A stretch of 64,000 nucleotides of DNA from a virus. Shown in pieces: positions 1 through 64,000 of the stretch (positions within the stretch are counted from its first letter, which is position 1; each line of letters starts with the position of its first letter). The notes below the pieces were generated by a model. The model made no database searches and was not told where the DNA came from. It saw only the letters and a list, made by a program, of their open reading frames with translations. The stretch covers positions 1 to 64,000 of the IMG/VR virus record IMGVR_UViG_3300038678_000291. One strand, 5' to 3'. Position numbers and translations under genes: made by a program.

Positions 1-1149
1 ACATTTTTGAAAATTCCCCCAGGAACCTATCTGTTTTCCAATTTGTCACTTGGAGAAAGTTTTGAGGGAAAGGGAATAATCGGATATGGCCGTGAGGCTA
101 CAATTTTAGAGCATACAGGATCAGCACATGCTATTGATATGAACAAGACGGCAGGTGCTGCCATTACTGGAGTAATGTTGAAGGATTTTGAACTTGATGT
201 GGATGCAGACACGGTTCATGGCATTTATCTAAACAAATATTCCAGAACCCTCGTTGAAAATATTTATATCAAAAATGAATCTGGCGATCAGCAAACCGGC
301 GATGCGATAAAATTTAACACCGATTGCTTTAGCAGTATTGTCAGGGAAGTATCCATCGCATATCCCAGTAATTACGGCATTTATATCGGGGATAATTGTG
401 GAAACATAAAAATAACGGCGGATGTGTCACATGCTGGGGTGGCTGGTTTTTATCAAACTGGTACTTCTTACGGAATACGATATATAAGTCCTTCTGCTCA
501 AAGTTGCGATATTGGGTTTTTAATTGACAGCGGGCAGCAAACCAGTTTCATTGCCCCGTATTTTGAGGGCACCGTCAACGAGCTTTTTTATTTCAGGGGG
601 AATGACGCTACCCCCAACAGAAATACCATAATCGGAATAAGTGACTCTAGCACTGATGGGATAAAAATAGATAAGGCCAGTTGGCTGACCATTATAGGGG
701 GAAAGATACATGACCTTCTTATTACGAATACATACCCAGGGAGCGTGGGAGATATATTTTTATTTAATGTGTATATTGCTGGTACTATTACTGATAATCA
801 AGGGGTTTTACAACGATGTAAACGGGGGTTCTTCCTGAAAAACAGCACCCCAACTTCTGGGATTTTAACTTCTAATGTCACAACTGATGCTAACCTTAGA
901 TTCCGAATTGAAGCAGATGGAAAGGTTAAGTGGGGGGATGGATCAGCTGCACAGGATACTAACCTTTATCGTAATGCCGCAAATGTATTAAAAACTGACG
1001 ATAAACTGATAACGAATGTTGGTCTTGGCGTAGGTAATTCTGTAGCAAACACTAATACACCAAGTGGAGCAACCGCAAAGGCAGTTGAAGTTTTTGACGC
1101 CAGCGGTAATTCTATTGGTTATATCCCTGTATATGCAGCCGAATGGTAG
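1..1149 (+). CDS. Tail fibre/tailspike-like beta-helix protein (5'-truncated by window edge)
   Basis: KIPPGTY...GIIGYG...TIL pectate-lyase-like start, I/G/N-rich right-handed beta-helix pattern, short C-terminal ...IGYIPVY domain; frame open to window start. Confidence 0.7.
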   Translation, partial: TFLKIPPGTYLFSNLSLGESFEGKGIIGYGREATILEHTGSAHAIDMNKTAGAAITGVMLKDFELDVDADTVHGIYLNKYSRTLVENIYIKNESGDQQTGDAIKFNTDCFSSIVREVSIAYPSNYGIYIGDNCGNIKITADVSHAGVAGFYQTGTSYGIRYISPSAQSCDIGFLIDSGQQTSFIAPYFEGTVNELFYFRGNDATPNRNTIIGISDSSTDGIKIDKASWLTIIGGKIHDLLITNTYPGSVGDIFLFNVYIAGTITDNQGVLQRCKRGFFLKNSTPTSGILTSNVTTDANLRFRIEADGKVKWGDGSAAQDTNLYRNAANVLKTDDKLITNVGLGVGNSVANTNTPSGATAKAVEVFDASGNSIGYIPVYAAEW

Positions 1150-1261
1150 AATGCTTTTGCTGAAGGTGATATTGTCAGCATGGATATTAACCAAATTGCT
1201 ACCAGTGCAGCGGATTTGAATATAATTTGCAGGTAAACCATCTTTAAAAGGAGGTAGAATC

Positions 1262-1723
1262 ATGGCAGGATGGACAAACAAAGGAAAAATGAGGGCTGGG
1301 TTGGAGGGTTATTTTCGGGCAGTGGCTACTCCAACGAATCTGTATGTAGCACTGGTAACTTCGGCTAGTGCTCCTGATGCTGATACAAATACCTTAAGCG
1401 ATCTGACTGAGATTACTGCTGGTAATGGATATACTACTGGTGGGTATCAGCTTACTCCAGGAGCTACTGATTTTGATGTGCTGACCGAGGATGATACTAA
1501 TGATCGGGCATTGATTCAGATTAAAGATATTGTCTGGACAGCCAGTGGAGGGTCAATCCCGTCAGCAGGCGGTGGGGCTAGGTATGCGGTGTTGATTGAT
1601 GATAATGCCACTGTAGCCGACCGTGAGGTACTGGCCTATTGGGATTTGACTTCTGACCGTACCGTCAGTGACGGCCAAACTTTGACCTTACAGGATTGCG
1701 AGTTAAGGCTGAACGAGAGTTAG
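1262..1723 (+). CDS. Phage virion (tail accessory) protein
   Basis: GGAGG RBS; LYVALVT...EIT.GNGYTTGG...I.WTASGGSI motif typical of small phage structural proteins. Confidence 0.65.
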   Translation: MAGWTNKGKMRAGLEGYFRAVATPTNLYVALVTSASAPDADTNTLSDLTEITAGNGYTTGGYQLTPGATDFDVLTEDDTNDRALIQIKDIVWTASGGSIPSAGGGARYAVLIDDNATVADREVLAYWDLTSDRTVSDGQTLTLQDCELRLNES

Positions 1724-1737
1724 GATTGGGGAAAATG

Positions 1738-1763
1738 GAGGGGGCTGAATTTTCAGTCCCCTC
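1738..1763 (+). terminator. GC-rich hairpin, possible terminator or mRNA stabiliser
   Basis: GAGGGGGCTGAA-TT-TTCAGTCCCCTC directly after a stop codon; similar to the hairpin at 57216-57241. Confidence 0.45.
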
Positions 1764-1785
1764 TAAAAGCAAAGGAATTGTCTAT

Positions 1786-2304
1786 ATGAGAAAAATGAGT
1801 TACGATAGTGTGCAAAAAATTGCCAGGGCAGCCGACGGGAGTCTGCGTGATGCTACTACTATGTTTGAGCAAGTTTTGTCTGGCTGTAGCGATCAAGACA
1901 GAATAGAAGGGAAAGATGTAGATCGGATATTAGGAATAACAGATGGGAAGATGGTGGAAAACATGGCTATTGCCATATTGTCTCAAAACGGAGCCCTGGT
2001 TATTGAACAAACAAAAGAATTAATGAACAAGGGGGAGAATCTGGTTTATTTTGCTCAACAACTAATGAAATATTTTAGAAATTTGTTACTATTAAAACTA
2101 TGCGAAAAAACTGATGATTTGCTGGAAATAACCGACAAGGAGTTGAGGGTGTTGAAGTATCAGGCTGATGAGGTGTCTACCCCAAAATTGATTCAGTTGA
2201 TTGAAATTATGTTGGAAAACGAGGGACTTCTCCGGCAAGCATTAAACACTCAGATAATGCTGGAAGTAATATTACTCAAATTATCGGGATTATCATGTCA
2301 TTAG
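1786..2304 (+). CDS. DnaX (DNA pol III gamma/tau)-like lid plus collar fragment lacking the ATPase domain
   Basis: IARAADGSLRDATTMFEQ matches the DnaX sensor-2 GSxRDA motif; YFRNLLLLK and IMLEVILLKL match the collar; ATG 1786 follows AAAGGA. Confidence 0.75.
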   Translation: MRKMSYDSVQKIARAADGSLRDATTMFEQVLSGCSDQDRIEGKDVDRILGITDGKMVENMAIAILSQNGALVIEQTKELMNKGENLVYFAQQLMKYFRNLLLLKLCEKTDDLLEITDKELRVLKYQADEVSTPKLIQLIEIMLENEGLLRQALNTQIMLEVILLKLSGLSCH

Positions 2305-2361
2305 GATTACCAAATATGGTGGCTGCATAGATCAAGAAAGAAACCTAACAAGGAGAATCTA

Positions 2362-2736
2362 ATGGCCGAACTTCTCATAAAAGCAATAGATGCAACTCAC
2401 TCTGACCCCGTTAAGGATAAAGCTGGATGCTATAAGCGGGGAGATATAGTTGTAATTATGCCTGATGGACACGAGTGGGGTAAAGAAGAGAGGTTGCCCA
2501 AATTTATGGTAGTTAAAATACCTGGTATGTCTGTTGCTGAAGCCCGGAAATACATTGAGGGCGAAATTAATGATACTAACCCTGATAATATAATTACGAT
2601 AACTCGCAGAAAGCATAGTTTTCTCGTTGATGATACCCCGTCAAATATCAAGGATGAGCTCAATACTAAAGGTGAAATAACTGTAACCTGGGATGAGATT
2701 AAGGGTTTTGTTCAGGATAAACTAACAAAAACCTAG
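2362..2736 (+). CDS. Hypothetical phage protein
   Basis: AAGGAG RBS, co-oriented in the structural operon. Confidence 0.6.
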   Translation: MAELLIKAIDATHSDPVKDKAGCYKRGDIVVIMPDGHEWGKEERLPKFMVVKIPGMSVAEARKYIEGEINDTNPDNIITITRRKHSFLVDDTPSNIKDELNTKGEITVTWDEIKGFVQDKLTKT

Positions 2737-2749
2737 AAAGGGAAATGTT

Positions 2750-3121
2750 ATGGCAATTGCCAAGACAAGAACAGACCTAATTGGTACTTCGGTTTCTAAA
2801 ACTACGATTACTGCGGGTAGTTCCAGTACATCAGCATCAAAGGATTGCTCAACCTTTGTTGGTATTCAGATAGGAGGAGGCATAGATTTTGGGGGAACGC
2901 CAGATGATGATGTATTGGTGGAAGTGCTTAGTTCGCCAGATGATACCAATTTTGATACTATAGCCATGCCACCATTTAAAATTGGTTTTTTGGCCTCTAG
3001 CACAGTGCAAAAAACAATCAGGATCGGGCCGGAGGATAAATACCTGAAGGTAAAAACAACCAATGAGGATTCTACTGATAGTATAGATGCTTGGTTATTT
3101 TTGATGGGGATGACCACTTAG
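2750..3121 (+). CDS. Probable virion protein (beta-sandwich)
   Basis: T/S/G-rich beta pattern, tight operon spacing. Confidence 0.55.
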   Translation: MAIAKTRTDLIGTSVSKTTITAGSSSTSASKDCSTFVGIQIGGGIDFGGTPDDDVLVEVLSSPDDTNFDTIAMPPFKIGFLASSTVQKTIRIGPEDKYLKVKTTNEDSTDSIDAWLFLMGMTT

Positions 3122-3134
3122 GGAGGGAAATGTT

Positions 3135-3515
3135 ATGGCAAAGCTGGATGCACAATGGGAACTAACAGATATAACCAAGGGGAAGGCTAACATTAGCATA
3201 ACCCTTTCTTTTGTTACCGAATTTGGTAGCAAGGGATTTTGTGTTGCTTCTAAACCTGCCGAAGAAAAGGATGGTGTAGAAATACTAACTAATCATTTCG
3301 TGGAGGTAATAAAGGGATATATGAGAAGATGTTGTTTTAGCGAAAAAGATATTAAAAAAGCTCCTCCAGGTAAATATGAATTTATTCAGAAGTTGAGAAC
3401 CATATGGGAAGAGAAGGGATATGTGTTTGGCTTTGATCCTGAGGAAATGCCTATAATACCGCCTGGCGAGATAAGAGAAATTTCTGCACTGCTATCTAAA
3501 GCATTGACTACATAA
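3135..3515 (+). CDS. Hypothetical protein
   Basis: GGAGG RBS; shares the GGGAAATGTTATGGCA start context with the previous gene. Confidence 0.55.
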   Translation: MAKLDAQWELTDITKGKANISITLSFVTEFGSKGFCVASKPAEEKDGVEILTNHFVEVIKGYMRRCCFSEKDIKKAPPGKYEFIQKLRTIWEEKGYVFGFDPEEMPIIPPGEIREISALLSKALTT

Positions 3516-3525
3516 GGAGACCAAA

Positions 3526-4014
3526 ATGGCAATAACATGGGAACTGGTGAGTTTAACAAAGACAGAGGATATGATTACTTTTGCCATTCATTCAACTGAG
3601 AAGATTGTCAAAAGTATAAGCAGTATAACTTATTCAAACGGTACTGCATTAGTAACCACCGGAACAGATCATGGCCTAAAGACATCCCAAGAAGTAAAAA
3701 TTGCTGGTGCAAACGAGAGTGAGTATAATGGTATATTTCAAGTTACGGTTTTAAGCGTAACCACGTTTGAATATGCCGTGGTTGGAACACCATCAACGCC
3801 TGCTACTGGTACAATTGTTGTAGGATATCAAGAAGTTATCTCTTATGCAGAAAAATTTAATTCTACGGAGGGAGATGGAGATGACAAGGCGAAAGCCCGC
3901 TTAAAGGGTACTATTAATGCCGCCAGGAGTAATAAAACAGATGCCGATACAATTGAATTAGCGGTGAAAACGACTTTAGACTTGGCTAATTTTGAAACTT
4001 ACTTGGGAACATAA
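3526..4014 (+). CDS. Virion protein with an FCCH-like beta-barrel (HGL..G..V.I.G...YNG motif)
   Basis: TGTDHGLKTSQEVKIAGANESEYNGIFQVTV..TTFEY. Confidence 0.65.
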   Translation: MAITWELVSLTKTEDMITFAIHSTEKIVKSISSITYSNGTALVTTGTDHGLKTSQEVKIAGANESEYNGIFQVTVLSVTTFEYAVVGTPSTPATGTIVVGYQEVISYAEKFNSTEGDGDDKAKARLKGTINAARSNKTDADTIELAVKTTLDLANFETYLGT

Positions 4015-4016
4015 TC

Positions 4017-4706
4017 ATGCACCCAGACGCATATCCTTTTCAGATACCCTTGCAACATCCATCAGATGATGACTTGGTATTGCATCTGCCATACCAAGAA
4101 GGAACTGGAGGGGTAGTTTTTGATTTATCTGGCAATGAGAACCACGGTATCCTTGAAAGCCCGGCTTGGATGCCTGGCAATGATGGGTGGGCGTTGAATT
4201 TCATTGCTTCTGACCCAGACAATATAACGATTTCGAAAGAAAGCGAAATAATTACAGGGACGCATGATTGGACACTAGCGATATGGGTTAAGCCTACAAC
4301 GAATCCTGCGGTAGCTTGCATGGGACTACAATGGCAATCAGAATCAGGGCGGAATGATTATTTGATGGCAGGGGTGGTGGCAACAATGGTAGTTGCTGTT
4401 TATCATCCAGGCGAGGTCAAACTCGTGTCTGATGTTGCAAATGCAATTGACATTGGTGTTTGGCAGCAATTTGCGCTAACAAGAAATGGTGACAATTATG
4501 CTTTATACAAAAACGGACTTGAAATAAGCACTGGAAATCCGGCGGGAGTAGATTTTGGGTCAGGGCCGCCTTTTACTGATTATAAAATAGGAAGTTACGT
4601 TACCGGTTCTCAGGCTTTTGATGGTTTACATGGTGGGGAGTCTGTTTGGCAGCGTGCACTCTCTGCTGATGAAGTCATGCGACTTTATGAAGAAACCAGA
4701 TCATGA
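4017..4706 (+). CDS. LamG/concanavalin A-like domain virion protein
   Basis: EGTG...DLSGN.NHG, WT.AIWVKP, WQQFALT, LYKNG, RALSADEV. Confidence 0.85.
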   Translation: MHPDAYPFQIPLQHPSDDDLVLHLPYQEGTGGVVFDLSGNENHGILESPAWMPGNDGWALNFIASDPDNITISKESEIITGTHDWTLAIWVKPTTNPAVACMGLQWQSESGRNDYLMAGVVATMVVAVYHPGEVKLVSDVANAIDIGVWQQFALTRNGDNYALYKNGLEISTGNPAGVDFGSGPPFTDYKIGSYVTGSQAFDGLHGGESVWQRALSADEVMRLYEETRS

Positions 4707-6136
4707 AATATCTTAATCCACAATGGAATTTATTGCCAGCAGTCGCTGAAGAAGAGGGGGTAACTGTAACCCCAAACCCTGTGTCTTGTATTGCAGCTAC
4801 CCTTATTGGCGGCATTATTTTAGGCAGCGTTGCTGTTACCCCCGCCCCCGCCTCAACTATCGCAGAAAGAGTCAATCCTGCCGTTATTCAAAGTAGTATT
4901 TCTGTTACTCCTTCACCTTCCGCATGTATCGCTACTGGTGTTGACCCCATTGTAATTGCGGGTAGCCTTAATATTACTCCAACCCCAGTTAGCCTGGTAG
5001 CTGCTAAGGTTGACCCTATCGTTGTCTTGGGCAGTACATCAGTTACACCATCACCCATTAGTTGTATAGCTTCGGTAGTTGATCCAATTGTAATTGAGGG
5101 TGGAGTAGCCGTAACTCCCGCTCCCGTTAGTTGCATCGCTGAAATAGTTAACCCTACCGTTATTCTTGGTTCAGTCAGCTTAACACCTACACAGTCCTAC
5201 TGCGTTGCTGTTAGCGTTGACCCTACCGTTTTTGCTGGTGTAACCGAGGCAATAAAAACAGTTAAATCATCGGGCGGAGACTATACATCCCTCTCTGCGT
5301 TTGACGCAGGGGAACAGCGCAATCTGGTTACCGCTGATGAGATTGCTGTGGCTGAATGCTACGCTTTTGAGGATGGGACGGCTGTTGATATTAATGGCTG
5401 GACTACAGATTCAACTAGATATATTAAAATCTATACTCCCACTTCGGAGAGACATGACGGGAAATGGGATGCTACTGCATATAGATTGTCGTTATCAAAT
5501 CCCTCTGCATATATTCTGATTTTAAGAGAAGATTATATCAGAGTGGAAGGGTTACAATTATACCAGCAAAGCGATACTGCCTCTGGAATTCTTTTGTTAA
5601 TTGCTAACGCAGGAGAGATACAGATTTCTCACAATATTCTAAGGGGAACACCAGCAACTACATCTGGAAGATATATGTTTAATTTGAGTGGTTTCGGGCC
5701 TAATGGAACAGTTAAGATATGGAATAATTTATTTTACGATGGACGCTATGGAATTCGCCATTCTTTCGGTAGTGCAGGTAATACATACATTGTTTACAAT
5801 AATACCGTTGTAGATGTTGAGGCTATTGGAATACAGTTTAGCGATAGCGTAGGTGATGTAACGCTCTATCTTAAGAATAATTTAGTACAGGGAACGGATA
5901 CTAATTATACGGTTTCTAGTTTTACCAGTTTTACGCATTCTAACAATTTATCCGAAGATGCTACCTCACCGGATGCCACCTATCGCAGTAAAGTTGTAAC
6001 CTTCGAGAATGAGGGGGCCGATGATTTTCATTTAGGGTCTGGGGATACTGAGGCAAGGGATAACGGAACAGATTTATCTACTGATCCTGACGGACAACTT
6101 TCCTTCTCAGATGATATAGACGGGGATACCAGATAA
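4703..6136 (+). CDS. Virion protein: ~22-aa VTPxPVSCIA repeats followed by a beta-helix domain
   Basis: Tandem repeats; GGDYTSLSA; NNLFY/YNNT/LKNNL beta-helix; DFHL and terminal DIDGDTR. Confidence 0.75.
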   Translation: MKYLNPQWNLLPAVAEEEGVTVTPNPVSCIAATLIGGIILGSVAVTPAPASTIAERVNPAVIQSSISVTPSPSACIATGVDPIVIAGSLNITPTPVSLVAAKVDPIVVLGSTSVTPSPISCIASVVDPIVIEGGVAVTPAPVSCIAEIVNPTVILGSVSLTPTQSYCVAVSVDPTVFAGVTEAIKTVKSSGGDYTSLSAFDAGEQRNLVTADEIAVAECYAFEDGTAVDINGWTTDSTRYIKIYTPTSERHDGKWDATAYRLSLSNPSAYILILREDYIRVEGLQLYQQSDTASGILLLIANAGEIQISHNILRGTPATTSGRYMFNLSGFGPNGTVKIWNNLFYDGRYGIRHSFGSAGNTYIVYNNTVVDVEAIGIQFSDSVGDVTLYLKNNLVQGTDTNYTVSSFTSFTHSNNLSEDATSPDATYRSKVVTFENEGADDFHLGSGDTEARDNGTDLSTDPDGQLSFSDDIDGDTR

Positions 6137-6137
6137 C

Positions 6138-7028
6138 ATGGCATGGGATATAGGAGCGGATGAATATGTTGTGGGTGGGGTAACTATAACCCCAAGCCCC
6201 GTATCTTGTATCGCAGCGGTTTTAATCAGTGCTGTTGTGTTAGGCAGCGTTGCTGTTGCCCCCTCTCCGGCCTCAGTTATAGCTTCAAGAGTTAATCCTG
6301 CTGTTCAGCTAGGAAGTATTACTGTAAGCCCTAATTCTGTCAGTTGCGTTGCCGCCGGTGTTGACCCTACTGTAATTGAAGTGGCCATCGTTCCTGCTCC
6401 GGTTAGTTGTATCGCCGCTGTCGTTTCTCCAAGTGTTGTTTTGGGTAGCACGGTTGCTTCCCCCACTCCTGTTGATTGCATCGCTGAAAGAATTAATCCT
6501 ACTGTTCAGATAGGGAGTCTTGTTCTTACCACAACCCCATCTAGTTCAGTAGCCGCTAGAGTTGATCCTGCCATTATATTAGGAGCTGTTTCTGTTACCC
6601 CACAGCCGGTTAGTTGTATAGCTTCGGCAGTTGATCCAACTGTTATTCTTGGTAGTATATCAGTCGCCCCGTCACCAGTTGTATGTATTGCGGGCGTGGT
6701 TAACCCTGTCACTGTTTTAGGTTCAATTTCTGTCTCTCCTTCACCATCCAGTTGCATAGCTTCCATTGTCAATCCTATTGTAATTGAGGGTGGAGATATA
6801 ATCATTACCCCCGCATCCGTTAGTTGTATTTCTGGGAGAGTTAACCCTATCATCGTTTTAGGGCCAATCATCATGACCCCCCAGCCAGCTAGGGCAATTG
6901 CTGCTTCTTATGGCCCGACGGTTATAGCCGGTGCAATCAGAATAACTAAGTTGTTTAATGTTTCAGATAGGGTAACTTCTTTTATAGTATCTGGAAGGCA
7001 AACCATATTTAAAGTTTCAACGAGGTAA
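6138..7028 (+). CDS. Virion protein of ~22-aa VTPSPVSCIA..VNP repeats; begins with WDIGADE
   Basis: About a dozen tandem repeats, some near-identical at DNA level to repeats in the upstream gene. Confidence 0.75.
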   Translation: MAWDIGADEYVVGGVTITPSPVSCIAAVLISAVVLGSVAVAPSPASVIASRVNPAVQLGSITVSPNSVSCVAAGVDPTVIEVAIVPAPVSCIAAVVSPSVVLGSTVASPTPVDCIAERINPTVQIGSLVLTTTPSSSVAARVDPAIILGAVSVTPQPVSCIASAVDPTVILGSISVAPSPVVCIAGVVNPVTVLGSISVSPSPSSCIASIVNPIVIEGGDIIITPASVSCISGRVNPIIVLGPIIMTPQPARAIAASYGPTVIAGAIRITKLFNVSDRVTSFIVSGRQTIFKVSTR

Positions 7029-7030
7029 CT

Positions 7031-7336
7031 ATGTCACACAAGTTTAGCTTTGACAAACAACCTGCCGAGAAGCTGACCATTGGAGTGGACTTTGATGATG
7101 ACTTGGCTTCGGGGGAAACAATTTCGACCGCTGCGGTTACGGAAATAGATTTAGCAACCGGGATTGCTCCAGTCTCTACAGTCAAGGATGGTTCAGAAAG
7201 TATCAGTGGTTCGGTTGTATCTCAGAAACTCAAGGCCGGTACAAATGGGAGCAGGTACAAAATTACCATCAGGGCCACCACCGATGCCCCCCATATATTT
7301 GAGGCGGATGTGGTGATGAGCGTGACCGAATTGTAG
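7031..7336 (+). CDS. Small phage fibre/adaptor-like protein
   Basis: F.KQPAE...GVDF...L..GETI...G..G..Y.I motif; last gene of the rightward block. Confidence 0.6.
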   Translation: MSHKFSFDKQPAEKLTIGVDFDDDLASGETISTAAVTEIDLATGIAPVSTVKDGSESISGSVVSQKLKAGTNGSRYKITIRATTDAPHIFEADVVMSVTEL

Positions 7337-8600
7337 GTCTATCCGGGAATATCCTTCTTTGCCATGAGATACCCTCCAATTTGCCCCATTGCGCTGCGTG
7401 TAGTGGCGTGTAAGCGACCTTAAGCTCTTGCCCTGTACCTAACTCTATCTGTACCCCGTTCATGCGTTTAGCCTGCTGGCCGTGATAGCCTAAATCCAGC
7501 ATTACGGGACGGCGCCGCAGCCTTATGGCTACCCGCCCCGTGGTGCCCGAACCGGCAAAAGGGTCAAGTACCCTATCCCCAGGCTTACTTGAACAAAGCA
7601 TCATACGCTCAACCAGCTTTTCGGGGAATGTGCTGTAATGTGCATCGGGATAAGGTTGGGTGGTTATATCCCAAACATCTCCTGGGTTTTTGCCGAGGGG
7701 GTTTACTAAAAGATCGCCATCTTCTGAATAATATCCCGTATGCCTCTTCCTGCTAAATGTAGTTGGCGATTGCCCCGGTACCTGATTCCACTTTTGTTCA
7801 TATTGTGCAATCTCTTTCTCGCTGGCCCGATATTGGGGGGCTTCCCTGCCTTTTCTTTTGGCATCCCTAACCCTTTGGTTGAAGGGCTTAAAGTTGCCTA
7901 TAGATGGTTCCCTCACCGCATCCAGGTCAAAACAATATTTGCCCTGCTTGGTCAGCATAAATATCTTTTCATGCGCCACCCCAAATCTGTCTTTAACGCT
8001 GCTGGGCATGTGGTTACGCTTATACCAGATAATCGTATTGCGAATTATCCACCCTGCTTCCTGGCAGGCTACCACAAATCGCTCAGGGATCAGGCAAAGG
8101 GATTTGGGTTTAATTCTGGTTTTGCTCTGCCGGTATTTTGGCTGGCCTTCTCGTAAACCACCAGGACTATAATCTCCTCCAGCCCCGCCGCTGCCCGCGT
8201 AGGTATCCCCCAAGTTTATCCAACACACCCCATCGTCTTTCAGCACCCTATAACATTCGGCCATGACTTGCATGAGATGGGAGAGGTAAAGTTCGGGGGT
8301 TTTCTCAAGGCCAAGTGAACCTAACCATGCTTCACATTTAAGGCAAACCCCGTTGTGTTTACCGTGGATGTTTTGAACTCCCGCTTTAGTGGCGCCAACT
8401 TTTGCGGACTTGCCGACATATCCGGATTGGCAGGGCTGTTGATATTCATATTGCTCCCATTGGTGTTCACAATCAATGGTGCCACCCCAAACCATATTGG
8501 GTATATCATAACACCTCAAACCCCAATAGGGAGGGCTGGTGATAATACTTTGCACCGATTTTTCCTTCAATGGCATGTATGCTGCGTTAGCCTTAATCAT
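7269..8600 (-). CDS. DNA N4-cytosine/N6-adenine methyltransferase (beta class)
   Basis: ITSPPY motif IV, RVLKDDG..W.NLGD, H...FPE.L, VLDPFAGSGTT motif I. Confidence 0.93.
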   Translation of the reverse strand: MIKANAAYMPLKEKSVQSIITSPPYWGLRCYDIPNMVWGGTIDCEHQWEQYEYQQPCQSGYVGKSAKVGATKAGVQNIHGKHNGVCLKCEAWLGSLGLEKTPELYLSHLMQVMAECYRVLKDDGVCWINLGDTYAGSGGAGGDYSPGGLREGQPKYRQSKTRIKPKSLCLIPERFVVACQEAGWIIRNTIIWYKRNHMPSSVKDRFGVAHEKIFMLTKQGKYCFDLDAVREPSIGNFKPFNQRVRDAKRKGREAPQYRASEKEIAQYEQKWNQVPGQSPTTFSRKRHTGYYSEDGDLLVNPLGKNPGDVWDITTQPYPDAHYSTFPEKLVERMMLCSSKPGDRVLDPFAGSGTTGRVAIRLRRRPVMLDLGYHGQQAKRMNGVQIELGTGQELKVAYTPLHAAQWGKLEGISWQRRIFPDRPTIRSRSSPHPPQIYGGHRWWP

Positions 8601-8762
8601 GGCCTCTCTCTATAGCAGCCCCATCCCTCGGCTAAGTGGCACTTGACTCCCGGCTGTTCAACGGCAAAGTGGAAGCCCAGGGGATAGATATAGGGCACCG
8701 GTGCGTATACGCATAGCAATCTAAAGGCTTCTCTGTCTTCACTGCTGTATCGGCGGTTTTTC

Positions 8763-9137
8763 TCATAATATCTCCACCACCTTAAACCTAATCACCCACA
8801 TGCTACTTCCGTCATTTTGCCAGTCCCTGAATCCGGCCAGGCTCACATCATACGGCATTGATTTGGGCAGCAAGTGCCGATTCTCATTGAGATACCCAAA
8901 TCCCTCTGCCCAGTAATCCGAATTGGGCATCTCAATCATTGGTTCGTATGTGGGATCACAGGTTAACTGAATAATTGCTACCTGCTTACCCCCGAACCGG
9001 GGAGAGCGGTCGTATGCTTTTATCATGTCACCTTTTTTGAACCGGCGAGCGTAATCATCGTTCCATGCTCGGCGGGTACATGTTTTCCGATTAGCAAGCA
9101 AGGCCGGTACTGTATAAGCAAATGATATGATTTTCAT
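8763..9137 (-). CDS. ASCH/PUA-like domain protein
   Basis: IISF......L...KT.TRR, AEGF and W.I.F motifs. Confidence 0.65.
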   Translation of the reverse strand: MKIISFAYTVPALLANRKTCTRRAWNDDYARRFKKGDMIKAYDRSPRFGGKQVAIIQLTCDPTYEPMIEMPNSDYWAEGFGYLNENRHLLPKSMPYDVSLAGFRDWQNDGSSMWVIRFKVVEIL

Positions 9138-10549
9138 GTAGCAGGTTCTCCCGTCTCTGGTTTATCCAGGAATTTTATATATTCAGGAGCATATACATCT
9201 ACCATCCCGTCCTCATGTTCAACAGTTCCCAGACATCCAGCATCGTCACCATCTTGCCATTGAAACCAGCCGTGAAATAATCCTGTTTTGATTTCATATG
9301 ACTCGGCTCTGTTTATAGGTCCCCCCTCACTATATTCTACTCTGCGCAACTCCATAAATCCTCCCCGGCTGAGTTCAACCGTCAAGTTCTACTTGACAGT
9401 TGCTCTTAGTTATTCACACCACCGCAATGCCACACATGCATTTATCATGGCCACCGTATCTCCCGCCTCCATAACATCCTTAGCGGCGTTTATACCGTTT
9501 TGTATCATTTTCGCACCGAATGATCCGGCAGGGAATTGGTTGTATTCCCTCACCAACTCCAAGCAACGGGAAATCTCCTGTTTCAATCCGTCTATTAGGT
9601 TCATGGCAAGCATCCACTGAAAGGGTGTAGACAGATTGCCCACTCCCTTGTTTGCCCCTGGCAGCAGGGGCGAACTTCCCCAGCCCGCCCCGTTCCCTTA
9701 AAGGTGCTGCCCATGTGTTCTGTGTTAATCTCTGTTCCTGTACTTTGCGTTTCGCATACTTTGGCGTTCGCTACTTTTTCGCCCCGTCCGCTTTAGCTTG
9801 GCTTTCGGTTTCCGTTGGGTGTCCTACTCGCCGTCGCTCCACACTGGGGCTACTTTTCGCTACTTACGGTTTCGCTACTTTGCGTTTCGGCTACTGAGAG
9901 ATTAACGGGAACAGTAATCCTTACATCTGCCACGATTTTCACCTCCTCTTCTGTTATTTTGAAATTGCCAACCTCAAAGCAAATATTAAAATCCTCATAG
10001 CCAAATTCAGCCATACCCTTGTTGATTGAGGTTGCCAACTCTTGATAAGCATTTAAGACTATATTTATTATAGGAGATTTGACTTCCATTTCATGCCTTT
10101 AATAGGCCCGAGGATAGTTCCCATATGCCCAAAGAAAGAGGCCATAGCCATGCCACATAAACCATGTCATTCCTTCCCGGAGCAGTTCCCGTAATATAAT
10201 TTGATTTCATTGGGTCATAATCTTGTACTATCCCCCTGTCATCATTTTTGTCTACCCTTATAACTCTATCACCTGACTCAAGATTCCTTTTCACTGTAAC
10301 CTCCCATGTTAATATCTTGGTTATATGGTGGGGGTGGGTAGATTTGAACTAAAATTTACTCACGGCTTGTATCATCTTCCCTAATGCCTCAACCTCTTTT
10401 CTGTGATTTTCATAAATCTTCCGTGCATGTAAATACAATTTTTCTGCCTCTTCCCTTTCACCGATTTCCTCTAAATATTTGCCGTGTCGATGAACCAAGC
10501 ATGATAGCAAACTGTCTACCCGAATAAAAAAATCTCTCATTTCCATCAT
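9134..10549 (-). CDS. Run of small hypothetical early genes (9134-9385, 9410-9643, 9850-10089, 10091-10294, 10349-10549)
   Basis: Tightly packed, co-oriented ORFs, several with a good RBS. Confidence 0.5.
9740..9895 (-). repeat. Cluster of about 7 AAGTAGCGAA-like direct repeats
   Basis: ttcgctactt at 9767, 9856 and 9871, variants at 9751 and 9886; tactttgcgtttcg identical at 9741 and 9876. Confidence 0.75.
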
Positions 10550-10578
10550 GACTTACCTCATAAAAGTCATGCTTTTTG

Positions 10579-10653
10579 TGGTGGAGACAGAAGGACTCGA
10601 ACCTTCGCACCTCTGCTTATGGGGCAGATGCTCTACCGCTGAGCTATGTCTCC
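10579..10653 (-). tRNA. tRNA with CAT anticodon (elongator Met or Ile2), encoded CCA, C at position 33
   Basis: GGAGACA/TGTCTCC acceptor, GCTC/GAGC D-arm, TCTGC-CCCATAA-GCAGA anticodon arm, GAAGG-TTCGAGT-CCTTC T-arm, ACCA end. Confidence 0.93.
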
Positions 10654-10659
10654 CGTATT

Positions 10660-10754
10660 ATTCCCTGCGTGGTAGCGAGACCAGGCCATCCATAGGCTAC
10701 ATGCTTAGTGTTCCTGCTCCCAGGGGTGCATCCCACCGCAGGGAATCTTGTCAA
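10660..10754 (-). ncRNA. Closed-stem element (copy 1) directly upstream of the tRNA
   Basis: ATTCCCTGCG/CGCAGGGAAT terminal inverted repeat; accgcagggaatcttgtcaa identical to 20124-20143. Confidence 0.55.
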
Positions 10755-10757
10755 GTC

Positions 10758-10964
10758 CTATTCATCAACACCAACGAGAAGCTCTTTCCACGAAACCTTC
10801 AATGCCCTTTTAATCGATCTGAGGGTTAAGAAGGTGGGGTTGAGCAGTCTACCCGTTTCTATTTTTGATAAATATCCCCTCTCCATCCCAGTCTTTCCGC
10901 CTATATCCCCCTGGCTAAGATTCTTGCTTCTCCGTAATTCACCGATCCTCTCGCCGATTTTCAT
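10758..10964 (-). CDS. XRE-family HTH regulator
   Basis: IGERI.ELR....LSQ...YLSKIETG...NPT. Confidence 0.9.
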   Translation of the reverse strand: MKIGERIGELRRSKNLSQGDIGGKTGMERGYLSKIETGRLLNPTFLTLRSIKRALKVSWKELLVGVDE

Positions 10965-11400
10965 GGTTTTCCTCCTTGGTTTGTAGTGAGGGTGGATGGT
11001 CTGTCCACGCCCTCGGATTAAGATTCCTATATGTGTCCATTATATCAGCGGCAACTGTCCAGCTCAATGGATATTCGGGACCGCGCCCTCGCGGGCAATG
11101 CAACCGTTTCAGGCTAAGCATCCCTGCATTACCGGCTCTCAAAACAATATCCGGAGTTTTGCGATTGATTGTACCGTAAATCCGGCAAATCAATGGCCTC
11201 TCCGTATAATTGGAACACCCGGATTCTGTGAGATATTCACAGGCTGGCATGTTGGTCTTGTCACCCACCCCCATCGCTTTACGCTCCCAAAAGGTCATGG
11301 GAACTATCCCGCAGCAATCATGGCAGCCTGCCTTGCACTGCATAGGGGGGATCGCCCGCCTTAGGCCCATGATAATCCTGCGCTGTTTTTTCGGGTTCAT
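10939..11400 (-). CDS. YkgJ-like CxxxCxxCC zinc/iron-chelating protein
   Basis: CKAGCHDCC...CEYL...GCS.Y..RPLICRIYG. Confidence 0.85.
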   Translation of the reverse strand: MNPKKQRRIIMGLRRAIPPMQCKAGCHDCCGIVPMTFWERKAMGVGDKTNMPACEYLTESGCSNYTERPLICRIYGTINRKTPDIVLRAGNAGMLSLKRLHCPRGRGPEYPLSWTVAADIMDTYRNLNPRAWTDHPPSLQTKEENHENRREDR

Positions 11401-11720
11401 TTAGATTCCGGGTGGGGGAAAAATAATGTTCCTGGCCTTGCATTAATTGCAGCCTGAATTGCTATGGTATCATCGGTAACCCCATCTCCATAAAGGGTGG
11501 TTGATTCAAGAAAAATATCCTCTACTTTTTTGCCCAACACACCGCAGATTCTCAACGCCAGGGAAACGCTGGGCACAATCCTTCTGTTAATGATGCGGTT
11601 CATATACTCCCTCTTTACACCAACCCTTCTTGCCAATTCTGCCTGGGTCATGTTCATAGAAAGCAATGCCTGGCCGATATTGTTTCCTGGTGGGATTCTC
11701 CTCGTGTCTCTTGTTCCCAT
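11397..11720 (-). CDS. XRE-family HTH regulator with an appended GDGVTDDT..IQAAI tail
   Basis: MTQAELARRVGV...PSVSLALRI...VEDIF HTH, followed by a tailspike-type motif. Confidence 0.85.
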   Translation of the reverse strand: MGTRDTRRIPPGNNIGQALLSMNMTQAELARRVGVKREYMNRIINRRIVPSVSLALRICGVLGKKVEDIFLESTTLYGDGVTDDTIAIQAAINARPGTLFFPHPESK

Positions 11721-11740
11721 GATCTACTCCTTTCTTTTTG

Positions 11741-11922
11741 TTGTATGGTGGCTGGCAGGATTCTCACCTACAGCTTTGTATCATTTTAACCCTTTAATGG
11801 CTATAACCCACTTTGCGTTACAGGGAGTGGTTATGCCTCCCATCTCATCTAAGAGTTTAGAAAGGCGCGAAGAAGGCCAGTCTCCGCAAGTTTTATAGAG
11901 CTAAACCGCAGCCACCACACAA
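11741..11922 (-). ncRNA. tRNA-mimic element A
   Basis: 14-bp terminal stem TTGTGTGGTGGCTG/CAGCCACCATACAA (G-U pair only on the minus strand) plus T-arm-like GTAGG-TGAGAAT-CCTGC. Confidence 0.65.
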
Positions 11923-11960
11923 TTCCATGTTACTCTATGGGCAGGTTCTCCAGCAGGCGG

Positions 11961-12539
11961 TCATGCTATTTTGGTCTCCTGCCCTTTGTATATTATTGGG
12001 CTGGAAACGCCGTTTTCTTGCTTCAGCTTTTCCATTTTTTTCACAAAATCCGTGACTGGTTTTAATCCTACTGGTTCAAGGGGCAGCTCCCCCTGTATCC
12101 TTTCCATCTTCACGGTGATTATCTTACCCGTATTATGAAATAGCCAGCTAGCAAGCTCTTCACTGGTGTTTACATCCTCCAGGGTAAGCTGGAGAATGGC
12201 GACCACTTGATCATCCAGCTTCTTAACGACAACCACGGCTTTAGATAATCGCCTTGCCCCCAAGGGTATCCAATTACCTTCGCCTTCGCCAACCAAGCGA
12301 ATATCGTATACTTCGTTGAGCAACGGAATATTGCTATACTCAACCTTCTTTTCCTCAGCAAATGCAGGGTCAAGAAACCTCTCCAGCCGTATACCCATGT
12401 CGGCCATCTCTGCCGGACAATCATCAATTCTGGTCGCAAAACTAAACTTAGCGGATTTACAAACCGTTCCGCCCTCAATTGTATACTTTCCTAATTCTAC
12501 CTGTAGTTCCATTTCAGCCCTCCTTTTGTTAATATTCAC
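11961..12539 (-). CDS. Hypothetical protein (likely start ATG 12512)
   Basis: Long ORF; AGGAGG RBS before MELQVEL. Confidence 0.6.
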   Translation of the reverse strand: MNINKRRAEMELQVELGKYTIEGGTVCKSAKFSFATRIDDCPAEMADMGIRLERFLDPAFAEEKKVEYSNIPLLNEVYDIRLVGEGEGNWIPLGARRLSKAVVVVKKLDDQVVAILQLTLEDVNTSEELASWLFHNTGKIITVKMERIQGELPLEPVGLKPVTDFVKKMEKLKQENGVSSPIIYKGQETKIA

Positions 12540-12564
12540 AACAATCGACTGCCGCCCTTAGTTA

Positions 12565-13378
12565 ACAGTTGCAACACCTCACATTACTTTACCTCTCCTT
12601 GCTTTTACAATTCGGCACTGCACAACACTTCACTTCACATTGACTTAACCCTACGAAAGCGCATTCTGCCCTCGCTATGCTAAACGGGACCAGACTTTTG
12701 CTCTGCCGCCACAGTACCATACATCGCCAGGCTCTTACTGGACTTATCCTCGCTCTGCACCACCACTACCTCTCCTTACCATACAATACATATACTTTGC
12801 TTAACACTTCTCTGTTGTGCCTCTACCATATCTAACCCTTCTACACACAAACAAAACTAGACCGCTCCCTACATCACAGATACCTTGATCCACCTTGCCG
12901 TGCCCTTGCTTAACGTTTCCATACTAAACAAAACCCCCACGTATCCATACCATACAGCACTCTACGGAACTATACCCTTACCTCGCTGATCTTTGCCCTG
13001 CTGTGACTCTGCTACTCGGTACATCACTGCGCCCCGCCGTTACCTTACCCGACTGCACCTCGCAAATACTCGGCGGTACTCACGCCCAACCAAACCGAAC
13101 CTTACCCGACCTTGCCATCACTTGACTTCACATGACAGCACCGCGCTTTACTTAGACCCTACTCAACAGTACACTACACTTGCCTTACTAGACTTCACTA
13201 CACCGTAACCAAACCACACAGCACACATCAACACCCTGCCTTACCACAACCGTACCTTACCTGTCTGCACTATCACCTTACCTTGCTTTACCTTTCAACA
13301 CCCGACACTAGCTTTGATTTTCCCCACTTGGCCTGACCGTACATTGGCCTTTCTGTACTTTACCGGGCTACCACAAGA
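12565..13378 (-). repeat. Non-coding tandem NGY-NN pentamer array, candidate guide-RNA locus
   Basis: Minus strand parses as GGT-AA AGC-AA GGT-AA GGT-GAT AGT-GC ... GGC-AA GGT-CG GGT-AA GGT-TC GGT-TT GGT-TG ...; roughly 150 units; no credible ORF. Confidence 0.88.
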
Positions 13379-14083
13379 CTATTTTTTGGCATAAACATTG
13401 GTGGTGGTCATTTGGAAATAATCGCTTTTCTCCTTTTTCCAAAGCTCATACGAAAACGATCCATAGCGGGCTGTCCGCCACTGGGCAAGTCCAATGAACT
13501 GTCCATAGAGCAGCAATAGCCTCAATTGCTGTTCGCTGAGCAATCCCAATAATACGGTAATCTCAAGCTCCAATGAGCTTCCGGCCAGAATCTTATCTGA
13601 TCGGGCCACAAAAACCCGGGGGCCCTGCTTGGTTTGCCCGCGGAGGGGTCTTTCCAGGTTCCCGTCAGGCACCTTGATAAAATACCCCTCCCTGCTCTTG
13701 ACATGAAGCCGCCTTGGGCCTACCTGTACCAGGTTTGAGATATGGTGCCGGAGGTTGGTGATCCCTATCCCCTTGTTGGTTTTCAGGGTGTTACCTGCGT
13801 GCTTCAGGTACCCCCTTATCATATAATCATAGAAAAACAGCCCCTTATCGTCCTGGTGAAATCCTGTCCAACCCTTTTCCTCTTCGTTGAACTCCGACAA
13901 TGTATCCGTCTCATTATCCGTGACAGTTTGGGGTTTCTTGCTTTCTATGAACGCCTTGTAGACTTCCGGGTCCTTGGGGGCGGTTCCCAGGACATCCTCC
14001 AAGAAAGTCAATTTGGTGCCATAGACTGCACTGTCGAAAGTCAAGACCGCCGCTTCATCCTTCTTCTTTTTTTTCTCCGTCAT
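13379..14083 (-). CDS. Stand-alone Cas7/RAMP-like protein
   Basis: KLTFLEDVLGT first strand, FFYDYMIRGYLK (compare the Cas7 xxGxxIRGxLR helix), basic thumb ERPLRGQTKQGPR, C-terminal G-loop YGQFIGLAQWRTARYGSF; GGAGG RBS. Confidence 0.75.
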   Translation of the reverse strand: MTEKKKKKDEAAVLTFDSAVYGTKLTFLEDVLGTAPKDPEVYKAFIESKKPQTVTDNETDTLSEFNEEEKGWTGFHQDDKGLFFYDYMIRGYLKHAGNTLKTNKGIGITNLRHHISNLVQVGPRRLHVKSREGYFIKVPDGNLERPLRGQTKQGPRVFVARSDKILAGSSLELEITVLLGLLSEQQLRLLLLYGQFIGLAQWRTARYGSFSYELWKKEKSDYFQMTTTNVYAKK

Positions 14084-14101
14084 TTGTTTACCTCCTCCCG
14101 T

Positions 14102-15445
14102 TTAGTTAATCTTTGTGATCCTGCCACCTTCAATGACGATCCCGACATTGCCGGTCTCGTCAACTACTTCCATTAAGACGGTTAGGTCGTTCTCCCCGGC
14201 GAATTCATCTATAATCTTCATGTTGTCGCTATCCAGTGAGCTTCCCTCGTATATCCGGATCAGGCTTGCTTTTGGATTCATCTTCGCCGATATTGCCAGT
14301 CCAACCTTTATCCTTTCGGATTGGCTGCCCTGTGCCAGGGGTAACCCATTGAATCTGATCCCGGTCTCGTCAACACTTAATCCATGTATGGGGAATTTTG
14401 CCCCTTGCAATGCTCCGTCTTTTTGGTTATCTAGTTCTCCTATGTCATGGGTTAGATTGTTTGAATCATCGTGCAACGATTCAATCACCATTTTTAATGT
14501 AATTCTTTTTGACTGTTGGTTTTGGGCTTCCCTGATTTCCCTGTTCGTTTCCTCCGCCTCTGCTATTTTGAGTCCAATAGCATCGAAATCAGGATCGATT
14601 AAACCATCAAGTTGTTGCTGGAGACTATCCCGTAAGAAACTTTTTTTCTTGAATGATTCTTGTAATCCTGATAATTGTCTTTTATTGTCTTCAATGGCAA
14701 GCTCTAGTTCTACTATCTCGTTTTTAGTGACAGTAATTTCATCGTTATAATGCAGAACATCCTTGTTTGCTGCATCCAAGTCTTTCCGTATCTTGTCGTT
14801 ATTGGTTTTGATTTCTGATGCCTCACCATATTTTTGCGTAAGTTCGATTATACAAACCTCATCAACCAGCAAGTCGGGATTAGGCAGCTCTATCCCCGCC
14901 AACTCACCGTTTTTGTCTTTGGCGTTTCTGTTTACCCGGGTTCTCTCGTCATATAGAACTTGCCTGTCCCGCGCCAATTCATCAAGATCGATTTCCACCC
15001 CGGCCAGCTTCAATAATATATCCCTAGCCTTTTTGGGTTCTTTTAGCATCTTGCGAGTAAACTCAAGTGGATCGATTGTCAATGGCCCCAGTATATTGTC
15101 AAGCATTGTTTTGGGGCTTTTAAACTCAGCCCCATTTTTGCTTGTTAAGATTAGTTTAGATGCAAGCACATCGCCCTTCAGCAGCCAAAATTTCCTGGTG
15201 GCTGTATATCCCTCCATCTCAACTACGACATACCCCTTTTTCTCGCCCCTGCTAATCGGTTCTGCCGGGCAGAGCGCAGTGCCCCCCACTACTATCGCAA
15301 AAAGATCAAGGGCAGTGGACTTCCCGGCATCATTTCTCCCCGATATCTTCACCACGTGTTTGCCTTGCAGGTCAATCTTTACCGCTTTGAGCTGCATGAT
15401 ATTGTGGGCTTCCAGTCCAATAACCCTACCGCCGCCGTCTTTCAT
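14102..15445 (-). CDS. SMC/Rad50-like AAA ATPase with coiled coil
   Basis: GRNDAGKS Walker A, long coiled coil, degenerate signature (QGSQSE) and IRIYEGSSLD. Confidence 0.85.
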   Translation of the reverse strand: MKDGGGRVIGLEAHNIMQLKAVKIDLQGKHVVKISGRNDAGKSTALDLFAIVVGGTALCPAEPISRGEKKGYVVVEMEGYTATRKFWLLKGDVLASKLILTSKNGAEFKSPKTMLDNILGPLTIDPLEFTRKMLKEPKKARDILLKLAGVEIDLDELARDRQVLYDERTRVNRNAKDKNGELAGIELPNPDLLVDEVCIIELTQKYGEASEIKTNNDKIRKDLDAANKDVLHYNDEITVTKNEIVELELAIEDNKRQLSGLQESFKKKSFLRDSLQQQLDGLIDPDFDAIGLKIAEAEETNREIREAQNQQSKRITLKMVIESLHDDSNNLTHDIGELDNQKDGALQGAKFPIHGLSVDETGIRFNGLPLAQGSQSERIKVGLAISAKMNPKASLIRIYEGSSLDSDNMKIIDEFAGENDLTVLMEVVDETGNVGIVIEGGRITKIN

Positions 15446-16294
15446 TTTAATCCCTCCATGTTTTCAATTAATTCTTGGATTTCATTGCCCAGGTCTAAAA
15501 AGCTATCATCGTCATAAGATTGACCCTCTTCTCTGATTGCAATGAGTTGGTTTGCCGCTATCATGGCCTCCCTGCGGCAGAGAATATATTCTAGTTCCAG
15601 CCTGGTCGCCAATAGCTTGATTGACAATAATTCATGCTCGTTCAATTTCACCTTACCTCCCTCGTTTCAGGGTAATGCCAGGTTTTACATCCATGTTTTT
15701 CACAACATATAATCTTACAAATCGTTGGATTTTTTTCTGGAATATCTGATGGTTTACACCATTCACATATATACTTAATTTTTTCGCTGTCTTTCATTTT
15801 ACCTCCTTCTTTCTTGGGCGAATTTCAACATCTGTTCACTGGAAATCAGCTTTTTCGTTAATAAATTGCCAAGAATGCTGTGCCGTTTTCTCCACCACTT
15901 TTCCCTTCTTTTTTCAAAAATGATTCCGTCTGAGGGATTAATTAAGCGGAATAAATCTTTAAACACTCTTAGCGTTGCCACATCTCCTGCTTTCACATAT
16001 GCCTTGTTTCCTGAAAGAATAGTCAACACCATCCCGGGCTTTTTTTGATAAACTTCGTTAAGAAAATCAAAATATTCGGTCGCTTTGCTTTCTGTTGTCA
16101 TTCTATTACACTTACCATTCTATGTGATCGGTAAACCCGCATTCAGGGCAGGTTACCGTGTCAGGGGGGTCTGTTGAATTATCCTCCGGGTCTGGCCCGC
16201 CGCCGCCTTGCAGCCTTAAACGCTCGCCGCATACCGGGCAAAAGAATTCTGGAGTTTTGTCGCCGTTTGTTTCTATCCAGTGAGTTGGCTTCAT
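15442..16294 (-). CDS. Small hypothetical genes (15442-15651, 15799-16101, Zn-ribbon 16112-16294)
   Basis: Co-oriented ORFs; CPVCG...CPECG in the last one. Confidence 0.5.
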
Positions 16295-16608
16295 TCCACG
16301 TATCTCCCTGTTCTGCCAGTTTCGTGGTCATAAAACTGTCCTCTCGCAAGTTTTATCGCAGGTTTTATGCCACTTGGCCGTGCCACCTCTCTGTATTTGG
16401 CATCCTCCCATTTCCCAATGATTTTCGCTAGGGGCACCCCTATTGCCCCTGCAATCTTGTTCATTGTGGATAAAGTAGGATTTGGAAGCCTACCCAATTC
16501 TATCCGGTTATAATAATCCCTGGTCAGTCCTGCTCGGAGAGCAACCTCAACCTGCTTCAGGTTAAGGTCAAGCCTGACTTTCCTGAAAAGTGATCCTATG
16601 TGCGTCAT
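16291..16608 (-). CDS. XRE-family HTH regulator
   Basis: LKQ.EVA..AGL...Y.NRIELG..PNPT. Confidence 0.88.
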   Translation of the reverse strand: MTHIGSLFRKVRLDLNLKQVEVALRAGLTRDYYNRIELGRLPNPTLSTMNKIAGAIGVPLAKIIGKWEDAKYREVARPSGIKPAIKLARGQFYDHETGRTGRYVE

Positions 16609-16847
16609 GATTTTTTCTCCCCATCATAAATAATAATCAACCTACAGTTTAGCGCCTTCAAAATCCTCTTTATCGTTTTTACCCCTGGATTTGGTGTTAG
16701 CCCTTTCTCAATATAAGATATTCCACGCGGTGCTATACCAGCTTTTTTCCCTAATTGTTCTATGGACAGACCGACATGCTCCCTATATATCCGGATTGCC
16801 TTGCCCACAGAGATTACTGGCGTTGAGGTTGTTTTGTCGTCTGTCAT
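16605..16847 (-). CDS. XRE-family HTH regulator
   Basis: GLS.EQL..KAGI....ISYIEKG..PNP. Confidence 0.88.
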   Translation of the reverse strand: MTDDKTTSTPVISVGKAIRIYREHVGLSIEQLGKKAGIAPRGISYIEKGLTPNPGVKTIKRILKALNCRLIIIYDGEKKS

Positions 16848-17047
16848 GGTTTATCCTCTCCTATCTGAAAGTAATGCTTGTTGCAATCACAAGGCTGCCA
16901 AAAACCGGCTTTGCAATCCAGCACACCTTCACCCCCGCAGGGATACAAGTCATCTATCCCGCAGGCACATAGCTTTGGATTAAATAACCCGTCGTAGCCG
17001 TTGGAGACAAGGTATTCTTTTATAATTTCTCTTCCCGTTAATGCCAT
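16844..17047 (-). CDS. Cys-rich hypothetical protein
   Basis: GYDGL...CAC..DDL.PC; AGGAG RBS. Confidence 0.6.
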   Translation of the reverse strand: MALTGREIIKEYLVSNGYDGLFNPKLCACGIDDLYPCGGEGVLDCKAGFWQPCDCNKHYFQIGEDKP

Positions 17048-17065
17048 AATAATCTCCTAAGTTAA

Positions 17066-17223
17066 TGCGGTGGCTGGACAGGATTCGAACCTGCTGTTTA
17101 ATGGGAACTTGGATAATATTACGGTCGTGGTAACCGTAGGCCATTATCACTTTTTACCCAACTTAACCCATCCTTTCTCTTCGTAAAGAGAGAGCGTTAG
17201 CCCACACGCCGCCGGCCACCACA
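17066..17223 (-). ncRNA. tRNA-mimic element B (158 nt)
   Basis: TGTGGTGGCCGG/CCAGCCACCGCA outer stem, D-arm-like GCGT..ACGC, canonical GCAGG-TTCGAAT-CCTGT T-arm, no normal anticodon arm. Confidence 0.7.
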
Positions 17224-17309
17224 AGTCTGTGTTTCCCGCCGTGTGCTCGCCCCGCCTCGTTACAACACTCCCTGCACCCATGCCTGGGCACCCCCAACGG
17301 CGAGTTGGT

Positions 17310-18365
17310 TTATTTTTGTAGCTTATCTACGGCTGCACTAATCCTTTTGGACAGTGCCTCAAGCTGGCCCAACTCTGCCGTCTCAAGGTTTATGCTTTTG
17401 CTGTCCGCTTCCACAGAAACCGTATCGCTTCCTGTGGGAGCCTCGCTCAGCAATATTTCTCTGCCTTCCCCAATGGATGCCAGCAAGGTTTCTCGCTGCT
17501 GGCTGTCGGCGTCCTCCTGGGTTGCTGGCTGTTTTGGTGGAGGGGTAAAAGATGATTTGGCCTTCTTCAGTTTTTCTCCCAAGCCATTGGCCTTCCGTGC
17601 AGTCTTATCTGCTACCGCCTCACTCTCTACCTCAATGATATCCCCATCCCCACCAAAGACCTCCCGTTGGGAAATGCCCAAATCGCCCAGGGTGTCCACT
17701 GCCGCCACCTTCTGTAGCCGTGGGCATTGGGGGAGGGTCTTTGCCAGTCGCCGGATAACAGTCTTTTTTATCATTTCGGGTTCATGCTTGTTCCACGGGG
17801 ACTCAGGGGCTTTTATAGATGCTGAATTTTTCTTGATCTTATCGACTTCCTCAATCCACATGAATTCAAACTTTTTAATACCCCCGACAAGCTCGGCTAT
17901 GGCATATGCCCCGATTATTGCCTCTCCTCTTTTGCCTGGCGGTAATGGGGTATGCCTAAGTTCCTGGTTGGTTCCATATTCTAAGTTAAAGGGTTCGCTT
18001 TCATATACCAGCCGGGCATAAATATCTACCACCTTCTCTGACCGCCGGGCCAGTTCAATCAATCCCCTGTAGCCCGGAATCAACTGCACCCTCAAGACAC
18101 CCCTGACACGGTAAGGCACCAGGTAGGCATGCCCCAAAATACTATCGGGCACAAGGCGCAAAATGGCACATTCCAGCAAGCTGGCAATCAACGAACCCCT
18201 ATCACACTCCAGTAGCTTGGGGTTGCGCTGGACGGTTATCATGGCCACCCGGATAAAATAATCAACGGGGATCACCTTCCCCAGTGCTTCGCTAAGCGCT
18301 CCTTGCCTTGCATCCAACAAGTTCCTGACATTGTTAACCTGAACTACTAAGTCTTTGCTTCCCAT
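17310..18365 (-). CDS. recT: RecT-family ssDNA annealing recombinase
   Basis: P.LLEC...SL, LGHAYLVPY, PGYRGLIELARRS, PW....EM.KKTVIRRL.K.LP. Confidence 0.93.
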   Translation of the reverse strand: MGSKDLVVQVNNVRNLLDARQGALSEALGKVIPVDYFIRVAMITVQRNPKLLECDRGSLIASLLECAILRLVPDSILGHAYLVPYRVRGVLRVQLIPGYRGLIELARRSEKVVDIYARLVYESEPFNLEYGTNQELRHTPLPPGKRGEAIIGAYAIAELVGGIKKFEFMWIEEVDKIKKNSASIKAPESPWNKHEPEMIKKTVIRRLAKTLPQCPRLQKVAAVDTLGDLGISQREVFGGDGDIIEVESEAVADKTARKANGLGEKLKKAKSSFTPPPKQPATQEDADSQQRETLLASIGEGREILLSEAPTGSDTVSVEADSKSINLETAELGQLEALSKRISAAVDKLQK

Positions 18366-18376
18366 GTATTACCTCC

Positions 18377-18751
18377 TTAATCGGTTATTGGTTGAATAAC
18401 TGAATGGCTTGTGATTTCCGGTTCCACATAGTCATCTTCCCCAAAAGATATTTCTACCCAGTCTACGGGGGTTGAATTATCTTTATATTTATATTCATCT
18501 AAAATTGCTTTTATCTTTTCCCTGACACCATCAAGCAAGTCACTAAGCACCCATCCTTCCTTGCTGCCATCAGGGGCAACAAGGAAACTGCTATAAGAAT
18601 TTATTAAAGCGGGGACAGTGTCCGAAACCGGTATCTCCCTTTTTTCGCCCTCGTCCATTACTCTAATTGCTTTAATTCTTTTGTGAATTTCTTTTAAGAC
18701 ATCAGGGTTCCAGCTACAGATTACGATTGCATGGTGTTTCATGTATCCCAC
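18377..18751 (-). CDS. Hypothetical phage protein
   Basis: GGAGG RBS; MGY..HHAIV and PDGSKEGW. Confidence 0.6.
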   Translation of the reverse strand: MGYMKHHAIVICSWNPDVLKEIHKRIKAIRVMDEGEKREIPVSDTVPALINSYSSFLVAPDGSKEGWVLSDLLDGVREKIKAILDEYKYKDNSTPVDWVEISFGEDDYVEPEITSHSVIQPITD

Positions 18752-18762
18752 AACATTCCTCC

Positions 18763-19710
18763 TTAAATTGCGTAAATTCTTAGTGGCCTGGATACGCTTT
18801 CCTTGAGATATTTCTGGGCGATTTCCGGCTCATCGTGTTTTAATGCCCCGGTATCCAGCCGGTTTGATACTACAGGTTTATAATAAATCCTTGAGCCAAT
18901 TGTCTCGGCCACTCCCCATTTCCCCATCTTTTCCTTGATGCGGGTTTTTACACCTTCCAACAACTCTCCCGCCTCATCGGCGATCTCTTTGGCTCTCCAG
19001 TATTCAATCATCAACGAATCAAATTCAAGAGAGATTATATCAGGCCATTCAGGGGCATCCTTCACGCTTGCCAAGAGATGCTTGCCCTGACAACTCGTGC
19101 GCCAATTGCATTTAGGGCATCGCTTATCTGTGGGCTTAAGCCGATCCGGTTCCTTGCCCACGGTCATCTCATCCCAAAACAAGGTGCAGGCCGAAACAAT
19201 CTCTTTGATGATTGATTCATCCCTCTCTACATCGGGAGCCAAGAACCCCACATTGTCAGGGCAAAAAACCCCAAAGCCTCCCACTTCAGACCCCCAAATA
19301 GCTATCTGGTCTTGTAATTGCAAAATATAGGCATCGGGGATACCGTTCCGCCTTATTTCGTTGAACATCCGCTCTCCTGGAACTTTTATTTCTAAAGGCA
19401 CCCTGTCTTTTACGATCACCGTCAATCTATCCAGGTGACAAAACATTGGGGAGGTTTCCATCCTAATTGTTTCTTTGTGCTCCTCTACCAGCCTTCCTGT
19501 CTTATCCGCATATAGATCGGCCACAATAGGTTCAAAGAAGTTTCCCCGCTCCATTGCCACGGTCGGTATAAGGGCATAATCCGGTGCCACTTGTTTTTTG
19601 CGGTAGAACAGCCGCCTCCGGCATCCATAGGGTTCCAGGTTGAATACATCTCCAATCTCAGATGCTCCAATGCCAAGGTGACGCCTAGCAAGTTGTTCTT
19701 CTGTTAGCAT
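18763..19710 (-). CDS. YqaJ-like viral recombinase exonuclease
   Basis: R..GIGASE, RG..FEP, LD....LEIK, Y.LQLQ; start MLTEEQ after AAAGGAG. Confidence 0.9.
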   Translation of the reverse strand: MLTEEQLARRHLGIGASEIGDVFNLEPYGCRRRLFYRKKQVAPDYALIPTVAMERGNFFEPIVADLYADKTGRLVEEHKETIRMETSPMFCHLDRLTVIVKDRVPLEIKVPGERMFNEIRRNGIPDAYILQLQDQIAIWGSEVGGFGVFCPDNVGFLAPDVERDESIIKEIVSACTLFWDEMTVGKEPDRLKPTDKRCPKCNWRTSCQGKHLLASVKDAPEWPDIISLEFDSLMIEYWRAKEIADEAGELLEGVKTRIKEKMGKWGVAETIGSRIYYKPVVSNRLDTGALKHDEPEIAQKYLKESVSRPLRIYAI

Positions 19711-19737
19711 TATTTCTCCTTTCTTGATTGGTGGTAA

Positions 19738-19846
19738 GTGGTGGCTGGCAGGACTTTCATCTCCCTGCCTGGAACGGTTCCCCGCTACTCGCTTCGCCCC
19801 GATCGGAAAAGAAGCTCTTGGTGCATGCCAAAACCGCAGCCACCAC
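19738..19846 (-). ncRNA. tRNA-mimic element C
   Basis: GTGGTGGCTG/CAGCCACCAC stem, CGGTTT linker as in element A, GCAGG..TGAAAGT-CCTGC arm. Confidence 0.6.
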
Positions 19847-19904
19847 ATCGTTCACCAGCCCCTCGCCTCGATCCCGGTTGCAGTCGGCGAGCCCACCCTG
19901 TGAT

Positions 19905-20450
19905 TCCCCGCTGGCATAATTAGTTTGTCCCCCGCCCCCCTGGTTCCCTGTATTTCCCCACCCAGAGGATTAGGCCGCCCAATGTCACATCACCTCGGCC
20001 AGCGGGGAGCATTAGGTTCCCTGCGGGCAGCTTGCTCATGTACGCTGCGGATAGCCTCCAGCCTTGACAAGTGGAATGCAAAGGCACTGTCTGGCTATTT
20101 TCCCCTATCTGTCCACCACTGATACCGCAGGGAATCTTGTCAAAATGTGGATGGGCATGCGCTAGCCTTTGTCAACGCCGTTAACTCTCCCGAAGGATAC
20201 AAAGGCGGGCCGACGCCACCCCAGAACCATGGGCGTACTCAGCATTTCTGCCTATCCGTTTCCCTGTTTAATGTGCGGGCTTACACATATACCCAAGTCG
20301 GTATTTGCCCATCCACATTGTCAAAGTGCAGTTTGTTTGCCTAGCTCTCCTCTCTCCAGGCTTGGCAGCCCCTAGGTCGTACTCACCACCGCTGCTACCC
20401 TTCCATTTCCTGTTTGCTCTAGCCTTACCACATCCTCAGCTTGGGCAAGC
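19905..20450 (-). ncRNA. Tandem closed-stem RNA domains
   Basis: Perfect terminal inverted repeats: 19905-20008 (11 bp), 20017-20134 (10 bp), 20144-20319 (14 bp); weaker one at about 20335-20450. Confidence 0.6.
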
Positions 20451-20465
20451 TTCAGTCGTTACTGG

Positions 20466-20864
20466 CTATTGCCTGGACTGGTTGCCCGGTGCTGGTGGAT
20501 GGGTTAGCAAGTGCTCATGCTCGTAAATATTGCCAAGTATTTCCCAATCAAGTGTTACGTGCCCTCTAAAATATCGGCTCCATGTTTTTTGACTTGCAAA
20601 AGGATAGAAACCTGTCTTGCCTTTTAGCCAGCTCACTATTTCCGTTTCGCCCCAGTTATTTAAAACAATATCCCCCTCATATATTTCTCGGCCATTCTTG
20701 TCTATGAGGCCAGTGTATTGCATAAGCTCAACCTTGTCTCCACCGAGGTCATGAAAAATTAGTTCATTTTTGCCTAGCCATTTTCCAATTGTGTGGTTTG
20801 ATGTAGGGAAAACATCAAATCTCATTTCTTGTTTATCCCATGCTCTAAACTTAAACTCCCTCAT
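20466..20864 (-). CDS. YopX-family phage protein
   Basis: MREFKFRAWD...LMQYTGL.DKNG.EIYEGDI...EILGNIYE. Confidence 0.92.
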   Translation of the reverse strand: MREFKFRAWDKQEMRFDVFPTSNHTIGKWLGKNELIFHDLGGDKVELMQYTGLIDKNGREIYEGDIVLNNWGETEIVSWLKGKTGFYPFASQKTWSRYFRGHVTLDWEILGNIYEHEHLLTHPPAPGNQSRQ

Positions 20865-21454
20865 GATTCTTCTCCATGTTCGGCTCTCTCTTTGTATAAC
20901 TCAATAATTTGCTTTCTCACCTTAAGGTTTTGGGGGCGTGCTCCCTCTAACCAGCCCCTCACTCCCATTTCAGACACTCCCGTCTCTATGGCAAGTTCTC
21001 TCAATGTCATCCGGTTGGGAGTTGTTGGGTTAGTAATGAGAACTACCATTTCTTTCATTGTCATTACGGTTAAATTCTTATCAATCCCGCATCTGGGGTG
21101 GTTCTTTTCTGATAATAAATGGGTTTGGGGTTTGTGGGCAAGCCGCCTAAAATATTCACATCGCACGTCTCTGCTGTTTTTGTATTCGCTCCCGTCAGGA
21201 TTTACGACCTTGAATTTAATGTCAGGGCGTATTTTCCTCAACAGCTTTATTTTCTTAATGCTTTGATGATATGCCTGTCTGTTGGCACTTACCTCGTAAT
21301 ATGTATCGTTGCTAGGGCAATAAAAATCTGGTTTATAGGTTTGATTGCCTCCCCTTTTGGGGCAGGGAGTATCTAACTGGAGCACTGGCTCGTAGATGTA
21401 GGTTTTGCCCTGAGCGGTTAGAAAATCTGCGAATTGTTGTTCAGATGGATACAT
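20861..21454 (-). CDS. PD-(D/E)XK-like nuclease domain fused to a C-terminal HTH
   Basis: YEP...YKPDFY......YEV; TLRELAIETGVS...VRGW. Confidence 0.6.
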   Translation of the reverse strand: MYPSEQQFADFLTAQGKTYIYEPVLQLDTPCPKRGGNQTYKPDFYCPSNDTYYEVSANRQAYHQSIKKIKLLRKIRPDIKFKVVNPDGSEYKNSRDVRCEYFRRLAHKPQTHLLSEKNHPRCGIDKNLTVMTMKEMVVLITNPTTPNRMTLRELAIETGVSEMGVRGWLEGARPQNLKVRKQIIELYKERAEHGEES

Positions 21455-21596
21455 TTTCTTTTTTTTTGCTCTTTTTTGTTTTTTCCTTGATTAGCTCAAC
21501 AAGCAGGTCTTGCAAGCTCTTCCCTTCTAATGCAGCAATTGCCTTAATTTCTCTGTGGACTTGCTCATTAAGGTCTCTTAAGTTTATATTGGCCAT
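21441..21596 (-). CDS. Ribbon-helix-helix regulator
   Basis: INLRDL...VHR.IK..AA.EG.SLQ; AAGGAG RBS. Confidence 0.75.
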   Translation of the reverse strand: MANINLRDLNEQVHREIKAIAALEGKSLQDLLVELIKEKTKKSKKKENVSI

Positions 21597-21637
21597 GTTT
21601 AATCTCCTTGTGTGTTGAGTTAGTATATTGTGTTTGC

Positions 21638-21667
21638 ATTGTAGCACAAGATACAAAAGATTGTCAA
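21638..21667 (-). promoter_or_regulatory. Sigma70-type leftward promoter
   Basis: TTGACA-N18-TACAAT with an extended TG. Confidence 0.7.
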
Positions 21668-21729
21668 GAGAAATCGCATCCTAAACCCAACTTTTCCCAA
21701 TAAATTACAAACCATAATTATATTCTCGG

Positions 21730-22323
21730 CTATGGGTTCACTTTATGGGTTAATCCACCACAGAGAATATCTACAAACCAGAATTTATCCACCTTGCGAA
21801 TATCTATTAAGCCTATATTCTCCTTGATAAAATTCTGTATATTCTTCTCTTTTATCCACCACATGTCTCCGCCTTGTTTTTCCGTTCTTAATGTCCCCCT
21901 CTTTTTCGCTTTCAAATAGCCCAGGTTTATCCATCTGGTAATGGTTTTCACATCACATCCAAAACATTCTGCAAGTTGACGGGCTGTGTATCCGGAAAGG
22001 TTTTTTAATAGCCTGAGCCTTCTCCGTTTTAAATGGATTCCGGTAAAACTTCTGGTAAATCCCCTTTTCTTGAGATGTTTTCGTATTATTTGAAGGGATT
22101 TATGTGCATTTTTCGTTAAAATCTCTATTTCTTTTGATGACCACCGAGATTCTTTTATTTTAGGCTCATATGCGTTAATTTCTCTGGCTCTCCGTGAGAT
22201 CGTATAGCTTGGCATGCCAAGCCTCTGGGCAAGTTCGGTTACCTCACTGTTCCCGGTTTTATGGCGATAAACCCTCCTGATCCTTTCGTCAATTTCGGGG
22301 GTAAAAAAATATTTGCGGCGCAT
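21730..22323 (-). CDS. Multi-HTH DNA-binding protein
   Basis: WS..E...L and YTARQLAECFG.D.KTITRWI..G.LKA. Confidence 0.75.
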   Translation of the reverse strand: MRRKYFFTPEIDERIRRVYRHKTGNSEVTELAQRLGMPSYTISRRAREINAYEPKIKESRWSSKEIEILTKNAHKSLQIIRKHLKKRGFTRSFTGIHLKRRRLRLLKNLSGYTARQLAECFGCDVKTITRWINLGYLKAKKRGTLRTEKQGGDMWWIKEKNIQNFIKENIGLIDIRKVDKFWFVDILCGGLTHKVNP

Positions 22324-22488
22324 CTTTAACCATGAGTCCTTTTTGTTTTAAGCCTTCTCACCAAAAAAGGACAGTTTGGGTTTTTAGGGATACAGTATCT
22401 AAGATATTTCCATTTGGGAATTAGCTTGGGCTTTCGCTTGCTGTTTTTCCGGCAATAATAGTTGAGCAGGATTTTCATGGCCAATCTA

Positions 22489-25400
22489 CTAATTCAAACT
22501 CCCAGTCAAACTCTTGTGTTTCTTGGCCGGCGGCGGCTTAGCATCCAACAGGCCTGCCAACATCTTGTGTTGGGCGGCCAGCGTATCTCTCAAGGAAACG
22601 GCTTTTCTTACATCTTCGTTAGCTTGCCGCATATCTGCTTCATAGGCTGCCAGTAATTTTTCTATCTTAATGCGTTCCGCGCTCTTTTTGCTCATGACTC
22701 TCTCCTAAATTGGTTGGATTGAATCCAGCAATAGCTTATAATACCAAGAATGTTCCCCTGTTTTACTGCCATCGCTTTTGCGATATTTAATTCCACCTTC
22801 GCTAATCCAGTATAATTGAGTTTCTCTTAATTTGGCTGTGTAGCCACTTTCGCCATGTCCCCTTGATTGTTCGATCCCAGTATGCGTAAACTTAGGATTG
22901 CCCATGATTATTTCATCTCCTTAAGTTTATCCGGCTACCCTGACAATTCAAAGCTCCCATCAAACCCAATGCCGCGGTAATCAACAGCATGTTTTACGGC
23001 TATCGGTTCCTGCCCAAAACCAATATAGACAGAATTTCCACAAGAGGGACACTCCCACTCATCTGCCATAACTTTGTAGTAGGGCTTCCCCTCGTTCAAT
23101 GCCTGCAAAACCACTCCGTTCTTTTTAGGGCGCATTTTTACCATGCAGCAACCACAGACCACTTTAGGTATTTCTGGCATTTAACTCCCTCCTCTCTGTT
23201 TAAATCGTTCCTTTTTAAATTTTGATAGTTCATTAAGAAATCTTCTTATGGTATGCTCTTCGCTTATAATTATATCTTCATCGTCAAGGCTATCGGCTTC
23301 TCCTGTGATACAAGGAGCACACCCAACCCACCCAACAGCTAGTGATAATAAATAGCTTGCAGGGTTATCGCAGTTATCGCAGAGAACTAAAAAAGTATCT
23401 ATTCTTAACCCTTTTTTGTTTGCCATTGTTGTTCTCCGTGTTTTCACAATTCAACAGACAAGTGCTCAATAAACCATGTCCGCATAGATGATAAATCGTT
23501 TGCCAGGCCGAATAATTCTCTCCTGTCAAAACCGTCCTTCGCCAAGATTCCCTCACGCAGGCAGATTATCCTTTGTAAGTCTATCTCGGTAGCCAGCCTC
23601 ACCGCTTTATCCTTGTCCCGGCTTCTATCCACAACCCACCCCTCCTGTATAATACATAGTACGCCTAATTAAGCCTCCTCTTTATATTCAGCATCTTCAA
23701 GCATCTGGTCAACGGTATAGTGGTTTGGGTATTTGGCCTCATATTCATCTGCTGTAAGGGCTTTGGGCACTGTCAATGCCTCAACTAGGATCATCAACTC
23801 CATCCGGTTTAGCCTTTTGATGGGGGTGAGCCTGAATTTTTCTCCGGCCTCACTGCAAAGCTGATCGAACCGTTCATACATCTTGGCGCTACCACCAAAC
23901 CGATCACAAAGTAAATCAAAAAACTGGTTGAAAATTACCTCTTTGCTGTCCACTGTTTTTTCTCCTTTGCAAATTTCAGCATTTCCTGTAAGGTTTCGCT
24001 TAAAGTGTTTGTGTTGAATCGCTTGGTCTCATAGCTGTTTCGGTGTATCCAGCCCGTATACCATGTTTCGCCTCTACTTGTAGTGGTTTGGCCAATATCC
24101 CAGATATGGAACTTCCCCTGTTTGCACAAACGCTGGAGTTCTTTAATTGATTGGAGTATCGTCACTGTTCCCCTCCTTTACAATTCTGTGTCTATGCTGA
24201 TTATTTCCCAGTTCCCACGCCTTGTCCATCCCTCCCAGCCCAGGGTAGCCTCCGCCCGGCCTGAAGGTGTATGAGCAGGATCGTTGTCGTCTGGATGCCG
24301 TTTATACTCCCCGCAGATAATTACTCTAAACGCCCCCTTGCATATATCTATCACGGCCTGATTCAAGCTTATGCGGTCTGGATAGAAACCCCCTTCCTTT
24401 TGCAAATCCCAATGTGCCTGGTTGGGATAGACATTAAGTTTCCATTGCTCTACAAATCGGTTTGCTCTGTCTTGGGCATCCACGAGGCTACCTCCCCTTA
24501 AGAGAAAATCCAGGAACTTAGATAATAAAACGCAATCACAACAGAAACAAATGAAGCAATTATGATAATACCTAGCCTCTCTTGGTTTTTCTTTAATATC
24601 CCATAATCATATTTATTATCTGGCAGACTATTACACCAGATTATCCCTACCCGGAACACTAAAAATGAAATAAAAAACCACAATACAGTTGCTTTTAAGT
24701 CATTCATTGCTCTGCCTTTCATGTTAAGGTTAACTGCCTGGCCCAACCTACCACAAGGCGATAAGCTGGATAGAAAGTTAAACATGGATAACCTTAATGT
24801 CATTGTTAAAGGCATTGGCCTTGTGTAATTCACTTATCCAGCCAGAGGGATACTTATGCTCAACTCCTTCGCTGGTAACTAAGTAATAATGCTTCCCATT
24901 TTGATATACCTTGCTGCCCCGGTCTATCTTAATCAGCTTCCCCTGAACTACTATCTTCGCTATACGCTTGAGTAATTTTTTTTGCATGATACTGCCCCCC
25001 ATGTTAAGGTTAACCGCCTATCCCAACCCACCCGGTGGATGGGCTGAAGAGGGAGTTAAGCTTCTTGAAATTGGTTGCAGTTTCCCTCTTTATTACAATC
25101 CCTGCAGACGCTAAACCCCTGATTGGCATAAACCCCCACGCCCAAAGCGTTTTTTTTGTAACTTTGCGTAATTCCCGTAACGGGATTGGTTTTTTTAGGT
25201 AATGGATTTGCCTCGCAAAGCTGGGTATACCACATACCTTCTCGTGTTCCCCTAAAGTTCCTACATAAGCAACAAATCGTCATTTTCCTTCCCTCCTTGT
25301 TAAGGCATTCCCAAGTATTTCTTGGCCTGACATCTTAATCCTCATCATCAACAAAATAAAATCCTGAATTCTCCAATGCGGCACGGTATATCGAAGCCAC

Positions 25401-27312
25401 ATAATTACACTCAAAGTTTCCTGCGTCACCAAACCATTTGTCGTGTTTGGAGCTATAGCGTGCAGATACAATTTGGTTGTTGCCAAACATATCGTGCCTG
25501 CTTGCAATATTGGCGGCAAAAGCAATTCGTTCCCTGTATCCAGCCCTGTTGTTAATCTGCCGGAGGTGGATAGTTTTTCCGGTCTCTCCCTTGTGGCCTT
25601 TGTGGATGATTTTCATGGTTGGTTCTTTTTTAAGGTTAACCGCCTATCTCAACCCACCCCGGCGGATGGGTTGAGGAGGAAGTTAAGAGCTTTACCCGTA
25701 AATTGTCAGGGTGATGCCTGCTGCTAGGTTGAATAGACTCTCAGACATACAGCTGCTTCTGAATGTGCTATTAGCACCATAAAAGAAGCTCGTTACCTTG
25801 TACCCTAGGTGTCCTGATGTCAACCAAATGCAACGGTATTCCTTATAGTCTTGATATTTAATTGCGTCCATTTCCATCTTCCTGTCCTCCATGTTTAAGG
25901 TTAATTGTTGATTCTATCTATCAATTTCTTAATTCGCTTCGCTTTAGCCTGGGCATCGGCGGCTAGTGTTTGTAATTCTTGTTCTACACGATAAGCTATA
26001 TTGAGTAATCTGGCTTGGCCTTCAAAACCGAATTCCCCATTTGATTCATAATAATTCGGGTCCCATTCAATCCCTTCGCCAAATAGTTCCGCTAGTCTGT
26101 CGGCCTTTTGCTGATCGTTCATTTTGCTGCCCTCCGTGTTTAGGTTGTTTCGCAAACCGTAACACTGATTGTCCCGCTTTTTGTCCTGCTTCCTAGTGGA
26201 AATAGTTGCTGGCCGTAACTAAGGATTGACCGCCTCGGCCTCGTTCAGTTTCTTTTCTATCTTCCTCAGTTTTTTCTCATATACCTGATGGGGCACCGCG
26301 GCTCCCCTTTCCCACCGGTAAATTGTTGCCTCAGATTTCAATCCCACATTAAGTGCCAGTTCAAGGCGGCCCCCGACCTTTTTCCTGATTGCTTTAATTT
26401 CCTTCGGTGTTATCATTGCTGCAACCTCCGTGACTACTCCGTGATTGTGTTTTATAGTAAGTAGAATCCGATGCCCTTTTTTGTAATGCCATACATGCGG
26501 TCACTTCCACCACCATCAAATACTATAAGGCAGAAATTACCCCATCCTGACCGTAGTTTTTCGGTTACCTTCCCTTCACGGCAAAAACCCGATTGGGGAA
26601 ATTCCCCGGGACCGCAAACAGCACCTACCCGCTGCCCGGTTTTTATGTCTCGAAATTCTTGGTCGGTAAACATGCCGTTTCCTTTTTATCTATCAAGTGA
26701 AATAACGCCTTGTGTGAGCGATTAAGCCGATAAGCATCTCTAATTGCCCTAGCACTTGATTTCCCTGTTAAAAATTGCTGGAGCTTGATATAGTCAATAT
26801 CAATTTCTTGGGTCATAATGTTACCTCCAAATTAAATCAATTCTATTGTTAGGGCATTCCCAAGCATTTTTTGGCCTGATACCGCCTTATTAACCAGATG
26901 GTGTTACCAGCATCAAACCAATACTCATCTTTGCGGCTCCCATAAAACAACGCATTCTCAATGTAAGACTTGAAGTTGAAAACAGAATCAGGATACTCAC
27001 TGTATAACATGGTATTATCCCCCCCTTTTTTTAATCCTCATCATCAACAAAATAAAATCCTGAATTCTCCAATGCGGCACGGTATATCGAAGCCACATAA
27101 TTACACTCAAAGTTTCCTGCGTCACCAAACCATTTGTCGTGTTTGGAGCTATAGCGTGCAGATACAATTTGGTTGTTGCCAAACATATCGTGCCTGCTTG
27201 CAATATTGGCGGCAAAAGCAATTCGTTCCCTGTATCCAGCCCTGTTGTTAATCTGCCGGAGGTGGATAGTTTTTCCGGTCTCTCCCTTGTGGCCTTTGTG
27301 GATGATTTTCAT
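22489..27312 (-). CDS. Dense cluster of about 18 small leftward early genes (60-100 aa), including HTH 26219-26416 and a duplicated 93-aa gene
   Basis: Abutting co-oriented ORFs with RBS and repeated intergenic elements. Confidence 0.6.
24728..25688 (-). repeat. Three related 54-56 bp imperfect palindromes (24728-24783, 25008-25061, 25634-25688)
   Basis: Each reads xYTTAAC...CARC..GGTTG(G/A)G..AGGC.GTTAACC and follows a stop codon. Confidence 0.8.
25335..25624 (-). repeat. 290-bp direct repeat, copy 1 (93-aa gene 25335-25616)
   Basis: Identical by eye to 27031-27320. Confidence 0.92.
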
Positions 27313-27320
27313 GGTTGGTT
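27031..27320 (-). repeat. 290-bp direct repeat, copy 2 (93-aa gene 27031-27312)
   Basis: Identical by eye to 25335-25624. Confidence 0.92.
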
Positions 27321-27332
27321 TCCATGTTTAGG

Positions 27333-27713
27333 TTATGAAATATCAATGCCGTATTTGATTTTTGTTTTATATGGCAGGTCTTGGGTTAATCTTAAAATCA
27401 TTGTTTCGGTGTCTGTGAGTTCGATCATTATTTCTTCATAGTTTTGGGGCATTTCAAACTCTCCATAAATCTCCTTCATTGTGATCGTTGGGAGTTCATA
27501 ATCTGCCAACCAATCAGCATCTATTTTGCCATCTTCCCATTGGATTATTAATTGTTTCAGAGCCCTTATCCTGTGGCTTCCCGTAATGGCTTGAGCCTCA
27601 TCCAACATTACAAGGGACGGCCCAACCCAACCCTCATTTTCCGTCATAGCTTTTTTAAGCTCTTTCACTTTGTTTTCATCGTCTGCCGGGTGGTATTGAT
27701 ATATGTTATTCAT
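27333..27713 (-). CDS. ParB/Srx N-terminal-like domain protein
   Basis: V.EL..AM...GW.GP.LV....ITGSHR..A. Confidence 0.7.
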   Translation of the reverse strand: MNNIYQYHPADDENKVKELKKAMTENEGWVGPSLVMLDEAQAITGSHRIRALKQLIIQWEDGKIDADWLADYELPTITMKEIYGEFEMPQNYEEIMIELTDTETMILRLTQDLPYKTKIKYGIDIS

Positions 27714-27760
27714 TTTTTTGCATCCGTGTTCGGGTTATTGTTTATCCTTATCATGTCTAA

Positions 27761-27789
27761 AGTATACCCAAAGACATGGTCTTTGTCAA
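27761..27789 (-). promoter_or_regulatory. Strong leftward early promoter with an operator-like palindrome
   Basis: TTGACA-N17-TATACT; CAAAGAC-N3-GTCTTTG inverted repeat overlapping the -35 and spacer. Confidence 0.85.
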
Positions 27790-28053
27790 GCCTTGTCTTG
27801 AATTATTTATTTTAAATTAACCATATAAAATCAAACAATTAGCTGTTCACGCTAAAAATAATGTAAGATAATTTAGGGTGTGGGTGTGAAAACAGAGGAG
27901 ATTTGGAGAGGGATAATGATGGGTTGTGGATAACTTTGTGGGAAAGTATAGCGGGGAAGGATCGTGGTCATTATCAGTTATAAGCAACTGTCAAGTAAAA
28001 TTTGACGGTTGAGTAGATATTAGTAGAAAAATAGTATTTGGGGCAGAAAAAAC

Positions 28054-28082
28054 TTGACAGATTACTTTGGGTGTGTTAATCT
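28054..28082 (+). promoter_or_regulatory. Rightward promoter
   Basis: TTGACA-N17-TAATCT; spacer shares CTTTGGGT with the leftward promoter. Confidence 0.7.
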
Positions 28083-28105
28083 TAGGTCTAAAATAAGGAG
28101 TGAGT

Positions 28106-28291
28106 ATGACTGCCCAGGAAATTAAAGGGATAAGAATAAGCTTAGGACTTACCCAGGACAAGTTTGCTTATAAACTTGGTGTATCTTCTTCTACTATTAA
28201 TTTTTGGGAAACTGGCAGGGTTTCACCATCCCCCCTTGCCTTAGAAAAATTATATCAAGCACAGATTGAAGCTAGTGATTCTTGTTATTAA
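28106..28291 (+). CDS. Cro-like HTH regulator
   Basis: LGLTQ..FA..LGVS..TIN.WE.G...PS; first gene after the switch. Confidence 0.88.
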   Translation: MTAQEIKGIRISLGLTQDKFAYKLGVSSSTINFWETGRVSPSPLALEKLYQAQIEASDSCY

Positions 28292-28311
28292 AATCTTCTG
28301 AGACAGGACAC

Positions 28312-29206
28312 ATGAAATCAATTTATTTCGCTTCCTCTTTTTGGGATGATGACTTTATTTTTGACCTAAGCATTACCGCAAAACTTTTTTATATTTTTTT
28401 AATCACAAACAAAAATGTTTCACCAAGTGGGCTTTATAAATTGGGGAAAATTGAAAAACTAAAAGCTGGATTAACGCAAGCTCAAATCAATAAAGCATTT
28501 CAAGAACTTAATGGTAAGGTATATGTGTTTGGTGAGTGGATTTTTATAAAAAATTTACTTTTTAAGTCGTTTTTAGATAACAGCACAGAAGAAAAATTTC
28601 TAAAATCAAACATTTTTACAATGATAAAAGACCAATTTTCCAAAAATAGTTTTTCGCCAGAACTAATTGAAATATTTCTTAAAACCTATCCTTTCTTTGC
28701 CCCTTATAAGCCCCTTATAAGCCCCTTACTAGCCCCTTATAAGGGGGGGGGGGGGTACCCTTCTCCATACTGATACTGATACTGATACTGATACTGATAC
28801 TGAAAAAGATATTGAAAAAGATATTGCTCAGCGCGATAAAAAGACATCGCTCCAAGCCGAAGCTTCGCAACCTGAAATTATCTTATCAATCCCATTAATC
28901 AAGAGAGATGGTGAATTTCGCATCTATCAGCCAGACATTAATCAATGGCAGGATACTTTTCCCGGTGTGGATGTGAGGCAAAAACTAAGGGAAATTAGGC
29001 AGTGGAACATTGACAACCCAACAAACCGCAAAACTAAAAGCGGTATTTGTAAACATATATCAGTATGGTTGAGCGGGGAGCAAAACAAGATGGGTAATTA
29101 TAAACAACCACAAAAAAAAGATTGGAATGTGAAGGAAAAATTGGCGCAGGCGGAGAGATTTTTAAATCAAGAAGGGGAATATAGCGATGAAGATCAAACA
29201 AATTAA
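28312..29206 (+). CDS. Phage replication initiator, interrupted by a frameshift at a G13 tract
   Basis: N-terminal FW.D...LS..AKLFY.FL.TN domain; iterons; removing one G gives an open frame through TDTDTD into the ..W...NP..RKT..G....I..WL C-terminal domain (297 aa). Confidence 0.8.
28699..28802 (+). repeat. Probable origin: 4 x 11-bp iterons GCCCCTTAYWA, G13, 6 x ATACTG
   Basis: Iterons at 28699, 28710, 28721 and 28732, inside the initiator gene. Confidence 0.8.
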
Positions 29207-29753
29207 TTTATTTATTGATGAACTTAAAAAAACCTTTATCAGCAAAGAAGAACCAGGGTTGTTTCTTATAGGCAGTTGGCAAAAATTTCTCAAAGGTGTT
29301 AATTATGGTGATGCCAGTGAAGCTGTATTAACTATGTTAGCAGATGAGAATAAGGAGGTTTATGGTTTCCCAACTCCCGGCGACCTTAAGCCATATTTAT
29401 CCGAAGAGGAGATGCGCGGGGAAAGGAAACAATGTCCATGTTGTAATAACACCACTTTTATACAGTTTTGGAAAGATAAATCTAAGGGGATAACCACCCC
29501 TGTATTTAAATGCCAATGCACACCACTTGGGAAAAAGAAATGGTGGGAAAGAGATGGACATGATATTTGTAATAACAATTTTTGTCAAAATCCTTACCAC
29601 CTATCCAGGATTTATGTGCCGCCGGGTTGGGGCCAACATGAAAAATTATTACTGGCTGGGTGTAAATTTAGTCCAACCATCACGGAAAGTAGAGACTGGC
29701 AGACAATTGATCGGGATAATTATAACAAAAAACATGGAGTAACCACAGCATGA
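29187..29753 (+). CDS. Helicase loader/inhibitor-like protein with a Zn ribbon
   Basis: Follows the initiator; W...L......A....FPTP.DL then CPCC..CQC. Confidence 0.5.
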   Translation: MKIKQINLFIDELKKTFISKEEPGLFLIGSWQKFLKGVNYGDASEAVLTMLADENKEVYGFPTPGDLKPYLSEEEMRGERKQCPCCNNTTFIQFWKDKSKGITTPVFKCQCTPLGKKKWWERDGHDICNNNFCQNPYHLSRIYVPPGWGQHEKLLLAGCKFSPTITESRDWQTIDRDNYNKKHGVTTA

Positions 29754-29968
29754 GCACCCAAAGGGAAGATGAACAAAGAGAGTCCCGCGCCGTACTATCC
29801 CGCATAGGCCAAAAAATTGGGAAAAAGCCACAATGCAAGGATTTCCCAGAATGTCCCTGTAGCCAGCTAACGGAAGCATTGAGCCTGGTAGAACAATTAA
29901 GCCAACAAAACAGGACCATGAAATCGGATATCAAGGAGCTTGTAGATTTACACCGTGGAGGTGAATAA

Positions 29969-30709
29969 ATGAGCACCGGAATCCCATATTGTGATGAGAC
30001 AATAAATCCAATCCGAACACGTGACGGCGGATACCACTGCACCAAAGTGAGCACGGGGTGTACCCATTGTTTTGGGGAGGGGTTTAATAAGCGATTCGGT
30101 AATCATAAGCCTTATGACAACAGCCCTGCCGAATTCGTGATCAATCAAAAAGCCCTAGATAAACTTTTGAAATGGAAAAAACCACGCCAGGTATTTGTTC
30201 AAGATATGAGCGATTTACTCCATACAGGGATACCATTTTGGATGATTGATGACGTATTTTCTTTTTTTGTAAGATGGCAAAAACGACATACCTATTTAAT
30301 TTTGACAAAATATACACAAAGAATGTTTGAATATTTTAATAGCATTGAAACTAGGAACATTGAGTATCTTCAAAAAACCAGAGCATGGCTCGGCGTATCA
30401 GCAGAAAACCAAAAATGTTTTGACAAGCGGTGGTATTATTTAAAACAGATTCCGGCTGCCCAATACTGGGTGTCTTACGAACCCGCTCTCGGTCCCCTAA
30501 TTTTGCCCCCGGATTTCTTAAGATTGGGGAAAAGGGCGTGGGTAGTCTGTGGGGCTGAGACCGGCCCCGGTGCCCGGCCCATGGATTTGGCTTGGGCTAG
30601 GGATTTGAGAGACCAATGCAAGGCTGCTGGCGTGCCTTATTTTTTTAAATCTGCGGGGACAAGGAAGCCTATCCCCCCGGACTTGATGATTAGGGAATCA
30701 ATAGCTTGA
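29969..30709 (+). CDS. DUF5131 (phage Gp37/Gp68) family protein
   Basis: C.KVS.GC.HC, FV.DMSDL.H, LTK, WLGVS.ENQ, SYEPALG, WVV.G.ETG..ARPM, V.YFFK. Confidence 0.92.
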   Translation: MSTGIPYCDETINPIRTRDGGYHCTKVSTGCTHCFGEGFNKRFGNHKPYDNSPAEFVINQKALDKLLKWKKPRQVFVQDMSDLLHTGIPFWMIDDVFSFFVRWQKRHTYLILTKYTQRMFEYFNSIETRNIEYLQKTRAWLGVSAENQKCFDKRWYYLKQIPAAQYWVSYEPALGPLILPPDFLRLGKRAWVVCGAETGPGARPMDLAWARDLRDQCKAAGVPYFFKSAGTRKPIPPDLMIRESIA

Positions 30710-30734
30710 CAATTTTACGCAAACTTAGTATACT
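30706..30734 (+). promoter_or_regulatory. Promoter of the HNH gene
   Basis: TTGACA-N17-TATACT. Confidence 0.8.
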
Positions 30735-30847
30735 GGCCATATCGGTGAGGTCACAAATTATGAGAATATCAAGCCCGTACAGGAAAGTTACAAAGTGGCT
30801 TTCACCGATACTGTACGGGCTTTCTGTTTGTAGGGGAGAATTGTCAA

Positions 30848-31339
30848 ATGCGTAAGAAATTAGCTGTTAGTAAAACTACTCATTACAGGAGAATTAGGCA
30901 AGCAAAAGAACTCGGCTGTATAGTAGAACAGCTACCAGACAACAGGGGAAAGCACGGCATGGTTCCCATGGCATCAGATAATTATAGGTGGAACAAGGGC
31001 AAACTTTTAACTAAAGATGGATATGTGTTGGTTAGAATTGGGAAAAGCCATCCATTGGCAGACCAAAATGGATATATTAAAGAGCACTTGTTGGTGGTTA
31101 TATCCTCGAGGTCGCCAGGTGCATGGCTATTAGAGCATGGCAAATGTAATTGGGTTGTTCACCATAAAAACGGAGACCGTACAGACAACCGTATTGAAAA
31201 CTTGGAAGTAATTAAAGCGGGTGATCATAACAAGATACATAACAAGACAGACAGGTCACGGGGTGGTGATGGTAGATTTGTCGGCAAAAAGACCGCCGGT
31301 AGCCGGCTGGACGGGCAAACATGGGAGCAATTACCATGA
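30848..31339 (+). CDS. HNH homing endonuclease
   Basis: HP.A...GY..EH.LV, VHHKNGDRTDNRIENL......H. Confidence 0.92.
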   Translation: MRKKLAVSKTTHYRRIRQAKELGCIVEQLPDNRGKHGMVPMASDNYRWNKGKLLTKDGYVLVRIGKSHPLADQNGYIKEHLLVVISSRSPGAWLLEHGKCNWVVHHKNGDRTDNRIENLEVIKAGDHNKIHNKTDRSRGGDGRFVGKKTAGSRLDGQTWEQLP

Positions 31340-31774
31340 ATTCATACCTCAAAAATCACGGATCGTCTACCACCTTGTATGGGGTTGGGATTATAACCAC
31401 TACAGGCGAAGGCTGCTTTGTAAAATACAACGACAGGGAGATTTGGATAGACAACCATCATGAAATAGCCAAGGGCCGGGACTGGATTCGCATACCAACC
31501 TGGTTGGCAAAACGGAAAGGATTTCTATGAAAACTAGCGGCGGTCTTGTAGGTGGTTTGTTGAGGGATAACAATGCTTTGTAATTCGTGTTCCTATGGTG
31601 GGTTTAGTGCTATATCAAGACCACATCCCCAGGGGCACCTGGTTCAGCAGATAAAGAGATGGTGTGCCAAATCGAAGTATCCGATTGAACGGGCACCAAA
31701 AACATGTCAGGGATATAAATCAAATAAACAAAAAATATTCCCAAAATATTCCAATAACGAAAGGAGAAAAACCA

Positions 31775-32323
31775 ATGTATTTTATAGGTGTTGATCCAGG
31801 CCAGACCGGAGCAATTGCAGTGTTGAACGAGAGTGGACAATGTCAGTTTTTAAGTGATTGGCCGGGAGATGAGATTGGAGTAGCTCACTGTGTAAAAACC
31901 CAAACAATCGGCCCGCTTTCAGGTGCTCAGTTTATGGCAGCCATTGAGGATGTTCACGGGATGCCTAAAATGAGCGTTACGAGTATTTCCAAGTTTATGA
32001 TTAACTTCGGTATTTGGCGGTGTGCGTTTGCGATGGTAGATATACCCTGTTGGCTAGTAAAGCCCCGTCAATGGCAGAAAGGAGCTTTGAGAATAGAAGA
32101 CGGAAGTAAAATTAAAATAAACAGAAGGGGGGAATCAATTAGGGTAATAGATACCAAGATAGCCAGCCTGATGGGGGCCCGCCGTCAATGGCCAAAGGCT
32201 AACTTGCAGTTCAAAAAACATCATGGCCGGGCAGACGCTTTATGGATTGCGGAATGGTTAAGACGGGCACGGCAGGGAGAATCCCCCACGGAAGGCACTG
32301 GGAATATCATTTCTACGCACTAA
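31775..32323 (+). CDS. RuvC-like Holliday junction resolvase
   Basis: FIGVDPG.TGAIA, IEDV, P..W.K, RADAL.IA. Confidence 0.88.
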   Translation: MYFIGVDPGQTGAIAVLNESGQCQFLSDWPGDEIGVAHCVKTQTIGPLSGAQFMAAIEDVHGMPKMSVTSISKFMINFGIWRCAFAMVDIPCWLVKPRQWQKGALRIEDGSKIKINRRGESIRVIDTKIASLMGARRQWPKANLQFKKHHGRADALWIAEWLRRARQGESPTEGTGNIISTH

Positions 32324-32495
32324 GCGCTTACCAGGAGGGTAGTTTGGAGATTAGCGGGGTAAAGACATAGAGCAGTGGGTTGGGCTTTCTGAATGCGAAA
32401 ATGAGGCTGTGGTGAAGCTAGAGAGGTAAACCATGGTTTACCAAGGATGGTTGAAAAATGGACAATGAAATTAGAAAATTAAGGGACGGCAGAAA

Positions 32496-33101
32496 ATGAT
32501 CACCCATCTTTGCGTCCAAAATCCTGTTGCAGGTGAACTTAAAGGGGTTTGCGTTGTTTGTGGCCAACAAACCCTTACTGGATATAAATTACCTTTTTCG
32601 GATAATTTCACAGGATATTCCTATTTGTCTCATGGGGACTTAACCTGTCCCCGTTGTTATACCTTTTTCAAAACCCCTGAGTTTAGGCGAAAATCATGGA
32701 TAGCTTCTCAAGACGGAGTCCTATATCTGAAGCGCCTTGAATGCAGGCAGCATATTCTTAATCCCCCAACTCCACCGTTTTTTCTTTATATTACCAAAAC
32801 CGGACAAAGACAAGGGTGGTTATCTGCTTTGAAACTTATGAATTATAGTCAAGGCAGATTTTATATTTCAACGGATTGGGTGGGGCATTTTTTGGTTGAA
32901 AGGAGCGAAGCACTGATAATGGCTACTCAAATTGCATTTCTTAGGGAACGGGAAATTTCAAAAACTACTCTTTTAACTGGCAATCCTAGCATGAAACAAT
33001 ATAGGCTTGCCATAGAGGGTGGGTGGGAAGGAGAGTTTGGAAAAATTAGAAAATATGTTAAACAACCACTTTGGGAGGTGATGGTATATGTCTCTGAATG
33101 A
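32496..33101 (+). CDS. csf1: Csf1 (Cas8-like large subunit, type IV)
   Basis: CVVCG...NFT....CPRC Zn finger, L.PP.PPF; first gene of the operon. Confidence 0.72.
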   Translation: MITHLCVQNPVAGELKGVCVVCGQQTLTGYKLPFSDNFTGYSYLSHGDLTCPRCYTFFKTPEFRRKSWIASQDGVLYLKRLECRQHILNPPTPPFFLYITKTGQRQGWLSALKLMNYSQGRFYISTDWVGHFLVERSEALIMATQIAFLREREISKTTLLTGNPSMKQYRLAIEGGWEGEFGKIRKYVKQPLWEVMVYVSE

Positions 33102-33435
33102 GGCACAAGAAAAGGCCCTGGTTGAATTTCTGGCTATAGTTTATGGCCGCATTCCCTGGGGAAAAATGCGGACATCAAAAAACCCCCATGATATTTTCAA
33201 TCATCGGGTGCGGGCAGCTACCAGAAGGGCGACTCTTTATGGGTTTGCCTCAAAACTGTGTAATTATTTTGGGCTTCAAACATTACCCCTTGAGGCTCAA
33301 GCGTTGCTTGATTTGCTGAGGCCAGAGGAGCAGCGAATATTAAGCACCTTATCCTCAGAACATATTCCCTGGTGTGTTAGGGGGATAATCAGATCAAAAG
33401 AGATGAAACTCAAAAACAAGGAGGCCGGCAAATGA
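33088..33435 (+). CDS. Cas11-like small helical subunit
   Basis: 115-aa helical protein between csf1 and csf2. Confidence 0.6.
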   Translation: MSLNEAQEKALVEFLAIVYGRIPWGKMRTSKNPHDIFNHRVRAATRRATLYGFASKLCNYFGLQTLPLEAQALLDLLRPEEQRILSTLSSEHIPWCVRGIIRSKEMKLKNKEAGK

Positions 33436-34268
33436 TTGAGAAATATGATGGCTGGATATTAGCCAAAAGCACCATTCATCATGGCGGGAACGAGAAAACC
33501 GGCAGCACCCCCGTACTTAGAACAATCTATCTGTATGTTGAAGGCCAGGGGGAAATACCCTTCCCATATATCAACGGTAATGCTATTAGAGGTAAACTGC
33601 GAAGGCTGCTGATGCGGGAGTTTTTTCAGCTTATAGGATTAGAGCCGGAAAATCTCAAAACCAAACTATATCATATTTTTTTCACCGGGGGAGTATTAAC
33701 AAGTACCGAATCTTCCTATGCTACAGTGGACTTGGAATTAAGGAAAGAAATCCGTCGGTTGCTACCCCCGCTTGCTTTGCTTGGCGGTGCCATTGGAAAC
33801 CAGATGATACCGGGAAAGCTGAAGGTGGGCCACGCTTTTCCTGTTTGCCAGGAATATGCTCAATATCTTCCTGAAAGGCTAAAAGCAGATAAACGGGTTG
33901 GCATGTCGGTACGAAGCTTCACCGATGAGTCGTTCAATACCAGAAAAGATGATTTGCGGGCAGGTCGGGCAGAAGATGAACAGGCGACCCAAATGAAAAT
34001 AGAGTTTGAATGTTTCATTCCTGGCACAAAATTCTATCACTGGTGGGTGCTGGAGTGGCCCACAGAAATAGAAAAAGCCTGTTTCGGCAGATTGATTGAG
34101 GTCTTTCAATCATCTCCTTTTGTTGGGGGGAAGTTGTCTTCCGGCAACGGAGATGTGATGTTTGAGTATCAACCAAAAACACCTTCAGCACAACCGTATT
34201 TGGAGTTTGTGCTGAAACACAAAACGGACATCCTTCCACTTCTTCAGACCATTGAGGACAAGTTATGA
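33432..34268 (+). CDS. csf2: Csf2 (Cas7-family backbone, type IV)
   Basis: IHHG, P.INGNAIRG.LRR, FFTGG.L, P.ALLGG..GNQM..GKL, TRKDD, QM....E....GT, VGG..S.G.G. Confidence 0.9.
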   Translation: MIEKYDGWILAKSTIHHGGNEKTGSTPVLRTIYLYVEGQGEIPFPYINGNAIRGKLRRLLMREFFQLIGLEPENLKTKLYHIFFTGGVLTSTESSYATVDLELRKEIRRLLPPLALLGGAIGNQMIPGKLKVGHAFPVCQEYAQYLPERLKADKRVGMSVRSFTDESFNTRKDDLRAGRAEDEQATQMKIEFECFIPGTKFYHWWVLEWPTEIEKACFGRLIEVFQSSPFVGGKLSSGNGDVMFEYQPKTPSAQPYLEFVLKHKTDILPLLQTIEDKL

Positions 34269-35005
34269 TTGAGCAAGAAATGACCTATTTCCTTGATTCT
34301 TTCCTTTTGGGGACATCAAGAAGATATAGACCAATGAAATACGAGTCATTAAAAATCACCTTTTGGCTTTCGGCCCCCATATCTCTTACCCACCCCTGGA
34401 TGCACTTTGATGGGCTTATAGGACATCTCTTGACGATAGATGCTCTTGGGCAGGATTTTTATTTACTGCCCAGAAAATTCCCGCTTTCTCGTATGCTTCG
34501 GCAAGTAAAGATTCCACCGTTTCCCATCAAACATACCAGGGGAATGTATCACGCCTCGGCATCCATTTTTGATACCGGCAGGAAGTCTCTTGAAATTATG
34601 TATAAAAAATTTGAGGATCGGTGGGCAGGCGGCAGAAGAAAAGTATCTAAGGGAATGGGATATTTTCGGGACTATATGATCCAACACATCTATATTCCCA
34701 CAAAAACCGTAATATTCTATGTAATGGGAGACAGAAAAACTTTGGAGCAACTTTGTCACTTGGTAACAGGGTTAGGAGACAATACCCGCGTAGGGTGGGG
34801 AGCGGTGAGAAGACATGAGATAGAAGACATGCAACAAGATTGGAGTATTATAAAAAATGGGATTGCTATGCGCCCTATCCCCGAAAAATTGATTGAATAC
34901 ACTTCCTTAAAAGTTGCTGTGGCCTGGAAACCCCCATATTGGGCGCCAGAATGTGTTGGAATATGTGCACCACCTGGTGCAGAGGTGAAACTGAAAAATG
35001 GATAA
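34265..35005 (+). CDS. csf3: Csf3 (Cas5-family, type IV)
   Basis: FDGLI, G.F.DY, FY..GD...L..L....LG.....GWG.V, RPIP, PPYW. Confidence 0.85.
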   Translation: MIEQEMTYFLDSFLLGTSRRYRPMKYESLKITFWLSAPISLTHPWMHFDGLIGHLLTIDALGQDFYLLPRKFPLSRMLRQVKIPPFPIKHTRGMYHASASIFDTGRKSLEIMYKKFEDRWAGGRRKVSKGMGYFRDYMIQHIYIPTKTVIFYVMGDRKTLEQLCHLVTGLGDNTRVGWGAVRRHEIEDMQQDWSIIKNGIAMRPIPEKLIEYTSLKVAVAWKPPYWAPECVGICAPPGAEVKLKNG

Positions 35006-35690
35006 ACAGTGGAGGGAAACATTTTTGCTTCATGCCAGAAGCGAAGAATATATCCAAAAAATTCAGGAAGCAGAGTACAATATTTTAACTACCCTTCTGC
35101 GATATAAAAAACCCTATGTGGCCTTTTCTGGGGGTAAGGATTCAACCTGTATGTTACATTTAGTATTGCAGCAAGCTTTAAATACGATGATTTTACATTG
35201 GGATTATGGCAGATTTTATATTCCTTACTACCTACACAACGAATTAATAGAAAACGCACGCAGATGTGGAGCAAAAAATCTTCGGATAGAAACATCTAGT
35301 CTATATGAAAAACTTGGCCGAAAGGCAATTAATGTATTGGGTAAAGAAATGATGGAAAAACTTATCCCTCAACTGATAAAAGAAGGCTACGATGTTGTTT
35401 TTGTTGGCTTACGAATACAAGAATCAGTTAAACGGAAACTAAGAATCAAAGCAGGGAGAAGCCTTACAAATATTTTTGAAGTATGGCCATTAAAAAACTG
35501 GTCATGGCTTGATGTATGGGCATATATCATCTCCAGTAAAATTCCTTATCTTTCTTATTATGATAAATATGCTCCTGTTGTGGGATGGGATAAAGCTAGG
35601 TTCACTACTTTGTTTGATCCCGAATTTGATAAATTTGGCTGTTCTAATGTTGATGGAATATTGTCTTGGAAATATAGGAATTTAATATGA
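34998..35690 (+). CDS. CysH/PAPS-reductase-like protein (type IV-B accessory)
   Basis: AFSGGKDS PP-loop, GLR..ES..R, PL..WS..DVWAYI....IPY...Y. Confidence 0.9.
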   Translation: MDKQWRETFLLHARSEEYIQKIQEAEYNILTTLLRYKKPYVAFSGGKDSTCMLHLVLQQALNTMILHWDYGRFYIPYYLHNELIENARRCGAKNLRIETSSLYEKLGRKAINVLGKEMMEKLIPQLIKEGYDVVFVGLRIQESVKRKLRIKAGRSLTNIFEVWPLKNWSWLDVWAYIISSKIPYLSYYDKYAPVVGWDKARFTTLFDPEFDKFGCSNVDGILSWKYRNLI

Positions 35691-35700
35691 GCCGAACCAA

Positions 35701-35729
35701 TTGACAAAAATCCTTATCCGTGATAAACT
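35701..35729 (+). promoter_or_regulatory. Rightward promoter
   Basis: TTGACA-N17-TAAACT with an extended TG. Confidence 0.7.
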
Positions 35730-35753
35730 TTAACCAGTTTAGGAACAACGAAG

Positions 35754-36413
35754 ATGCAAACTCACGCCTTGCAAGACTTTCAATCCAGTAGGATTAGCGT
35801 TACTGGCCTGTTTAATGCTCCCCAAGAGCAAGCATTACGGGACTGGAACAATGTCCTTGCGAAAATAAATCTCACTAATCTCCCCCATACCCCCCAACAG
35901 GTTGCCGAAAACCGCCAGGCAGCCCTTCAAATATATCGAATTAGGTTTGACGAAAATGCCCTGAATGCCTTATCGCAAGCATTTAGTCAGTTACATGTGT
36001 GCTGGGTAAATGGTGACCCCCCGTTTGAAATTATCCAGCAAATTATTTCCCACCTAAACCAAGACTTACTTAACCCTTTCTCTGGGCTTGTACATTATCG
36101 TAGCAGCTTCGCTAGCATGGAGTCCCGTTCTATAGATATATCTAAAGACAGATCAAGAGGTCGGGGTTTGTGTTTAGTACATCCGCAAAAGCAGGCATTA
36201 TGTAAAGGATTATGTAATAATTGCTATGAAAAAGCACGGAGACTAAATCTGTTGCACCTTGATTTGGGAGTCTGGCTATCGGTATTGTTGAAAAGGCGCA
36301 AGCCCAGAGATGTTTCTCAGTGCGTTAACCACGCAAAGATACAATCTTATGCTGACGGCCTGTGTGTGGAGTGCCTACATAGGTTGGGAAAGCTGAATAA
36401 GAATCTACTATGA
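35754..36413 (+). CDS. Hypothetical protein with two C..H...GLC..C Zn-finger-like motifs
   Basis: CLVHP...KGLCNNCY and CVNH...DGLCVEC. Confidence 0.55.
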   Translation: MQTHALQDFQSSRISVTGLFNAPQEQALRDWNNVLAKINLTNLPHTPQQVAENRQAALQIYRIRFDENALNALSQAFSQLHVCWVNGDPPFEIIQQIISHLNQDLLNPFSGLVHYRSSFASMESRSIDISKDRSRGRGLCLVHPQKQALCKGLCNNCYEKARRLNLLHLDLGVWLSVLLKRRKPRDVSQCVNHAKIQSYADGLCVECLHRLGKLNKNLL

Positions 36414-36568
36414 ACCCTGGGGCATTATTAAGTAGTTTTTTTGTTGCTTCTGTATTTAGTGAGGAAAATACAGGAGTTGGGGCTGTGTCTGAAAGGGGTT
36501 GCCTGCAGAAAAGTTATTCAAGAAAAACCACATTATCCAATAGAGAATTTCGATAAAAGGAAAGGGCT

Positions 36569-37063
36569 ATGCGCAAAATTAATAAGCTGATTTTACATTG
36601 TTCAGATTCCTCCTGGGGTAATGCTTTGGTAATTAATCAATGGCATTTAGCACGAGGGTGGCATGGCAGAGAATCTAAGATTTCTTGTGGTTATCATTTT
36701 ATAGTTCAAAACGGATATCCTTATTATTTGGAACACCAGAGTATTCTTGATGGTATGATAGAATCGGGCCGCCCAGTGAAAGAAATTGGGGCGCATGTTA
36801 GAGGGCACAATCAGAACAGTATTGGTATTTGTCTTATTGGCAAGCCAGGACATTTTACACATAAACAACTAGGACATTCTTTGCGAGCATTGTTTTTATC
36901 TCTTCTGCAAGAATTTAATTTATCTACAGCAGATATTTATGGACACTATGAGTTTGATTCAAAAAAAACCTGCCCAGGGTTGAACATGGATGCTTTTCGG
37001 TTATACATCGAGAACGGCGGAGAGGCTTTTTTGAGAGAGACGGTGGAGCTTACACCGATGTAA
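36569..37063 (+). CDS. Endolysin, T7-lysozyme-like N-acetylmuramoyl-L-alanine amidase
   Basis: ILHCS, WH..RGW, GYHF, GAH.RG.N..SIGICLIG, GH......K.CPG. Confidence 0.93.
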   Translation: MRKINKLILHCSDSSWGNALVINQWHLARGWHGRESKISCGYHFIVQNGYPYYLEHQSILDGMIESGRPVKEIGAHVRGHNQNSIGICLIGKPGHFTHKQLGHSLRALFLSLLQEFNLSTADIYGHYEFDSKKTCPGLNMDAFRLYIENGGEAFLRETVELTPM

Positions 37064-37175
37064 GGTGTTGGAATTATGAATTCTGTTTTTTTGGAACACC
37101 CTTTTAGTAAACGGAATATTGATATAGGATTGGTACTGTGGTGGCTTCATAGAACTAAAAAGAGGTGATAGGATT

Positions 37176-38099
37176 ATGATTAAAACACTTGCTATTCACG
37201 GAGGCGGAATTAGGGGGATTATTCCAGCGGTAATATTAAATTGGATGGAAAAACATGTCGGTAAGCCAATTGCGGAAATATTTGATTTAGTCGCAGGCAC
37301 TTCCACCGGTGGGATTCTAGGGGCAGCCTTAAGTATTGGGTTCACCGCCGAAGATATAATTGGGATGTACGAATATGAAGGAGAGCAAATTTTCCCTCAA
37401 TCTGTATGGCGAAGTTTACACACCATTGGCGGTGCCGCCGAGGAGAAATACCCGTCGGGAGGAATTGAGGCAGTGCTACAAAAGTATTTTGGTACCCACA
37501 AACTATCTGATGCCGAAACAAATCTTATCATTCCCACCTATGACATAGAGCGCAGACGCCCAATTTTTTTCAAATCGTATAAAGAAAAATTTAAGACTAT
37601 TTTGATGTGGCAAGTGGCTCGGGCTACCTCCGCAGCCCCCACATTTTTTGAACCGTACAAATGGTATATGCCCAACGGCGATTATTTTTCTCTTATAGAC
37701 GGGGGGATGTTTGCTAACAACCCGGCCATGTGCGCCTATGTAGAGGCATTGGCTGAGTTTGATGCAACTGATTATATGGTAGTCTCATTGGGTACTGGGT
37801 CAGCAACACAACCAATTCTACATGAAGACGCACAGGGTTGGGGGTTGGTTGGGTGGGCACCGCATATTCTTGATATTAACTTTGATGGCCAATCAGACAC
37901 AGCAGACTATCAACTTAATCGGCTTTTGCCATTGAATAGATTCTATAATTTTCAGCCCATGTTAGTTGGCGTAAATGAGGCAATGGATGATGCCAGCCCT
38001 GAGAACATCCGGGCATTGAAGCTGCTGGCCGAAAACTATATTGAAGACAATAAGTCAATGCTGGAGGCTCTTTGCGATATTCTGGCATATCAAGTTTAG
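37176..38099 (+). CDS. Patatin-like phospholipase
   Basis: GGGIRG, GTSTG, ATSAAPTFF, DGG..ANNP, SLGTG. Confidence 0.95.
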   Translation: MIKTLAIHGGGIRGIIPAVILNWMEKHVGKPIAEIFDLVAGTSTGGILGAALSIGFTAEDIIGMYEYEGEQIFPQSVWRSLHTIGGAAEEKYPSGGIEAVLQKYFGTHKLSDAETNLIIPTYDIERRRPIFFKSYKEKFKTILMWQVARATSAAPTFFEPYKWYMPNGDYFSLIDGGMFANNPAMCAYVEALAEFDATDYMVVSLGTGSATQPILHEDAQGWGLVGWAPHILDINFDGQSDTADYQLNRLLPLNRFYNFQPMLVGVNEAMDDASPENIRALKLLAENYIEDNKSMLEALCDILAYQV

Positions 38100-38114
38100 C
38101 GGAAAGGAGAGTGA

Positions 38115-39895
38115 GTGATGGGAAAAACACTGATAATAATTTTGATTGCTTTTAGTTTAACGGGCTGCGCGTGGTGGAGTTTAGTCTCGCCCAGCCTGGA
38201 GTTGGCAGATGGTATTGAAGAGTTAAGCCAGCCGGCAGAGAAAACAGAGAAAAAGGAGACACAACACTATATTCTGGTTCCGATTAATGGCGGCGTGACG
38301 GAGGGTATTTAAACGGAAGCGCACGCGCACCGCAGAACACGCGGAAAACTTTTGAGAAAACGGCCTGGCTGCGTTTGGCTAGAAATCAAATTGGAGGGCC
38401 GAACTGTTTTTTATTGCAATGATGAGTGCCAGGAAATTTATGAGCGGGGTAAGGGGAAATGAAAAAGCTAGCCTGTCTAATTATGGCTTTTATCATGCTT
38501 AGCCCGGTCATTGCTAATGCTGAAACTTATACCCCCTCCCCAGATATTGTGGTTACGAATGCCATGACAGACGAGAGTTCTGGCATGGGGGAGATGAAGT
38601 TCAGCTTGGACAACCCAATCTGGACTGAACCCGAACCAAACGCAACCGAAAAGAAACAGACCCTTGTTGGCGGTGATGGCCAACATTGTATCTGGGCGAT
38701 GTTTAGTGACCGGGCTGGTAATTGGACAGAGTCCCTGAGGGCCTGTGCCATCCTTGATTCTACAGCCCCAGGCGGAGACATACAAATACAGGGACCGGAG
38801 ATAATAATTAACTTTGTTTCCGTAGAAAGCGGGGGATAACATAAAAGGCCGCAAGCCTAGTCTCATCGGCATGTTGCTGATGGTCTTTATAAAAAATAAA
38901 GTAACGAGGATGGTGGTCGAGTCCGAAATCGTTGACCATCGCAAGGGTTACGGCAGCATTAGCTACGCCGGAAGATGCCGACCACCATCTGACATTTAAC
39001 AGAGAAGGGAAAGGGGATGGAAGGGCATGAAAAAGTTAATTATTACTTTAAGTATTCTTTCCTGGCTCGTTGTTAACACGGCTTATGCCCAAGAGAAGCA
39101 CCGGGAATGGTTGGGGGAAGTTGCTGTTTCAACTCGTTACTCCCTCTTCGAAAAAAGCATTGGAATAATGACCGGTCTTGGGTTGGGATTTTCGCTTCAC
39201 GAGGGCGCCCACCGACTTCAAGCCGAAATAGAAAACGTAGATGTTTCCAATGAAAGCCTTACCTCTCTTAAGTTTAATGGCAACAACAGAGAAGAGAGAA
39301 ACATTGCCTTAGCCGGCTTTATCCCAGGAATTGTTGGATCGGAAATTGTCCTGGGGGTAGACGCTATTCCCAAAGACAATTCTATCGTTATTGGGTTTAT
39401 GTTGTGGAATATTTCACACCCATTGTTGTATATAATCAGACATGAGATTGTATACGATGACGGATATGGTGATTTGAAAACCGTTGAAGATTCTGGTTGG
39501 GATAGCAGATATGTAGAAGCTGGGCTTTTGGCTCACTCCCTCTTAAGCGCCTACCGACTTTATTCAAAAAAGGAGGTGCCTGTGTTTATTGGGGCGACTT
39601 ATAATGAGATTGTAATTGGCGTGTGTGGGAGCTTTTAGTCTTGGCAGAATTTGAAGCTGAAATCAGAGACAGGTTAGGTAATATTGAAGGCAAGCTGAAC
39701 CTTCTTGTGCCAGCCATTCAAGAGATAAGAAAAGGCTTATATGGTGAAGTTGGCATTGATCCCCGTCTCAGAAAAGTAGAGGAAGTTCAGGCAAGCCAAA
39801 AAGGCTTTATCGCTTTCGCCGCCCTTATAGGCAGCTTTGTTGGCGGGCTAATGACCATAATAGCTCAATTTTGGTGGAGTAAGGGGGGTAGGTAA
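38115..39895 (+). CDS. Envelope-targeted proteins: lipoprotein 38115-38312, secreted 38459-38839 and 39027-39638, holin-like coiled-coil plus TM protein ending at 39895
   Basis: LTGC lipobox; signal peptides ending ANA and AYA; C-terminal TM helix. Confidence 0.55.
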
Positions 39896-41080
39896 GATTG
39901 AAACTAGAAATAATTAAAGTTGGTTATGTGAAAACCATTGACAGGAAGACTTATGTTTTGGAGCCTCCATGGAAACAAAAAAAATAAAGTTGGACTGGGA
40001 ATGTATAGGAGCCAAGCCGTCAAGGTTGTTTCAAACAGAAGCAGAAGTTCGCAAGTTCAGGGCAGACCTAGAGGACGCCACAAGAGAAGCATTTAAGAAA
40101 TACGCCCTAGCCAGACAGAAGGCGTGGGCAATGGCAGATCACATGATACTGGATTAGCGGTGAATATCACTGAAGTAAACTGCGGAGCTTGTGGCGGTAG
40201 TGGACATACCACGGCTGGAGTTTGTGAAACATGTTTGGGGTCGGGATATAGCTTTTTCCCTGGCGATGGGCTAATGGTGATAAAGAGGTTTCCTGTTTAC
40301 TGGGTTGATGACTATGGGGAGGTTAGCGATGTCAATAGGTGAGGGCCGGGAGTTTGCGTTTGGGTTTACCACTGGCGGGATGGTAGTTTCGATGGGCCTG
40401 CTGGCATGGGATGCCCTTAGCATATGGTGGAACGAAAGAATAGCAAAGAAATCCAGGAACTTTAGCTAACACTTGAATCCCGGAGGGCAGGAGAATGATA
40501 AAGTTTTGGGTGTTTTTGGTAGGGATCGGGATAGGCATGGCAATATGGGCGGCACTGCCTAAAGTTTCGGAGCGAATATTTAGTTGGATGGACGAGACTG
40601 TGATTGTCGTTGCCCCCGAAGACAAAGCGGAGGAAATTGAGCAATGTTTATGGGGGCAAGGACGATGACGCCGAAGCAAATAAAAAAAGAGCTAGTTCAG
40701 ACTAGGGCATACTTTTCTCTTGGCCTGCCCCGATTATATGCAGACTATGAAGCTAAAATAACCGCAGTGGATAAGTTAGACGAAATGGTTGATTTTGTGG
40801 TTAGCTTTCTTAAGATTCCAAAAGAACGGATACAATTAGAATGGCGCCCTAGCATGGAGAGTGAATATCCAGATTCTATTTGGATTGAAGTCATTTTTGA
40901 TACGGCAGAGGAAGCTAAAGTGATTCACGACGATACAGACATGGGGATAACTGGCCAGTTAGAGAAAAAATTCCCGATTGAGTCTCAAAGTGTTAGCCTT
41001 AACGCAGAGTTTAGGTAACACGGAAACCATAACCAAAAAATTATCTGAGAAAAAATACGTTTCAAAAACTAGCCTTTGAT

Positions 41081-41968
41081 TTATTCGCCTAACCCGGATT
41101 TGGCATATTCGGTTAAGATTACTCGTTGGAAGCTAGCGAGAGTCTTAAATCCTTTACTCGCTTTTAGTAATTGGAGGCTTTCCCATAATTCTTTTGGGAT
41201 TGTGACAAGAATGGTTTTATCCATGATATTCTCCTGGTTGTGTGGTGTAAAAATGAAACTTAAATTATCTTACATACCCGTCCTGGCGCATGTAGAGGGA
41301 ATCCTCAACTTGAAGACACCATCTGTCATCATAGTTTCCCAATTCATTAGGCAAATAACGTTTAACTGGCCTAGCCTTGCTCCAGCCCATCAATTGCTCA
41401 ACCGCATCCAGCGCCGCTTGGCGGCTTGGATAAGTTTGGTGATCCATGGTGCCCTCCGGAGTTTAGTTTGCCTACATGCTAAAATAGCCGCCACCCCATT
41501 CTTTATCAGCTTGCCCGTCAAACGGGCCAGTGAATTCCTTTATGGCTTCTGGCGTGGCCTGGCCCATGTTGCAGAAGACACCATTGCCGCTATCCTCATA
41601 TATGTAGCCATCTTCGGTCATTATGTTGCCGCCACCAGCTCCAGGGTCATAAATACTACCACCAGCAAGCAGAATACCATCACAATCTCTCAGGTTCCAG
41701 TAGCACTGAGTTTTCATTTTCCCGCCCTCCATATTGATGTTAAGGATTATGACCGAAACCACTCAATTCTTGGTCGGTCAGCGAAATATTGCTTTCTGAC
41801 TATTTTCCCTAGTGCCAGCATTAAATCTACTGGGTCTATGTCGCCATACAACTCTATGTATTTTTGGCTGGAATGGTATGGCAGGGAATCAACCGCCTTT
41901 TCTACTTCAGACTTGGTTTTTGGGTTTTTTTCATTGAAAAGCTTTTCTGCAATTTCATTGATGTCCAT
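41081..41968 (-). CDS. Leftward four-gene insert (41747-41968, 41472-41720, 41265-41447, 47-aa RHH-like 41081-41224)
   Basis: Each gene has an RBS (GAGG/GGAG); own promoter at 42016-42044. Confidence 0.6.
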
Positions 41969-42015
41969 TTCCTTTTCCTCCTTTGGTTTGTGGTTTGCTC
42001 TCTCCATCTGTTTAA

Positions 42016-42044
42016 AGTATACCAAAACGCTAATGTTTTGTCAA
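42016..42044 (-). promoter_or_regulatory. Strong leftward promoter
   Basis: TTGACA-N17-TATACT with a CAAAAC-N6-GTTTTG palindrome. Confidence 0.8.
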
Positions 42045-42118
42045 GCTTTTTTTAAAGAAATATGCAGGAAAAGTGCAATTATTTTTCCTTGTAACAAAAT
42101 ACTAGGATGCTGTAGCCA

Positions 42119-42787
42119 ATGTTAACCGCAACCATTGACCACAAAAGCAAGTCAGATATTCTTAAAGAAATTAGGGATGTTTCGGTAGGCGAACGACATA
42201 CTTTTTTCTCAAATGGGATCGTATCTGCGATTGATGTTTTGCGGGCATTAATGACCAATAGCGGCAATCAACAAACCGACATAATGATAGCCACTTGGCA
42301 GCTAGGTATACGGGATGCCGGAAATTTAGAAGTTCTTGCCAGAAGCGATAACATTAATCTCAAAATTTTGTTGGATGTTTCGTATAAAGATCGGAACCCA
42401 CAATATTTTGAGCGTGTCAAGTCCAGCATGGGAAAGATAATTTGGCTCACATCGAATCATACAAAAGTTATGACAATTGGCGGGAAAAACAAGAAATTTA
42501 CGGTATTATCGTCAGCTAATTTTAACAGGAACTTCAGGTTTGAATTTTTTGATATTACTGAATCAACAGAATTATATGACATGGTTTTACAAAATTATGA
42601 GCCATTTTTTCAGGGCAAGCCGATTAATGTTGATGTCAATAACAGGCCAGTCGTGAGGGATAGATTTAAGACTATTTTTATCTCTGACAATGAAAACAAC
42701 AGGACTATTGAGACAATTTTTGATAAAGATACCGTTTTGGATTTTGAACTTGAATTGCCCGAAATAGAGTGGGGGGAACTAAGGTGA
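42119..42787 (+). CDS. Phospholipase D-superfamily (single HxK motif) protein
   Basis: NHTKV......VLSSANF.....E. Confidence 0.7.
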   Translation: MLTATIDHKSKSDILKEIRDVSVGERHTFFSNGIVSAIDVLRALMTNSGNQQTDIMIATWQLGIRDAGNLEVLARSDNINLKILLDVSYKDRNPQYFERVKSSMGKIIWLTSNHTKVMTIGGKNKKFTVLSSANFNRNFRFEFFDITESTELYDMVLQNYEPFFQGKPINVDVNNRPVVRDRFKTIFISDNENNRTIETIFDKDTVLDFELELPEIEWGELR

Positions 42788-42794
42788 GTTTATT

Positions 42795-43373
42795 TTAGGG
42801 CTGTTTTTTTAATCTTTTATGTAAAAACGAATGGTAGGATTTGGAACAAATTAGCAGATTTGCTCGTCTGTTGTCGTGTTTGTTAAGATTTCTGTGGTGG
42901 ACTATTTCGGGGGGTTTGAGGGGTCGGCCAAGAGTTTTTTCGGCAACCATTCTATGTAAAGCCCGTTTAGTTTCTTTGTCAATTAAATACTCTTTGTCGG
43001 GATAAGAACCAGGGGTTCTTGGGATATGCTTTATCAGTTTTGTCTGCTTCCAATTATTGGATAACGAGTAAGTATTGGAATATTGCCCATGTCCCCCTTT
43101 TGCTCTGGTAACTATTATGAAGCCAACTCCTTCCAGTTCTTTTGTACCCTTAAGCCAAGAATGTGAAGATAATTTGCAGACCAATTTACTACGAGGGCAT
43201 TTGATGTTTTTAGAATTATATCCGGTGAAACTATATCGGATGTTAATATAAGAAAGTTGAGCAGATTTACTAAGATTATGCCACTGAGAAGATTTCAGGA
43301 GATTGCGGGGTATGGCAATGAAGTTTTTGCCGAGATCGTTAAAATCAGATTTAACCGTTTTTTTGCGTCCCAT
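42795..43373 (-). CDS. wHTH-like N-terminal domain fused to an HNH endonuclease
   Basis: F..IP..LL.S..W..LS..A...N.YSL; HR.VAE..LGR.L...E.VHH.N.NK.DN...NL. Confidence 0.8.
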   Translation of the reverse strand: MGRKKTVKSDFNDLGKNFIAIPRNLLKSSQWHNLSKSAQLSYINIRYSFTGYNSKNIKCPRSKLVCKLSSHSWLKGTKELEGVGFIIVTRAKGGHGQYSNTYSLSNNWKQTKLIKHIPRTPGSYPDKEYLIDKETKRALHRMVAEKTLGRPLKPPEIVHHRNLNKHDNRRANLLICSKSYHSFLHKRLKKQP

Positions 43374-44004
43374 GATGCCCCTGAATCATCATGGTAAAGG
43401 AGGGCAGGAAGTTCAGGGCAACCCACCCTCCCGTACCAGTTTGCGGTCACTCTTTTGAGTTTCCGCTTATATTGTGCTATACTATAACAATGGACATGGA
43501 AAAGCAAGCTAAAACGGGAGGAGGTAAGTGGATGCCCGAAAAGTATGTCTTAAAGCCCCTTAAGGTGGATGTACGGCCCTATGGCCACAACTTGACAGTG
43601 GAACACTTAATGCCAGATGGGAGTTTGCTTAGGGTTAGGCTTGGTGTGCCCCCCCCCGAATCATTTATGCCCACTCTACCAGTAAAAAACAATGTCTGAA
43701 CTCTGCACAAACATTCATGAAGAGCTTGGCATGAACAAGCCCAGTGATTACGAATATCGTTACGCTTTGTCTGGACAGCTTGAGAAATATAGACAGGAAG
43801 GATGGGAGCTAATAGCTTATGCTGGCCACGGAGTTGATCATGCGCCGGTATTATTCATAAGAAGGCGGCTTGGGTGGTATGCAAGGATAAAACGGTACCT
43901 AAATGCTTCTGCCAGGTACCACTGATCACCGATTCGGGGAAATGTGCACAGTGTATTTGTTTTCTTAAATGCATGTCGGTAATTAAAGATAAGGCGAGCC
44001 GGAA

Positions 44005-44364
44005 ATGGCAAAAGCCCCCCATATGCGAAAACAGACAATAAACTTAATGGAATTAATATCAACCTTAGAACTGCCTGCCAGGTGCATGGATTGGGTTAAG
44101 CTGGATTACTGTGGAGCCTTGGCCGGTTTGCGGGAATTCAAGAAAATCATAGAAAACCAGCGGCGTGTATTGGCGCTTAAGTACCACCCGGATAAAGATG
44201 GTGGTAGCTTGGAGCGAATGAAGATAATCAACGGAGCGATTGACTTTTTGCTGGCCCTGAGAATTCAATTACCACAGAGGCAGGTAGTTGTGTTCAGGTC
44301 GTTTAGGGGAGACGCTTCCAGCGTATCAACGAATTCAACCGCAACGAGCTCGGGATACTGGTAA
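44005..44364 (+). CDS. J-domain-like protein
   Basis: RR.LALKYHPDKDGGS...MK.IN.A. Confidence 0.75.
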   Translation: MAKAPHMRKQTINLMELISTLELPARCMDWVKLDYCGALAGLREFKKIIENQRRVLALKYHPDKDGGSLERMKIINGAIDFLLALRIQLPQRQVVVFRSFRGDASSVSTNSTATSSGYW

Positions 44365-44380
44365 GGGAGATTGACTAGGT

Positions 44381-46165
44381 GTGGCTAAAAACAAATCAAC
44401 AACACCGCAAATCGCCGCAGAGACGCAACCCGACAATCCCGCTATGCGGGAATTAATATTTGAATATGTTACAAATATTGACAATGTTCACCTTAAAACC
44501 GAGGCGATTGCTAAAGCGGTTGGTCTCCAGGACAGACAAACCAGGGAGTATCTCACCACTGAATTCTGGGAGGCCGTCCGGGATGAGCGGCGCAAAAGAT
44601 ATGCTAAGCACTCGGTTTTCGTAGATGAGGGGTTGGTTAGGAGTGCGGTTAAAGGCAATCCGGCTGCCGCCAAACTGTTTTATGAGAAATATGAAAAATG
44701 GAGCAGTGACAAGGAAGAGACCGACCCTCAGTCTGCTGGTTGGGTTGAGCGAGCAAAAGAGCAAGCACTCCATAATGTTACATATCATCGCAAAATACTT
44801 TACAATTCACCGTTGTACCCTCCAGAAATTAAAGCTATTCAGCTTGTTGAAAAGCATATTGATCAAAAATCTGGCAAAATCATTACCATACGCAGTGCCC
44901 GTCAGACCATGAAAAATGAGTGCTCGGCTATGATTGCAACCAGGGTGCTTGAACGATACAAAGACAAGGGAGGAACTTATATCCGTACCGCCCCTACATG
45001 GAAGCCGCAAATCATCAACTCTAAGATGCGCCTGGAGAGGTTTTTGATGGCTGACCCTTTAATCCGGGATAACTATCGCCGCCGTGAGGGATTTATTTTT
45101 CAGTGCGGGCTTGCTCAAATACATTTTTTGTCTACTGATACCTCGGCCAAGGTGGTAGGAGATACTGCCGACATCTGCTTAGACATTGACGAGGCGCACA
45201 AAGTAGACAAGGGCAAATTTGAGGAGGACTTTAGCCCCATGACGGCCTCCAGCAACGCTCCGGTGGTAATGTGGGGTGTTGCGGCGGATAAACAGGATTT
45301 GCTATATGAGTACCTACAATTCAACCTGGAGCATAATCCCGGTTGCGTCCTCCAGTATCCGGCGAGCATCTGGTGTGAGCTGCTACCACAATATGCTAAG
45401 CATTATGAGGAGCGAGTGGCTAAGCTAGGGGCCGACCACCCGGTAATCCTAACTCAATACGACTTGATAGACGTGGACGCCATTGGGGGATATTTTACCA
45501 AGGCCCAGCAGACCAGCCTGCTCACCGGCGACCATGAGCAGTATTCAGCACCTAAAGACGGTAGAAGCTATGTTGTCACCATAGATATTGGTGGAGAGGC
45601 AGAGGAGGAGGAATCTGACCCACTGGTGAAGGCCGAGGGAGCCAGGGACAGCACGGTGGCGCTTGTGTTTGAGGTTGACCACAAGGACGAGGTAAACGGT
45701 TACCCTATGTGTCGGCTGGTGGATATACACTGGTGGACTGGTAAGAGCCTGGGGGACGAGCCGAGCGGACTCCCCGGTCAGCAGACCATATTGCTGAAAC
45801 TACTCAGGGCATGGCAACCACATTATGTGGTAGTTGATGCGCGGGGGGTAGGGGAGCAGATTGCGAATTACCTTGACACTAACTGGGGCGTGGAAGCCTA
45901 TAAGGCTTCGGCCCTTTCGGTAAGCGATGACTGTTATGGTTTGAAAGCCATGGTGAATAATGATAGAGTTAAGGTGTTCAGAGATGATCAGTCGCCGGAA
46001 TATGCCGAACTGGCGAGACAGATTAAGCATACCAGCTATGAGATAAGGCAACATGACCGAATGAGGATAATCAAGCCCCACGGCAAGGGGCACATTGATA
46101 TGGTGAAGGCCATGACTTATTTGTATCAGGCTGCCTTGACAGGCGGTGCGCCGGAGATATATTGA
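44381..46165 (+). CDS. Terminase large subunit with a fused N-terminal small-subunit-like HTH domain
   Basis: L...A..GN.AAAKLF N-terminal domain; ARQTMKNE P-loop, LDIDEAH Walker B, IDIGGE, VVVDARGVG and HIDMV nuclease motifs. Confidence 0.85.
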   Translation: MAKNKSTTPQIAAETQPDNPAMRELIFEYVTNIDNVHLKTEAIAKAVGLQDRQTREYLTTEFWEAVRDERRKRYAKHSVFVDEGLVRSAVKGNPAAAKLFYEKYEKWSSDKEETDPQSAGWVERAKEQALHNVTYHRKILYNSPLYPPEIKAIQLVEKHIDQKSGKIITIRSARQTMKNECSAMIATRVLERYKDKGGTYIRTAPTWKPQIINSKMRLERFLMADPLIRDNYRRREGFIFQCGLAQIHFLSTDTSAKVVGDTADICLDIDEAHKVDKGKFEEDFSPMTASSNAPVVMWGVAADKQDLLYEYLQFNLEHNPGCVLQYPASIWCELLPQYAKHYEERVAKLGADHPVILTQYDLIDVDAIGGYFTKAQQTSLLTGDHEQYSAPKDGRSYVVTIDIGGEAEEEESDPLVKAEGARDSTVALVFEVDHKDEVNGYPMCRLVDIHWWTGKSLGDEPSGLPGQQTILLKLLRAWQPHYVVVDARGVGEQIANYLDTNWGVEAYKASALSVSDDCYGLKAMVNNDRVKVFRDDQSPEYAELARQIKHTSYEIRQHDRMRIIKPHGKGHIDMVKAMTYLYQAALTGGAPEIY

Positions 46166-46489
46166 TGTATGAGAGTAAACCCATACAGGAAAGGAGAAAA
46201 GATGCTTTTATCCGACAGGGAGCGCCAAGCCCGTGTGAATATTGTGGTAGAACAACCTGCCGTTTTTCGGGTGCATAAACAGGCTCGCATGATGGGGTAC
46301 ACGGGGAAAGATGCCCAATAAACCCTCACAGCAGATAAGGCGTGAGCAGGCCATTGACCAGCTTATCCAGCGCTTAAGAGATCATTGGACAAAACCTGGT
46401 TTTTTTGCTACAATTACACTAACGGTACAGAATGGCATTATTGGGAACGATGTGCATGTAGCTAAGAATGAGAAGTTGGGGGAGATATA

Positions 46490-47827
46490 ATGTCTAATAA
46501 TTGTATATATTTAATACAGGAATACAAAAGAGACCTCCTTGATATTTATCCTGCTGAACGCCTTCTGCATGGGGAAAGACATATAAATTATGGGCACGGT
46601 TGTAAAACTAGGAATGGAACAAAGGTTAAGTTTCCCAACATGATGACAATGTGTGGGGAAATTATTAGAGCGGATTTGGATTTTTGTTATGAACTGTATC
46701 CAAGCGGTATGGAGATAGCAGGAGAAACTCAATATCCAAAAGAACCCACATGCAAAGAATGCAAAGAAGCTTTTATGCCGGGGGAAATGTGAGCAAAGAA
46801 GAGGCAGAAATTAGAGCACATTGTCTGGCATTATGCGAGTTGGTTTGGGGGCCAAGCCTTAAGGAAAATTGCCAGGGGCATGCAGAATGTATGTCATTTT
46901 ACAGGAATGTCGTACAACCCAGCCAGACCGAGTATATATGTAAATGCAAGCCTTATGGGATATCGCCCATCCAGGCAATATCAACTGATACCATAGCATC
47001 GAGTTACTTAAGGTGTAATCCTGTTTTGGGAGAGCGATGAGCCAATCAAAATTAATACACAGAAAACTGATTGACGATAAGGTTCGTGGTGGTTATTCTG
47101 AGCGAAATTGGCCGATAGAACGTAACAGGGAATACTGGGATAAACCTGGCATGCCACATCGCCGATGTATTCTTTTGCCTGTTGATGAGCAGGGCGAGTA
47201 TTCACGATGCGAGCCGGGATTTGTTGTAAAAGAATCACATGTTGAAGATGATGTTCGGAAGGGTGTTCTCCTTGTCGTTGACAAGGCAGAGCTTGTGGAT
47301 GTTTCTCTCTGTTCGTGATATGGGGAAGACATGAGCTATAGAGACACAGAAAATCATTGCATTAAGTTGGTAACGGATTTTACATTCTCTGATGCTAATT
47401 GGAACGATAAACTCATTGGCATTGAACTTGGACGCAAAGAAATTGAAGAGATTCAATTTTCAACCGGCTGTTTCATGTTTTCTTCTTATGTGGCAGCGTT
47501 GAGAGGAGAAAAAAGATTATCTCCCGAAGAGTGGACTTTCCGTGGAGACAAAATTATTCCAGTAAATAAAGAAAGCCACATAAGTCTTTCTATTAGAGGG
47601 GCATAATTTCTCAATCGGGAATGCCGAAGATGAGCAAAACCTTTAAGCAAAAAATTGATACACTAAGGCAGCAGATGGGTACATATGGGTGTGATTTATC
47701 AAACCTTACAGATCAAGAAGTAGCTGACGGAGTCAGAAGTGTTTGTGCTGTATTAATTGAGAAGGGTGGAGGACTTAAAGAGTTTTTTGAAGGTATGGCG
47801 ACGATTAATAAATTAAAAACAACCTAG
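46490..47827 (+). CDS. Five small hypothetical genes between terminase and portal
   Basis: Co-oriented, abutting ORFs. Confidence 0.45.
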
Positions 47828-47851
47828 CCTAGTCAAATTGAGGGTCTTGGC

Positions 47852-47930
47852 GACCTTGTCATGCTGAGGGCTGGATATGGAAGGCAACCACACACTGTGG
47901 CAACCCCTTCCCGTCCAGCCCTTTTTCTTT
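47852..47930 (+). promoter_or_regulatory. Terminator-like leader hairpin upstream of portal
   Basis: AGGGCTGGA..GGAAGG / CCTTCC..TCCAGCCCT followed by a T run. Confidence 0.6.
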
Positions 47931-47941
47931 GTAGGGTTTTA

Positions 47942-50107
47942 ATGTTAACCAATCTAATCCAAAACATAGGCCACGGCTTCGGGAACGCCCGTGGCGCATT
48001 CTTGGCTGGCTATCAGAAGGCAAGTGGTGGCTGGAGAGACCTGGAAGCTATCTGGTCAAGTGTCTTGGGTGAATCTACCACTAACAGGAAAAGAACCGCC
48101 GCCCTTCAACTCAGGGAATTTCAGTCCTGGATTTACATTATCCTGACTACCATTTATGGGCGCACATCTACAGTCCCTTGGAACCTCAAGGTACAGCGGC
48201 CAGACAATACGCTAGAAAACTTGAATAACCAGCATGACCACCCGCTCCACAAGCTTCTCACCAAACCAAATCCGTTTATGACAGGTACCTTCTTTCAGCA
48301 AATTATTCAGACACAACTTGACCTTACCGGCATGGCCATGATCTGGAAAATTAGGAACGGCTTGCGCCGCCCCGCCGAACTATGGCCACTTAATATTTCC
48401 GAGTTTATGGATTTTATTCCCGGCACCACCACTAAAGATTTTATCAAAGGCTATCGCTTTACCAATATGGAGTTTCCTGTTGAAGATATTATTTATCTCT
48501 ATTATCCTAATCCTAACCCCACCTTTTTCTCCACACTTGCATCCCAACAGACAACCAATTTGTTTGCCAGCCTTGCGGGGATGTCGCCTATTCAGGCTAT
48601 GGCCCGGACAGTAGATATTGAGAAATATATTGAGGTTTATGAGCGGGATTTCTTTGAAAACTCCGCCAGGCCCGATGTAATCCTGACAATGAACGAGAAA
48701 AAGAATCTTGGCGAACCAGAGAGGGAAAGGATATTAACAAAATGGAAGCAAAAACACCAAGGCCCAAGGAAATTTTGGGAGCCGACGATTCTGAAGGATA
48801 TGACCGCAGAGATTCTCAAAACCAATAACAAGGATTTCCAACTTGCCAAAACAGCTAACTGGACCAAAGACATGTTGTTTGCTACCTACAGTGTACCGGA
48901 GGGGAAGGCGGGGCTGGTCAAGGATATAAACAGAGCCAATCAGATCGGGGTAGATATAACCTTCAACGAGGAATGTATTCAGCCTCGGCTAAATTTATGG
49001 GATGAGACATTCACCAACCAGCTTGCCCATGAATTTGACGAGAAGCTGGTAATCCAGCACGATAACCCGGTACCATCAGACAAGGAATTTATCCTCAAGC
49101 GGCAGGAGTTTGAGGTTAAGAATTATATTAAGTCTATCAATCAAATTCGTGATGAGTCGGGCTTGGATAATGTTGATTGGGGGGATAAGCCCTGGATGCC
49201 GCTTAACCTAGTACAGGCTGGTAGTAGCCCTGTAGGTGAAGGTGAACCGGGAAAGCTTTATACCGTCCCCGTGCAACTGGAAACCAAAAACTGGCTGGAC
49301 GATCCTGAGCGCAGGAAAGCATACTGGAAACGATTTGATGCGCGGGCAAAGAAACATGAGTTACTGTTTATCAAGGTAATGCGGAAGCTATTTGCCGATC
49401 AGCAAAGGGAGGTGCTGGCGAACTTAGCACGGCTTGCGCCACAGATAGAGTCGCAATTTGCTGGCTGGCATAAGGGTAAGGTGGCTCGGTATATCAAGAA
49501 AAATCCCCGCCTGGTGGCCGGAATATTATTTGACGAAAAGGAGCAGATTAAAGTATTTGAAAAGGCTGGTAAGCCGCTAATCAGCGATGCCTTTGAAGAT
49601 GCTGGCACCGAGATGTTTAGCGACCTGGATATTGAGTTTAGTTTTGATCTGCATAACGCCAGGGCGGATAAGTTTATTAAGGGCCGGGCTGGTAAATATG
49701 CAGGGCAGGTAGTAGGCACCACACACAAAACACTGAGAGAGACCCTTCTGGAAGGCTTCAGAGAGGGGGAGTCTGTCTCACAGCTTGCTAAGCGCATAAG
49801 GCATGAGTTTGACATAGCAGACCGCCACAGGGCGATTGTCATTGCCCGCACTGAGGTAATAGGCGCATCCAATGCTGGCAGTCTTGAGGGGATGAGGCAG
49901 TCGGGGGTGGTGAAAAAAAAGGAGTGGCTGGCTTCCCTGGATGATAGGGTACGGGATAGTCATGTTTCAATGGATGGGCAGGTAGTGGGGATTAACGAAC
50001 TATTCACATCTGGCGATGGTAATACGGCGCAACACCCCGGTGGGTTCGGGGTGGCAGAAGAGGATATTCAGTGCCGATGTACCACAGTGCCCGTGATTGA
50101 GGTGTAA
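47942..50107 (+). CDS. HK97-type portal fused to an SPP1 gp7/Mu gpF-like minor head domain
   Basis: HPL..LL.KPNP.MT, ELWPL, G.SPI, FFEN.A.P; C-terminal IARTE...KEW....D.RVR.SH..MDGQ...HP.....IQCRC. Confidence 0.93.
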   Translation: MLTNLIQNIGHGFGNARGAFLAGYQKASGGWRDLEAIWSSVLGESTTNRKRTAALQLREFQSWIYIILTTIYGRTSTVPWNLKVQRPDNTLENLNNQHDHPLHKLLTKPNPFMTGTFFQQIIQTQLDLTGMAMIWKIRNGLRRPAELWPLNISEFMDFIPGTTTKDFIKGYRFTNMEFPVEDIIYLYYPNPNPTFFSTLASQQTTNLFASLAGMSPIQAMARTVDIEKYIEVYERDFFENSARPDVILTMNEKKNLGEPERERILTKWKQKHQGPRKFWEPTILKDMTAEILKTNNKDFQLAKTANWTKDMLFATYSVPEGKAGLVKDINRANQIGVDITFNEECIQPRLNLWDETFTNQLAHEFDEKLVIQHDNPVPSDKEFILKRQEFEVKNYIKSINQIRDESGLDNVDWGDKPWMPLNLVQAGSSPVGEGEPGKLYTVPVQLETKNWLDDPERRKAYWKRFDARAKKHELLFIKVMRKLFADQQREVLANLARLAPQIESQFAGWHKGKVARYIKKNPRLVAGILFDEKEQIKVFEKAGKPLISDAFEDAGTEMFSDLDIEFSFDLHNARADKFIKGRAGKYAGQVVGTTHKTLRETLLEGFREGESVSQLAKRIRHEFDIADRHRAIVIARTEVIGASNAGSLEGMRQSGVVKKKEWLASLDDRVRDSHVSMDGQVVGINELFTSGDGNTAQHPGGFGVAEEDIQCRCTTVPVIEV

Positions 50108-52278
50108 AATGGCCTTTATACAAGACGACACAAAAATACAATTGATAAGGTTGTATGGGATTTTTTTGATTATTTGTGCTTGTATAAGTATCCCAATAAG
50201 GATAATAGAAATAACCTATGGAGAAGCCGAGCTTTTAAACAAGGCTCTGAGCTTAAATTTTTATGAGCTTGCCTGTGGGATGTTTTTAAAAAGCAAGCAT
50301 ATTAATTGTTTAGAGATATTTAGAAGGATGTAAACAGGGCAAATCAGCTTGGGGTGGAGACATGATATTTAAACCAACAGACATAGACCTAATCGTGAAT
50401 TCATATGAACATGGCGAGCAACTTGGCTTTCGTGCTGGGATGGCAATGGCGCTAAACGATGATTGGATACAAAGAGCCATGAACGAGGCCGTGCAATCAG
50501 ACCACTGGCTTAACGGAAATACTACAACCGCAAGCAACGAAGGAACCACGCAAGTAACGCAACAGGACGTAAGAAACGCTATTATTTTAGCTAAAGGCGA
50601 AAAACTTACGCCAAAACTTAGCTGTTTATATAACTGGGAATCTGTTCCTGTTGAATCGGTGGTTAGGCTAGCATTAACTTAATCAGACCATGAGACCAAT
50701 AGCTTACCTTAAGTCAATAATTTTCAATTTGCGGATAGCTTGGCACAATTGGCGATACCGCCGCATGTGGGATAAAGAGCAGTGGGCTAACTGGGCAACC
50801 ATTGCGGATATGCCACTCAGCAAAAAAGAACTCAAGAAGGCAGCCCGCCGAGGCATAGTGGAGACAAGACAGACACGAGGGGCGGGGACCGGTATGCTCA
50901 CCACGCAATATCGGTTTAACAGGGGTGTCCTGGGAGAATATTATCTTAAGGGTAGTTTGATTAAGGCTGCATTAAAACGAGGTTAATCATGGCATTAATA
51001 AACGGAAAAGATAGAGGCGGTCAAGCAGTATATAGATTAGCCGACGGCAAAATTATCCCCGTTGCGATATTGTTAGATACTGATGGAAATGTGATCCCGG
51101 TTCCAATAAGAAAAGACATGGAGGGAGGCGGGAAAATATCTGTTGGAACTACCGCCGTAGAAGTTACTTTTACCGGAACAACAACAACGATAATCATTAG
51201 CGCCGACCCAGAAAACACAGGGACACTATATGTTGGAAAATCAGACATTGATAGCAGCGGTAATAATTCTTTAACATTCCTGGAAGCCGGAGAAGATATA
51301 GCAATAAGATACGATGACAGCGAAAATCCTATTTATATCGTTGCTTCTGTTGCCAGCCAAAATTATTTTAAAGGAGCTTTGCTTTAGATGCAAATAATTA
51401 AAAACGCAAAAACAAGAATCTTTCCCGGTGGGCAAAAGTTTAAAGCTGAAAAGAATCTTACATTTTCCAATGATACGGGAACATTGACACTTTTCAACGT
51501 CACTGGGGATGTGATTGTAGAAATTATTCCAATTGTCATTACTGCAGTAGTATCCGCAGCGGCAGCAAATATTAGGTTAGGTATTGTTGGTTCTACCAAT
51601 GCCATGATTGCGGATACACTGGCAACCGACTTAGGTCTTGGGTTGTTATGGGTATCCTCCGAAGTTGATAGCAAAATAGAACCATATGATGCTGCTAGGC
51701 GTTTTATGGTTACAAGGGGGACTGATATTGTATTAACCCTATCAGCACAAGTTGATTCTGGCGCAATTACTTTTTATTGTTTTTGGACACCGTTATCTAA
51801 CGATGGAAAAGTTGTTGCAACTTAAGGACGGTAAAAGAACATGTCACACATAGCGGAAAAAGAAACAGCTTATGATAAGGCTAAAGTAGGGGACGAGCAT
51901 TTTCATTCCGCTTCTAAGGTATACCCAACGGGTACAACAGGTGCGGTAATAACATCGGCTTCAGATGCCTGGACGCTAGGAAACTTTACTGAAATTGTAC
52001 CCGTGAACACCATTACAGAAGATTTTGACATTCATTGGGTAAACATTGAAGGCGTGAGTGCTGACGGTATTTACGAAATTGTTTTATATGCGGCTACCAC
52101 AGAGATCGGGAGAATGAGGTTTACGGCGACCGATATAGCCAATGCAACTTTTTTGGCAGAAAGAAAAATGCAGACGAAAATACTGTTTAAAAACACACAA
52201 ATCCAAGCAAAAGTTATGACTGATAACGGAGGGCAGCAAGATACCGTAACGATCTCTTTGCATTATCACACATATTAG
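50097..52278 (+). CDS. Genes between portal and protease: three hypotheticals, then three beta-rich probable virion proteins (50989-51387, 51388-51825, 51841-52278)
   Basis: Co-oriented ORFs; T/G/I/V-rich composition in the last three. Confidence 0.5.
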
Positions 52279-53177
52279 CAATTATGGCCGAGGGGCAAAA
52301 CAATGACATTTCTGGAATGCGGACAGGATAAAGGCGGACAGACGGTGAAATAAGTACCCGGGGGGCTTGTTGTGCCAGCTACAATTGCAGTTGACCAATA
52401 CGGCAATCCACTAGAGCAGCAATTGGCGGGTGCTTCGGTAAATTTTGTTTTAGCACAGGCGGTTTTGTAAAGGGGCGTTGCAATGGAGAAACAAGACGAA
52501 AAGCAAGCGGAAAAAGATTTTCCCAAGTGGTTTAGATTTATGTTTATTTTGTTTGGATTTATATATCCCAAGAAAAGCGTGAGGCTTGCTGCTGTGCAGG
52601 CTTGGAATAATAATTTTGGTTATATTTGTAAGATGACAGAAAAGGACGTTAACTGAAGGAGGTTGTTCTAAGTGGAAAAAGACCAAATACCTAGCATCAA
52701 AATCACGGTAGACAAAAAAGCCATGAAGGCAGTTGTTGCTACCGCAAAAACATTTAAAAAAGTAGAAAGGCTTTTAAAGTCAAACGGCGAATTACTTGCC
52801 GAAATTCTTGAGGGCACTCTGAAAGGAGTCTAATGCCCTTTTCTGTCAGGGAGTTTATGGTAGGAGCAGAAAAGTTCCCGCTTCCCAAAAGCATATAATA
52901 TGCAACTTAAACAATCAACGGTACTGGAAAACTTAAAGACCAGGATTGACCGCTTGGCAAAGGAAGGATTTTTTGGTATACTAAAGATAACCTTTGTCAA
53001 GGGGGAGATAAGCGTGGTAAAGCAGGAGGCACTTTTTAAGCCGGAGGAAGTATGAATAATTCTGAGCTAGCAGGTTGGATTGTGTGTCTCATAATATTCG
53101 TTGTAGGATTGGTTGCGGGCGGAAATTTACAGTACAAAATCAATTAATTAAGATAACCAACATAACATAATCTGACT

Positions 53178-53241
53178 GACCTGGTCAGGGAAACTGAAGG
53201 GTCGGGTATAGGAGCTAACCACTTCTTGCCCGACCCTTTTT
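53178..53241 (+). promoter_or_regulatory. Terminator-like leader hairpin upstream of prohead protease
   Basis: AAGGGTCGGGTA..GGAG / CTTC.TGCCCGACCCTT followed by TTT. Confidence 0.65.
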
Positions 53242-53273
53242 GCGTTTGTGGAGAAAAAGAGGAGACCGTTGCA

Positions 53274-55442
53274 ATGGCTTATTTCATAGGGAAAACAGAG
53301 GACGGACAAGACATTTACGGAATGGATTTTGATATAGAGGTTAAGGAGGCTAAGCAGACCGAGGACGGTAAGCGTGTAATTTCTATGATTGGCTCTACCC
53401 CCAGCGTGGACAGGGATGGGGATACCATCAACCAGTCCGGGTGGGATTTAAGGGCATTTAGAAGCAATCCCGTGGTTCAGTGGGCACATAGCCACGCCAT
53501 TCCCGCCATAGGCCGAGCCAACAAGTTTATCAAAAGCAAGGAATCTCTGGATTTCCAGGAGATAGAATTTCCCAAAGAAGGGATACATCCATTCGCCGAC
53601 ATGATTTATGCGCTGCTCAAGGATAAATTTATCAGGATGTGCAGTGTCGGGTTTATTCCTCTCAAGCATGAAAAACGGGAAGTTGAGGATGACGAAAAAG
53701 ACCGTTTCTGGTCACCTCGTAATTTTATCAAGCAGGAGCTTTTGGAACTTTCCATCTGCAATGTGGGTAGCAATAGAGATGCCTTAGTCTACCTCCAGGG
53801 CAAGGGATTCAAGGGTGATGATGTGAACAAGCTGTTTGACTCCATGATGATCCAAGAGAAGCGGGTTATCCCCTATAAGCAGACCCCCAAAGACCCAGAG
53901 GATGCCACTTGGAACGGCCCCAAAGAGGTAGCTGCTGCCGAGGTTAGCGATCTTAAGATTATGTGCACCTGGGTTGATCCTGATAACGACGAGATTAAGT
54001 CAGGCTACAAGCTGCCCCACCATCGGGCAAGCGGTCATAACACTGTCTGGAAGGGTGTGGCTGCTGCTATGGCTGCATTGCTGGGGGCCAGGGGTGGGGT
54101 GGAGATACCCGAAGGCGAGCGCAAAAGAGTTCACGGACATTTGGCAAAACACTATAAAGAATGGGATAAGCCCGTGCCTGATTTTAAAGAATATTCTGAG
54201 GCAGAACTTGAAAAGATATTTCCTGATGCTGAAAGCTGTGTGGAATGCGATAAGACCCTCAGTATTAAGCCTAGCGAAAAATTTGTCTACGAAAGCAAAC
54301 AACACCTATGTCGGAGTTGTCTTGATAATCTTAGCCTGGATTGGCCGAGCCTAGTTACCAAAGAACTCGCCGAGAAACCCTATGCCAACGAGCATGCCTG
54401 CCGCCTGAAATCCCCCGATCAATACGATAGCTTTGCCCGCAAAAACTGTGCTGTCAAGCATGACGGCAAATGCATTGACCATATCTACGGCATCAAAGAT
54501 GGTAAATCCGATTTACAAGCCATGAGATACCCGAGGGATGTATGGTCTGCTACCGACGCCCGTGCCCATTGCAAAGACAAGGGTGGAGCCTTTGAGGCAG
54601 CTAAGGAGGCGGCAAGCGAATGTCTTGAGTGTGGTAAGGCTGTCAGCCTTGAAAGCGGTGAACAGTTTACCTGCGAGGGCAAGTGCCCACTGTGTGAGGG
54701 ATGCTTTGATAAGGCGAAGGGCACGGCCAAAATTGACCTTTCTGGCCTAACCAGGAGGTTTTGTGTTGAGTGTAACAAGGAAATTGATTTTATGAAAAAG
54801 GATACATTTGAAATCAATGATGACATAAAGGTCGTATGTATTGAGTGTGTCGACATTGGAATCAAGGCTGGGGCTGAAATTGAGCCATGTGCTTTTTGTG
54901 GAAACGATGTTACAAGCAAACTCGTTTGCGAATCATGTGTCAAGGCCGGTGCAGTCCTAAACCGTGCCAACAAAAAGAAACTAAGGGACGCTATGCGTCT
55001 TATCGGTGAAGTCCTTGCCTCTTCCGAACCGGCGGTAGAGGACGGAAGGGATGCCACTGACACTAAATCGCAACCCCCGGAAGAGGTCGATTTTCAAACC
55101 CTCAACGTCGAACAGCGATTGGCTGCCTTTGAAGTGAGTTTCGCGGAGGGGATAAGGCAACTCAGAGCAGATATTGCTGCTTATGCCAAGTTTACGGGCC
55201 AATCACAGACCGCAGACAAAGACGAGATTGACCTTGACGATGATTCCGAAGCTCCTGACGAAATCAATCTGGAGGAACTGGAGCTGTCCTCCAATCCCGA
55301 AAAGGACAAAGACGAGATTGATTTGGGCACCACTTTAGTTGACGGTAAGCAATTCCTGGAAGAGCTTGGCAAGGAAATCAACCAGTCGGTTACAAATGTA
55401 GTGACCCAGGAATTTAACCGTGTAACCGGCAAAGTAGACTAA
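53274..55442 (+). CDS. HK97-family prohead protease with a long multi-domain extension
   Basis: ST..VDRDGD.I...GW.L..F..NPVV.WAH, SVGFIP, ELLE.S...V..N; then KLPHH and YANEHACRL domains, four Zn ribbons and an acidic tail. Confidence 0.9.
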   Translation: MAYFIGKTEDGQDIYGMDFDIEVKEAKQTEDGKRVISMIGSTPSVDRDGDTINQSGWDLRAFRSNPVVQWAHSHAIPAIGRANKFIKSKESLDFQEIEFPKEGIHPFADMIYALLKDKFIRMCSVGFIPLKHEKREVEDDEKDRFWSPRNFIKQELLELSICNVGSNRDALVYLQGKGFKGDDVNKLFDSMMIQEKRVIPYKQTPKDPEDATWNGPKEVAAAEVSDLKIMCTWVDPDNDEIKSGYKLPHHRASGHNTVWKGVAAAMAALLGARGGVEIPEGERKRVHGHLAKHYKEWDKPVPDFKEYSEAELEKIFPDAESCVECDKTLSIKPSEKFVYESKQHLCRSCLDNLSLDWPSLVTKELAEKPYANEHACRLKSPDQYDSFARKNCAVKHDGKCIDHIYGIKDGKSDLQAMRYPRDVWSATDARAHCKDKGGAFEAAKEAASECLECGKAVSLESGEQFTCEGKCPLCEGCFDKAKGTAKIDLSGLTRRFCVECNKEIDFMKKDTFEINDDIKVVCIECVDIGIKAGAEIEPCAFCGNDVTSKLVCESCVKAGAVLNRANKKKLRDAMRLIGEVLASSEPAVEDGRDATDTKSQPPEEVDFQTLNVEQRLAAFEVSFAEGIRQLRADIAAYAKFTGQSQTADKDEIDLDDDSEAPDEINLEELELSSNPEKDKDEIDLGTTLVDGKQFLEELGKEINQSVTNVVTQEFNRVTGKVD

Positions 55443-55452
55443 GGAGCATAAA

Positions 55453-56661
55453 ATGACAAAAGAAGACCTGTTGGGCTTCATCAAAGCCTCAACGGACGCC
55501 GCTGTGAAGGAAGCTCTAGCCATACAGCTTAAGTCTCTGTTGGAGGTTGAAGCAAAGGAACTTAAGGCCAGCGTTGGGGCTGGTTACCAGGCTGCGGAGA
55601 GATACAATTCGCAGTTTGTGCCCACTAAGGGCGGGGACCTGATTAATCCCCTAGCTGCAAAAAATTCCCTCCAGTACAATGAGTTCGGGAATTACTGGAT
55701 TAAGCTAGCCCCAGATGGGGAAATTGAGAATTGGGTTAAGTCGTTTGTGGCAACCATTAAGGATCAGACCGTATCATCTAATACCGGGAGTGGGTTCTTG
55801 GTGCCAGAAGAGTTCGAGGCTTCTGTCATTCAGTACCGAGAGCCAAATAATATTGTATGGCCCCGTGCCACCATTGTTCCAATGAACACGGACACCAAAA
55901 AACACCCAAAGTTGGCGCAGGTTAGCGTTGGGACGGTAAATCATTTTGGCGGAGTGGTGTTTAATTGGACTGAGGAAACCGGAACCAAAATCGAAACGGA
56001 ACCTAAATGGGAGCAGGTCGTGTTACAGGCTAAAGAACTTTCGGCCTATACCCAGATTAGCGACACACTGTTGGCTGATAGTCCTATCAACCTGATCAAC
56101 TTTATGACTGATCTCTTCCGGCGGGCCTGGATGTGGACTACCGATAAGGTTTATATTGATGGTGATGCTGCCGGTAAACCTCTGGGCGTGATTGAAGACC
56201 CGGCCATCATTACTGTAGCTCGTCAGACTGCCGGTGCAGTGGTGCTAACTGACATCAGCAACATGTATGAGCAGCACCCGGTTCACTTCATGAACGGGGC
56301 TGTGTGGTTCATGAGCAAGCAGATTGAGGCTCGGTTGCTCAATGAGCGGTCAACCACCAATGACCTGCTGTTGCGGAACATGCTGTCAGTTAAAGACGGC
56401 AGAATTTCAACCCTGAAGGGGCATCCCATTGCCCTGTCCGATAACAAGACCCCAACCCTGGGTACTAAGGGCGATGTAATCCTCGGCAACTGGAGGGAAG
56501 GTTACTACATCGGGCGCAGACAGGGCTTGAAGTTGAATCGTAGTGAGCATGTAGCCTTTCTGCAAAACATGCTTACCCTCCGGGCTACTGGCCGGGTGGC
56601 CGGTGTTCCGGCTCAGCCGAAGGCATTTGTAGTGTTGGATGTAGCTGAGGGTGGCAGCTAA
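55453..56661 (+). CDS. Major capsid protein (HK97 fold)
   Basis: GFLVPEEF, W..E...K.ET.P, IS..LL.DS, GD...KPLG, L.G.P, AFVVL. Confidence 0.95.
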   Translation: MTKEDLLGFIKASTDAAVKEALAIQLKSLLEVEAKELKASVGAGYQAAERYNSQFVPTKGGDLINPLAAKNSLQYNEFGNYWIKLAPDGEIENWVKSFVATIKDQTVSSNTGSGFLVPEEFEASVIQYREPNNIVWPRATIVPMNTDTKKHPKLAQVSVGTVNHFGGVVFNWTEETGTKIETEPKWEQVVLQAKELSAYTQISDTLLADSPINLINFMTDLFRRAWMWTTDKVYIDGDAAGKPLGVIEDPAIITVARQTAGAVVLTDISNMYEQHPVHFMNGAVWFMSKQIEARLLNERSTTNDLLLRNMLSVKDGRISTLKGHPIALSDNKTPTLGTKGDVILGNWREGYYIGRRQGLKLNRSEHVAFLQNMLTLRATGRVAGVPAQPKAFVVLDVAEGGS

Positions 56662-56691
56662 AAACTAGCTGACCGTTTAACCATTTACCGT

Positions 56692-56736
56692 TTTGGTGGT
56701 CGGTAGCTGCGTAACCAACGGTTGCTGACCACCAAA
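56692..56736 (+). promoter_or_regulatory. Long hairpin after the capsid gene
   Basis: TTTGGTGGTCGGTAGCTG-CGTAACCAA-CGGTTGCTGACCACCAAA (G-U pairs on the + strand). Confidence 0.7.
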
Positions 56737-56761
56737 GTCAATTTTTACCAAGGAGGTTGAA

Positions 56762-57202
56762 ATGGCTCAAACACGGGATTTAACCAGTGTTTTGAAGATG
56801 ATTGATTTCCTGCTGCGGGGTAGCCTGTCAGCAGCAACCCATATCACCAAACCAGTAGACTTGCGGGCTGCTATTACCAATAGCGACCTCACGGAAGTCG
56901 TGACCCGCATCATACTCGGTATGGCAGTTGAATTTGGCGGTGCCGGTACCATCGACATTGAGGTGCTGCATTCCGATGATGTTTCTTTCGGTTGGGTAAG
57001 GGTTGGCACAATTGCCCAAGCATCCGCTGCTGATGGTGCCAACTTCTACCATTCGGAATTCTATAACCTGAAGCGGTATGTCAGGCTACAGATTACCGTG
57101 ACAGGTGTGGTTGCAGCAATTTGCATTATCGGTGCTGGCGATCATGGGTTGAGAGAGCCTGTGGTACAGACGGGCACTCAGTTGGTCTATACCGCTGCGT
57201 AA
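56762..57202 (+). CDS. Probable head decoration/cement protein
   Basis: Directly after the capsid gene; beta-sandwich with KRYVRL. Confidence 0.6.
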   Translation: MAQTRDLTSVLKMIDFLLRGSLSAATHITKPVDLRAAITNSDLTEVVTRIILGMAVEFGGAGTIDIEVLHSDDVSFGWVRVGTIAQASAADGANFYHSEFYNLKRYVRLQITVTGVVAAICIIGAGDHGLREPVVQTGTQLVYTAA

Positions 57203-57252
57203 GAAAAAAGGAATGGGGGACTGGTGATATTGCCAGTCCCCTAAACCCCACC

Positions 57253-58326
57253 ATGGACACAATTAAAATCAAATTTATCAACACAGACTTGATGAACCAT
57301 TTTGGGGCGGTAGCAGAGGTTCCCTATGATTGGGGAATGAAAAGAATAAGCAAGGGTCACGCTATCCTTTACCAGCCCCAAAAAAATACATATACACCGT
57401 TATATTTTGCATCTCCCCAAAAGATAGTTTCCCCTAAAACAAGCGCAGTAATGGGTTTGCGCAAATATCCCGAAATAGTCTGGGTGCAAGATAATAACAT
57501 CATGGGGGGGGCGGAGCTTAGCAGCCGCCAAGTCATTAATGTTGGCAGGAGATTAGGGTTTGAAATTCATGTTTTAACCCCACAAAACTTTGATTTTAGT
57601 ATATTGAGGAATGCAAAATTGCTTATCCTCAATAATATTTTTACATTCAACTCTACTCAGATGGTAGAGATCAAGCGGGCAATCTTTGAATTCCAGATTC
57701 CCTATATCAAATATGAGCATGATATGAGAGAGGCATATGATAATAGACTCAGCTTTTCCCGGCGTCTATTCAAACACTCTAAGCTAAACATGTTTATCTC
57801 ACCTCTACATCTACAGGAATATCAAACCAAGATTTACGACATGAGTCCTTCCTATACTTTCCCCCTTGCCATTGATGTAGACAGGTTCAAACCAAACCCT
57901 AAAATCAAGCGGGATATAAAAAAAGTAGTGCATACCTCTGGAAACCTGCATAACAAAGGATTGGTGTCTTTGTTTGCTATGACTAAGCAGCGCAAGGATT
58001 TAAGATTTGAAATCTATGTGGGCGACAATAATCTCATTGCCCAGATGTTTGCTAAGGCTAAGAATGTTAGGCTGATGCCCAGGATTGACAACGACAAGAT
58101 GCCAGATGTCTATAGTGGAGCGGGCTATTTGGTGCATCTGCCGACAGGGGCTTGGGCAGGGGAGCGGGTGGTATTGGAAGCTGCTCTCTGTGGCTGTAAG
58201 CTAATAATCAATGACAATGTAGGGCATAAATCCTGGGGCTGGGATTTAGAGGACATAGGTGCTCTCAGGGATAAGCTGAAGGTAGCGCCTTATGACTTTT
58301 GGCATAGGGTTGAGGAGGTAATGTGA
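57253..58326 (+). CDS. Glycosyltransferase (GT-B/GT4-like)
   Basis: GGAE, HD, NKG, R..LEA.LCGC.LI.N.NVG. Confidence 0.8.
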   Translation: MDTIKIKFINTDLMNHFGAVAEVPYDWGMKRISKGHAILYQPQKNTYTPLYFASPQKIVSPKTSAVMGLRKYPEIVWVQDNNIMGGAELSSRQVINVGRRLGFEIHVLTPQNFDFSILRNAKLLILNNIFTFNSTQMVEIKRAIFEFQIPYIKYEHDMREAYDNRLSFSRRLFKHSKLNMFISPLHLQEYQTKIYDMSPSYTFPLAIDVDRFKPNPKIKRDIKKVVHTSGNLHNKGLVSLFAMTKQRKDLRFEIYVGDNNLIAQMFAKAKNVRLMPRIDNDKMPDVYSGAGYLVHLPTGAWAGERVVLEAALCGCKLIINDNVGHKSWGWDLEDIGALRDKLKVAPYDFWHRVEEVM

Positions 58327-58573
58327 AATATAGGCTAAAAGTTTTAGAGAAAACTACTGACATTGAGATTGACGGGGAAATTTCTAGCCTTACAAATAAG
58401 ATAAAGATTTGCAGATTATCCAATAATCTAAAATCGGTTGAGGCAATAGAACAAGTGGGATGAAAGCTTGAAAGTGAATTCCCAGAATTTAAGTGGATTT
58501 TTTTGCGTGGAAACGACATTGAAATTTTGGAATTGGAACAAATTGAAAACTGAGGGGATATTGTAATTTTAAG

Positions 58574-58991
58574 TTTAGGTGCGTACCGTTAAATCAAGTA
58601 AAGCCAAGAAAGGAGAGTAAAGTCATGGAAGGTAAGGAAACAGTGCCCCCTACAGAAAACACACAGGGGGAAAAACAAGCTGAGGATTACTTGGATTGGT
58701 TGCCAGTTGCAATGCAAGCCATCAAAGAAGAGCACAATGTTCTGATTGCCAGGATATGTACACTTCTGGAGGCAACAATATCCAGCAATCTCGGTTCACA
58801 GCTTACGGCAATCAAACGAACCATGAAGGATATTGTGCGTGAGGAGCAGGACAGAATGAATGATTATTTGGATTTACGGGCATATCCTAATCATATTCAT
58901 TGTGAACCTGCCACATATAAGCGGTTTTGGGTAGGCAGCAATAATGGAGTGAAGAACGATTAATTTCTAACCAACACGGTACGCACCTAAA
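58574..58991. repeat. Perfect 16-bp inverted repeat enclosing ORF 58625-58963
   Basis: TTTAGGTGCGTACCGT (58574-58589) / ACGGTACGCACCTAAA (58976-58991). Confidence 0.85.
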
Positions 58992-59189
58992 TCATGAGGG
59001 AAATGTAATGAGCAGGAAAAAGGGAAGCAACCCCCCGCCACCCGGCTTTAAGTATCGACCAAAGCCACCACCATCTCCTCCACACAACCGAGGGTGCAAG
59101 TGCGGGCAATGCCTAAACAATAGCCACCAATCTTTTCGGACAATGGCAGTGAGAAAAAATGAGGCTGGCGGATTCTTAGTGGGGTAACC

Positions 59190-59741
59190 ATGACCTGTAT
59201 AGTGGGATATGTAGAAAAAGAAAGGGTTTATATAGGCGGTGATTCGGCAGGATTGGCGGGCTGGAGCAGTCTTGCTAGGGCAGATGAAAAAGTGTTCGTG
59301 AAACCCAACAATGGGAATCCCATGATATTTGGTTTTACATCTTCATTTAGGATGGGGCAAATAATTAGATATTCGTTTAAGTTGCCGGAGCAATCAAGCA
59401 AATCATCAGACTATGAATATTTATGCTCAGTGTTTGTAGATGAACTTAGAAAAAGTTTCAAGGACAAGGGTTACTGTGAAGTAAAAGACAACAAAGAAAG
59501 AGGCGGGACTTTCCTGATGGGATATAAGGGGGCTTTGTATCAGATAAATCCTGATTTTCAGGTTGGTCAATCACTGAAAAATTATGAAGCTGTTGGGTGC
59601 GGGCAGGATTTGGCACTAGGAGCTTTGTTTGCTCTTGAGAATAATCAAGCATCTCCAGACCATAAGATAAAAGTAGCATTACAGGCCGCCACTGAGTTTT
59701 CTGGTGCCGTGAGACCCCCATATAACATTTTGAGCATTTAG
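59190..59741 (+). CDS. Ntn-hydrolase (HslV/proteasome-beta-like) protein
   Basis: MTCIVG...GGDS, K at the expected position, AVGCG...ALGAL. Confidence 0.8.
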   Translation: MTCIVGYVEKERVYIGGDSAGLAGWSSLARADEKVFVKPNNGNPMIFGFTSSFRMGQIIRYSFKLPEQSSKSSDYEYLCSVFVDELRKSFKDKGYCEVKDNKERGGTFLMGYKGALYQINPDFQVGQSLKNYEAVGCGQDLALGALFALENNQASPDHKIKVALQAATEFSGAVRPPYNILSI

Positions 59742-60323
59742 TGAGGTGACAAGATGATTAGGTTTATCAAAAACTTGAAACAAGAATTTGGTAGGGTTGG
59801 CTATAACCCCCCGCCCACCAAAGATTATACCCGGCCAGCGAAGCCCCCACCGGCACCGCCAGCAATACGCAAGGTTAGTTGCAATTGCCCACTTTAGGCA
59901 AATGTGTTGTCTTGAAGGAGGTTTAATATTATGCACTGCGTGACAGACAGATCGGGGAAAATGTTTGTTCCCAATGAACCGAATCGACATAATCCACCAG
60001 AAGGCATGGTCGCCCGTGAAACCAGTAAGCATGGCTACCGGTGCAAGTGCTTTCTGTGCATTAAGCGCCGCCCAACCTTTAGGGAAAAGATGGTGATAAA
60101 ATGACAGTAGATAATATACTCTTCGTTCATTCAATTCTGCTGGCAATTGGGTTTATTCTGCAATGCGTGTGTTTTAAGCTAATAATAACAGGTTGGAAAC
60201 TGCTTAAATCAGAAGCGAGACGGTGATTAAGCGATGAACATAGGAAGCTTTTTGGATGGGATGTTAACTGCGTGTATGATTTTAATTATTTTAGGTATGA
60301 TTTTTGATTGAGGATAAACCTAC

Positions 60324-61319
60324 ATGCGACTCATCTTCAACCTCCTCAATTGCGGTTTGGCCAATAACGGTGGTAGTGACACCATTATCAGGTCGGCAAA
60401 CACCTTGATGGACTTAGGCCATAAAGTTACAATAGTTGACAACATAAACTGTAGCTATACCTGGGGGGAGATAAGGGCAGAGCACAGGAAAATCAGGAAT
60501 CCAGCCGACATTCCCGATGCCGATGCAGTCATCTCTACCGGGTTCAAAACGGTAATTGAATCTTTATCGTTTCCTGCCCGGTGCGGTAAGCGATTCCATT
60601 GGATTAGGGGGTGGGAGACTTGGACTTACCCGGGGCAGTACATAAGATCAACTATATTGGGCTATCCGGTAACAAGAATGGTTAATGGTGTTCAGCTACA
60701 GCAAAAGCTGGCTGGTTATGGAGTTGCCTCACACCTTGTAAGGCCAGGCTATGATTTTGATAAATTCTTTTTTTCTGAAGCGAATATGAGAAGTTCCGGC
60801 TGTGTTGTTGTCGGGGGCCTTTATAATACTGGCAAAAAGAGGGGCAGCAAACGCACAGAGTGGATATTAGAAACAGCCGCAAGGCTAAAGCGTGAATACA
60901 ACAATGTCAATCTTACAATATTTGGGGTTCACGAAAACCCAAAGATTGATGTTATTGATACTTACCATCAGTTGCCACCGCAAAATCTGACAAACACTAT
61001 ATACAACCTGATTCATATCTGGCTGGCTCCCACAATGCTTGAGGGGTTGCACAAGCCCCCCGCTGAGGCGATGCTCACTGAATGTCCAGTGGTAGGAACT
61101 GATGCTGAACTGAGTGGAATGAGTGATTACCTGGTGCATAACAAGACAGGGCTGGTAGCTGAAAATAACCTGGACTCTTTTGTTGAGCATGTCAGTCTTT
61201 TGGTGGCAGATAAGGAATTGAGAAGGCGGCTGGGTAAGCAGGCTCGGCAGGCAGTCCTGGCATTGGGGAACAGACAGGATAATATGCAGAAGATGGTTGA
61301 GGTATTGGAAAATGGCTAA
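60324..61319 (+). CDS. Glycosyltransferase family 4
   Basis: NGG....L...GH.V, EGL..PP.EAM...CPVV, V....TGL. Confidence 0.9.
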   Translation: MRLIFNLLNCGLANNGGSDTIIRSANTLMDLGHKVTIVDNINCSYTWGEIRAEHRKIRNPADIPDADAVISTGFKTVIESLSFPARCGKRFHWIRGWETWTYPGQYIRSTILGYPVTRMVNGVQLQQKLAGYGVASHLVRPGYDFDKFFFSEANMRSSGCVVVGGLYNTGKKRGSKRTEWILETAARLKREYNNVNLTIFGVHENPKIDVIDTYHQLPPQNLTNTIYNLIHIWLAPTMLEGLHKPPAEAMLTECPVVGTDAELSGMSDYLVHNKTGLVAENNLDSFVEHVSLLVADKELRRRLGKQARQAVLALGNRQDNMQKMVEVLENG

Positions 61320-61493
61320 AAATGGTATTTGTACCGCTGGGATAGTTTGTGGATGGATGGTTATCGGGACAGGCACAATAGGGGTTTTTAATCCCAAAAT
61401 GGTTGCACAGGAACCACGGTTGGTTGCAGTTATGTTGATGGCGACAGGGCTAATTATGATATTGGCCTTATTGCTATTGCTAAGTGGGTCAAA

Positions 61494-62966
61494 ATGAGTA
61501 AAATGTCTAACTTAAAATTCCCTCAGTTGAGCATAGTTACGGCCTGCTATAACGCAGCCCCCTTTATAGGGGACTTATTTAAAAGTCTTGTATGCCAAGA
61601 TTACCAGAATTGGGAGCTGGTGATCATTGATGACTGCTCAACCGATAATTCCATTGAAACCATCAAGCTGGCTATCAAGGCATTTGATATAGAGGGTAAG
61701 GTCAACCTGCTAACTCAAAACAAAAACAGGGGGTATGGCTACACACTGTGGAATGCTATCAGACACAGTAGGGGGCCGTTAATTGCCGTGGTGGACGCCG
61801 ACGACGCCCTAGCCGGGCATAAAGCCTTATCTGAAACTGTTAAAACTCACAACAAGTATCCAGATGTTGCACTGACATACAGCGATTACATAGAGTGTAA
61901 CAATAGACTAGAACAACGGTCGGTTTATCATACACGGCAACTTAAAAGCTGCGAACAATATATCAATACTAAGATAAGATTAAACCATCTAAAATGTTTT
62001 AAGAGAAGCTTTTATGATGCCACAGAGGGGGTAAACAAGAAACTGCGGCGATCTGTAGATAAGGATTTAGTATTGAAGTTTGAAGAGGTTGGCAGGTTGT
62101 TATATATTCCCACACCACTTTACTTATATCGCAAACACAGGAATGGTGTCTCCCGCACCGACCATAAAAAAGGCAAAGAATATATCGCTCAGATAAACAG
62201 GACCAGAAAACAGATATATGAAGATGCTTGGATGAGGCGGCAACAATCTCTTACATGGTTAAACCCCGAAAAGTGTCAGGCATTACAGAATAAATGGGGT
62301 AATTATAACAGTTTTGGTAAATGCCCAAATCAGGGAAACAAGAAGGATGTTATAAAAGTCTTAAAACAAGTTATCAGTACATTTGGCAAAGAAAAGCCAA
62401 GCGTATTGGATGTAGGATGCGGTGCAGGCCATTTTATGTGGGTAATAAAAGACAGAGTATCCAAGTTAATTGGCCTTGACTTTTCGCCTGAGATGCTCAA
62501 ACTAACCAGAAAACAATTTGCCAAAACAATGATAATACCAGAACTTCTTTATGAGTCATGCTGGAAAATCCCGTTGCCCGATAACTCTGTTGATATTGTG
62601 TATCAGGTTGATGTGGCTATGCACATAGGGGGAAGTTGGGAATCAATCCAAGAGATGATGCGGGTCAGCAGGAAATATATAATTTTTACCGGCCCATCGT
62701 TTGAGTCAAACCTTACAACTGAAATGGATATGCCGATGGGATCAGGAAAAAGGTGGGCAGTTAGCATCCCACTTTTAAAGCGGAAGCTGGGAAAATTAGA
62801 GTCTAATGGTGAAATCAAATCATATGATTTTAGAAAAAGAGTGCCAACATCGGTTTATAACCATAAAATTCTTGTGATAGAAAAACCAACGGAATGCCCG
62901 GAAAGCTCAAAGATGTTCTCCTTGCTTACCCCGCAAGTATGTAGGCGGGAGGCAGTTGCGCTATGA
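61494..62966 (+). CDS. GT2 glycosyltransferase fused to a class I SAM methyltransferase
   Basis: SIV..CYN, IDDCSTD, VDADD; VLDVGCGAG, GLDFS..ML, PLPDNSVD. Confidence 0.92.
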   Translation: MSKMSNLKFPQLSIVTACYNAAPFIGDLFKSLVCQDYQNWELVIIDDCSTDNSIETIKLAIKAFDIEGKVNLLTQNKNRGYGYTLWNAIRHSRGPLIAVVDADDALAGHKALSETVKTHNKYPDVALTYSDYIECNNRLEQRSVYHTRQLKSCEQYINTKIRLNHLKCFKRSFYDATEGVNKKLRRSVDKDLVLKFEEVGRLLYIPTPLYLYRKHRNGVSRTDHKKGKEYIAQINRTRKQIYEDAWMRRQQSLTWLNPEKCQALQNKWGNYNSFGKCPNQGNKKDVIKVLKQVISTFGKEKPSVLDVGCGAGHFMWVIKDRVSKLIGLDFSPEMLKLTRKQFAKTMIIPELLYESCWKIPLPDNSVDIVYQVDVAMHIGGSWESIQEMMRVSRKYIIFTGPSFESNLTTEMDMPMGSGKRWAVSIPLLKRKLGKLESNGEIKSYDFRKRVPTSVYNHKILVIEKPTECPESSKMFSLLTPQVCRREAVAL

Positions 62967-63751
62967 ACCAAGAATATATACCCAAAATCAGTGTGGCAAT
63001 GGCTTGCTACAACTCGGCTAAATACCTTAAAGCAGCCATTAAGAGCATATTGAGGCAGACATATACAAACTGGGAGATTGTTTTTGTAGAAGATATGTCA
63101 ACAGATAATACAGCGCATCTGCTTAAAAAATATATCGTAAAATATTCTTTAAAGGAGAAGGAAATTGTAATTCGGCACAATGAAAACCTGGGGTATGGTA
63201 CCAGCCTACATGATGCCATTAAGTACGGCACAGGTGAACTTGTGGCCGTGGTAGATTCAGATGATGCGCTGGCCGGTAAATATGCCTTCGCTAAAATGGT
63301 TGAAGCACACAGGACGCATCCCGATGCATCACTGTGTTACAGTACATATTATTTTTGCCGGAACAAACTAAGCACAAGATTTGTTAAAGATGTTATCCCT
63401 ATTCCCGCCGGGCAAACTTATCTGTATACATTGCTAAACCCAGGAACAAGGGGGAACGGAAAGGGGTTATATCATAGGGTTAGCCACCTGAAAGTATTTA
63501 AGCGGGCTTGCTATGATAGAACCGAAGGGTTGATGCGGGGGTTAAGGAAGGCAGTTGATCGGGATTTGGTGCTGAAGCTAGAGGAAGTGGGGCAATTGAT
63601 ATTCATAAACGAGCCGTTATACATCCACCGCAAACATGACGGGAATATTACGAACTTGTGGGGGGAGATGTCTAAAGCAGAGAGGGCTGAGATTATAGCT
63701 GCTAAAAAACAGATAATAAGAAATGCCCAGGTACGGAGGGGGATGGTATGA
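62963..63751 (+). CDS. GT2 glycosyltransferase, paralogous to the upstream GT2 domain
   Basis: ISV.M.CYN, VED.STD, VDSDD, shared HLK.FKR..YD.TEG and VD.DLVLK.EEVG. Confidence 0.92.
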   Translation: MNQEYIPKISVAMACYNSAKYLKAAIKSILRQTYTNWEIVFVEDMSTDNTAHLLKKYIVKYSLKEKEIVIRHNENLGYGTSLHDAIKYGTGELVAVVDSDDALAGKYAFAKMVEAHRTHPDASLCYSTYYFCRNKLSTRFVKDVIPIPAGQTYLYTLLNPGTRGNGKGLYHRVSHLKVFKRACYDRTEGLMRGLRKAVDRDLVLKLEEVGQLIFINEPLYIHRKHDGNITNLWGEMSKAERAEIIAAKKQIIRNAQVRRGMV

Positions 63752-63773
63752 AATTTACTTTATTTGAGCGGAT

Positions 63774-64000
63774 ATGAAAATATATTTAGATAAGGTAAAA
63801 AAAGAGGCTGTTCTGCGCCTAGTGCCTTATTGGGAAAAAGTTGGCTGTGAAATGGTTGACAGTTCCAATAAAGCAGATATTCACCTATCGTCGGCAAGCA
63901 TAAAAAGCTCTGTAGAATCAAAATTAATATTAAGGCTGGATAGCATTAAATGGGATAAAAACGAGAATTATGAGAGACAAAACCAAGTTATAGGCCATGC
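63774..64000 (+). CDS. Partial ORF, possibly another glycosyltransferase N-terminus
   Basis: Open to the window end (MKIYLDKV...ILRLDS); context only. Confidence 0.4.
   Translation, partial: MKIYLDKVKKEAVLRLVPYWEKVGCEMVDSSNKADIHLSSASIKSSVESKLILRLDSIKWDKNENYERQNQVIGH

What the first reader, a model, noticed from the sequence alone, without database searches (positions are those of the whole stretch)
12565..14083. Lone Cas7-like gene plus an NGY-NN pentamer RNA array: candidate non-CRISPR RNA-guided system
Seen in sequence: a 234-aa gene (13379-14083, -) has RAMP/Cas7-type features: first strand KLTFLEDVLGT, helix motif DYMIRGYLK (parallel to GNAIRGKLRR in this phage's own Csf2), a basic thumb-like hairpin, and a terminal glycine loop GQFIGLAQWRTARYGSF. 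From its stop codon it is followed by about 810 nt of non-coding DNA with 5-nt periodicity. The transcribed strand reads conserved triplet (mostly GGT/GGC/AGT/AGC/TGT) plus variable dinucleotide, e.g. GGC-AA GGT-CG GGT-AA GGT-TC GGT-TT GGT-TG. There are no CRISPR repeats, cas1/2/5/6 or nuclease beside it. Established: Cas7 proteins polymerise on RNA with a fixed nucleotide step. Inference: each subunit grips one triplet and displays the NN, so the concatenated dinucleotides form a gapped guide against DNA or RNA, probably for silencing rival phages or host defence genes. From memory this resembles recently reported viral Cas7-like plus GGY/NN repeat systems (called VIPR); I cannot verify that here, and this array is more degenerate than GGY. 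It sits in the early transcript two genes from the recombination cluster.
Basis: partly seen in the sequence, partly recalled or inferred. Interest (0 to 1): 0.96.

Follow-up and report, generated by a model that had tools for sequence, protein, structure and literature searches.

The report
Phage VIPR system with staggered guide array
A marine-sediment phage carries a small Cas7-like protein gene followed by about 820 bases of five-letter-repeat guide RNA genes, which makes it a further example of the CRISPR-like VIPR systems first described in 2026; what its guides target is still unknown.

Summary
This is a known kind of system, not a new one.

- **Protein.** The 234-aa protein (13379-14083, -) folds as a single-domain RAMP (pLDDT 84). 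All its best structural matches are CRISPR Cas7 backbone subunits (Z up to 12.3). Its family profile aligns over the full length with the experimentally characterised Vipr of phage phiSUSP1 (hhalign 95.5 %, E 1.6e-8).
- **Array.** The ~820 nt after the stop codon hold about 161 units with consensus D-G-Y-N-N (lag-5 z = 9.6). They form 27-28 blocks of 5-8 units, each closed by a 6-nt unit.
- **Conservation.** The gene plus array is a conserved module: 75 of 80 viral loci and 46 of 53 cellular loci carry it. No neighbouring gene is conserved with it.
- **Variation.** Near-identical phages differ by whole blocks, much like CRISPR spacers.
- **Scaffold letters.** The two residues that read G1 in SUSP1 are replaced here (T34, Q201), which fits the degenerate first letter.
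- **Prior description.** The VIPR preprints already mention YNNNG-type repeats and "staggered" arrays.
- **Open points.** Transcription could not be tested, and no credible target was found.

This scan has noted VIPR loci in more than 330 other genomes.

The parts
13379..14083 (-). vipr gene: a 234-aa single-RRM RAMP (Cas7-like) protein. In the model: beta1 residues 18-27; helical insert 39-61; RRM helix-1 86-102 (DYMIRGYLK...); thumb beta-hairpin 141-165 (RPLR...QGPR); helix-2 184-195; G-loop 194-209 (GQFIGLAQWRTARYGS); beta4 210-216.
   Evidence: ORF and RBS. AF2 model pLDDT 84, pTM 0.78. Foldseek: 110 hits at E<=1e-3, and all 40 rows printed are CRISPR RAMPs. VIA-align Z 12.3 to type VII Cas7 and 12.0 to Csm3. 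hhalign against the SUSP1 Vipr clade: 95.5 %, E 1.6e-8, 177 columns. The family has 1,422 representative clusters.
12556..13378 (-). Putative vrRNA array: about 161 D-G-Y-N-N units in 27-28 blocks of 5-8 units. Each block ends in a 6-nt unit (+1 register shift). No conserved leader, 3' tail or ribozyme was detected. The array runs from the vipr stop codon to the RBS of the next gene.
   Evidence: Lag-5 z = 9.6. Phasing and position weight matrix. Hexamer punctuation and block sizes. Super-period of about 31 nt across 69 arrays. No Rfam match. No significant RNA structure, z = -1.2. The repeats lie on the same strand relative to vipr as the experimentally detected SUSP1 vrRNAs.
12935..12975 (-). 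Example block (8 units; block 14 of the full block list, index 12 in the listings): GGTAT AGTTC CGTAG AGTGC TGTAT GGTAT GGATA CGTGGG. It was used as a test guide.
   Evidence: Its 1-nt-skip pattern hits one AT-rich phage lineage in frame. No other guide converges on that lineage, so the hit is treated as chance.
14102..15445 (-). Context: SbcC-like AAA ATPase gene. It is co-oriented and ends 18 nt before vipr, so it is probably in the same early or recombination transcript. It is not conserved with vipr in relatives.
   Evidence: phrog_1499 at 1.9e-66 and AAA_23. No homologue in the 80 related loci.
11961..12539 (-). Context: 192-aa gene of unknown function directly after the array. It has only a sub-threshold MerR_2 HTH hit. 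It is a positional candidate for an accessory (vap-like) gene, but it is not conserved with the module.
   Evidence: E 0.0039, below the cut-off; no homologue in related loci.

Best explanation
The locus is a VIPR (Viral Interference Programmable Repeat) system, of the kind with a relaxed scaffold (N-G-Y rather than G-G-Y) and a "staggered" array.

**Shown here:**
- The gene encodes a Vipr-family RAMP protein.
- The adjoining non-coding tract is a pentamer array on the gene's sense strand.
- The pair is conserved as a self-contained module in hundreds of phages and prophages.
- The array evolves by gain, loss and replacement of whole blocks.

**Inferred from the homologous SUSP1 system (published biochemistry and cryo-EM):**
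- The array is transcribed with the early operon.
- Vipr protomers polymerise on the RNA, one per 5-nt unit. Each flips out and grips the G-Y scaffold bases and displays the following NN.
- The displayed dinucleotides pair with double-stranded DNA while skipping every third target base.
- The bound filament blocks transcription of a competitor's gene (a rival phage, a satellite, or possibly a host defence gene).

**Further inference specific to this family:**
- Each 5-8-unit block closed by a hexamer is one guide cassette with 10-16 specified bases.
- The first scaffold letter is free because the two residues that read G1 in SUSP1 (H17, D177) are T34 and Q201 here. The G-loop residues for G2 and Y3 are kept: W178 and R179 correspond to W202 and R203, and M72 to M88.
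For: - **Fold.**: RAMP only, Z up to 12.3.
- **Homology to the characterised Vipr.** The family profile finds the SUSP1 Vipr ORF (E 2.1e-4). That ORF's residue numbering matches the cryo-EM paper. hhalign profile against profile gives 95.5 %, E 1.6e-8, over the full length.
- **Array.**
- **Positive control.** The same method recovers the four published SUSP1 vrRNAs on the vipr sense strand.
- **Conserved gene-array linkage.** 75 of 80 IMG/VR loci and 46 of 53 cellular-genome loci, with an array elsewhere in the locus for 6 of the 7 exceptions. No window neighbour is conserved with the module.
- **Guide-like evolution.** Gene 99-100 % identical and upstream DNA 91-98 % identical, but arrays only 62 % (74 % in a pair with an identical gene). 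In one clade, 21 distinct arrays are built from 202 blocks, with collinear sharing and single-block swaps.
- **Substitution rates.** Within homologous blocks the rate at G2 is 0.022 and at Y3 0.048, against 0.079-0.109 at positions 1, 4, 5 and the extra base.
- **NN composition.** It best fits sense-strand codon positions 1-2: r = 0.76 for the window and 0.68 for other arrays, against at most 0.53 for the other phases and strands. This agrees with the published wobble-skip targeting.
- **Published precedent.** Alternative YNNNG repeats and staggered arrays with 1-nt offsets are mentioned.
Against: - There is no direct evidence of transcription, processing or RNA binding. No RNA run holds the locus.
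- No credible target was found. The local search showed no enrichment for the 1-nt skip. Two IMG/VR scans gave chance-level hit counts. The one in-frame cluster showed no convergence of other guides.
- Single blocks specify only 10-16 bases, much less than the 18-32 bases of SUSP1 guides, so the real guide unit may be different.
- No accessory vap gene, 3' tail or ribozyme was found, although published types usually have one of these.
- The thumb region does not align reliably, so the residue that reads G2 from the thumb is not identified.
Confidence: 0.85

Rival explanations
1. The array RNA is not a set of guides. It is a scaffold, sponge or decoy. Vipr (the phage's own or a competitor's) coats it, for example to titrate a rival's Vipr or to regulate the downstream genes of the same transcript. 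The NN would then carry no targeting information.
For: No target was found. The array lies inside an operon just before another gene's RBS. The NN are strongly A-rich: AA is 19-26 % of dinucleotides. The third VIPR paper shows that mobile elements fight over VIPR with standalone vrRNAs.
Against: Block-wise replacement between phages with identical genes, and the high diversity of blocks (202 in one clade), are hard to explain for a mere scaffold. The NN composition tracks codon positions 1-2. The homologous SUSP1 RNAs are proven guides.
Confidence: 0.08
2. The protein is a stray or degenerate CRISPR Cas7, perhaps belonging to the phage's own type IV-B module. The repeat tract would be unrelated simple-sequence DNA or a DNA-level element such as an origin or a recombination site.
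For: The best fold matches are CRISPR Cas7 proteins. The same genome has csf1, csf2, csf3 and cysH. The locus lies next to recombination genes.
Against: The type IV-B operon is 20 kb away on the other strand and has its own Csf2. The protein matches no Cas7 family model in NCBIfam or Pfam, yet it aligns over its full length to Vipr. The gene-array pair is conserved in more than 120 loci with no cas genes and with changing neighbours. The repeats have a strict strand polarity relative to the gene.
Confidence: 0.03
3. It is a VIPR-like RNP that targets RNA rather than DNA, or that uses a pairing rule other than the 1-nt skip (for example one that reads the extra base or position 1).
For: The skip rule has been tested only for type II and by bioinformatics for types III and V. 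Here the scaffold differs (N-G-Y), units of 6 nt occur, and the 1-nt skip gave no enrichment. The NN composition matches the sense strand only, which would also fit antisense-independent mimicry of mRNA.
Against: The G-loop, helix-1 and bundle residues that build the skip geometry are conserved: K33 corresponds to K43, M72 to M88, and W178/R179 to W202/R203. The target searches were too weak to reject the rule.
Confidence: 0.12

Closest known systems
Type II VIPR of Escherichia phage phiSUSP1 (KT454805.2; Vipr ALH47069.1, vap1 ALH47068.1, four vrRNAs); bioRxiv 10.64898/2026.04.26.720920 and .720927
   Same: Both have a small single-RRM RAMP protein, and the two are homologous over the full length. 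Both are phage-borne. Both have pentamer repeats on the vipr sense strand with invariant G2, a pyrimidine at position 3 and variable NN. The G-loop W-R and the helix-1 Met are conserved.
   Different: - Protein identity is only about 19 % in the profile alignment.
- The G1-reading residues H17 and D177 are T34 and Q201 here, and position 1 of the repeat is free.
- SUSP1 has four discrete RNAs of about 100 nt, each with 12-14 repeats, a conserved leader and a 3' pseudoknot tail, and no register slips.
- The window has one ~820-nt tract of 27-28 blocks of 5-8 units, punctuated by hexamers, with no tail.
- SUSP1 has vap1; no conserved accessory gene is seen here.
VIPR systems with 'staggered' vrRNA arrays and alternative YNNNG/NNNGG repeats (fig. 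S18 legend and type-classification methods of 10.64898/2026.04.26.720920)
   Same: Successive guides are offset by one nucleotide within a continuous array. Only G and Y of the scaffold are conserved.
   Different: The figure, the tables and the type assignments are not available here, so identity of architecture and type could not be verified. Seven types but only six vap families are listed, so one type may lack a vap, as this family does. That is an inference.
CRISPR Class 1 backbone subunits (type VII Cas7, type III Csm3/Cmr4, type IV Csf2)
   Same: Same fold: RRM core, thumb hairpin and glycine-rich loop. Z is 10-12. These proteins polymerise on RNA with a fixed step.
   Different: There is no CRISPR array, no Cas5, Cas6, Cas10 or Cas11 partners, and no adaptation genes. 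The step is 5 nt instead of 6 nt. The protein matches no Cas7 family model.

Membership tests
VIPR system (Vipr + vrRNA) | Small protein with a single-RRM RAMP fold, including a thumb and a glycine-rich loop | tested here: met
   AF2 model pLDDT 84. It shows a thumb hairpin at 141-165 and a G-loop at 194-209. Only RAMPs match it, Z up to 12.3.
VIPR system (Vipr + vrRNA) | Sequence homology to an experimentally characterised Vipr | tested here: met
   The family profile hits the SUSP1 Vipr at E 2.1e-4. hhalign profile against profile gives 95.5 %, E 1.6e-8, 177 columns.
VIPR system (Vipr + vrRNA) | Flanking non-coding tract of tandem pentanucleotide repeats, with a conserved GGY (or related) scaffold alternating with variable NN, on the vipr sense strand | tested here: met
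   161 units of D-G-Y-N-N, lag-5 z = 9.6. The scaffold is the relaxed YNNNG-type named in the paper's methods.
VIPR system (Vipr + vrRNA) | Variable positions are hypervariable among relatives while the scaffold is conserved | tested here: met
   block swaps occur between phages with identical genes, and G2 and Y3 change 2-4 times more slowly than positions 1, 4 and 5.
VIPR system (Vipr + vrRNA) | Minimal locus outside any CRISPR context, on a virus or provirus | tested here: met
   The record is an IMG/VR virus record with phage genes. No Cas1 and no CRISPR repeats occur in 83 kb. An unlinked type IV-B operon lies 20 kb away.
VIPR system (Vipr + vrRNA) | Accessory vap gene (described as 'typically' present) | tested here: not met
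   No neighbour is conserved with the module. The 192-aa gene after the array has only a sub-threshold HTH hit. This feature is not an obligatory part of the definition.
VIPR system (Vipr + vrRNA) | vrRNAs are expressed and co-purify with Vipr | not testable with these tools
   No RNA run holds the locus and read-laying returned nothing.
VIPR system (Vipr + vrRNA) | Targets dsDNA by the 1-nt-skip rule, with natural targets in competing mobile elements | tested here: inconclusive
   There was no enrichment in 1.4 Mb of held sequence. Two IMG/VR scans gave chance-level hits. One in-frame cluster had no convergence of other guides. The NN composition fits codon positions 1-2.
Type II VIPR (SUSP1 / P. 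fulva clade) | Discrete vrRNAs of 9-16 GGY/NN repeats, each capped by an invariable structured 3' tail; vap1 present | tested here: not met
   The array is continuous, has blocks of 5-8 units and no tail or leader, and position G1 is free. Contrast the SUSP1 control. No vap1 homologue was found.
CRISPR-Cas Class 1 effector (Cas7 of types I, III, IV, VII) | Cas7 is encoded in an operon with other effector subunits and acts on crRNA from a CRISPR array | tested here: not met
   The neighbours are an ATPase, HTH regulators and genes of unknown function. There is no CRISPR array. The protein matches no Cas7 HMM.

The most novel reading that the evidence does not exclude
In this large Vipr clade the 6-nt units act as punctuation. 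They break the 5-nt protomer register, so that one long transcript is read as a string of one-turn mini-filaments of 5-8 protomers. The published filament has 5-6 subunits per helical turn. Each mini-filament would be an exchangeable guide cassette with only 10-16 specified bases, possibly without RNA cleavage, and specificity would come from many cassettes acting together.

The clade also uses a two-letter scaffold (G-Y), because its G1-reading residues changed from H/D to T/Q. That would be a distinct operating mode of VIPR (short multiplexed guides and a relaxed scaffold), and it goes beyond what the preprints' main text describes.
Probability: 0.3. Interest if true: 0.6.

Novelty: new member of a known kind. 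Interest (0 to 1): 0.35.

Why it matters
VIPR is a very recent class of programmable RNA-guided DNA binders and a proposed ancestor of CRISPR RAMPs. So far it has been characterised experimentally almost only in one E. coli phage clade.

This locus documents a much larger and more distant clade: 1,422 representative clusters, spread from gut Clostridia to Planctomycetota and one archaeon. It gives three concrete, testable points about that clade:
- a two-letter scaffold that can be explained by two residue changes;
- hexamer-punctuated short guide cassettes that are swapped between near-identical phages;
- no dedicated accessory gene.

The locus is also a compact candidate (a 234-aa protein plus a programmable array) for testing how short a VIPR guide can be. 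It does not change the picture of what VIPR is.

Tried and rejected
- **Family libraries.** Pfam, PHROGs and NCBIfam give no hit for the protein.
- **PDB sequence search.** It returns only spurious low-complexity matches to RidL/interaptin. No VIPR entry was seen among the sequence or Foldseek hits.
- **Rfam.** A permissive scan of 11.5-14.5 kb finds nothing, so no hammerhead ribozyme.
- **Promoters and terminators.** The scan shows no excess over shuffles.
- **RNA fold of the array.** Not significant, z = -1.2.
- **Expression.** No RNA holder is listed for the locus. Laying the one DNA run returned no contigs.
- **Protein atlas.** The look-up of the downstream 192-aa protein was unavailable.
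- **Accessory gene.** No window neighbour has a homologue in the 80 loci. Clustering of flanking ORFs over the 154 related viral and cellular loci gives only generic XRE HTH regulator pairs upstream.
- **Targets, local search.** 336 guides of at least 6 units were searched against 1.4 Mb of held sequence. The 1-nt skip gave 39 perfect hits, against 21-41 for the control rules.
- **Targets, block 5.** The IMG/VR scan gave 12 hits forming no dominant lineage cluster.
- **Targets, block 14.** The IMG/VR scan gave 17 hits. Eleven of them are one in-frame site (codons M-S-R-A-I-M-Y-G) at about codon 660 of a ~2,400-aa ORF in one AT-rich phage lineage. The other guides match that lineage no better than shuffled controls, both in the held loci and in two near-complete genomes: 3 perfect hits against 2.2 expected, and 67 one-mismatch hits against 58. 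The match does not extend into the adjacent blocks (my own reading of the sequences, not a script). It is therefore rejected as probable chance.
- **Solo vrRNAs.** None were found elsewhere in the genome.
- **Position 1 as a pairing base.** This was considered. On the single block-14 site I compared by hand, it matched the skip base at 3 of 7 positions, which is about chance level (the site itself is probably a chance hit). Its depletion in C looks like a structural constraint.
Full report
**1. Observation**

The minus-strand gene at 13379-14083 encodes 234 aa behind a strong GGAGG site. It follows an SbcC-like ATPase gene by 18 nt.

From its stop codon to about 12556 there is no credible ORF. 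The transcribed strand is G-rich and C-poor (G 307, C 103 of 839 nt). It shows a strong 5-nt periodicity: lag-5 identity is 0.427 against 0.280 +/- 0.015 in shuffles, z = 9.6, with further peaks at lags 10 and 15 and then at 16, 21 and 26.

A phase-tracking model gives about 161 units with consensus D-G-Y-N-N:
- Position 1: G .41, A .34, T .20, C .05.
- Position 2: G .95.
- Position 3: T .66, C .24, G 0.
- Positions 4-5: variable and A-rich.
- Information per position: 0.26, 1.64, 0.79, 0.17 and 0.10 bits.

This is the only extended 5-nt-periodic tract in the 83-kb genome, and no solo tracts occur elsewhere. Only G2 and Y3 are truly conserved. The register also slips by +1 every 5-8 units.

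**2. The protein**

Pfam, PHROGs and NCBIfam are silent on it. It nevertheless has a large unannotated family: 88 close clusters and 1,422 representative clusters at E<=1e-3 in the whole-library HMMER search. More than 560 relatives occur in IMG/VR and 74 in cellular genomes from many phyla.

With a 44-sequence alignment, AlphaFold2 gives a confident model (pLDDT 84, pTM 0.78). Its topology is beta1, a helical insert, helix-1, a long beta-hairpin (141-165), helix-2, a glycine-rich loop and beta4.

Foldseek against the PDB returns 110 hits at E<=1e-3. Every row printed is a CRISPR RAMP: type VII Cas7, Csm3, Cmr, Cas7-11 or Csf2. An independent all-against-representatives alignment gives Z 12.3 (type VII Cas7), 12.0 (Csm3) and 10-11.8 for further type III and IV backbone subunits.

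**3. Is it a Vipr?**

VIPR systems pair a Vipr RAMP with vrRNAs made of GGY/NN pentamers. They recognise dsDNA while skipping every third target base, and they silence competing phages and satellites.

The founding phage phiSUSP1 is in the phage collection. My family profile finds exactly one ORF in its 90.7-kb genome (E 2.1e-4). That ORF's numbering from the annotated ATG reproduces the residues cited in the cryo-EM paper (H17, K33, E71, M72), and it is followed by a 146-aa gene, which I take to be vap1.

I built a SUSP1-clade alignment and compared the two profiles. The result is 95.5 % probability, E 1.6e-8, over 177 aligned columns, which is essentially the whole protein. The window's protein is therefore a distant (about 19 % identity) but full-length homologue of an experimentally characterised Vipr.

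The alignment is informative at the RNA-reading residues:
- The two G1 readers of SUSP1 (H17, D177) are T34 and Q201 here. Both are invariant in this family.
- The G2-stacking W178, the Y3-contacting R179 and M72, and the skip-base-side K33 are retained as W202 (F in most members), R203, M88 and K43.

This matches the array, where G2 and Y3 are conserved and position 1 is free. The correspondence is an inference from an alignment, not a structure. The thumb region does not align reliably.

**4. The array is part of the system**

As a positive control, the same periodicity analysis on phiSUSP1 recovers the four published vrRNAs on the vipr sense strand.

In the homologous loci, a 5-nt-periodic tract begins within 160 nt of the stop codon in 75 of 80 IMG/VR loci. 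Its median length is 420 nt and the maximum 960 nt. The same is true of 46 of 53 testable cellular-genome loci, and 6 of the 7 exceptions have an equally strong tract elsewhere in the locus.

None of the window's neighbouring genes has a homologue in the 80 loci. The only widely shared neighbours are generic XRE-type HTH regulator pairs 0.8-1.8 kb upstream, seen in 78 loci and also present in the window. Gene plus array therefore travels as a self-contained two-part module in the early or immunity region, without a dedicated accessory gene.

**5. Architecture**

Register slips are almost always +1 nt. Over 69 arrays the mean autocorrelation peaks at lags 5, 31, 62 and 93. Lag 31 (0.415) is nearly as strong as lag 5 (0.427).

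Parsed explicitly, the arrays consist of blocks of 5-8 units. The mode is 6 (267 blocks of 5 units, 294 of 6, 151 of 7), and each block is closed by a hexamer. The window has 27-28 such blocks.

No leader, 3' tail, ribozyme or significant secondary structure was detected. By contrast, SUSP1 has discrete RNAs of 12-14 repeats with a leader and a tail and no slips.

The preprint mentions "staggered" arrays whose successive vrRNAs are offset by one nucleotide, and alternative YNNNG repeats. This is very probably the same architecture, but the figure and tables are not held.

**6. Guide-like evolution**

Pairs of phages with 99-100 % identical vipr genes and 91-98 % identical upstream DNA have arrays that are only 62 % identical (74 % in a pair whose genes are identical).

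In a clade of 23 loci (genes at least 90 % identical) there are 21 distinct arrays, built from 202 distinct blocks. Of these, 53 are shared between arrays. The shared blocks are collinear but show single-block insertions, deletions and replacements, which looks like CRISPR spacer maps. In that clade the block borders carry a conserved motif (N-GCAA-N | GGAA). The window has no obvious border motif.

Within homologous blocks, substitution rates by position are:
- G2: 0.022.
- Y3: 0.048.
- Positions 1, 4, 5 and the extra base: 0.079-0.109.

The NN dinucleotide spectrum correlates best with sense-strand codon positions 1-2. The correlation is r = 0.76 for the window and 0.68 for other arrays, against at most 0.53 for the five other phase and strand models. 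This is a soft signal that agrees with the published placement of the skip base on wobble positions. The AA excess (19-26 %) shows that composition is not explained by codons alone.

**7. Targets**

No target was found.
- 336 guides searched against 1.4 Mb of held sequence showed no enrichment for the 1-nt skip (39 perfect hits against 21-41 for controls).
- The window's two 8-unit blocks gave 12 and 17 exact IMG/VR matches. I estimated a few tens of chance hits for 16 specified bases; that is a rough figure, because the collection's size is not given.
- Eleven of the 17 are one site, in frame on the sense strand at about codon 660 of a ~2,400-aa ORF of one AT-rich (32 % GC) phage lineage.
- That cluster is one independent event. 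The other guides match that lineage no better than shuffled controls, in the held loci and in two near-complete genomes. I treat it as chance.
- No RNA data exist for the locus.

**8. Mechanism**

Shown here: a Vipr-family RAMP gene, its conserved linkage and polarity with a D-G-Y-N-N array, and cassette-like turnover of blocks.

Inferred from the homologue: co-transcription with the early operon; one protomer per unit sequestering the G-Y scaffold and displaying the NN; gapped pairing to dsDNA; and transcriptional silencing of a competitor.

More speculative: the hexamer interrupts the 5-nt protomer register, so each block forms a separate filament of about one turn (the published filament has 5-6 subunits per turn). 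A block would then be a short guide of 10-16 specified bases.

Rivals are a non-guide scaffold or decoy RNA, a different pairing rule or an RNA target, and a stray Cas7 with unrelated repeats. The last is clearly disfavoured.

**9. Novelty**

The class, its code, the relaxed repeat variants and the staggered arrays are in print (April-October 2026). This scan has already noted VIPR-type loci in at least 330 genomes, including a separate note on this same stretch about the hexamer punctuation. I therefore file it as a new member of a known kind.

What this analysis adds is the quantitative description of the block grammar, the block-level turnover, the absence of a conserved accessory gene in this clade, and the residue-level rationale for the free first scaffold letter.

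Noticed in passing
window 32496-35690 (+): An array-less type IV-B-like CRISPR effector operon sits in the same phage: Csf1 (TIGR03114, 3e-7), Csf2 (TIGR03115, 1e-13), Csf3 (TIGR03116, 1.5e-16) and a CysH/PAPS-reductase-like gene. No CRISPR repeats occur in 28-40 kb. This phage therefore carries two unrelated RAMP-based systems.
   Followed up: partly
window 37176-38099 (+): A patatin-like phospholipase matches the CBASS CapV model NF041079 (1.3e-58, 198.8 bits, against a cut-off of 200). It is encoded by a phage.
   Followed up: no
window 28690-28814: Two adjacent short tandem repeats: four copies of an 11-nt step (CCCCTTATAAG-like), then ATACTG hexamer repeats. They may be iterons or an origin-type element.
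   Followed up: no
L026-L083 and other related loci, 0.8-1.8 kb upstream of vipr; window 16291-16847: Divergent or tandem XRE-type HTH (cI/Cro-like) genes lie upstream of the Vipr module in 78 related loci. The module therefore habitually sits at the immunity or early-gene switch.
   Followed up: partly
L148 and L151 (Porcincola intestinalis isolate genome, NZ_VULZ01000001.1 and NZ_VULZ01000014.1): A cultured isolate carries two distant copies of the Vipr-like gene (28-29 % identity to the window's protein). It could serve as an experimentally tractable host for testing natural targets in a complete genome.
   Followed up: no
L173, L175, L179, L186 (IMG/VR); G001:C1:16218-16240: An AT-rich (32 % GC) phage lineage has a ~2,400-aa ORF. 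[quoted passage not shown]
   Followed up: yes
gut-phage clade L026-L079 (arrays after vipr): Block borders in this clade carry a conserved motif (N-GCAA-N followed by GGAA or GGCA). It could be a processing or filament start/stop signal. The window's array lacks it.
   Followed up: partly

What the first reader, a model, noticed from the sequence alone, without database searches (positions are those of the whole stretch)
12565..13378. Internal grammar of the array: 6-nt units punctuate the pentamer runs
Seen: the 5-nt register slips by one extra base roughly every 4-8 units (GGT-GAT, GGT-TGT, GGT-TAC, GGT-CTA, AGT-GAT, GGC-GTG, GGT-AAC, AGT-CAC, GGT-AAG, AGC-AAG...). This gives segments of about 20-40 nt. 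Only the middle G of the triplet is nearly invariant, the third base is mostly T/C and the first is free. I see no long segment repeated exactly, so it is not a simple microsatellite expansion. Inference: the 6-mers may mark guide boundaries, processing sites or kinks in the protein filament, so the locus could encode a couple of dozen distinct guides.
Basis: partly seen in the sequence, partly recalled or inferred. Interest (0 to 1): 0.7.

Follow-up and report, generated by a model that had tools for sequence, protein, structure and literature searches.

The report
Register breaks in phage VIPR array
The stretch is the guide-RNA array of a phage VIPR system, a CRISPR-like system first described in 2026, and its occasional 6-letter units are regularly spaced register shifts that cut about 160 five-letter repeats into about 28 short runs, a layout the VIPR authors mention only briefly as "staggered arrays".

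Summary
On the minus strand, 12565-13381 is about 160 units of N-R-G-Y-N(N): 129 five-mers, 31 six-mers, and no 4- or 7-mers. The central G is 95% conserved. Six-mers recur every 5-8 units, giving runs of 26-41 nt. This is far from geometric spacing (permutation P<1e-5).

The upstream gene (13379-14083, minus strand) folds as a Cas7-type RAMP. Its family profile hits only the published vipr gene in the phage SUSP1 genome. At least 548 IMG/VR relatives exist. In about 75 of the 80 loci fetched, the same kind of array starts just after the gene's stop codon, with a mean period of 5.17 ± 0.03 nt.

This is therefore a VIPR system (Vipr protein plus vrRNA; three 2026 bioRxiv preprints). It has a relaxed first G and a long, tail-less "staggered" array. 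The scan has noted VIPR on other DNA many times (447 notes).

In 27 of 28 non-redundant relatives the 6-nt step has its own motif, G-Y-A-A-N-G-G, and its extra G evolves slowly. A 249-nt deletion removes exactly nine runs, with both ends in this motif. The window's own array lacks the motif.

Best reading (about 0.55): the +1 shifts end one Vipr mini-filament or guide module and start the next. This is not shown, because no RNA data and no targets were found. It is a new member of a known kind and of modest interest.

The parts
13379..14083 (-). vipr gene: a 234-aa stand-alone RAMP (Cas7-like) protein, with its TAG stop at 13379-13381
   Evidence: The AlphaFold2 model has pLDDT 85. Foldseek against the PDB gives more than 100 hits at E<1e-3; every hit listed in the output is a Cas7-type or other RAMP subunit (type VII Cas7, Csm3, Cmr1, Cas7-11, type IV-A), with TM 0.34-0.50. 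The protein has no Pfam, PHROG or NCBIfam family. The family profile A1 gives one hit in the six-frame SUSP1 genome, at 28489-28830(-), inside the published vipr gene (E 3.6e-4). hhalign to that protein gives 87% probability over the G-loop.
12565..13381 (-). vrRNA array: about 157 pentamer-type units Y-N-N-R-G (written N-R-G-Y-N in the segmentation), divided into about 28 runs by 6-nt steps. It starts at the vipr stop codon and ends about 50 nt before the ATG of the next gene (12512).
   Evidence: It is the only such array in the 83-kb virus record. No real ORF is present. No convincing promoter or terminator lies between vipr and the array.
12569..13376 (-). The 28 six-nt steps (register shifts). 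Each six-mer is given as first-last base in window coordinates, read on the minus strand: 13376-13371, 13350-45, 13314-09, 13278-73, 13252-47, 13211-06, 13185-80, 13159-54, 13123-18, 13087-82, 13071-66, 13045-40, 13009-04, 12983-78, 12942-37, 12911-06, 12885-80, 12854-49, 12828-23, 12797-92, 12771-66, 12740-35, 12714-09, 12703-698, 12677-72, 12646-41, 12610-05, 12574-69.
   Evidence: Positions come from the Viterbi segmentation.

Best explanation
What it is. The locus is a phage VIPR system. The gene at 13379-14083(-) encodes a Vipr protein, a small ancestral RAMP related to Cas7. The 0.8-kb tract after its stop codon is transcribed with it as vrRNA.

How the published systems work. According to the 2026 preprints, one Vipr protomer binds each pentamer. 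It buries G1-G2-Y3 and exposes the variable bases, which pair with double-stranded DNA. The protomers form a helical filament with 6 subunits per turn when free and 5 per turn when DNA-bound.

How this clade differs. G2 and Y3 are fixed but G1 is relaxed, so the unit is R-G-Y rather than G-G-Y.

What the 6-nt steps do. They are +1 register shifts. Because filament growth needs scaffold motifs exactly 5 nt apart, each shift ends one filament and starts the next. The transcript is thereby divided into about 28 modules of 5-8 protomers, roughly one helical turn each. Each module is a short vrRNA guide, either cut at the exposed junction or acting while still joined.

Shown versus inferred. Shown here: the grammar and its non-randomness, the RAMP fold, homology to SUSP1 Vipr, and conservation of the gene-plus-array module and of a junction motif in relatives. 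Inferred: transcription, one protomer per unit, filament termination at the shifts, cleavage, and guide function of single runs.

Sub-claim confidences. It is a VIPR array: about 0.9. The six-mers are non-random punctuation: about 0.99. They delimit separately acting modules: about 0.55.
For: Protein. It has a RAMP fold. The profile hits only the vipr gene in SUSP1. The G-loop alignment puts window W202 and R203 on SUSP1 W178 and R179. In the cryo-EM preprint these are the G2-stacking and Y3 cation-pi residues. The G1-binding D177 is replaced by Q201, which is invariant in this clade. That matches the fixed G2 and Y3 and the relaxed G1 seen in the array.

Module conservation. At least 548 relatives exist in IMG/VR. 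In about 75 of 80 fetched loci a G-rich array on the gene strand starts just after the gene's stop codon, with 28-163 units. Across 67 non-identical arrays the period has median 5.168 and sd 0.030. No flanking gene is conserved.

Punctuation. Pooled gaps between six-mers peak at 5, 6 and 7 units (217, 220 and 139 cases), where a geometric distribution predicts 64, 53 and 43.

Junction motif. In 27 of 28 non-redundant arrays the base before the next invariant G is G in 60-100% of 6-nt steps. After 5-nt steps it is G in 7-52%. That G shows 3.3% substitutions, against 11.9% at the matching base of five-mers.

Deletions. A 249-nt deletion (L069 versus L075) removes exactly 39 five-mers and 9 six-mers between two copies of the junction motif. 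A 21-nt deletion removes one whole run.

Turnover. Arrays diverge far faster than the gene: about 50-65% array identity at about 95% gene identity.

Literature. The preprints describe pentamer vrRNAs, variant scaffolds (NNNGG, YNNNG, NNNNG) and 'staggered arrays'. They also report 6 and 5 protomers per helical turn.
Against: The window's own junctions show no GG enrichment: 39% after 6-nt steps against 42% after 5-nt steps.

Runs of 5-8 units hold only 10-16 NN bases. In a 1.6-Mb local test set, 118 of 290 runs found a perfect match by chance under the published 1-nt-skip rule, and so did 129 of 290 scrambled controls. A single run read that way would therefore be unspecific in a bacterial genome.

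Near-identical arrays differ by 5-, 10- and 20-nt unit slippage inside runs. This sits uneasily with each run being a finely tuned guide.

No structured 3' tail like that of SUSP1 vrRNAs was found.

The preprint states that only the ribozyme-interspersed and single-vrRNA architectures were confirmed by small-RNA sequencing, not the staggered one.
Confidence: 0.55

Rival explanations
1. Vernier or 'leap-unit' model. The array is one long unprocessed scaffold coated by a continuous Vipr filament. The extra nucleotide, about one per helical turn, only keeps the G lattice in register with a physical repeat slightly longer than 5 nt. It would act as strain relief and not as a boundary.
For: The invariant G sits on a line of slope 5.177 nt with a residual sd of 0.46 nt. 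Ideal rounding gives 0.29 and shuffled unit order gives 1.25. The mean period is conserved (5.166 ± 0.030) across arrays whose proteins are only 35-50% identical to the window's. The spacing of 5-7 units equals the published 5-6 protomers per turn. The window's junctions have no special sequence.
Against: The validated SUSP1 vrRNAs keep a strict 5-nt register for 12 and 16 units with no six-mer, and all 12 protomers were resolved on one. The protein lattice therefore fits exactly 5 nt per unit. A helically symmetric filament gives no reason for one odd subunit per turn. Successive gaps show no compensation: mean lag-1 correlation is +0.02 over 28 arrays, although that test has little power. 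The model does not predict the conserved G-Y-A-A-N-G-G motif in 27 of 28 relatives or deletion ends falling in it.
Confidence: 0.2
2. The six-mers are information and not punctuation. They would be units with three variable bases (Y-N-N-N-R-G) that read one more target base or shift the reading frame on the target, within guides that span several runs.
For: In this clade the base before the invariant G is the fastest-evolving position of five-mers (11.9%). More than two bases per unit may therefore carry specificity. The preprint lists YNNNG and NNNNG scaffolds whose pairing rule is not given. Single runs are too short to be specific under the NN rule.
Against: In relatives the interior of the six-mer is less variable, not more: it is A-rich at +2 and +3 and has G at +5 in 87% of cases. 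The regular spacing of 5-7 units is unexplained. Unit indels would break any long guide. No multi-run target was found locally under the four rules tried, but that test set was very small.
Confidence: 0.12
3. Degenerate microsatellite. A 5-nt repeat is decaying by random 1-nt indels and has no function in the six-mers. A variant of this idea is a feature of double-stranded DNA with a half-helical-turn period of 10.35 bp.
For: Replication slippage of whole units does occur. Twice 5.18 is close to the DNA helical repeat.
Against: Only +1 steps occur, never -1 or +2. The spacing is far from geometric. The array always lies on the gene strand directly after the stop codon in phages whose proteins are only 35-50% identical to the window's. 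Homologous arrays are expressed as RNA and co-purify with Vipr in the published systems.
Confidence: 0.03

Closest known systems
VIPR systems with 'staggered' vrRNA arrays (bioRxiv 10.64898/2026.04.26.720920, text and Fig. S18 legend)
   Same: A lone phage-encoded RAMP sits next to a long tract of pentamer repeats. Consecutive pentamer series abut with a 1-nt offset. There is no CRISPR array and there are no other cas genes beside it.
   Different: I could read only the legend, because the figure is not held. The preprint gives no spacing statistics, no junction motif and no RNA confirmation for this architecture. Here the runs are 5-8 units, whereas the preprint's stated guide size is 9-16 repeats. 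I could not assign the window's system to a type (I-VII).
Type II VIPR of Escherichia phage SUSP1 (KT454805; vipr 28474-29061, minus strand), the experimentally and structurally characterised reference
   Same: The proteins are homologous. Both have pentamer repeats with a G followed by a pyrimidine. In both, arrays flank the gene on its own strand.
   Different: SUSP1 has four separate vrRNAs of about 100 nt. Each has 9-16 units in strict 5-nt register and a structured 3' tail with a pseudoknot, and a vap gene lies alongside. The window has one tract of about 160 units, 6-nt steps, no tail, a relaxed G1 (41% G) with Gln in place of the G1-binding Asp, and no conserved accessory gene.
Class 1 CRISPR Cas7 backbone on crRNA (Csm3, Cmr4, type VII Cas7)
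   Same: These are the best structural matches of the protein. They too have one protomer per fixed number of guide nucleotides and a thumb that interrupts pairing periodically.
   Different: Their period is 6 nt with one flipped base and no sequence requirement in the spacer. Their guides are delimited by CRISPR repeats and cut by Cas6 or Cas5. Here the period is 5 nt with a sequence-coded scaffold, and the boundaries are a single extra base.
Type IV-B CRISPR-Cas (Csf1/Cas11/Csf2/Csf3/CysH), present in the same phage at 32496-35690(+)
   Same: It is array-less, is carried by mobile elements, has a Cas7-type filament, and assembles on non-CRISPR RNA in the published structure.
   Different: It is not a partner of this array. 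A Csf2-like protein was found in 0 of 28 other Vipr-bearing virus records, 15 of which are at least 90% complete. It lies 19 kb away on the other strand.

Membership tests
VIPR (Vipr + vrRNA) | Vipr protein: a small single-RRM RAMP with a G-loop and a thumb, related to Cas5/6/7 | tested here: met
   AF2 model pLDDT 85. All Foldseek PDB hits listed in the output are Cas7-type or other RAMP subunits. The C-terminal Gly-rich motif G-x-x-x-G-L-G-Q-F/W-R-x-G is conserved. The protein is 234 aa.
VIPR (Vipr + vrRNA) | Sequence homology to an experimentally validated Vipr (SUSP1) | tested here: met
   Profile A1 gives a single six-frame hit in the 90.7-kb SUSP1 genome, inside the vipr gene (E 3.6e-4, profile positions 84-192 of 195). 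hhalign gives 87% probability and E 3.8e-6 over the G-loop. The match is weak but specific.
VIPR (Vipr + vrRNA) | Adjacent tandem pentanucleotide array of GGY/NN or a related consensus (NNNGG, YNNNG, NNNNG) | tested here: met
   About 160 units. G2 is 95% conserved and Y3 is 90% pyrimidine. G1 is relaxed (G 41%, A 34%). The same module is present in about 75 of 80 relatives.
VIPR (Vipr + vrRNA) | The array is expressed as small RNA that co-purifies with Vipr | not testable with these tools
VIPR (Vipr + vrRNA) | Variable bases match natural DNA targets under the 1-nt-skip rule | tested here: inconclusive
   Only a local 1.6-Mb set could be searched. Real runs matched no better than scrambled controls under four rules.
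VIPR (Vipr + vrRNA) | An accessory vap gene next to vipr (typical, type-dependent) | tested here: inconclusive
   The window's flanking genes (AAA_23 ATPase and a 183-aa protein) have no homologue in the 80 loci, and no downstream family recurs there.
Type II VIPR (SUSP1-like) | Discrete vrRNAs of 9-16 units in strict register, each capped by a conserved structured 3' tail | tested here: not met
   The runs are 5-8 units separated by a single extra base. No conserved hairpin or tail occurs inside or after the arrays.
VIPR 'staggered array' architecture | Consecutive vrRNAs abut or overlap by 1 nt, so the end of one marks the start of the next | tested here: met
   +1 register shifts occur every 5-8 units. 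In 27 of 28 relatives the junction is a GG doublet. Its first G is in register with the upstream run and its second G with the downstream run. The window itself shows the shift but not the GG enrichment. Processing at these points is untested.
CRISPR-Cas (any type) array | Direct repeats of 20-40 nt separated by unique spacers, with cas genes for adaptation or processing | tested here: not met
   Tandem Repeats Finder reports no repeated segment. No cas1, cas2 or cas6 was seen beside it (ORFs, family scans). The type IV-B operon elsewhere in the window is not linked to it.

The most novel reading that the evidence does not exclude
In this Vipr clade the 0.8-kb transcript may not be cut into guides. 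It may instead form one very long filament or a chain of one-turn Vipr rings. In that case the extra nucleotide per helical turn would be a structural requirement, and neighbouring runs would act together on DNA. This would be a mode of VIPR action, and a role for the array, that the preprints do not describe.
Probability: 0.12. Interest if true: 0.6.

Novelty: new member of a known kind. Interest (0 to 1): 0.35.

Why it matters
VIPR is a months-old class of RNA-guided DNA-binding systems, proposed to be older than CRISPR. All experimental work so far is on type II systems, which have discrete tailed guides.

The clade seen here is large, with at least 548 relatives in IMG/VR. It uses a different way to separate guides: a single extra base, with no repeat, ribozyme or tail.

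The rules measured here give concrete, testable predictions for how such arrays are parsed, and they would improve the calling of vrRNAs in genomes. The rules are:
- only +1 steps occur;
- runs are 5-7 units, about one helical turn;
- the junction motif is G-Y-A-A-N-G-G;
- G1 is relaxed, together with an Asp-to-Gln change in the G-loop;
- small changes are unit slippage, while large deletions remove whole runs.

The results also raise an open point. Runs this short carry too little information under the published NN rule.

Otherwise the finding is another instance of a known system that this scan has met many times.

Tried and rejected
1. Rigid non-integer lattice. I first read the sharp 5.18-nt peak as a physical repeat or half a DNA turn. 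Permuting the order of gaps showed no compensation between successive gaps: mean lag-1 r is +0.02, and the Fisher P values are 0.16 and 0.74. A narrow gap distribution alone explains the coherence. The strict 5-nt register in SUSP1 argues against the lattice. It is kept only as a rival.

2. Type IV-B partnership. The operon at 32496-35690 is real, though its family hits are below threshold. A Csf2-like protein is absent from 28 other Vipr-bearing records.

3. Conserved accessory genes. None was found.

4. Rfam. There is no family in the array; the only gathering-level hit is a tRNA at 10582-10653.

5. Structured 3' tail. There is no consistent structure after the arrays.

6. Target search. Four pairing rules were run on the local data (own 83-kb genome, 80 loci, SUSP1). 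Real guides scored the same as scrambled guides.

7. RNA evidence. No RNA holder is listed for the stretch. The only holder is a marine-sediment DNA run that may be the source sample.

9. tblastn of the protein against GenBank phages found only 4 uncultured gut phages. SUSP1 was reached by accession instead.

Full report
OBSERVATION

The tract between two minus-strand genes has no real ORF. On the minus strand it is G-rich and C-poor: 307 G and 103 C in 839 nt. Its base-composition spectrum has one sharp peak at 5.179 nt, with power 24.5 against a mean of 0.72, plus the second harmonic of that peak. In a sliding scan of the whole 64-kb window, the 16 strongest 300-nt windows all lie in 12501-13550. 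Each has a local period of 5.14-5.22, and nothing elsewhere exceeds 3.9.

A Viterbi-trained model that allowed 4-, 5-, 6- and 7-nt units gave 160 units. Of these, 129 are five-mers and 31 are six-mers; there are no 4-mers or 7-mers. The consensus is N-R-G-Y-N(N). The G is 153/160. The next base is T 106, C 38, A 16. The preceding base is G 66, A 54, T 32, C 8.

Six-mers recur every 5-8 units. The run lengths are 26 nt x11, 36 x7, 31 x5 and 41 x2. None of 100,000 shuffles of unit order gave so small a spread. Tandem Repeats Finder sees no repeated long segment. The last three six-mers called at 12546-12563 lie past the real end of the array.

WHAT IT IS

The gene directly upstream on the transcribed strand (13379-14083) has no Pfam, PHROG or NCBIfam family. 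It has at least 88 relatives at E<=1e-3 in the large protein set. Its AlphaFold2 model (pLDDT 85) matches more than 100 PDB chains at E<1e-3. Every chain listed in the output is a Cas7-type or other RAMP subunit.

A literature search then found that this gene-plus-array module was described in 2026 as VIPR (read). Its parts are as follows:
- Vipr is a small phage-encoded RAMP.
- vrRNAs are tandem Y-N-N-G-G repeats.
- One protomer binds each repeat. It buries G1, G2 and Y3 and exposes N-N.
- The exposed N-N pairs with double-stranded DNA, skipping every third target base.

I located the reference system in phage SUSP1 (KT454805). Its vipr gene is at 28474-29061(-), and its vrRNAs have 12 and 16 units in strict 5-nt register followed by a hairpin tail. 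The profile of the window's family hits the SUSP1 genome once, inside that gene (E 3.6e-4). hhalign aligns the G-loops (87% probability).

In that alignment, window W202 and R203 fall on SUSP1 W178 and R179. The cryo-EM preprint describes these as stacking on G2 and holding Y3. D177, which reads G1, is replaced by Q201, which is invariant in this clade. That fits the array: G2 and Y3 are fixed and G1 is relaxed. The residue mapping is an inference from a 45-column alignment.

THE MODULE IS CONSERVED AND ITS NEIGHBOURS ARE NOT

IMG/VR holds at least 548 relatives. In about 75 of the 80 loci fetched, an array on the gene strand starts just after the gene's stop codon. These arrays have 28-163 units, almost only 5- and 6-mers, and a residual of 0.3-0.9 nt from a straight line. 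Across 67 non-identical arrays the period is 5.166 ± 0.030.

None of the window's flanking genes recurs in those loci, and no downstream family is shared. The type IV-B-like operon at 32496-35690 gives sub-threshold Csf1, Csf2 and Csf3 hits and a PAPS-reductase hit above the Pfam cut-off. It is not a partner of the array: no Csf2-like protein was found in 28 other Vipr-bearing records.

THE SIX-MERS

Spacing. Pooled over arrays, gaps between six-mers peak at 5, 6 and 7 units. A geometric distribution would peak at 1.

The lattice idea. I first took the coherent 5.18-nt period for a rigid non-integer lattice. Permuting the order of the gaps within each of 28 non-redundant arrays showed no compensation (mean lag-1 r +0.02). 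The coherence follows simply from the narrow gap distribution. That test has little power, because one unit of gap changes the phase by only 0.18 nt.

Junction motif. In 27 of 28 non-redundant arrays the 6-nt step has its own consensus, G-Y-A-A-N-G-G. The base before the next invariant G is G in 60-100% of such steps, against 7-52% after 5-nt steps. The doublet's first G is in register with the upstream run and its second G with the downstream run. This matches the preprint's description of staggered arrays as '1 nt overlapping positions'.

Conservation. Between close relatives this extra G changes in 3.3% of comparisons. The equivalent base of five-mers changes in 11.9%, and the invariant G in 1.3%.

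The window is the exception. Its junctions are no richer in G than its ordinary units: 39% against 42%.

EVOLUTION

Arrays turn over much faster than the gene, with about 50-65% array identity at about 95% gene identity. Clean indels between near-identical arrays measure 5, 5, 10, 20, 21 and 249 nt, so the unit register is always kept.

The small events are slippage of whole five-mers inside runs. The 21-nt event removes one run. The 249-nt event removes exactly 39 five-mers and 9 six-mers, between two copies of the junction motif. Breakpoints of the larger events therefore coincide with the six-mers, while the small ones do not.

MECHANISM

Best reading. Each +1 shift breaks the 5-nt lattice on which Vipr polymerises. 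The transcript is thus parsed into about 28 modules of 5-8 protomers. This is close to the 6 (free) or 5 (DNA-bound) protomers per helical turn seen by cryo-EM, so each module may be the smallest filament that can enclose DNA. The junctions may also be cleavage sites.

Points against. The window lacks the junction motif. Unit slippage occurs inside runs. The runs are short: under the published NN rule, 118 of 290 runs found a perfect match by chance in only 1.6 Mb, as did 129 of 290 scrambled controls. Either more positions are read in this clade, where the G1 position is the most variable, or the runs cooperate.

Untested. There are no RNA data and no targets, and the preprint did not confirm staggered arrays by RNA sequencing.

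Rivals. The rivals are a continuous filament with one relief nucleotide per turn, six-mers as three-base guide words, and random decay or a DNA-level periodicity. They are weighed in the rival explanations given with this report. The last is excluded by the statistics and by the fixed strand and position of the array.

NOVELTY

The class is known from three 2026 preprints, and this scan has noted it 447 times in at least 338 genomes. Variant scaffolds and staggered arrays are mentioned in print.

I did not find the following in the text held for the three preprints:
- the spacing statistics;
- the junction motif and its conservation;
- the link between relaxed G1 and the Asp-to-Gln change;
- the two modes of indel.

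The figures and data tables could not be read, because no supplementary files are held. My verdict is a new member of a known kind, with modest added detail.

TOOLS THAT WERE CLOSED

Noticed in passing
window 32496-35690 (+): A divergent type IV-B-like operon. It gives sub-threshold NCBIfam hits to Csf1 (3e-7), Csf2 (1e-13) and Csf3 (1.5e-16), has a 115-aa ORF in the cas11 position, and has a PAPS-reductase/CysH-like gene (Pfam 7.7e-17). The same phage therefore carries two RAMP-based systems. Csf2 is absent from 28 other Vipr-bearing virus records.
   Followed up: partly
L041:629-924 (+): This relative has a second pentamer array about 3 kb upstream of its vipr gene, with a period of 4.92. 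It has 56 five-mers, 4 four-mers and no six-mers, so its register shifts by -1 instead of +1.
   Followed up: no
L005:3432-3881, L007:3712-3881, L013:3778-3942: Some relatives carry an array upstream of vipr on the same strand. L005 and L013 have it as well as a downstream array; in L007 it was the only array called.
   Followed up: no
window 12993-13208 (+) and 12677-12835 (+); many loci (cluster c1): The C-poor array leaves long open frames on the opposite strand, so ORF callers place spurious 50-390-aa 'genes' antisense to vipr and the array. This is an annotation pitfall.
   Followed up: no
window 14102-15445 (-): A 447-aa SMC/SbcC-like ATPase (AAA_23, phrog_1499, E 2e-66) lies directly upstream of vipr. 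It is not conserved next to vipr in the 80 relatives, so it is probably not an accessory (vap) gene.
   Followed up: partly
window 11961-12512 (-): A 183-aa protein with its own ribosome-binding site follows the array with no terminator. It has no family, only a weak MerR_2 helix-turn-helix hit (E 0.004). It could be a DNA-binding accessory protein, but it has no homologue in the related loci.
   Followed up: partly
window 10582-10653 (-): A tRNA gene (Rfam 71 bits) sits in the early region of the phage.
   Followed up: no
L020 and L021 (one 150-kb IMG/VR contig with inverted terminal repeats): The vipr-plus-array module is present twice in one record, in opposite orientation. In these copies the array starts about 640 nt after the gene rather than directly after it.
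   Followed up: no

Follow-up and report, generated by a model that had tools for sequence, protein, structure and literature searches.

[quoted passage not shown] JS623, whose genes lie on a megaplasmid, has been solved (PDB 7JHY; PMC7937560), and in it Csf2 and Cas11 form a filament along RNA that is heterogeneous, not of CRISPR origin and about 55–60 nt long; the heterogeneity of this RNA is possibly an artefact of heterologous expression (PMC8175902). The CysH-like protein that accompanies such complexes, CasCysH, is described as having no catalytic cysteine and has been proposed to be an ATP alpha-hydrolase or an AMPylase (PMC8175902, PMC13676074). Array-less IV-B loci on phages, archaeal viruses and plasmids have already been published (PMC10848311; 10.1101/2023.08.02.551345); among them the Fuxivirus of Bathyarchaeia (PMC10848311), which has a two-repeat mini-array, and the array-less Methanoperedens virus Mp_virus_41kb (10.1101/2023.08.02.551345) both carry a complete IV-B module and no adaptation genes. 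Among the common CRISPR-Cas subtypes IV-B is the only one still described in 2026 as unclear in its function and in the full architecture of its complex (PMC13676074).

The cassette described here is carried by a tailed phage from marine sediment (IMGVR_UViG_3300038678_000291; whole genome 83,017 bp), of which positions 1 to 64,000 are called the window below. The genome encodes a portal, a major capsid protein, a terminase, RecT/RecE and an endolysin, and its DNA is matched in one sequencing data set, a metagenome of marine sediment and perhaps the source sample itself; no RNA data set was listed for it. Its host is probably bacterial, since the endolysin is a peptidoglycan amidase. Five co-oriented ORFs occupy positions 32496–35690 of the plus strand, exactly the limits that an earlier note on this DNA had given, and they are flanked, as that note also had it, by a resolvase and a lysis gene (Table 1). 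Successive ORFs overlap by 14, 4, 4 and 8 nt (the junction of cas11 and csf2 is an ATGA overlap), an arrangement that suggests translational coupling. The cassette is a self-contained accessory module of five genes in the plus-strand block to which the lysis and packaging genes belong as well. In the leader upstream of csf1 the weak sigma-70-like site has 9 of 12 promoter matches, and the leader is no richer in such sites than shuffled sequences.

Table 1. The cassette and its flanks (coordinates are those of the window)
Feature	Coordinates	Strand	Length	Best matches and remarks
Holliday-junction resolvase (RuvC-like), upstream context	31664..32323	+		phrog_1770 E 3e-22
Leader upstream of csf1	32324..32495	+	172 nt	weak sigma-70-like site 32451-32479; no array, no stable structure
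csf1, type IV large subunit (Cas8-like)	32496..33101	+	201 aa	PADLOC Csf1_0_IV E 8e-31; NCBIfam TIGR03114 E 3e-7, below cut-off
cas11, type IV small subunit	33088..33435	+	115 aa	PADLOC Cas11_0_IV E 3e-34; 104/114 profile positions
csf2, Cas7 backbone subunit	33432..34268	+	278 aa	PADLOC Csf2_0_IV E 6e-71; NCBIfam TIGR03115 E 1e-13
csf3, Cas5-like subunit	34265..35005	+	246 aa	PADLOC Csf3_0_IV E 1e-51; NCBIfam TIGR03116 E 1.5e-16
cysH-like (CasCysH), PP-loop ATP pyrophosphatase-fold enzyme	34998..35690	+	230 aa	Pfam PAPS_reduct PF01507 8e-17, above cut-off
N-acetylmuramoyl-L-alanine amidase endolysin, downstream context	36569..37063	+		Pfam Amidase_2 2e-11; phrog_822 4e-29

Four of the five proteins match PADLOC type IV models and the fifth matches Pfam PF01507, and the order csf1-cas11-csf2-csf3-cysH-like proposed in the earlier note is thereby borne out. 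Csf1 has a four-cysteine zinc ribbon (C19, C22, C51 and C54, all four invariant in 28 aligned relatives) and gave no HD domain, no Cas10 match and no other Pfam match in Pfam and PADLOC searches; it is a small zinc-ribbon large subunit rather than a Cas10-like one, as is characteristic of subtype IV-B. Cas11, which holds the same position among relatives, gave no meaningful match in a sequence search against solved chains. The Csf2 backbone protein has 281 relatives at E≤1e-10, and among solved chains its family profile matches the IV-C Cas7c (11fs_C, E 1.3e-23) and the IV-B Csf2 (7jhy_e, E 3.8e-18). A Csf2 backbone gene, Cas11 and Csf3 (Cas5) in one operon and an adjacent cysH-like gene are the remaining genes by which IV-B is recognized, and their residence on a virus record that encodes portal, capsid, terminase and endolysin, together with related loci that are mostly viral, upholds the mobile-element setting that the earlier note gave for this subtype. 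Chance is ruled out by the typing E-values and by a gene order that is conserved in 44 of 65 related loci, so this is almost certainly an intact, canonical subtype IV-B cassette in both identity and architecture. We met no argument against this identity; the NCBIfam scores of these homologues lie far under the curated equivalog cut-offs (30.3, 51.3 and 60.7 bits for TIGR03114, TIGR03115 and TIGR03116, with cut-offs of 140, 130 and 140, respectively), which reflects their distance from seed families of the IV-A type ('AFERR' loci), the proteins being homologous to those narrow families yet outside them.

All five components of the JS623 system are present in the phage cassette, and the two also share the absence of an array and of Cas6 and carriage by a mobile element, but their Csf2 proteins are only about 28% identical and one carrier is a megaplasmid, the other a tailed phage. 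In the alignment, Thr26 of the phage protein takes the place of the putative catalytic Asp42 of JS623 Csf2, although this loop is aligned with uncertainty. Fuxivirus and Mp_virus_41kb are archaeal viruses, whereas this phage, with its peptidoglycan amidase, probably infects a bacterium. Among annotated Csf2 proteins the closest (40.6% identity) is that of an archaeal plasmid, THER333_p of Thermococcus nautili (NZ_OX281346.1), whose locus has the same five-gene layout with a last gene of the PAPS-reductase family; the gene in the Csf3 position of that plasmid is labelled 'Cas6' by PGAP, probably a mislabel. IV-C systems (PDB 11fs; PMC13676074) likewise have Cas11, Csf2 and Csf3, often have no array, and supply in Cas7c the best sequence match to the phage Csf2 profile among solved chains, but their large subunit is Cas10-like with an HD nuclease domain and that of the phage is the 201-aa zinc-ribbon Csf1. 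IV-A systems share with the phage a homologous Csf1, Csf2 and Csf3 core, carriage by mobile elements and the lack of a nuclease, but the DinG helicase, Csf5/Cas6 and array of IV-A are absent from the phage genome, which has Cas11 and a cysH-like gene instead. The phage cassette is a textbook example of IV-B with no new feature of its own, so it leaves the question of IV-B function unchanged.

That array, cas6 and adaptation genes are missing, as previously claimed for the window, holds for the entire 83,017-bp genome. No CRISPR array was found in it by TRF, by repeat finders or by an exact-word chain search. A mini-array like that of Fuxivirus was considered and rejected, as a tolerant search for two copies, run over the full genome, gave a single match, which is a coding repeat. 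Pfam models found neither Cas6 nor Cas1 in the genome (the RAMP model PF03787 matches Csf2 only), no helicase (DinG/RecD) was found in it, and a PADLOC scan found no Cas family among its other 122 gene-like ORFs; array, Cas6, helicase and adaptation genes are all missing, as is usual for IV-B. The same 122 ORFs gave no PADLOC match to 7-deazaguanine (Dpd/QueC) or RNA-methyltransferase families, and no such gene lies between those of the cassette. The further statement that this phage carries many structured RNAs finds no support near the cassette. Rfam reports one tRNA only in the window and nothing in the csf1 leader, and neither the leader nor the trailer of the cassette is more stably folded than shuffled sequences (z +1.16 and +0.30, respectively); a cassette-linked structured RNA in the flanks was rejected on these scores, a permissive Rfam search having found nothing real there.

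The last protein of the cassette has the SGGxDS loop of the PP-loop ATP pyrophosphatase superfamily (S44-G-G-K-D-S49, invariant among the aligned relatives) on a Rossmann-like alpha/beta/alpha fold. Its predicted model (pLDDT 90.4) matches CysH (6vpu), the PAPS domain of FAD synthase, APS reductase, CysD, TtuA and LarE, with a Foldseek probability of 1.0 for CysH, CysD, TtuA and LarE, and the fold accordingly belongs to the PP-loop adenine-nucleotide alpha-hydrolases (CysH/DndC/CysD/TtuA/LarE), with which it has the ATP-binding PP-loop in common. True PAPS reductases have a conserved C-terminal catalytic cysteine; among 28 to 44 aligned CysH-like proteins of such cassettes no cysteine is invariant or nearly so, and Cys215 of the phage protein is not conserved, which excludes both the thiosulfonate chemistry of CysH and the transfer of sulfur by way of Fe-S or persulfide. 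Weak PADLOC matches to DndC and BrxP were seen, but the DndC models span about 470–480 positions and the phage protein, with 230 aa, is much shorter. Because the PP-loop is kept and a conserved cysteine is not, the protein cannot be a PAPS reductase or a sulfur transferase of the DndC/TtuA type. This combination narrows its chemistry to adenylation-type reactions, and cleavage of ATP between the alpha and beta phosphates with adenylation of a substrate is the likeliest.

The 44 loci that keep the five-gene order are mostly on viral contigs, and the cysH-like gene keeps its linkage to the cassette in them. The related loci are 25–75% identical, with invariant PP-loop and zinc-ribbon residues; this conservation of order and residues shows purifying selection on the cassette and its movement as one unit, and its recurrence in so many mostly viral loci marks it as a conserved mobile cassette. 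Tight coupling of csf3 and cysH is not universal, since several relatives have other genes between the two. Its usual neighbours are a Holliday-junction resolvase on one side and packaging genes on the other. The resolvases are not homologous to one another (12 loci have RusA, 8 have Hjc/VRR-NUC and this phage has a RuvC-like one), and ParB-like, terminase and portal genes stand on the other side. When every ORF up to 6 kb from the cassette was clustered across the 65 loci, no conserved sixth gene emerged; what recurs nearby is the usual phage gene content (RusA, Hjc-like, ParB-like, a small late-region protein, terminase and portal), and none of the unnamed recurrent clusters is present in this phage genome. 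A SAM-methyltransferase-like ORF lies inside or beside the cassette in 8 loci. None of the 59 Csf1 tails has a clamp-docking motif, nor has the Cas11 of this phage, and a Q[IM]T[IL]F motif occurs on the Cas11 tails of one subclade only. The clade is large and mostly viral (at least 49 IMG/VR loci), and this branch of IV-B is abundant on viral contigs, where a strict five-gene unit enters the resolvase/packaging junction of unrelated tailed phages.

The best explanation as a whole, to which we give a probability of about 0.75, is a canonical IV-B cassette on a tailed phage with the following mechanism. By analogy with the solved Mycobacterium complex, Csf2 and Cas11 would polymerise on RNA of fixed length into a Csm-like double filament that Csf3 and the zinc-ribbon Csf1 would cap. 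The RNA in it is not a phage-encoded crRNA, because the genome has no array and no Cas6; the filament would capture guide RNAs of the cell or host with low specificity for their sequence, the PP-loop enzyme would act on whatever the complex holds or meets, and the outcome would be counter-defence by the phage or competition between mobile elements and not adaptive immunity. The mechanism is an inference, and we commit to this low-specificity capture and its use only tentatively, at somewhat under even odds. Against it stand the possible artefact in the RNA of the solved complex (PMC8175902), the cost of a machine of five genes if it is only a sponge (PMC7038947), and the relatives in which other genes part cysH from csf3. 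A more specific form, a 'capture and inactivate' counter-defence machine, has the filament seize host guide RNAs or small RNAs and the PP-loop enzyme adenylate the captured RNA or a docking host factor, disabling RNA-guided immunity; in this exact form it is unlikely to be right, and it would be directly testable through the large viral clade and a cultured carrier (below). The three roles offered in the earlier note, namely a sponge for host crRNAs, binding of the phage's own non-coding RNAs and modification of a substrate by the CysH-like enzyme, do stand as published hypotheses (PMC7038947, PMC7937560, PMC8175902), but the phage copy separates none of them.

Guides might instead be hijacked rather than merely captured: mature crRNAs made by the host would be loaded, the complex would bind matching DNA or RNA of competitors or of the host as in IV-A CRISPRi, and the CysH-like enzyme would act at the bound site. 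One relative (L063) does have a genuine array, with four repeats of 36 nt lying some 820 nt downstream of cysH, the Bathyarchaeia virus locus has its mini-array (PMC10848311), guided binding without cleavage is how IV-A works (PMC12669027), and the crRNA handle is normally read by Csf3/Cas5. Yet this genome has neither Cas6 nor array and 63 of 64 related loci are also without an array; co-expressed I-E crRNAs were not enriched in the solved IV-B complex, and the co-occurrence of IV-B with other CRISPR systems is negative (PMC7937560). We consider hijacking improbable on this balance.

A DNA-directed role in replication or packaging, in which the complex would coat single-stranded or R-loop phage nucleic acid and the PP-loop enzyme would mark DNA (an epigenetic or anti-restriction function like that of its DndC/BrxP relatives), would give meaning to the resolvase/packaging position, to the methyltransferase-like ORF of 8 loci and to the weak DndC and BrxP matches. 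The position is weak evidence, however, because this site is a general accessory-gene hotspot of tailed phages; moreover the CysH-like protein has no conserved cysteine for sulfur chemistry, the solved complex bound RNA (PMC7937560), and both Csf1 and Cas11 of this phage are without the clamp-docking motif, so we regard such a role as rather improbable. Equally hard to favour is a passive sponge, in which the filament takes up guide RNAs by itself and the CysH-like protein has an unrelated or regulatory role. Heterogeneous RNA binding and mobile-element residence are in keeping with it, and a sponge has been proposed in print (PMC7937560, PMC7038947). But the cysH-like gene hardly ever parts from the cassette, the two have diversified together (relatives here; PMC7038947), and its PP-loop is invariant, which argues that enzymatic activity is integral.

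The earlier note also held that the phage carries two unrelated Cas7-family modules and that the pair might be informative about what IV-B binds. The second Cas7 stands at the level of fold: the confident AlphaFold model of the protein encoded at 13379–14083 (pLDDT 83.7, pTM 0.80) has only Cas7 proteins as its top Foldseek matches (best E 3.6e-7) and VIA Z-scores of 11.3 with type VII Cas7, 11.0 with Cmr4, 10.7 with Csm3 and 9.3 with IV-B Csf2, so that both structure aligners place it in the Cas7/RAMP fold, while Pfam, PADLOC and PHROGs gave no RAMP/Cas7 sequence-profile match. By the model, then, it is a second Cas7 in fold only. The pairing did not hold up. The lone gene lies 19 kb from the cassette, on the opposite strand and in a different transcription block; its family is in 0 of 36 IV-B viral records (0 of 7 near-complete), and IV-B Csf2 is in 0 of 48 viral records with the lone gene (0 of 27 near-complete), positive controls having worked. 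Since the test is negative both ways, the two are independent modules, statistically unlinked. A functional connection through a shared RNA partner or membership of one system, for which their common fold might speak, as might Caldicoprobacter algeriensis (L056), where a homologue of the lone gene precedes csf1 by about 480 bp in the same orientation, is largely refuted by these counts and very unlikely. An SbcC-like ATPase adjoins the lone gene in this phage; as a conserved partner it was rejected, being beside that gene in 0 of 80 other loci. Least credible of all, with a negligible chance, is an inert CRISPR-Cas remnant decaying on the phage, since the absence of array, nuclease and adaptation genes has to be set against five intact ORFs, a conserved order, and catalytic and structural residues invariant over dozens of loci at 25–75% identity.

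One carrier of the cassette is in culture. Our search of the literature found no paper linking Skermania phages with type IV CRISPR, but Skermania phage SPI1 has, in its Orf40-44, a complete, unannotated IV-B cassette, and SPI1 and S. piniformis NM40 are a cultured phage-host pair that could serve as an experimental system.

The five overlapping genes between the resolvase and endolysin genes all lie on the + strand, with successive overlaps of 14, 4, 4 and 8 nt, and their typing by PADLOC and Pfam (table below) confirms the earlier note's claim of a complete type IV-B effector operon. NCBIfam Csf equivalogs match the cassette proteins only below their cut-offs, so these proteins are homologues that lie outside the narrow IV-A-type seed families. 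Against solved chains, the Csf2 profile scores slightly better with the IV-C Cas7c protein (1.3e-23) than with the Mycobacterium IV-B Csf2 (3.8e-18), and Asp42 of the Mycobacterium protein, a putative catalytic residue, lines up with Thr26 of the window Csf2 in a loop of uncertain alignment. Subtype is set by architecture, and the architecture of this cassette is that of IV-B. The four cysteines that form a zinc ribbon in Csf1 are invariant, as is the PP-loop S44-G-G-K-D-S49 of the CysH-like protein. This last protein also has weaker matches to PP-loop, QueC, DndC and BrxP models, and its structure model (pLDDT 90.4) matches CysH, APS reductase, the FAD-synthase PAPS domain, CysD, TtuA and LarE. 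No conserved cysteine was found in the aligned CysH-like proteins, which, with the retained PP-loop, agrees with the published view of CasCysH as an enzyme that lacks the catalytic cysteine and is a candidate ATP alpha-hydrolase or AMPylase (PMC8175902, PMC13676074).

Genes for a portal, a major head protein, a large terminase, RecT/RecE recombination and an amidase endolysin identify the virus as a tailed phage, and an amidase that acts on peptidoglycan suggests that its host is bacterial. The window covers the opening 64 kb of a record of 83,017 bp, which IMG/VR lists as linear and CheckV rates 79% complete; its first 126 nt are repeated exactly 149 nt before the contig end, which suggests terminal redundancy or a circular assembly. 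A marine sediment metagenome is the one sequencing run that contains the stretch, and may be its source. The + strand carries the genes beyond about 28 kb, and the - strand carries the 7–28 kb block, in which the recombination and early genes lie; the sign of the GC skew flips in step with this switch. The cassette has a Holliday-junction resolvase upstream and the endolysin downstream, as had been claimed from the sequence. Directly 3' of the endolysin is a patatin-like phospholipase gene, which may encode an accessory lipase for lysis or a defence effector that the phage has captured. For the DUF5131 protein there are also matches to two PADLOC candidate-defence models, PDC-M41B and PDC-M30B, and a weak one to "radical SAM mobile pair protein A". 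The coding repeats of two adjoining ORFs, which recur near the genome end, are probably those of a structural or fibre protein family with internal repeats.

Coordinates and matches of the features discussed in the window, the whole virus record and related loci
Sequence	Feature	Position	Strand	Match
Window	126-nt exact repeat, first copy	1-126
Whole record	126-nt exact repeat, second copy	82869-82994
Window	Coding repeats, 69-nt (23-aa) period, two adjoining ORFs	5132-6863	+
Whole record	Coding repeats, 69-nt period	~81441-81530
Window	Lone Cas7	13379-14083	-
Window	DUF5131 protein	29969-30709	+	E 2e-57
Window	Holliday-junction resolvase			phrog_1770, 3e-22
Window	IV-B cassette	32496-35690	+
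Window	csf1 (first ORF)		+	PADLOC Csf1, E 8e-31
Window	cas11 (second ORF)		+	PADLOC Cas11, E 3e-34
Window	csf2 (third ORF)		+	PADLOC Csf2, E 6e-71
Window	csf3 (fourth ORF)		+	PADLOC Csf3, E 1e-51
Window	cysH-like (fifth ORF)		+	Pfam PAPS_reduct, E 8e-17
Window	Patatin-like phospholipase	37176-38099	+	PADLOC "Effector; Phospholipase", E 7e-72
Window	Large terminase	44381-46165
Window	Portal	47861-50107
Window	Major head protein	55453-56661
L001	SAM-methyltransferase-like ORF, 215 aa	8751-9395		N6_N4_Mtase, RsmD-like (weak)
L056	Lone Cas7 homologue	7905-8507
L056	IV-B cassette	8985-12253
L063	CRISPR array	4044-4296
L150	Gene at Csf3 (Cas5) position	5845-6588		RefSeq "Cas6"
L151	Skermania phage SPI1 Orf40-44	2331-5964		Csf1, Cas11, Csf2, Csf3, PAPS_reduct

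Neither Tandem Repeats Finder with a repeat finder nor an exact-word chain search detected a CRISPR array in the window or the whole genome. A tolerant search of both for two copies of a 24–36-nt repeat spaced by 45–110 nt found no mini-array; its sole match was a coding repeat and was rejected. Pfam models for Cas6 and Cas1 have no match genome-wide and the RAMP model matches only Csf2, while among the remaining 122 gene-like ORFs PADLOC found no other Cas families (only HTH-type regulator models matched) and no linked 7-deazaguanine genes. The absence of a cognate array and cas6 thus extends to the whole 83 kb. Array-less IV-B systems have been described before from plasmids and prophages (PMC7038947), from archaeal viruses (PMC10848311; 10.1101/2023.08.02.551345) and, in work cited in PMC10848311, from lytic phages, and the ideas of an anti-CRISPR sponge and of modification by CysH are both already in print. 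The earlier observation is therefore correct, and describes a canonical member of a known, functionally unsolved kind.

A large protein collection holds 281 Csf2 relatives at E<=1e-10, with MAG labels from Bacillota and Ignavibacteria to Aenigmatarchaeota and Promethearchaeota, a spread typical of mobile DNA. A scan guided by a profile gave 49 loci in IMG/VR and 15 in GTDB genomes; of 65 loci, 44 show all five genes in this order, most others being cut by contig ends, and some relatives have additional genes between csf3 and cysH. Clustering of all flanking ORFs gave no conserved sixth gene, and what recurs beside the cassette is ordinary phage content: a ParB-like protein (16 loci), RusA (12), Hjc/VRR-NUC-like resolvases (8), a SAM-methyltransferase-like ORF (8), and terminases and portals that belong to different families. 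The cassette thus behaves as a unit of five genes, and the place where it lands, in tailed phages that are unrelated, is the accessory hotspot that separates the recombination module from the packaging module. The SAM-methyltransferase-like ORF, with L001 among its eight loci, lies between csf3 and cysH in four of the eight, or just after the cassette; a linked methyltransferase is absent from the window genome. A real array is present in just one relative, L063, whose 5.5-kb MAG contig carries four 36-nt repeats, each with self-complementary ends, some 820 nt downstream of cysH. In one subclade (11 loci, including L013, L017–L022 and L025) a Q[IM]T[IL]F motif similar to the peptide that docks on sliding clamps occurs in the C-terminal tails of Cas11; neither the window Cas11 nor any Csf1 of the clade, the window Csf1 included, has it. 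The nearest annotated locus, a Thermococcus nautili plasmid (L150), has the same layout with 40.6% Csf2 identity. The "Cas6" label on its Csf3-position gene is probably wrong, and could confuse the calling of array-less loci.

The lone Cas7 has no match in Pfam, PADLOC or PHROGs, and the claim of a second Cas7-family gene holds at the level of fold. Its model, from a 34-sequence alignment, is confident (pLDDT 83.7, pTM 0.80); the best Foldseek matches are all Cas7 subunits (type VII Cas7 at 3.6e-7, Csm3, Cmr4, Cas7-11 and IV-A Csf2), and an independent all-against-all structure search (VIA) agrees, with Z scores of 11.3 for type VII Cas7, 11.0 for Cmr4, 10.7 for Csm3 and 9.3 for IV-B Csf2 (7jhy), and Cas7/RAMP chains in its top 37 rows. 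Cooperation of the cassette with this gene, whose family has at least 125 members (93 viral loci confirmed), would find some support in Caldicoprobacter algeriensis (NZ_JAHUQD010000006, L056), the sole other genome found with both modules; there the homologue and csf1 share a strand, with the homologue some 480 bp upstream, in what is probably a prophage. The proposed co-occurrence was nevertheless negative both ways, with models that recover their own targets in positive controls: the lone-Cas7 family is in 0 of 36 whole IV-B viral records (0 of 7 at least 90% complete), and IV-B Csf2 in 0 of 48 viral records carrying that family (0 of 27). The two modules are 19 kb apart on opposite strands in the window, the ATPase adjoining its lone Cas7 is not conserved beside the gene elsewhere, and no other neighbour is. 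We conclude from this that they are independent accessory genes.

The many structured RNAs of the earlier note were not borne out near the cassette: Rfam finds one tRNA in the window, the cassette leader and trailer fold no more stably than shuffled sequences, and these searches gave no sign of a cassette-linked RNA. In published work, Csf2 and Cas11 of IV-B assemble as a Csm-like filament on RNA that is heterogeneous, about 55–60 nt long and not enriched in crRNAs (PMC7937560). Our analysis establishes identity, integrity, conservation, the lack of a guide source and a PP-loop fold without a conserved cysteine. With these we favour, at a probability of roughly one in three, a complex that would capture RNA with little sequence specificity and a CysH-like enzyme that would perform ATP-dependent adenylation, both serving counter-defence or conflict between mobile elements. 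Among less likely rivals, a passive sponge would share the filament's RNA binding and leave the invariant PP-loop aside. Hijacking of guides made elsewhere sits less easily with a genome that has no array or cas6 and with crRNAs that are not enriched; a DNA-directed role faces a filament formed on RNA. An inert remnant fits poorly with five intact genes and invariant residues.

Among cultured phages, Skermania phage SPI1, an actinophage (KR011061.1), alone has a Csf2 match. Its Orf40-44 are all annotated as hypothetical, yet they form a complete IV-B cassette, and our literature search found no paper tying this phage to type IV. It could serve as an experimental system for IV-B.
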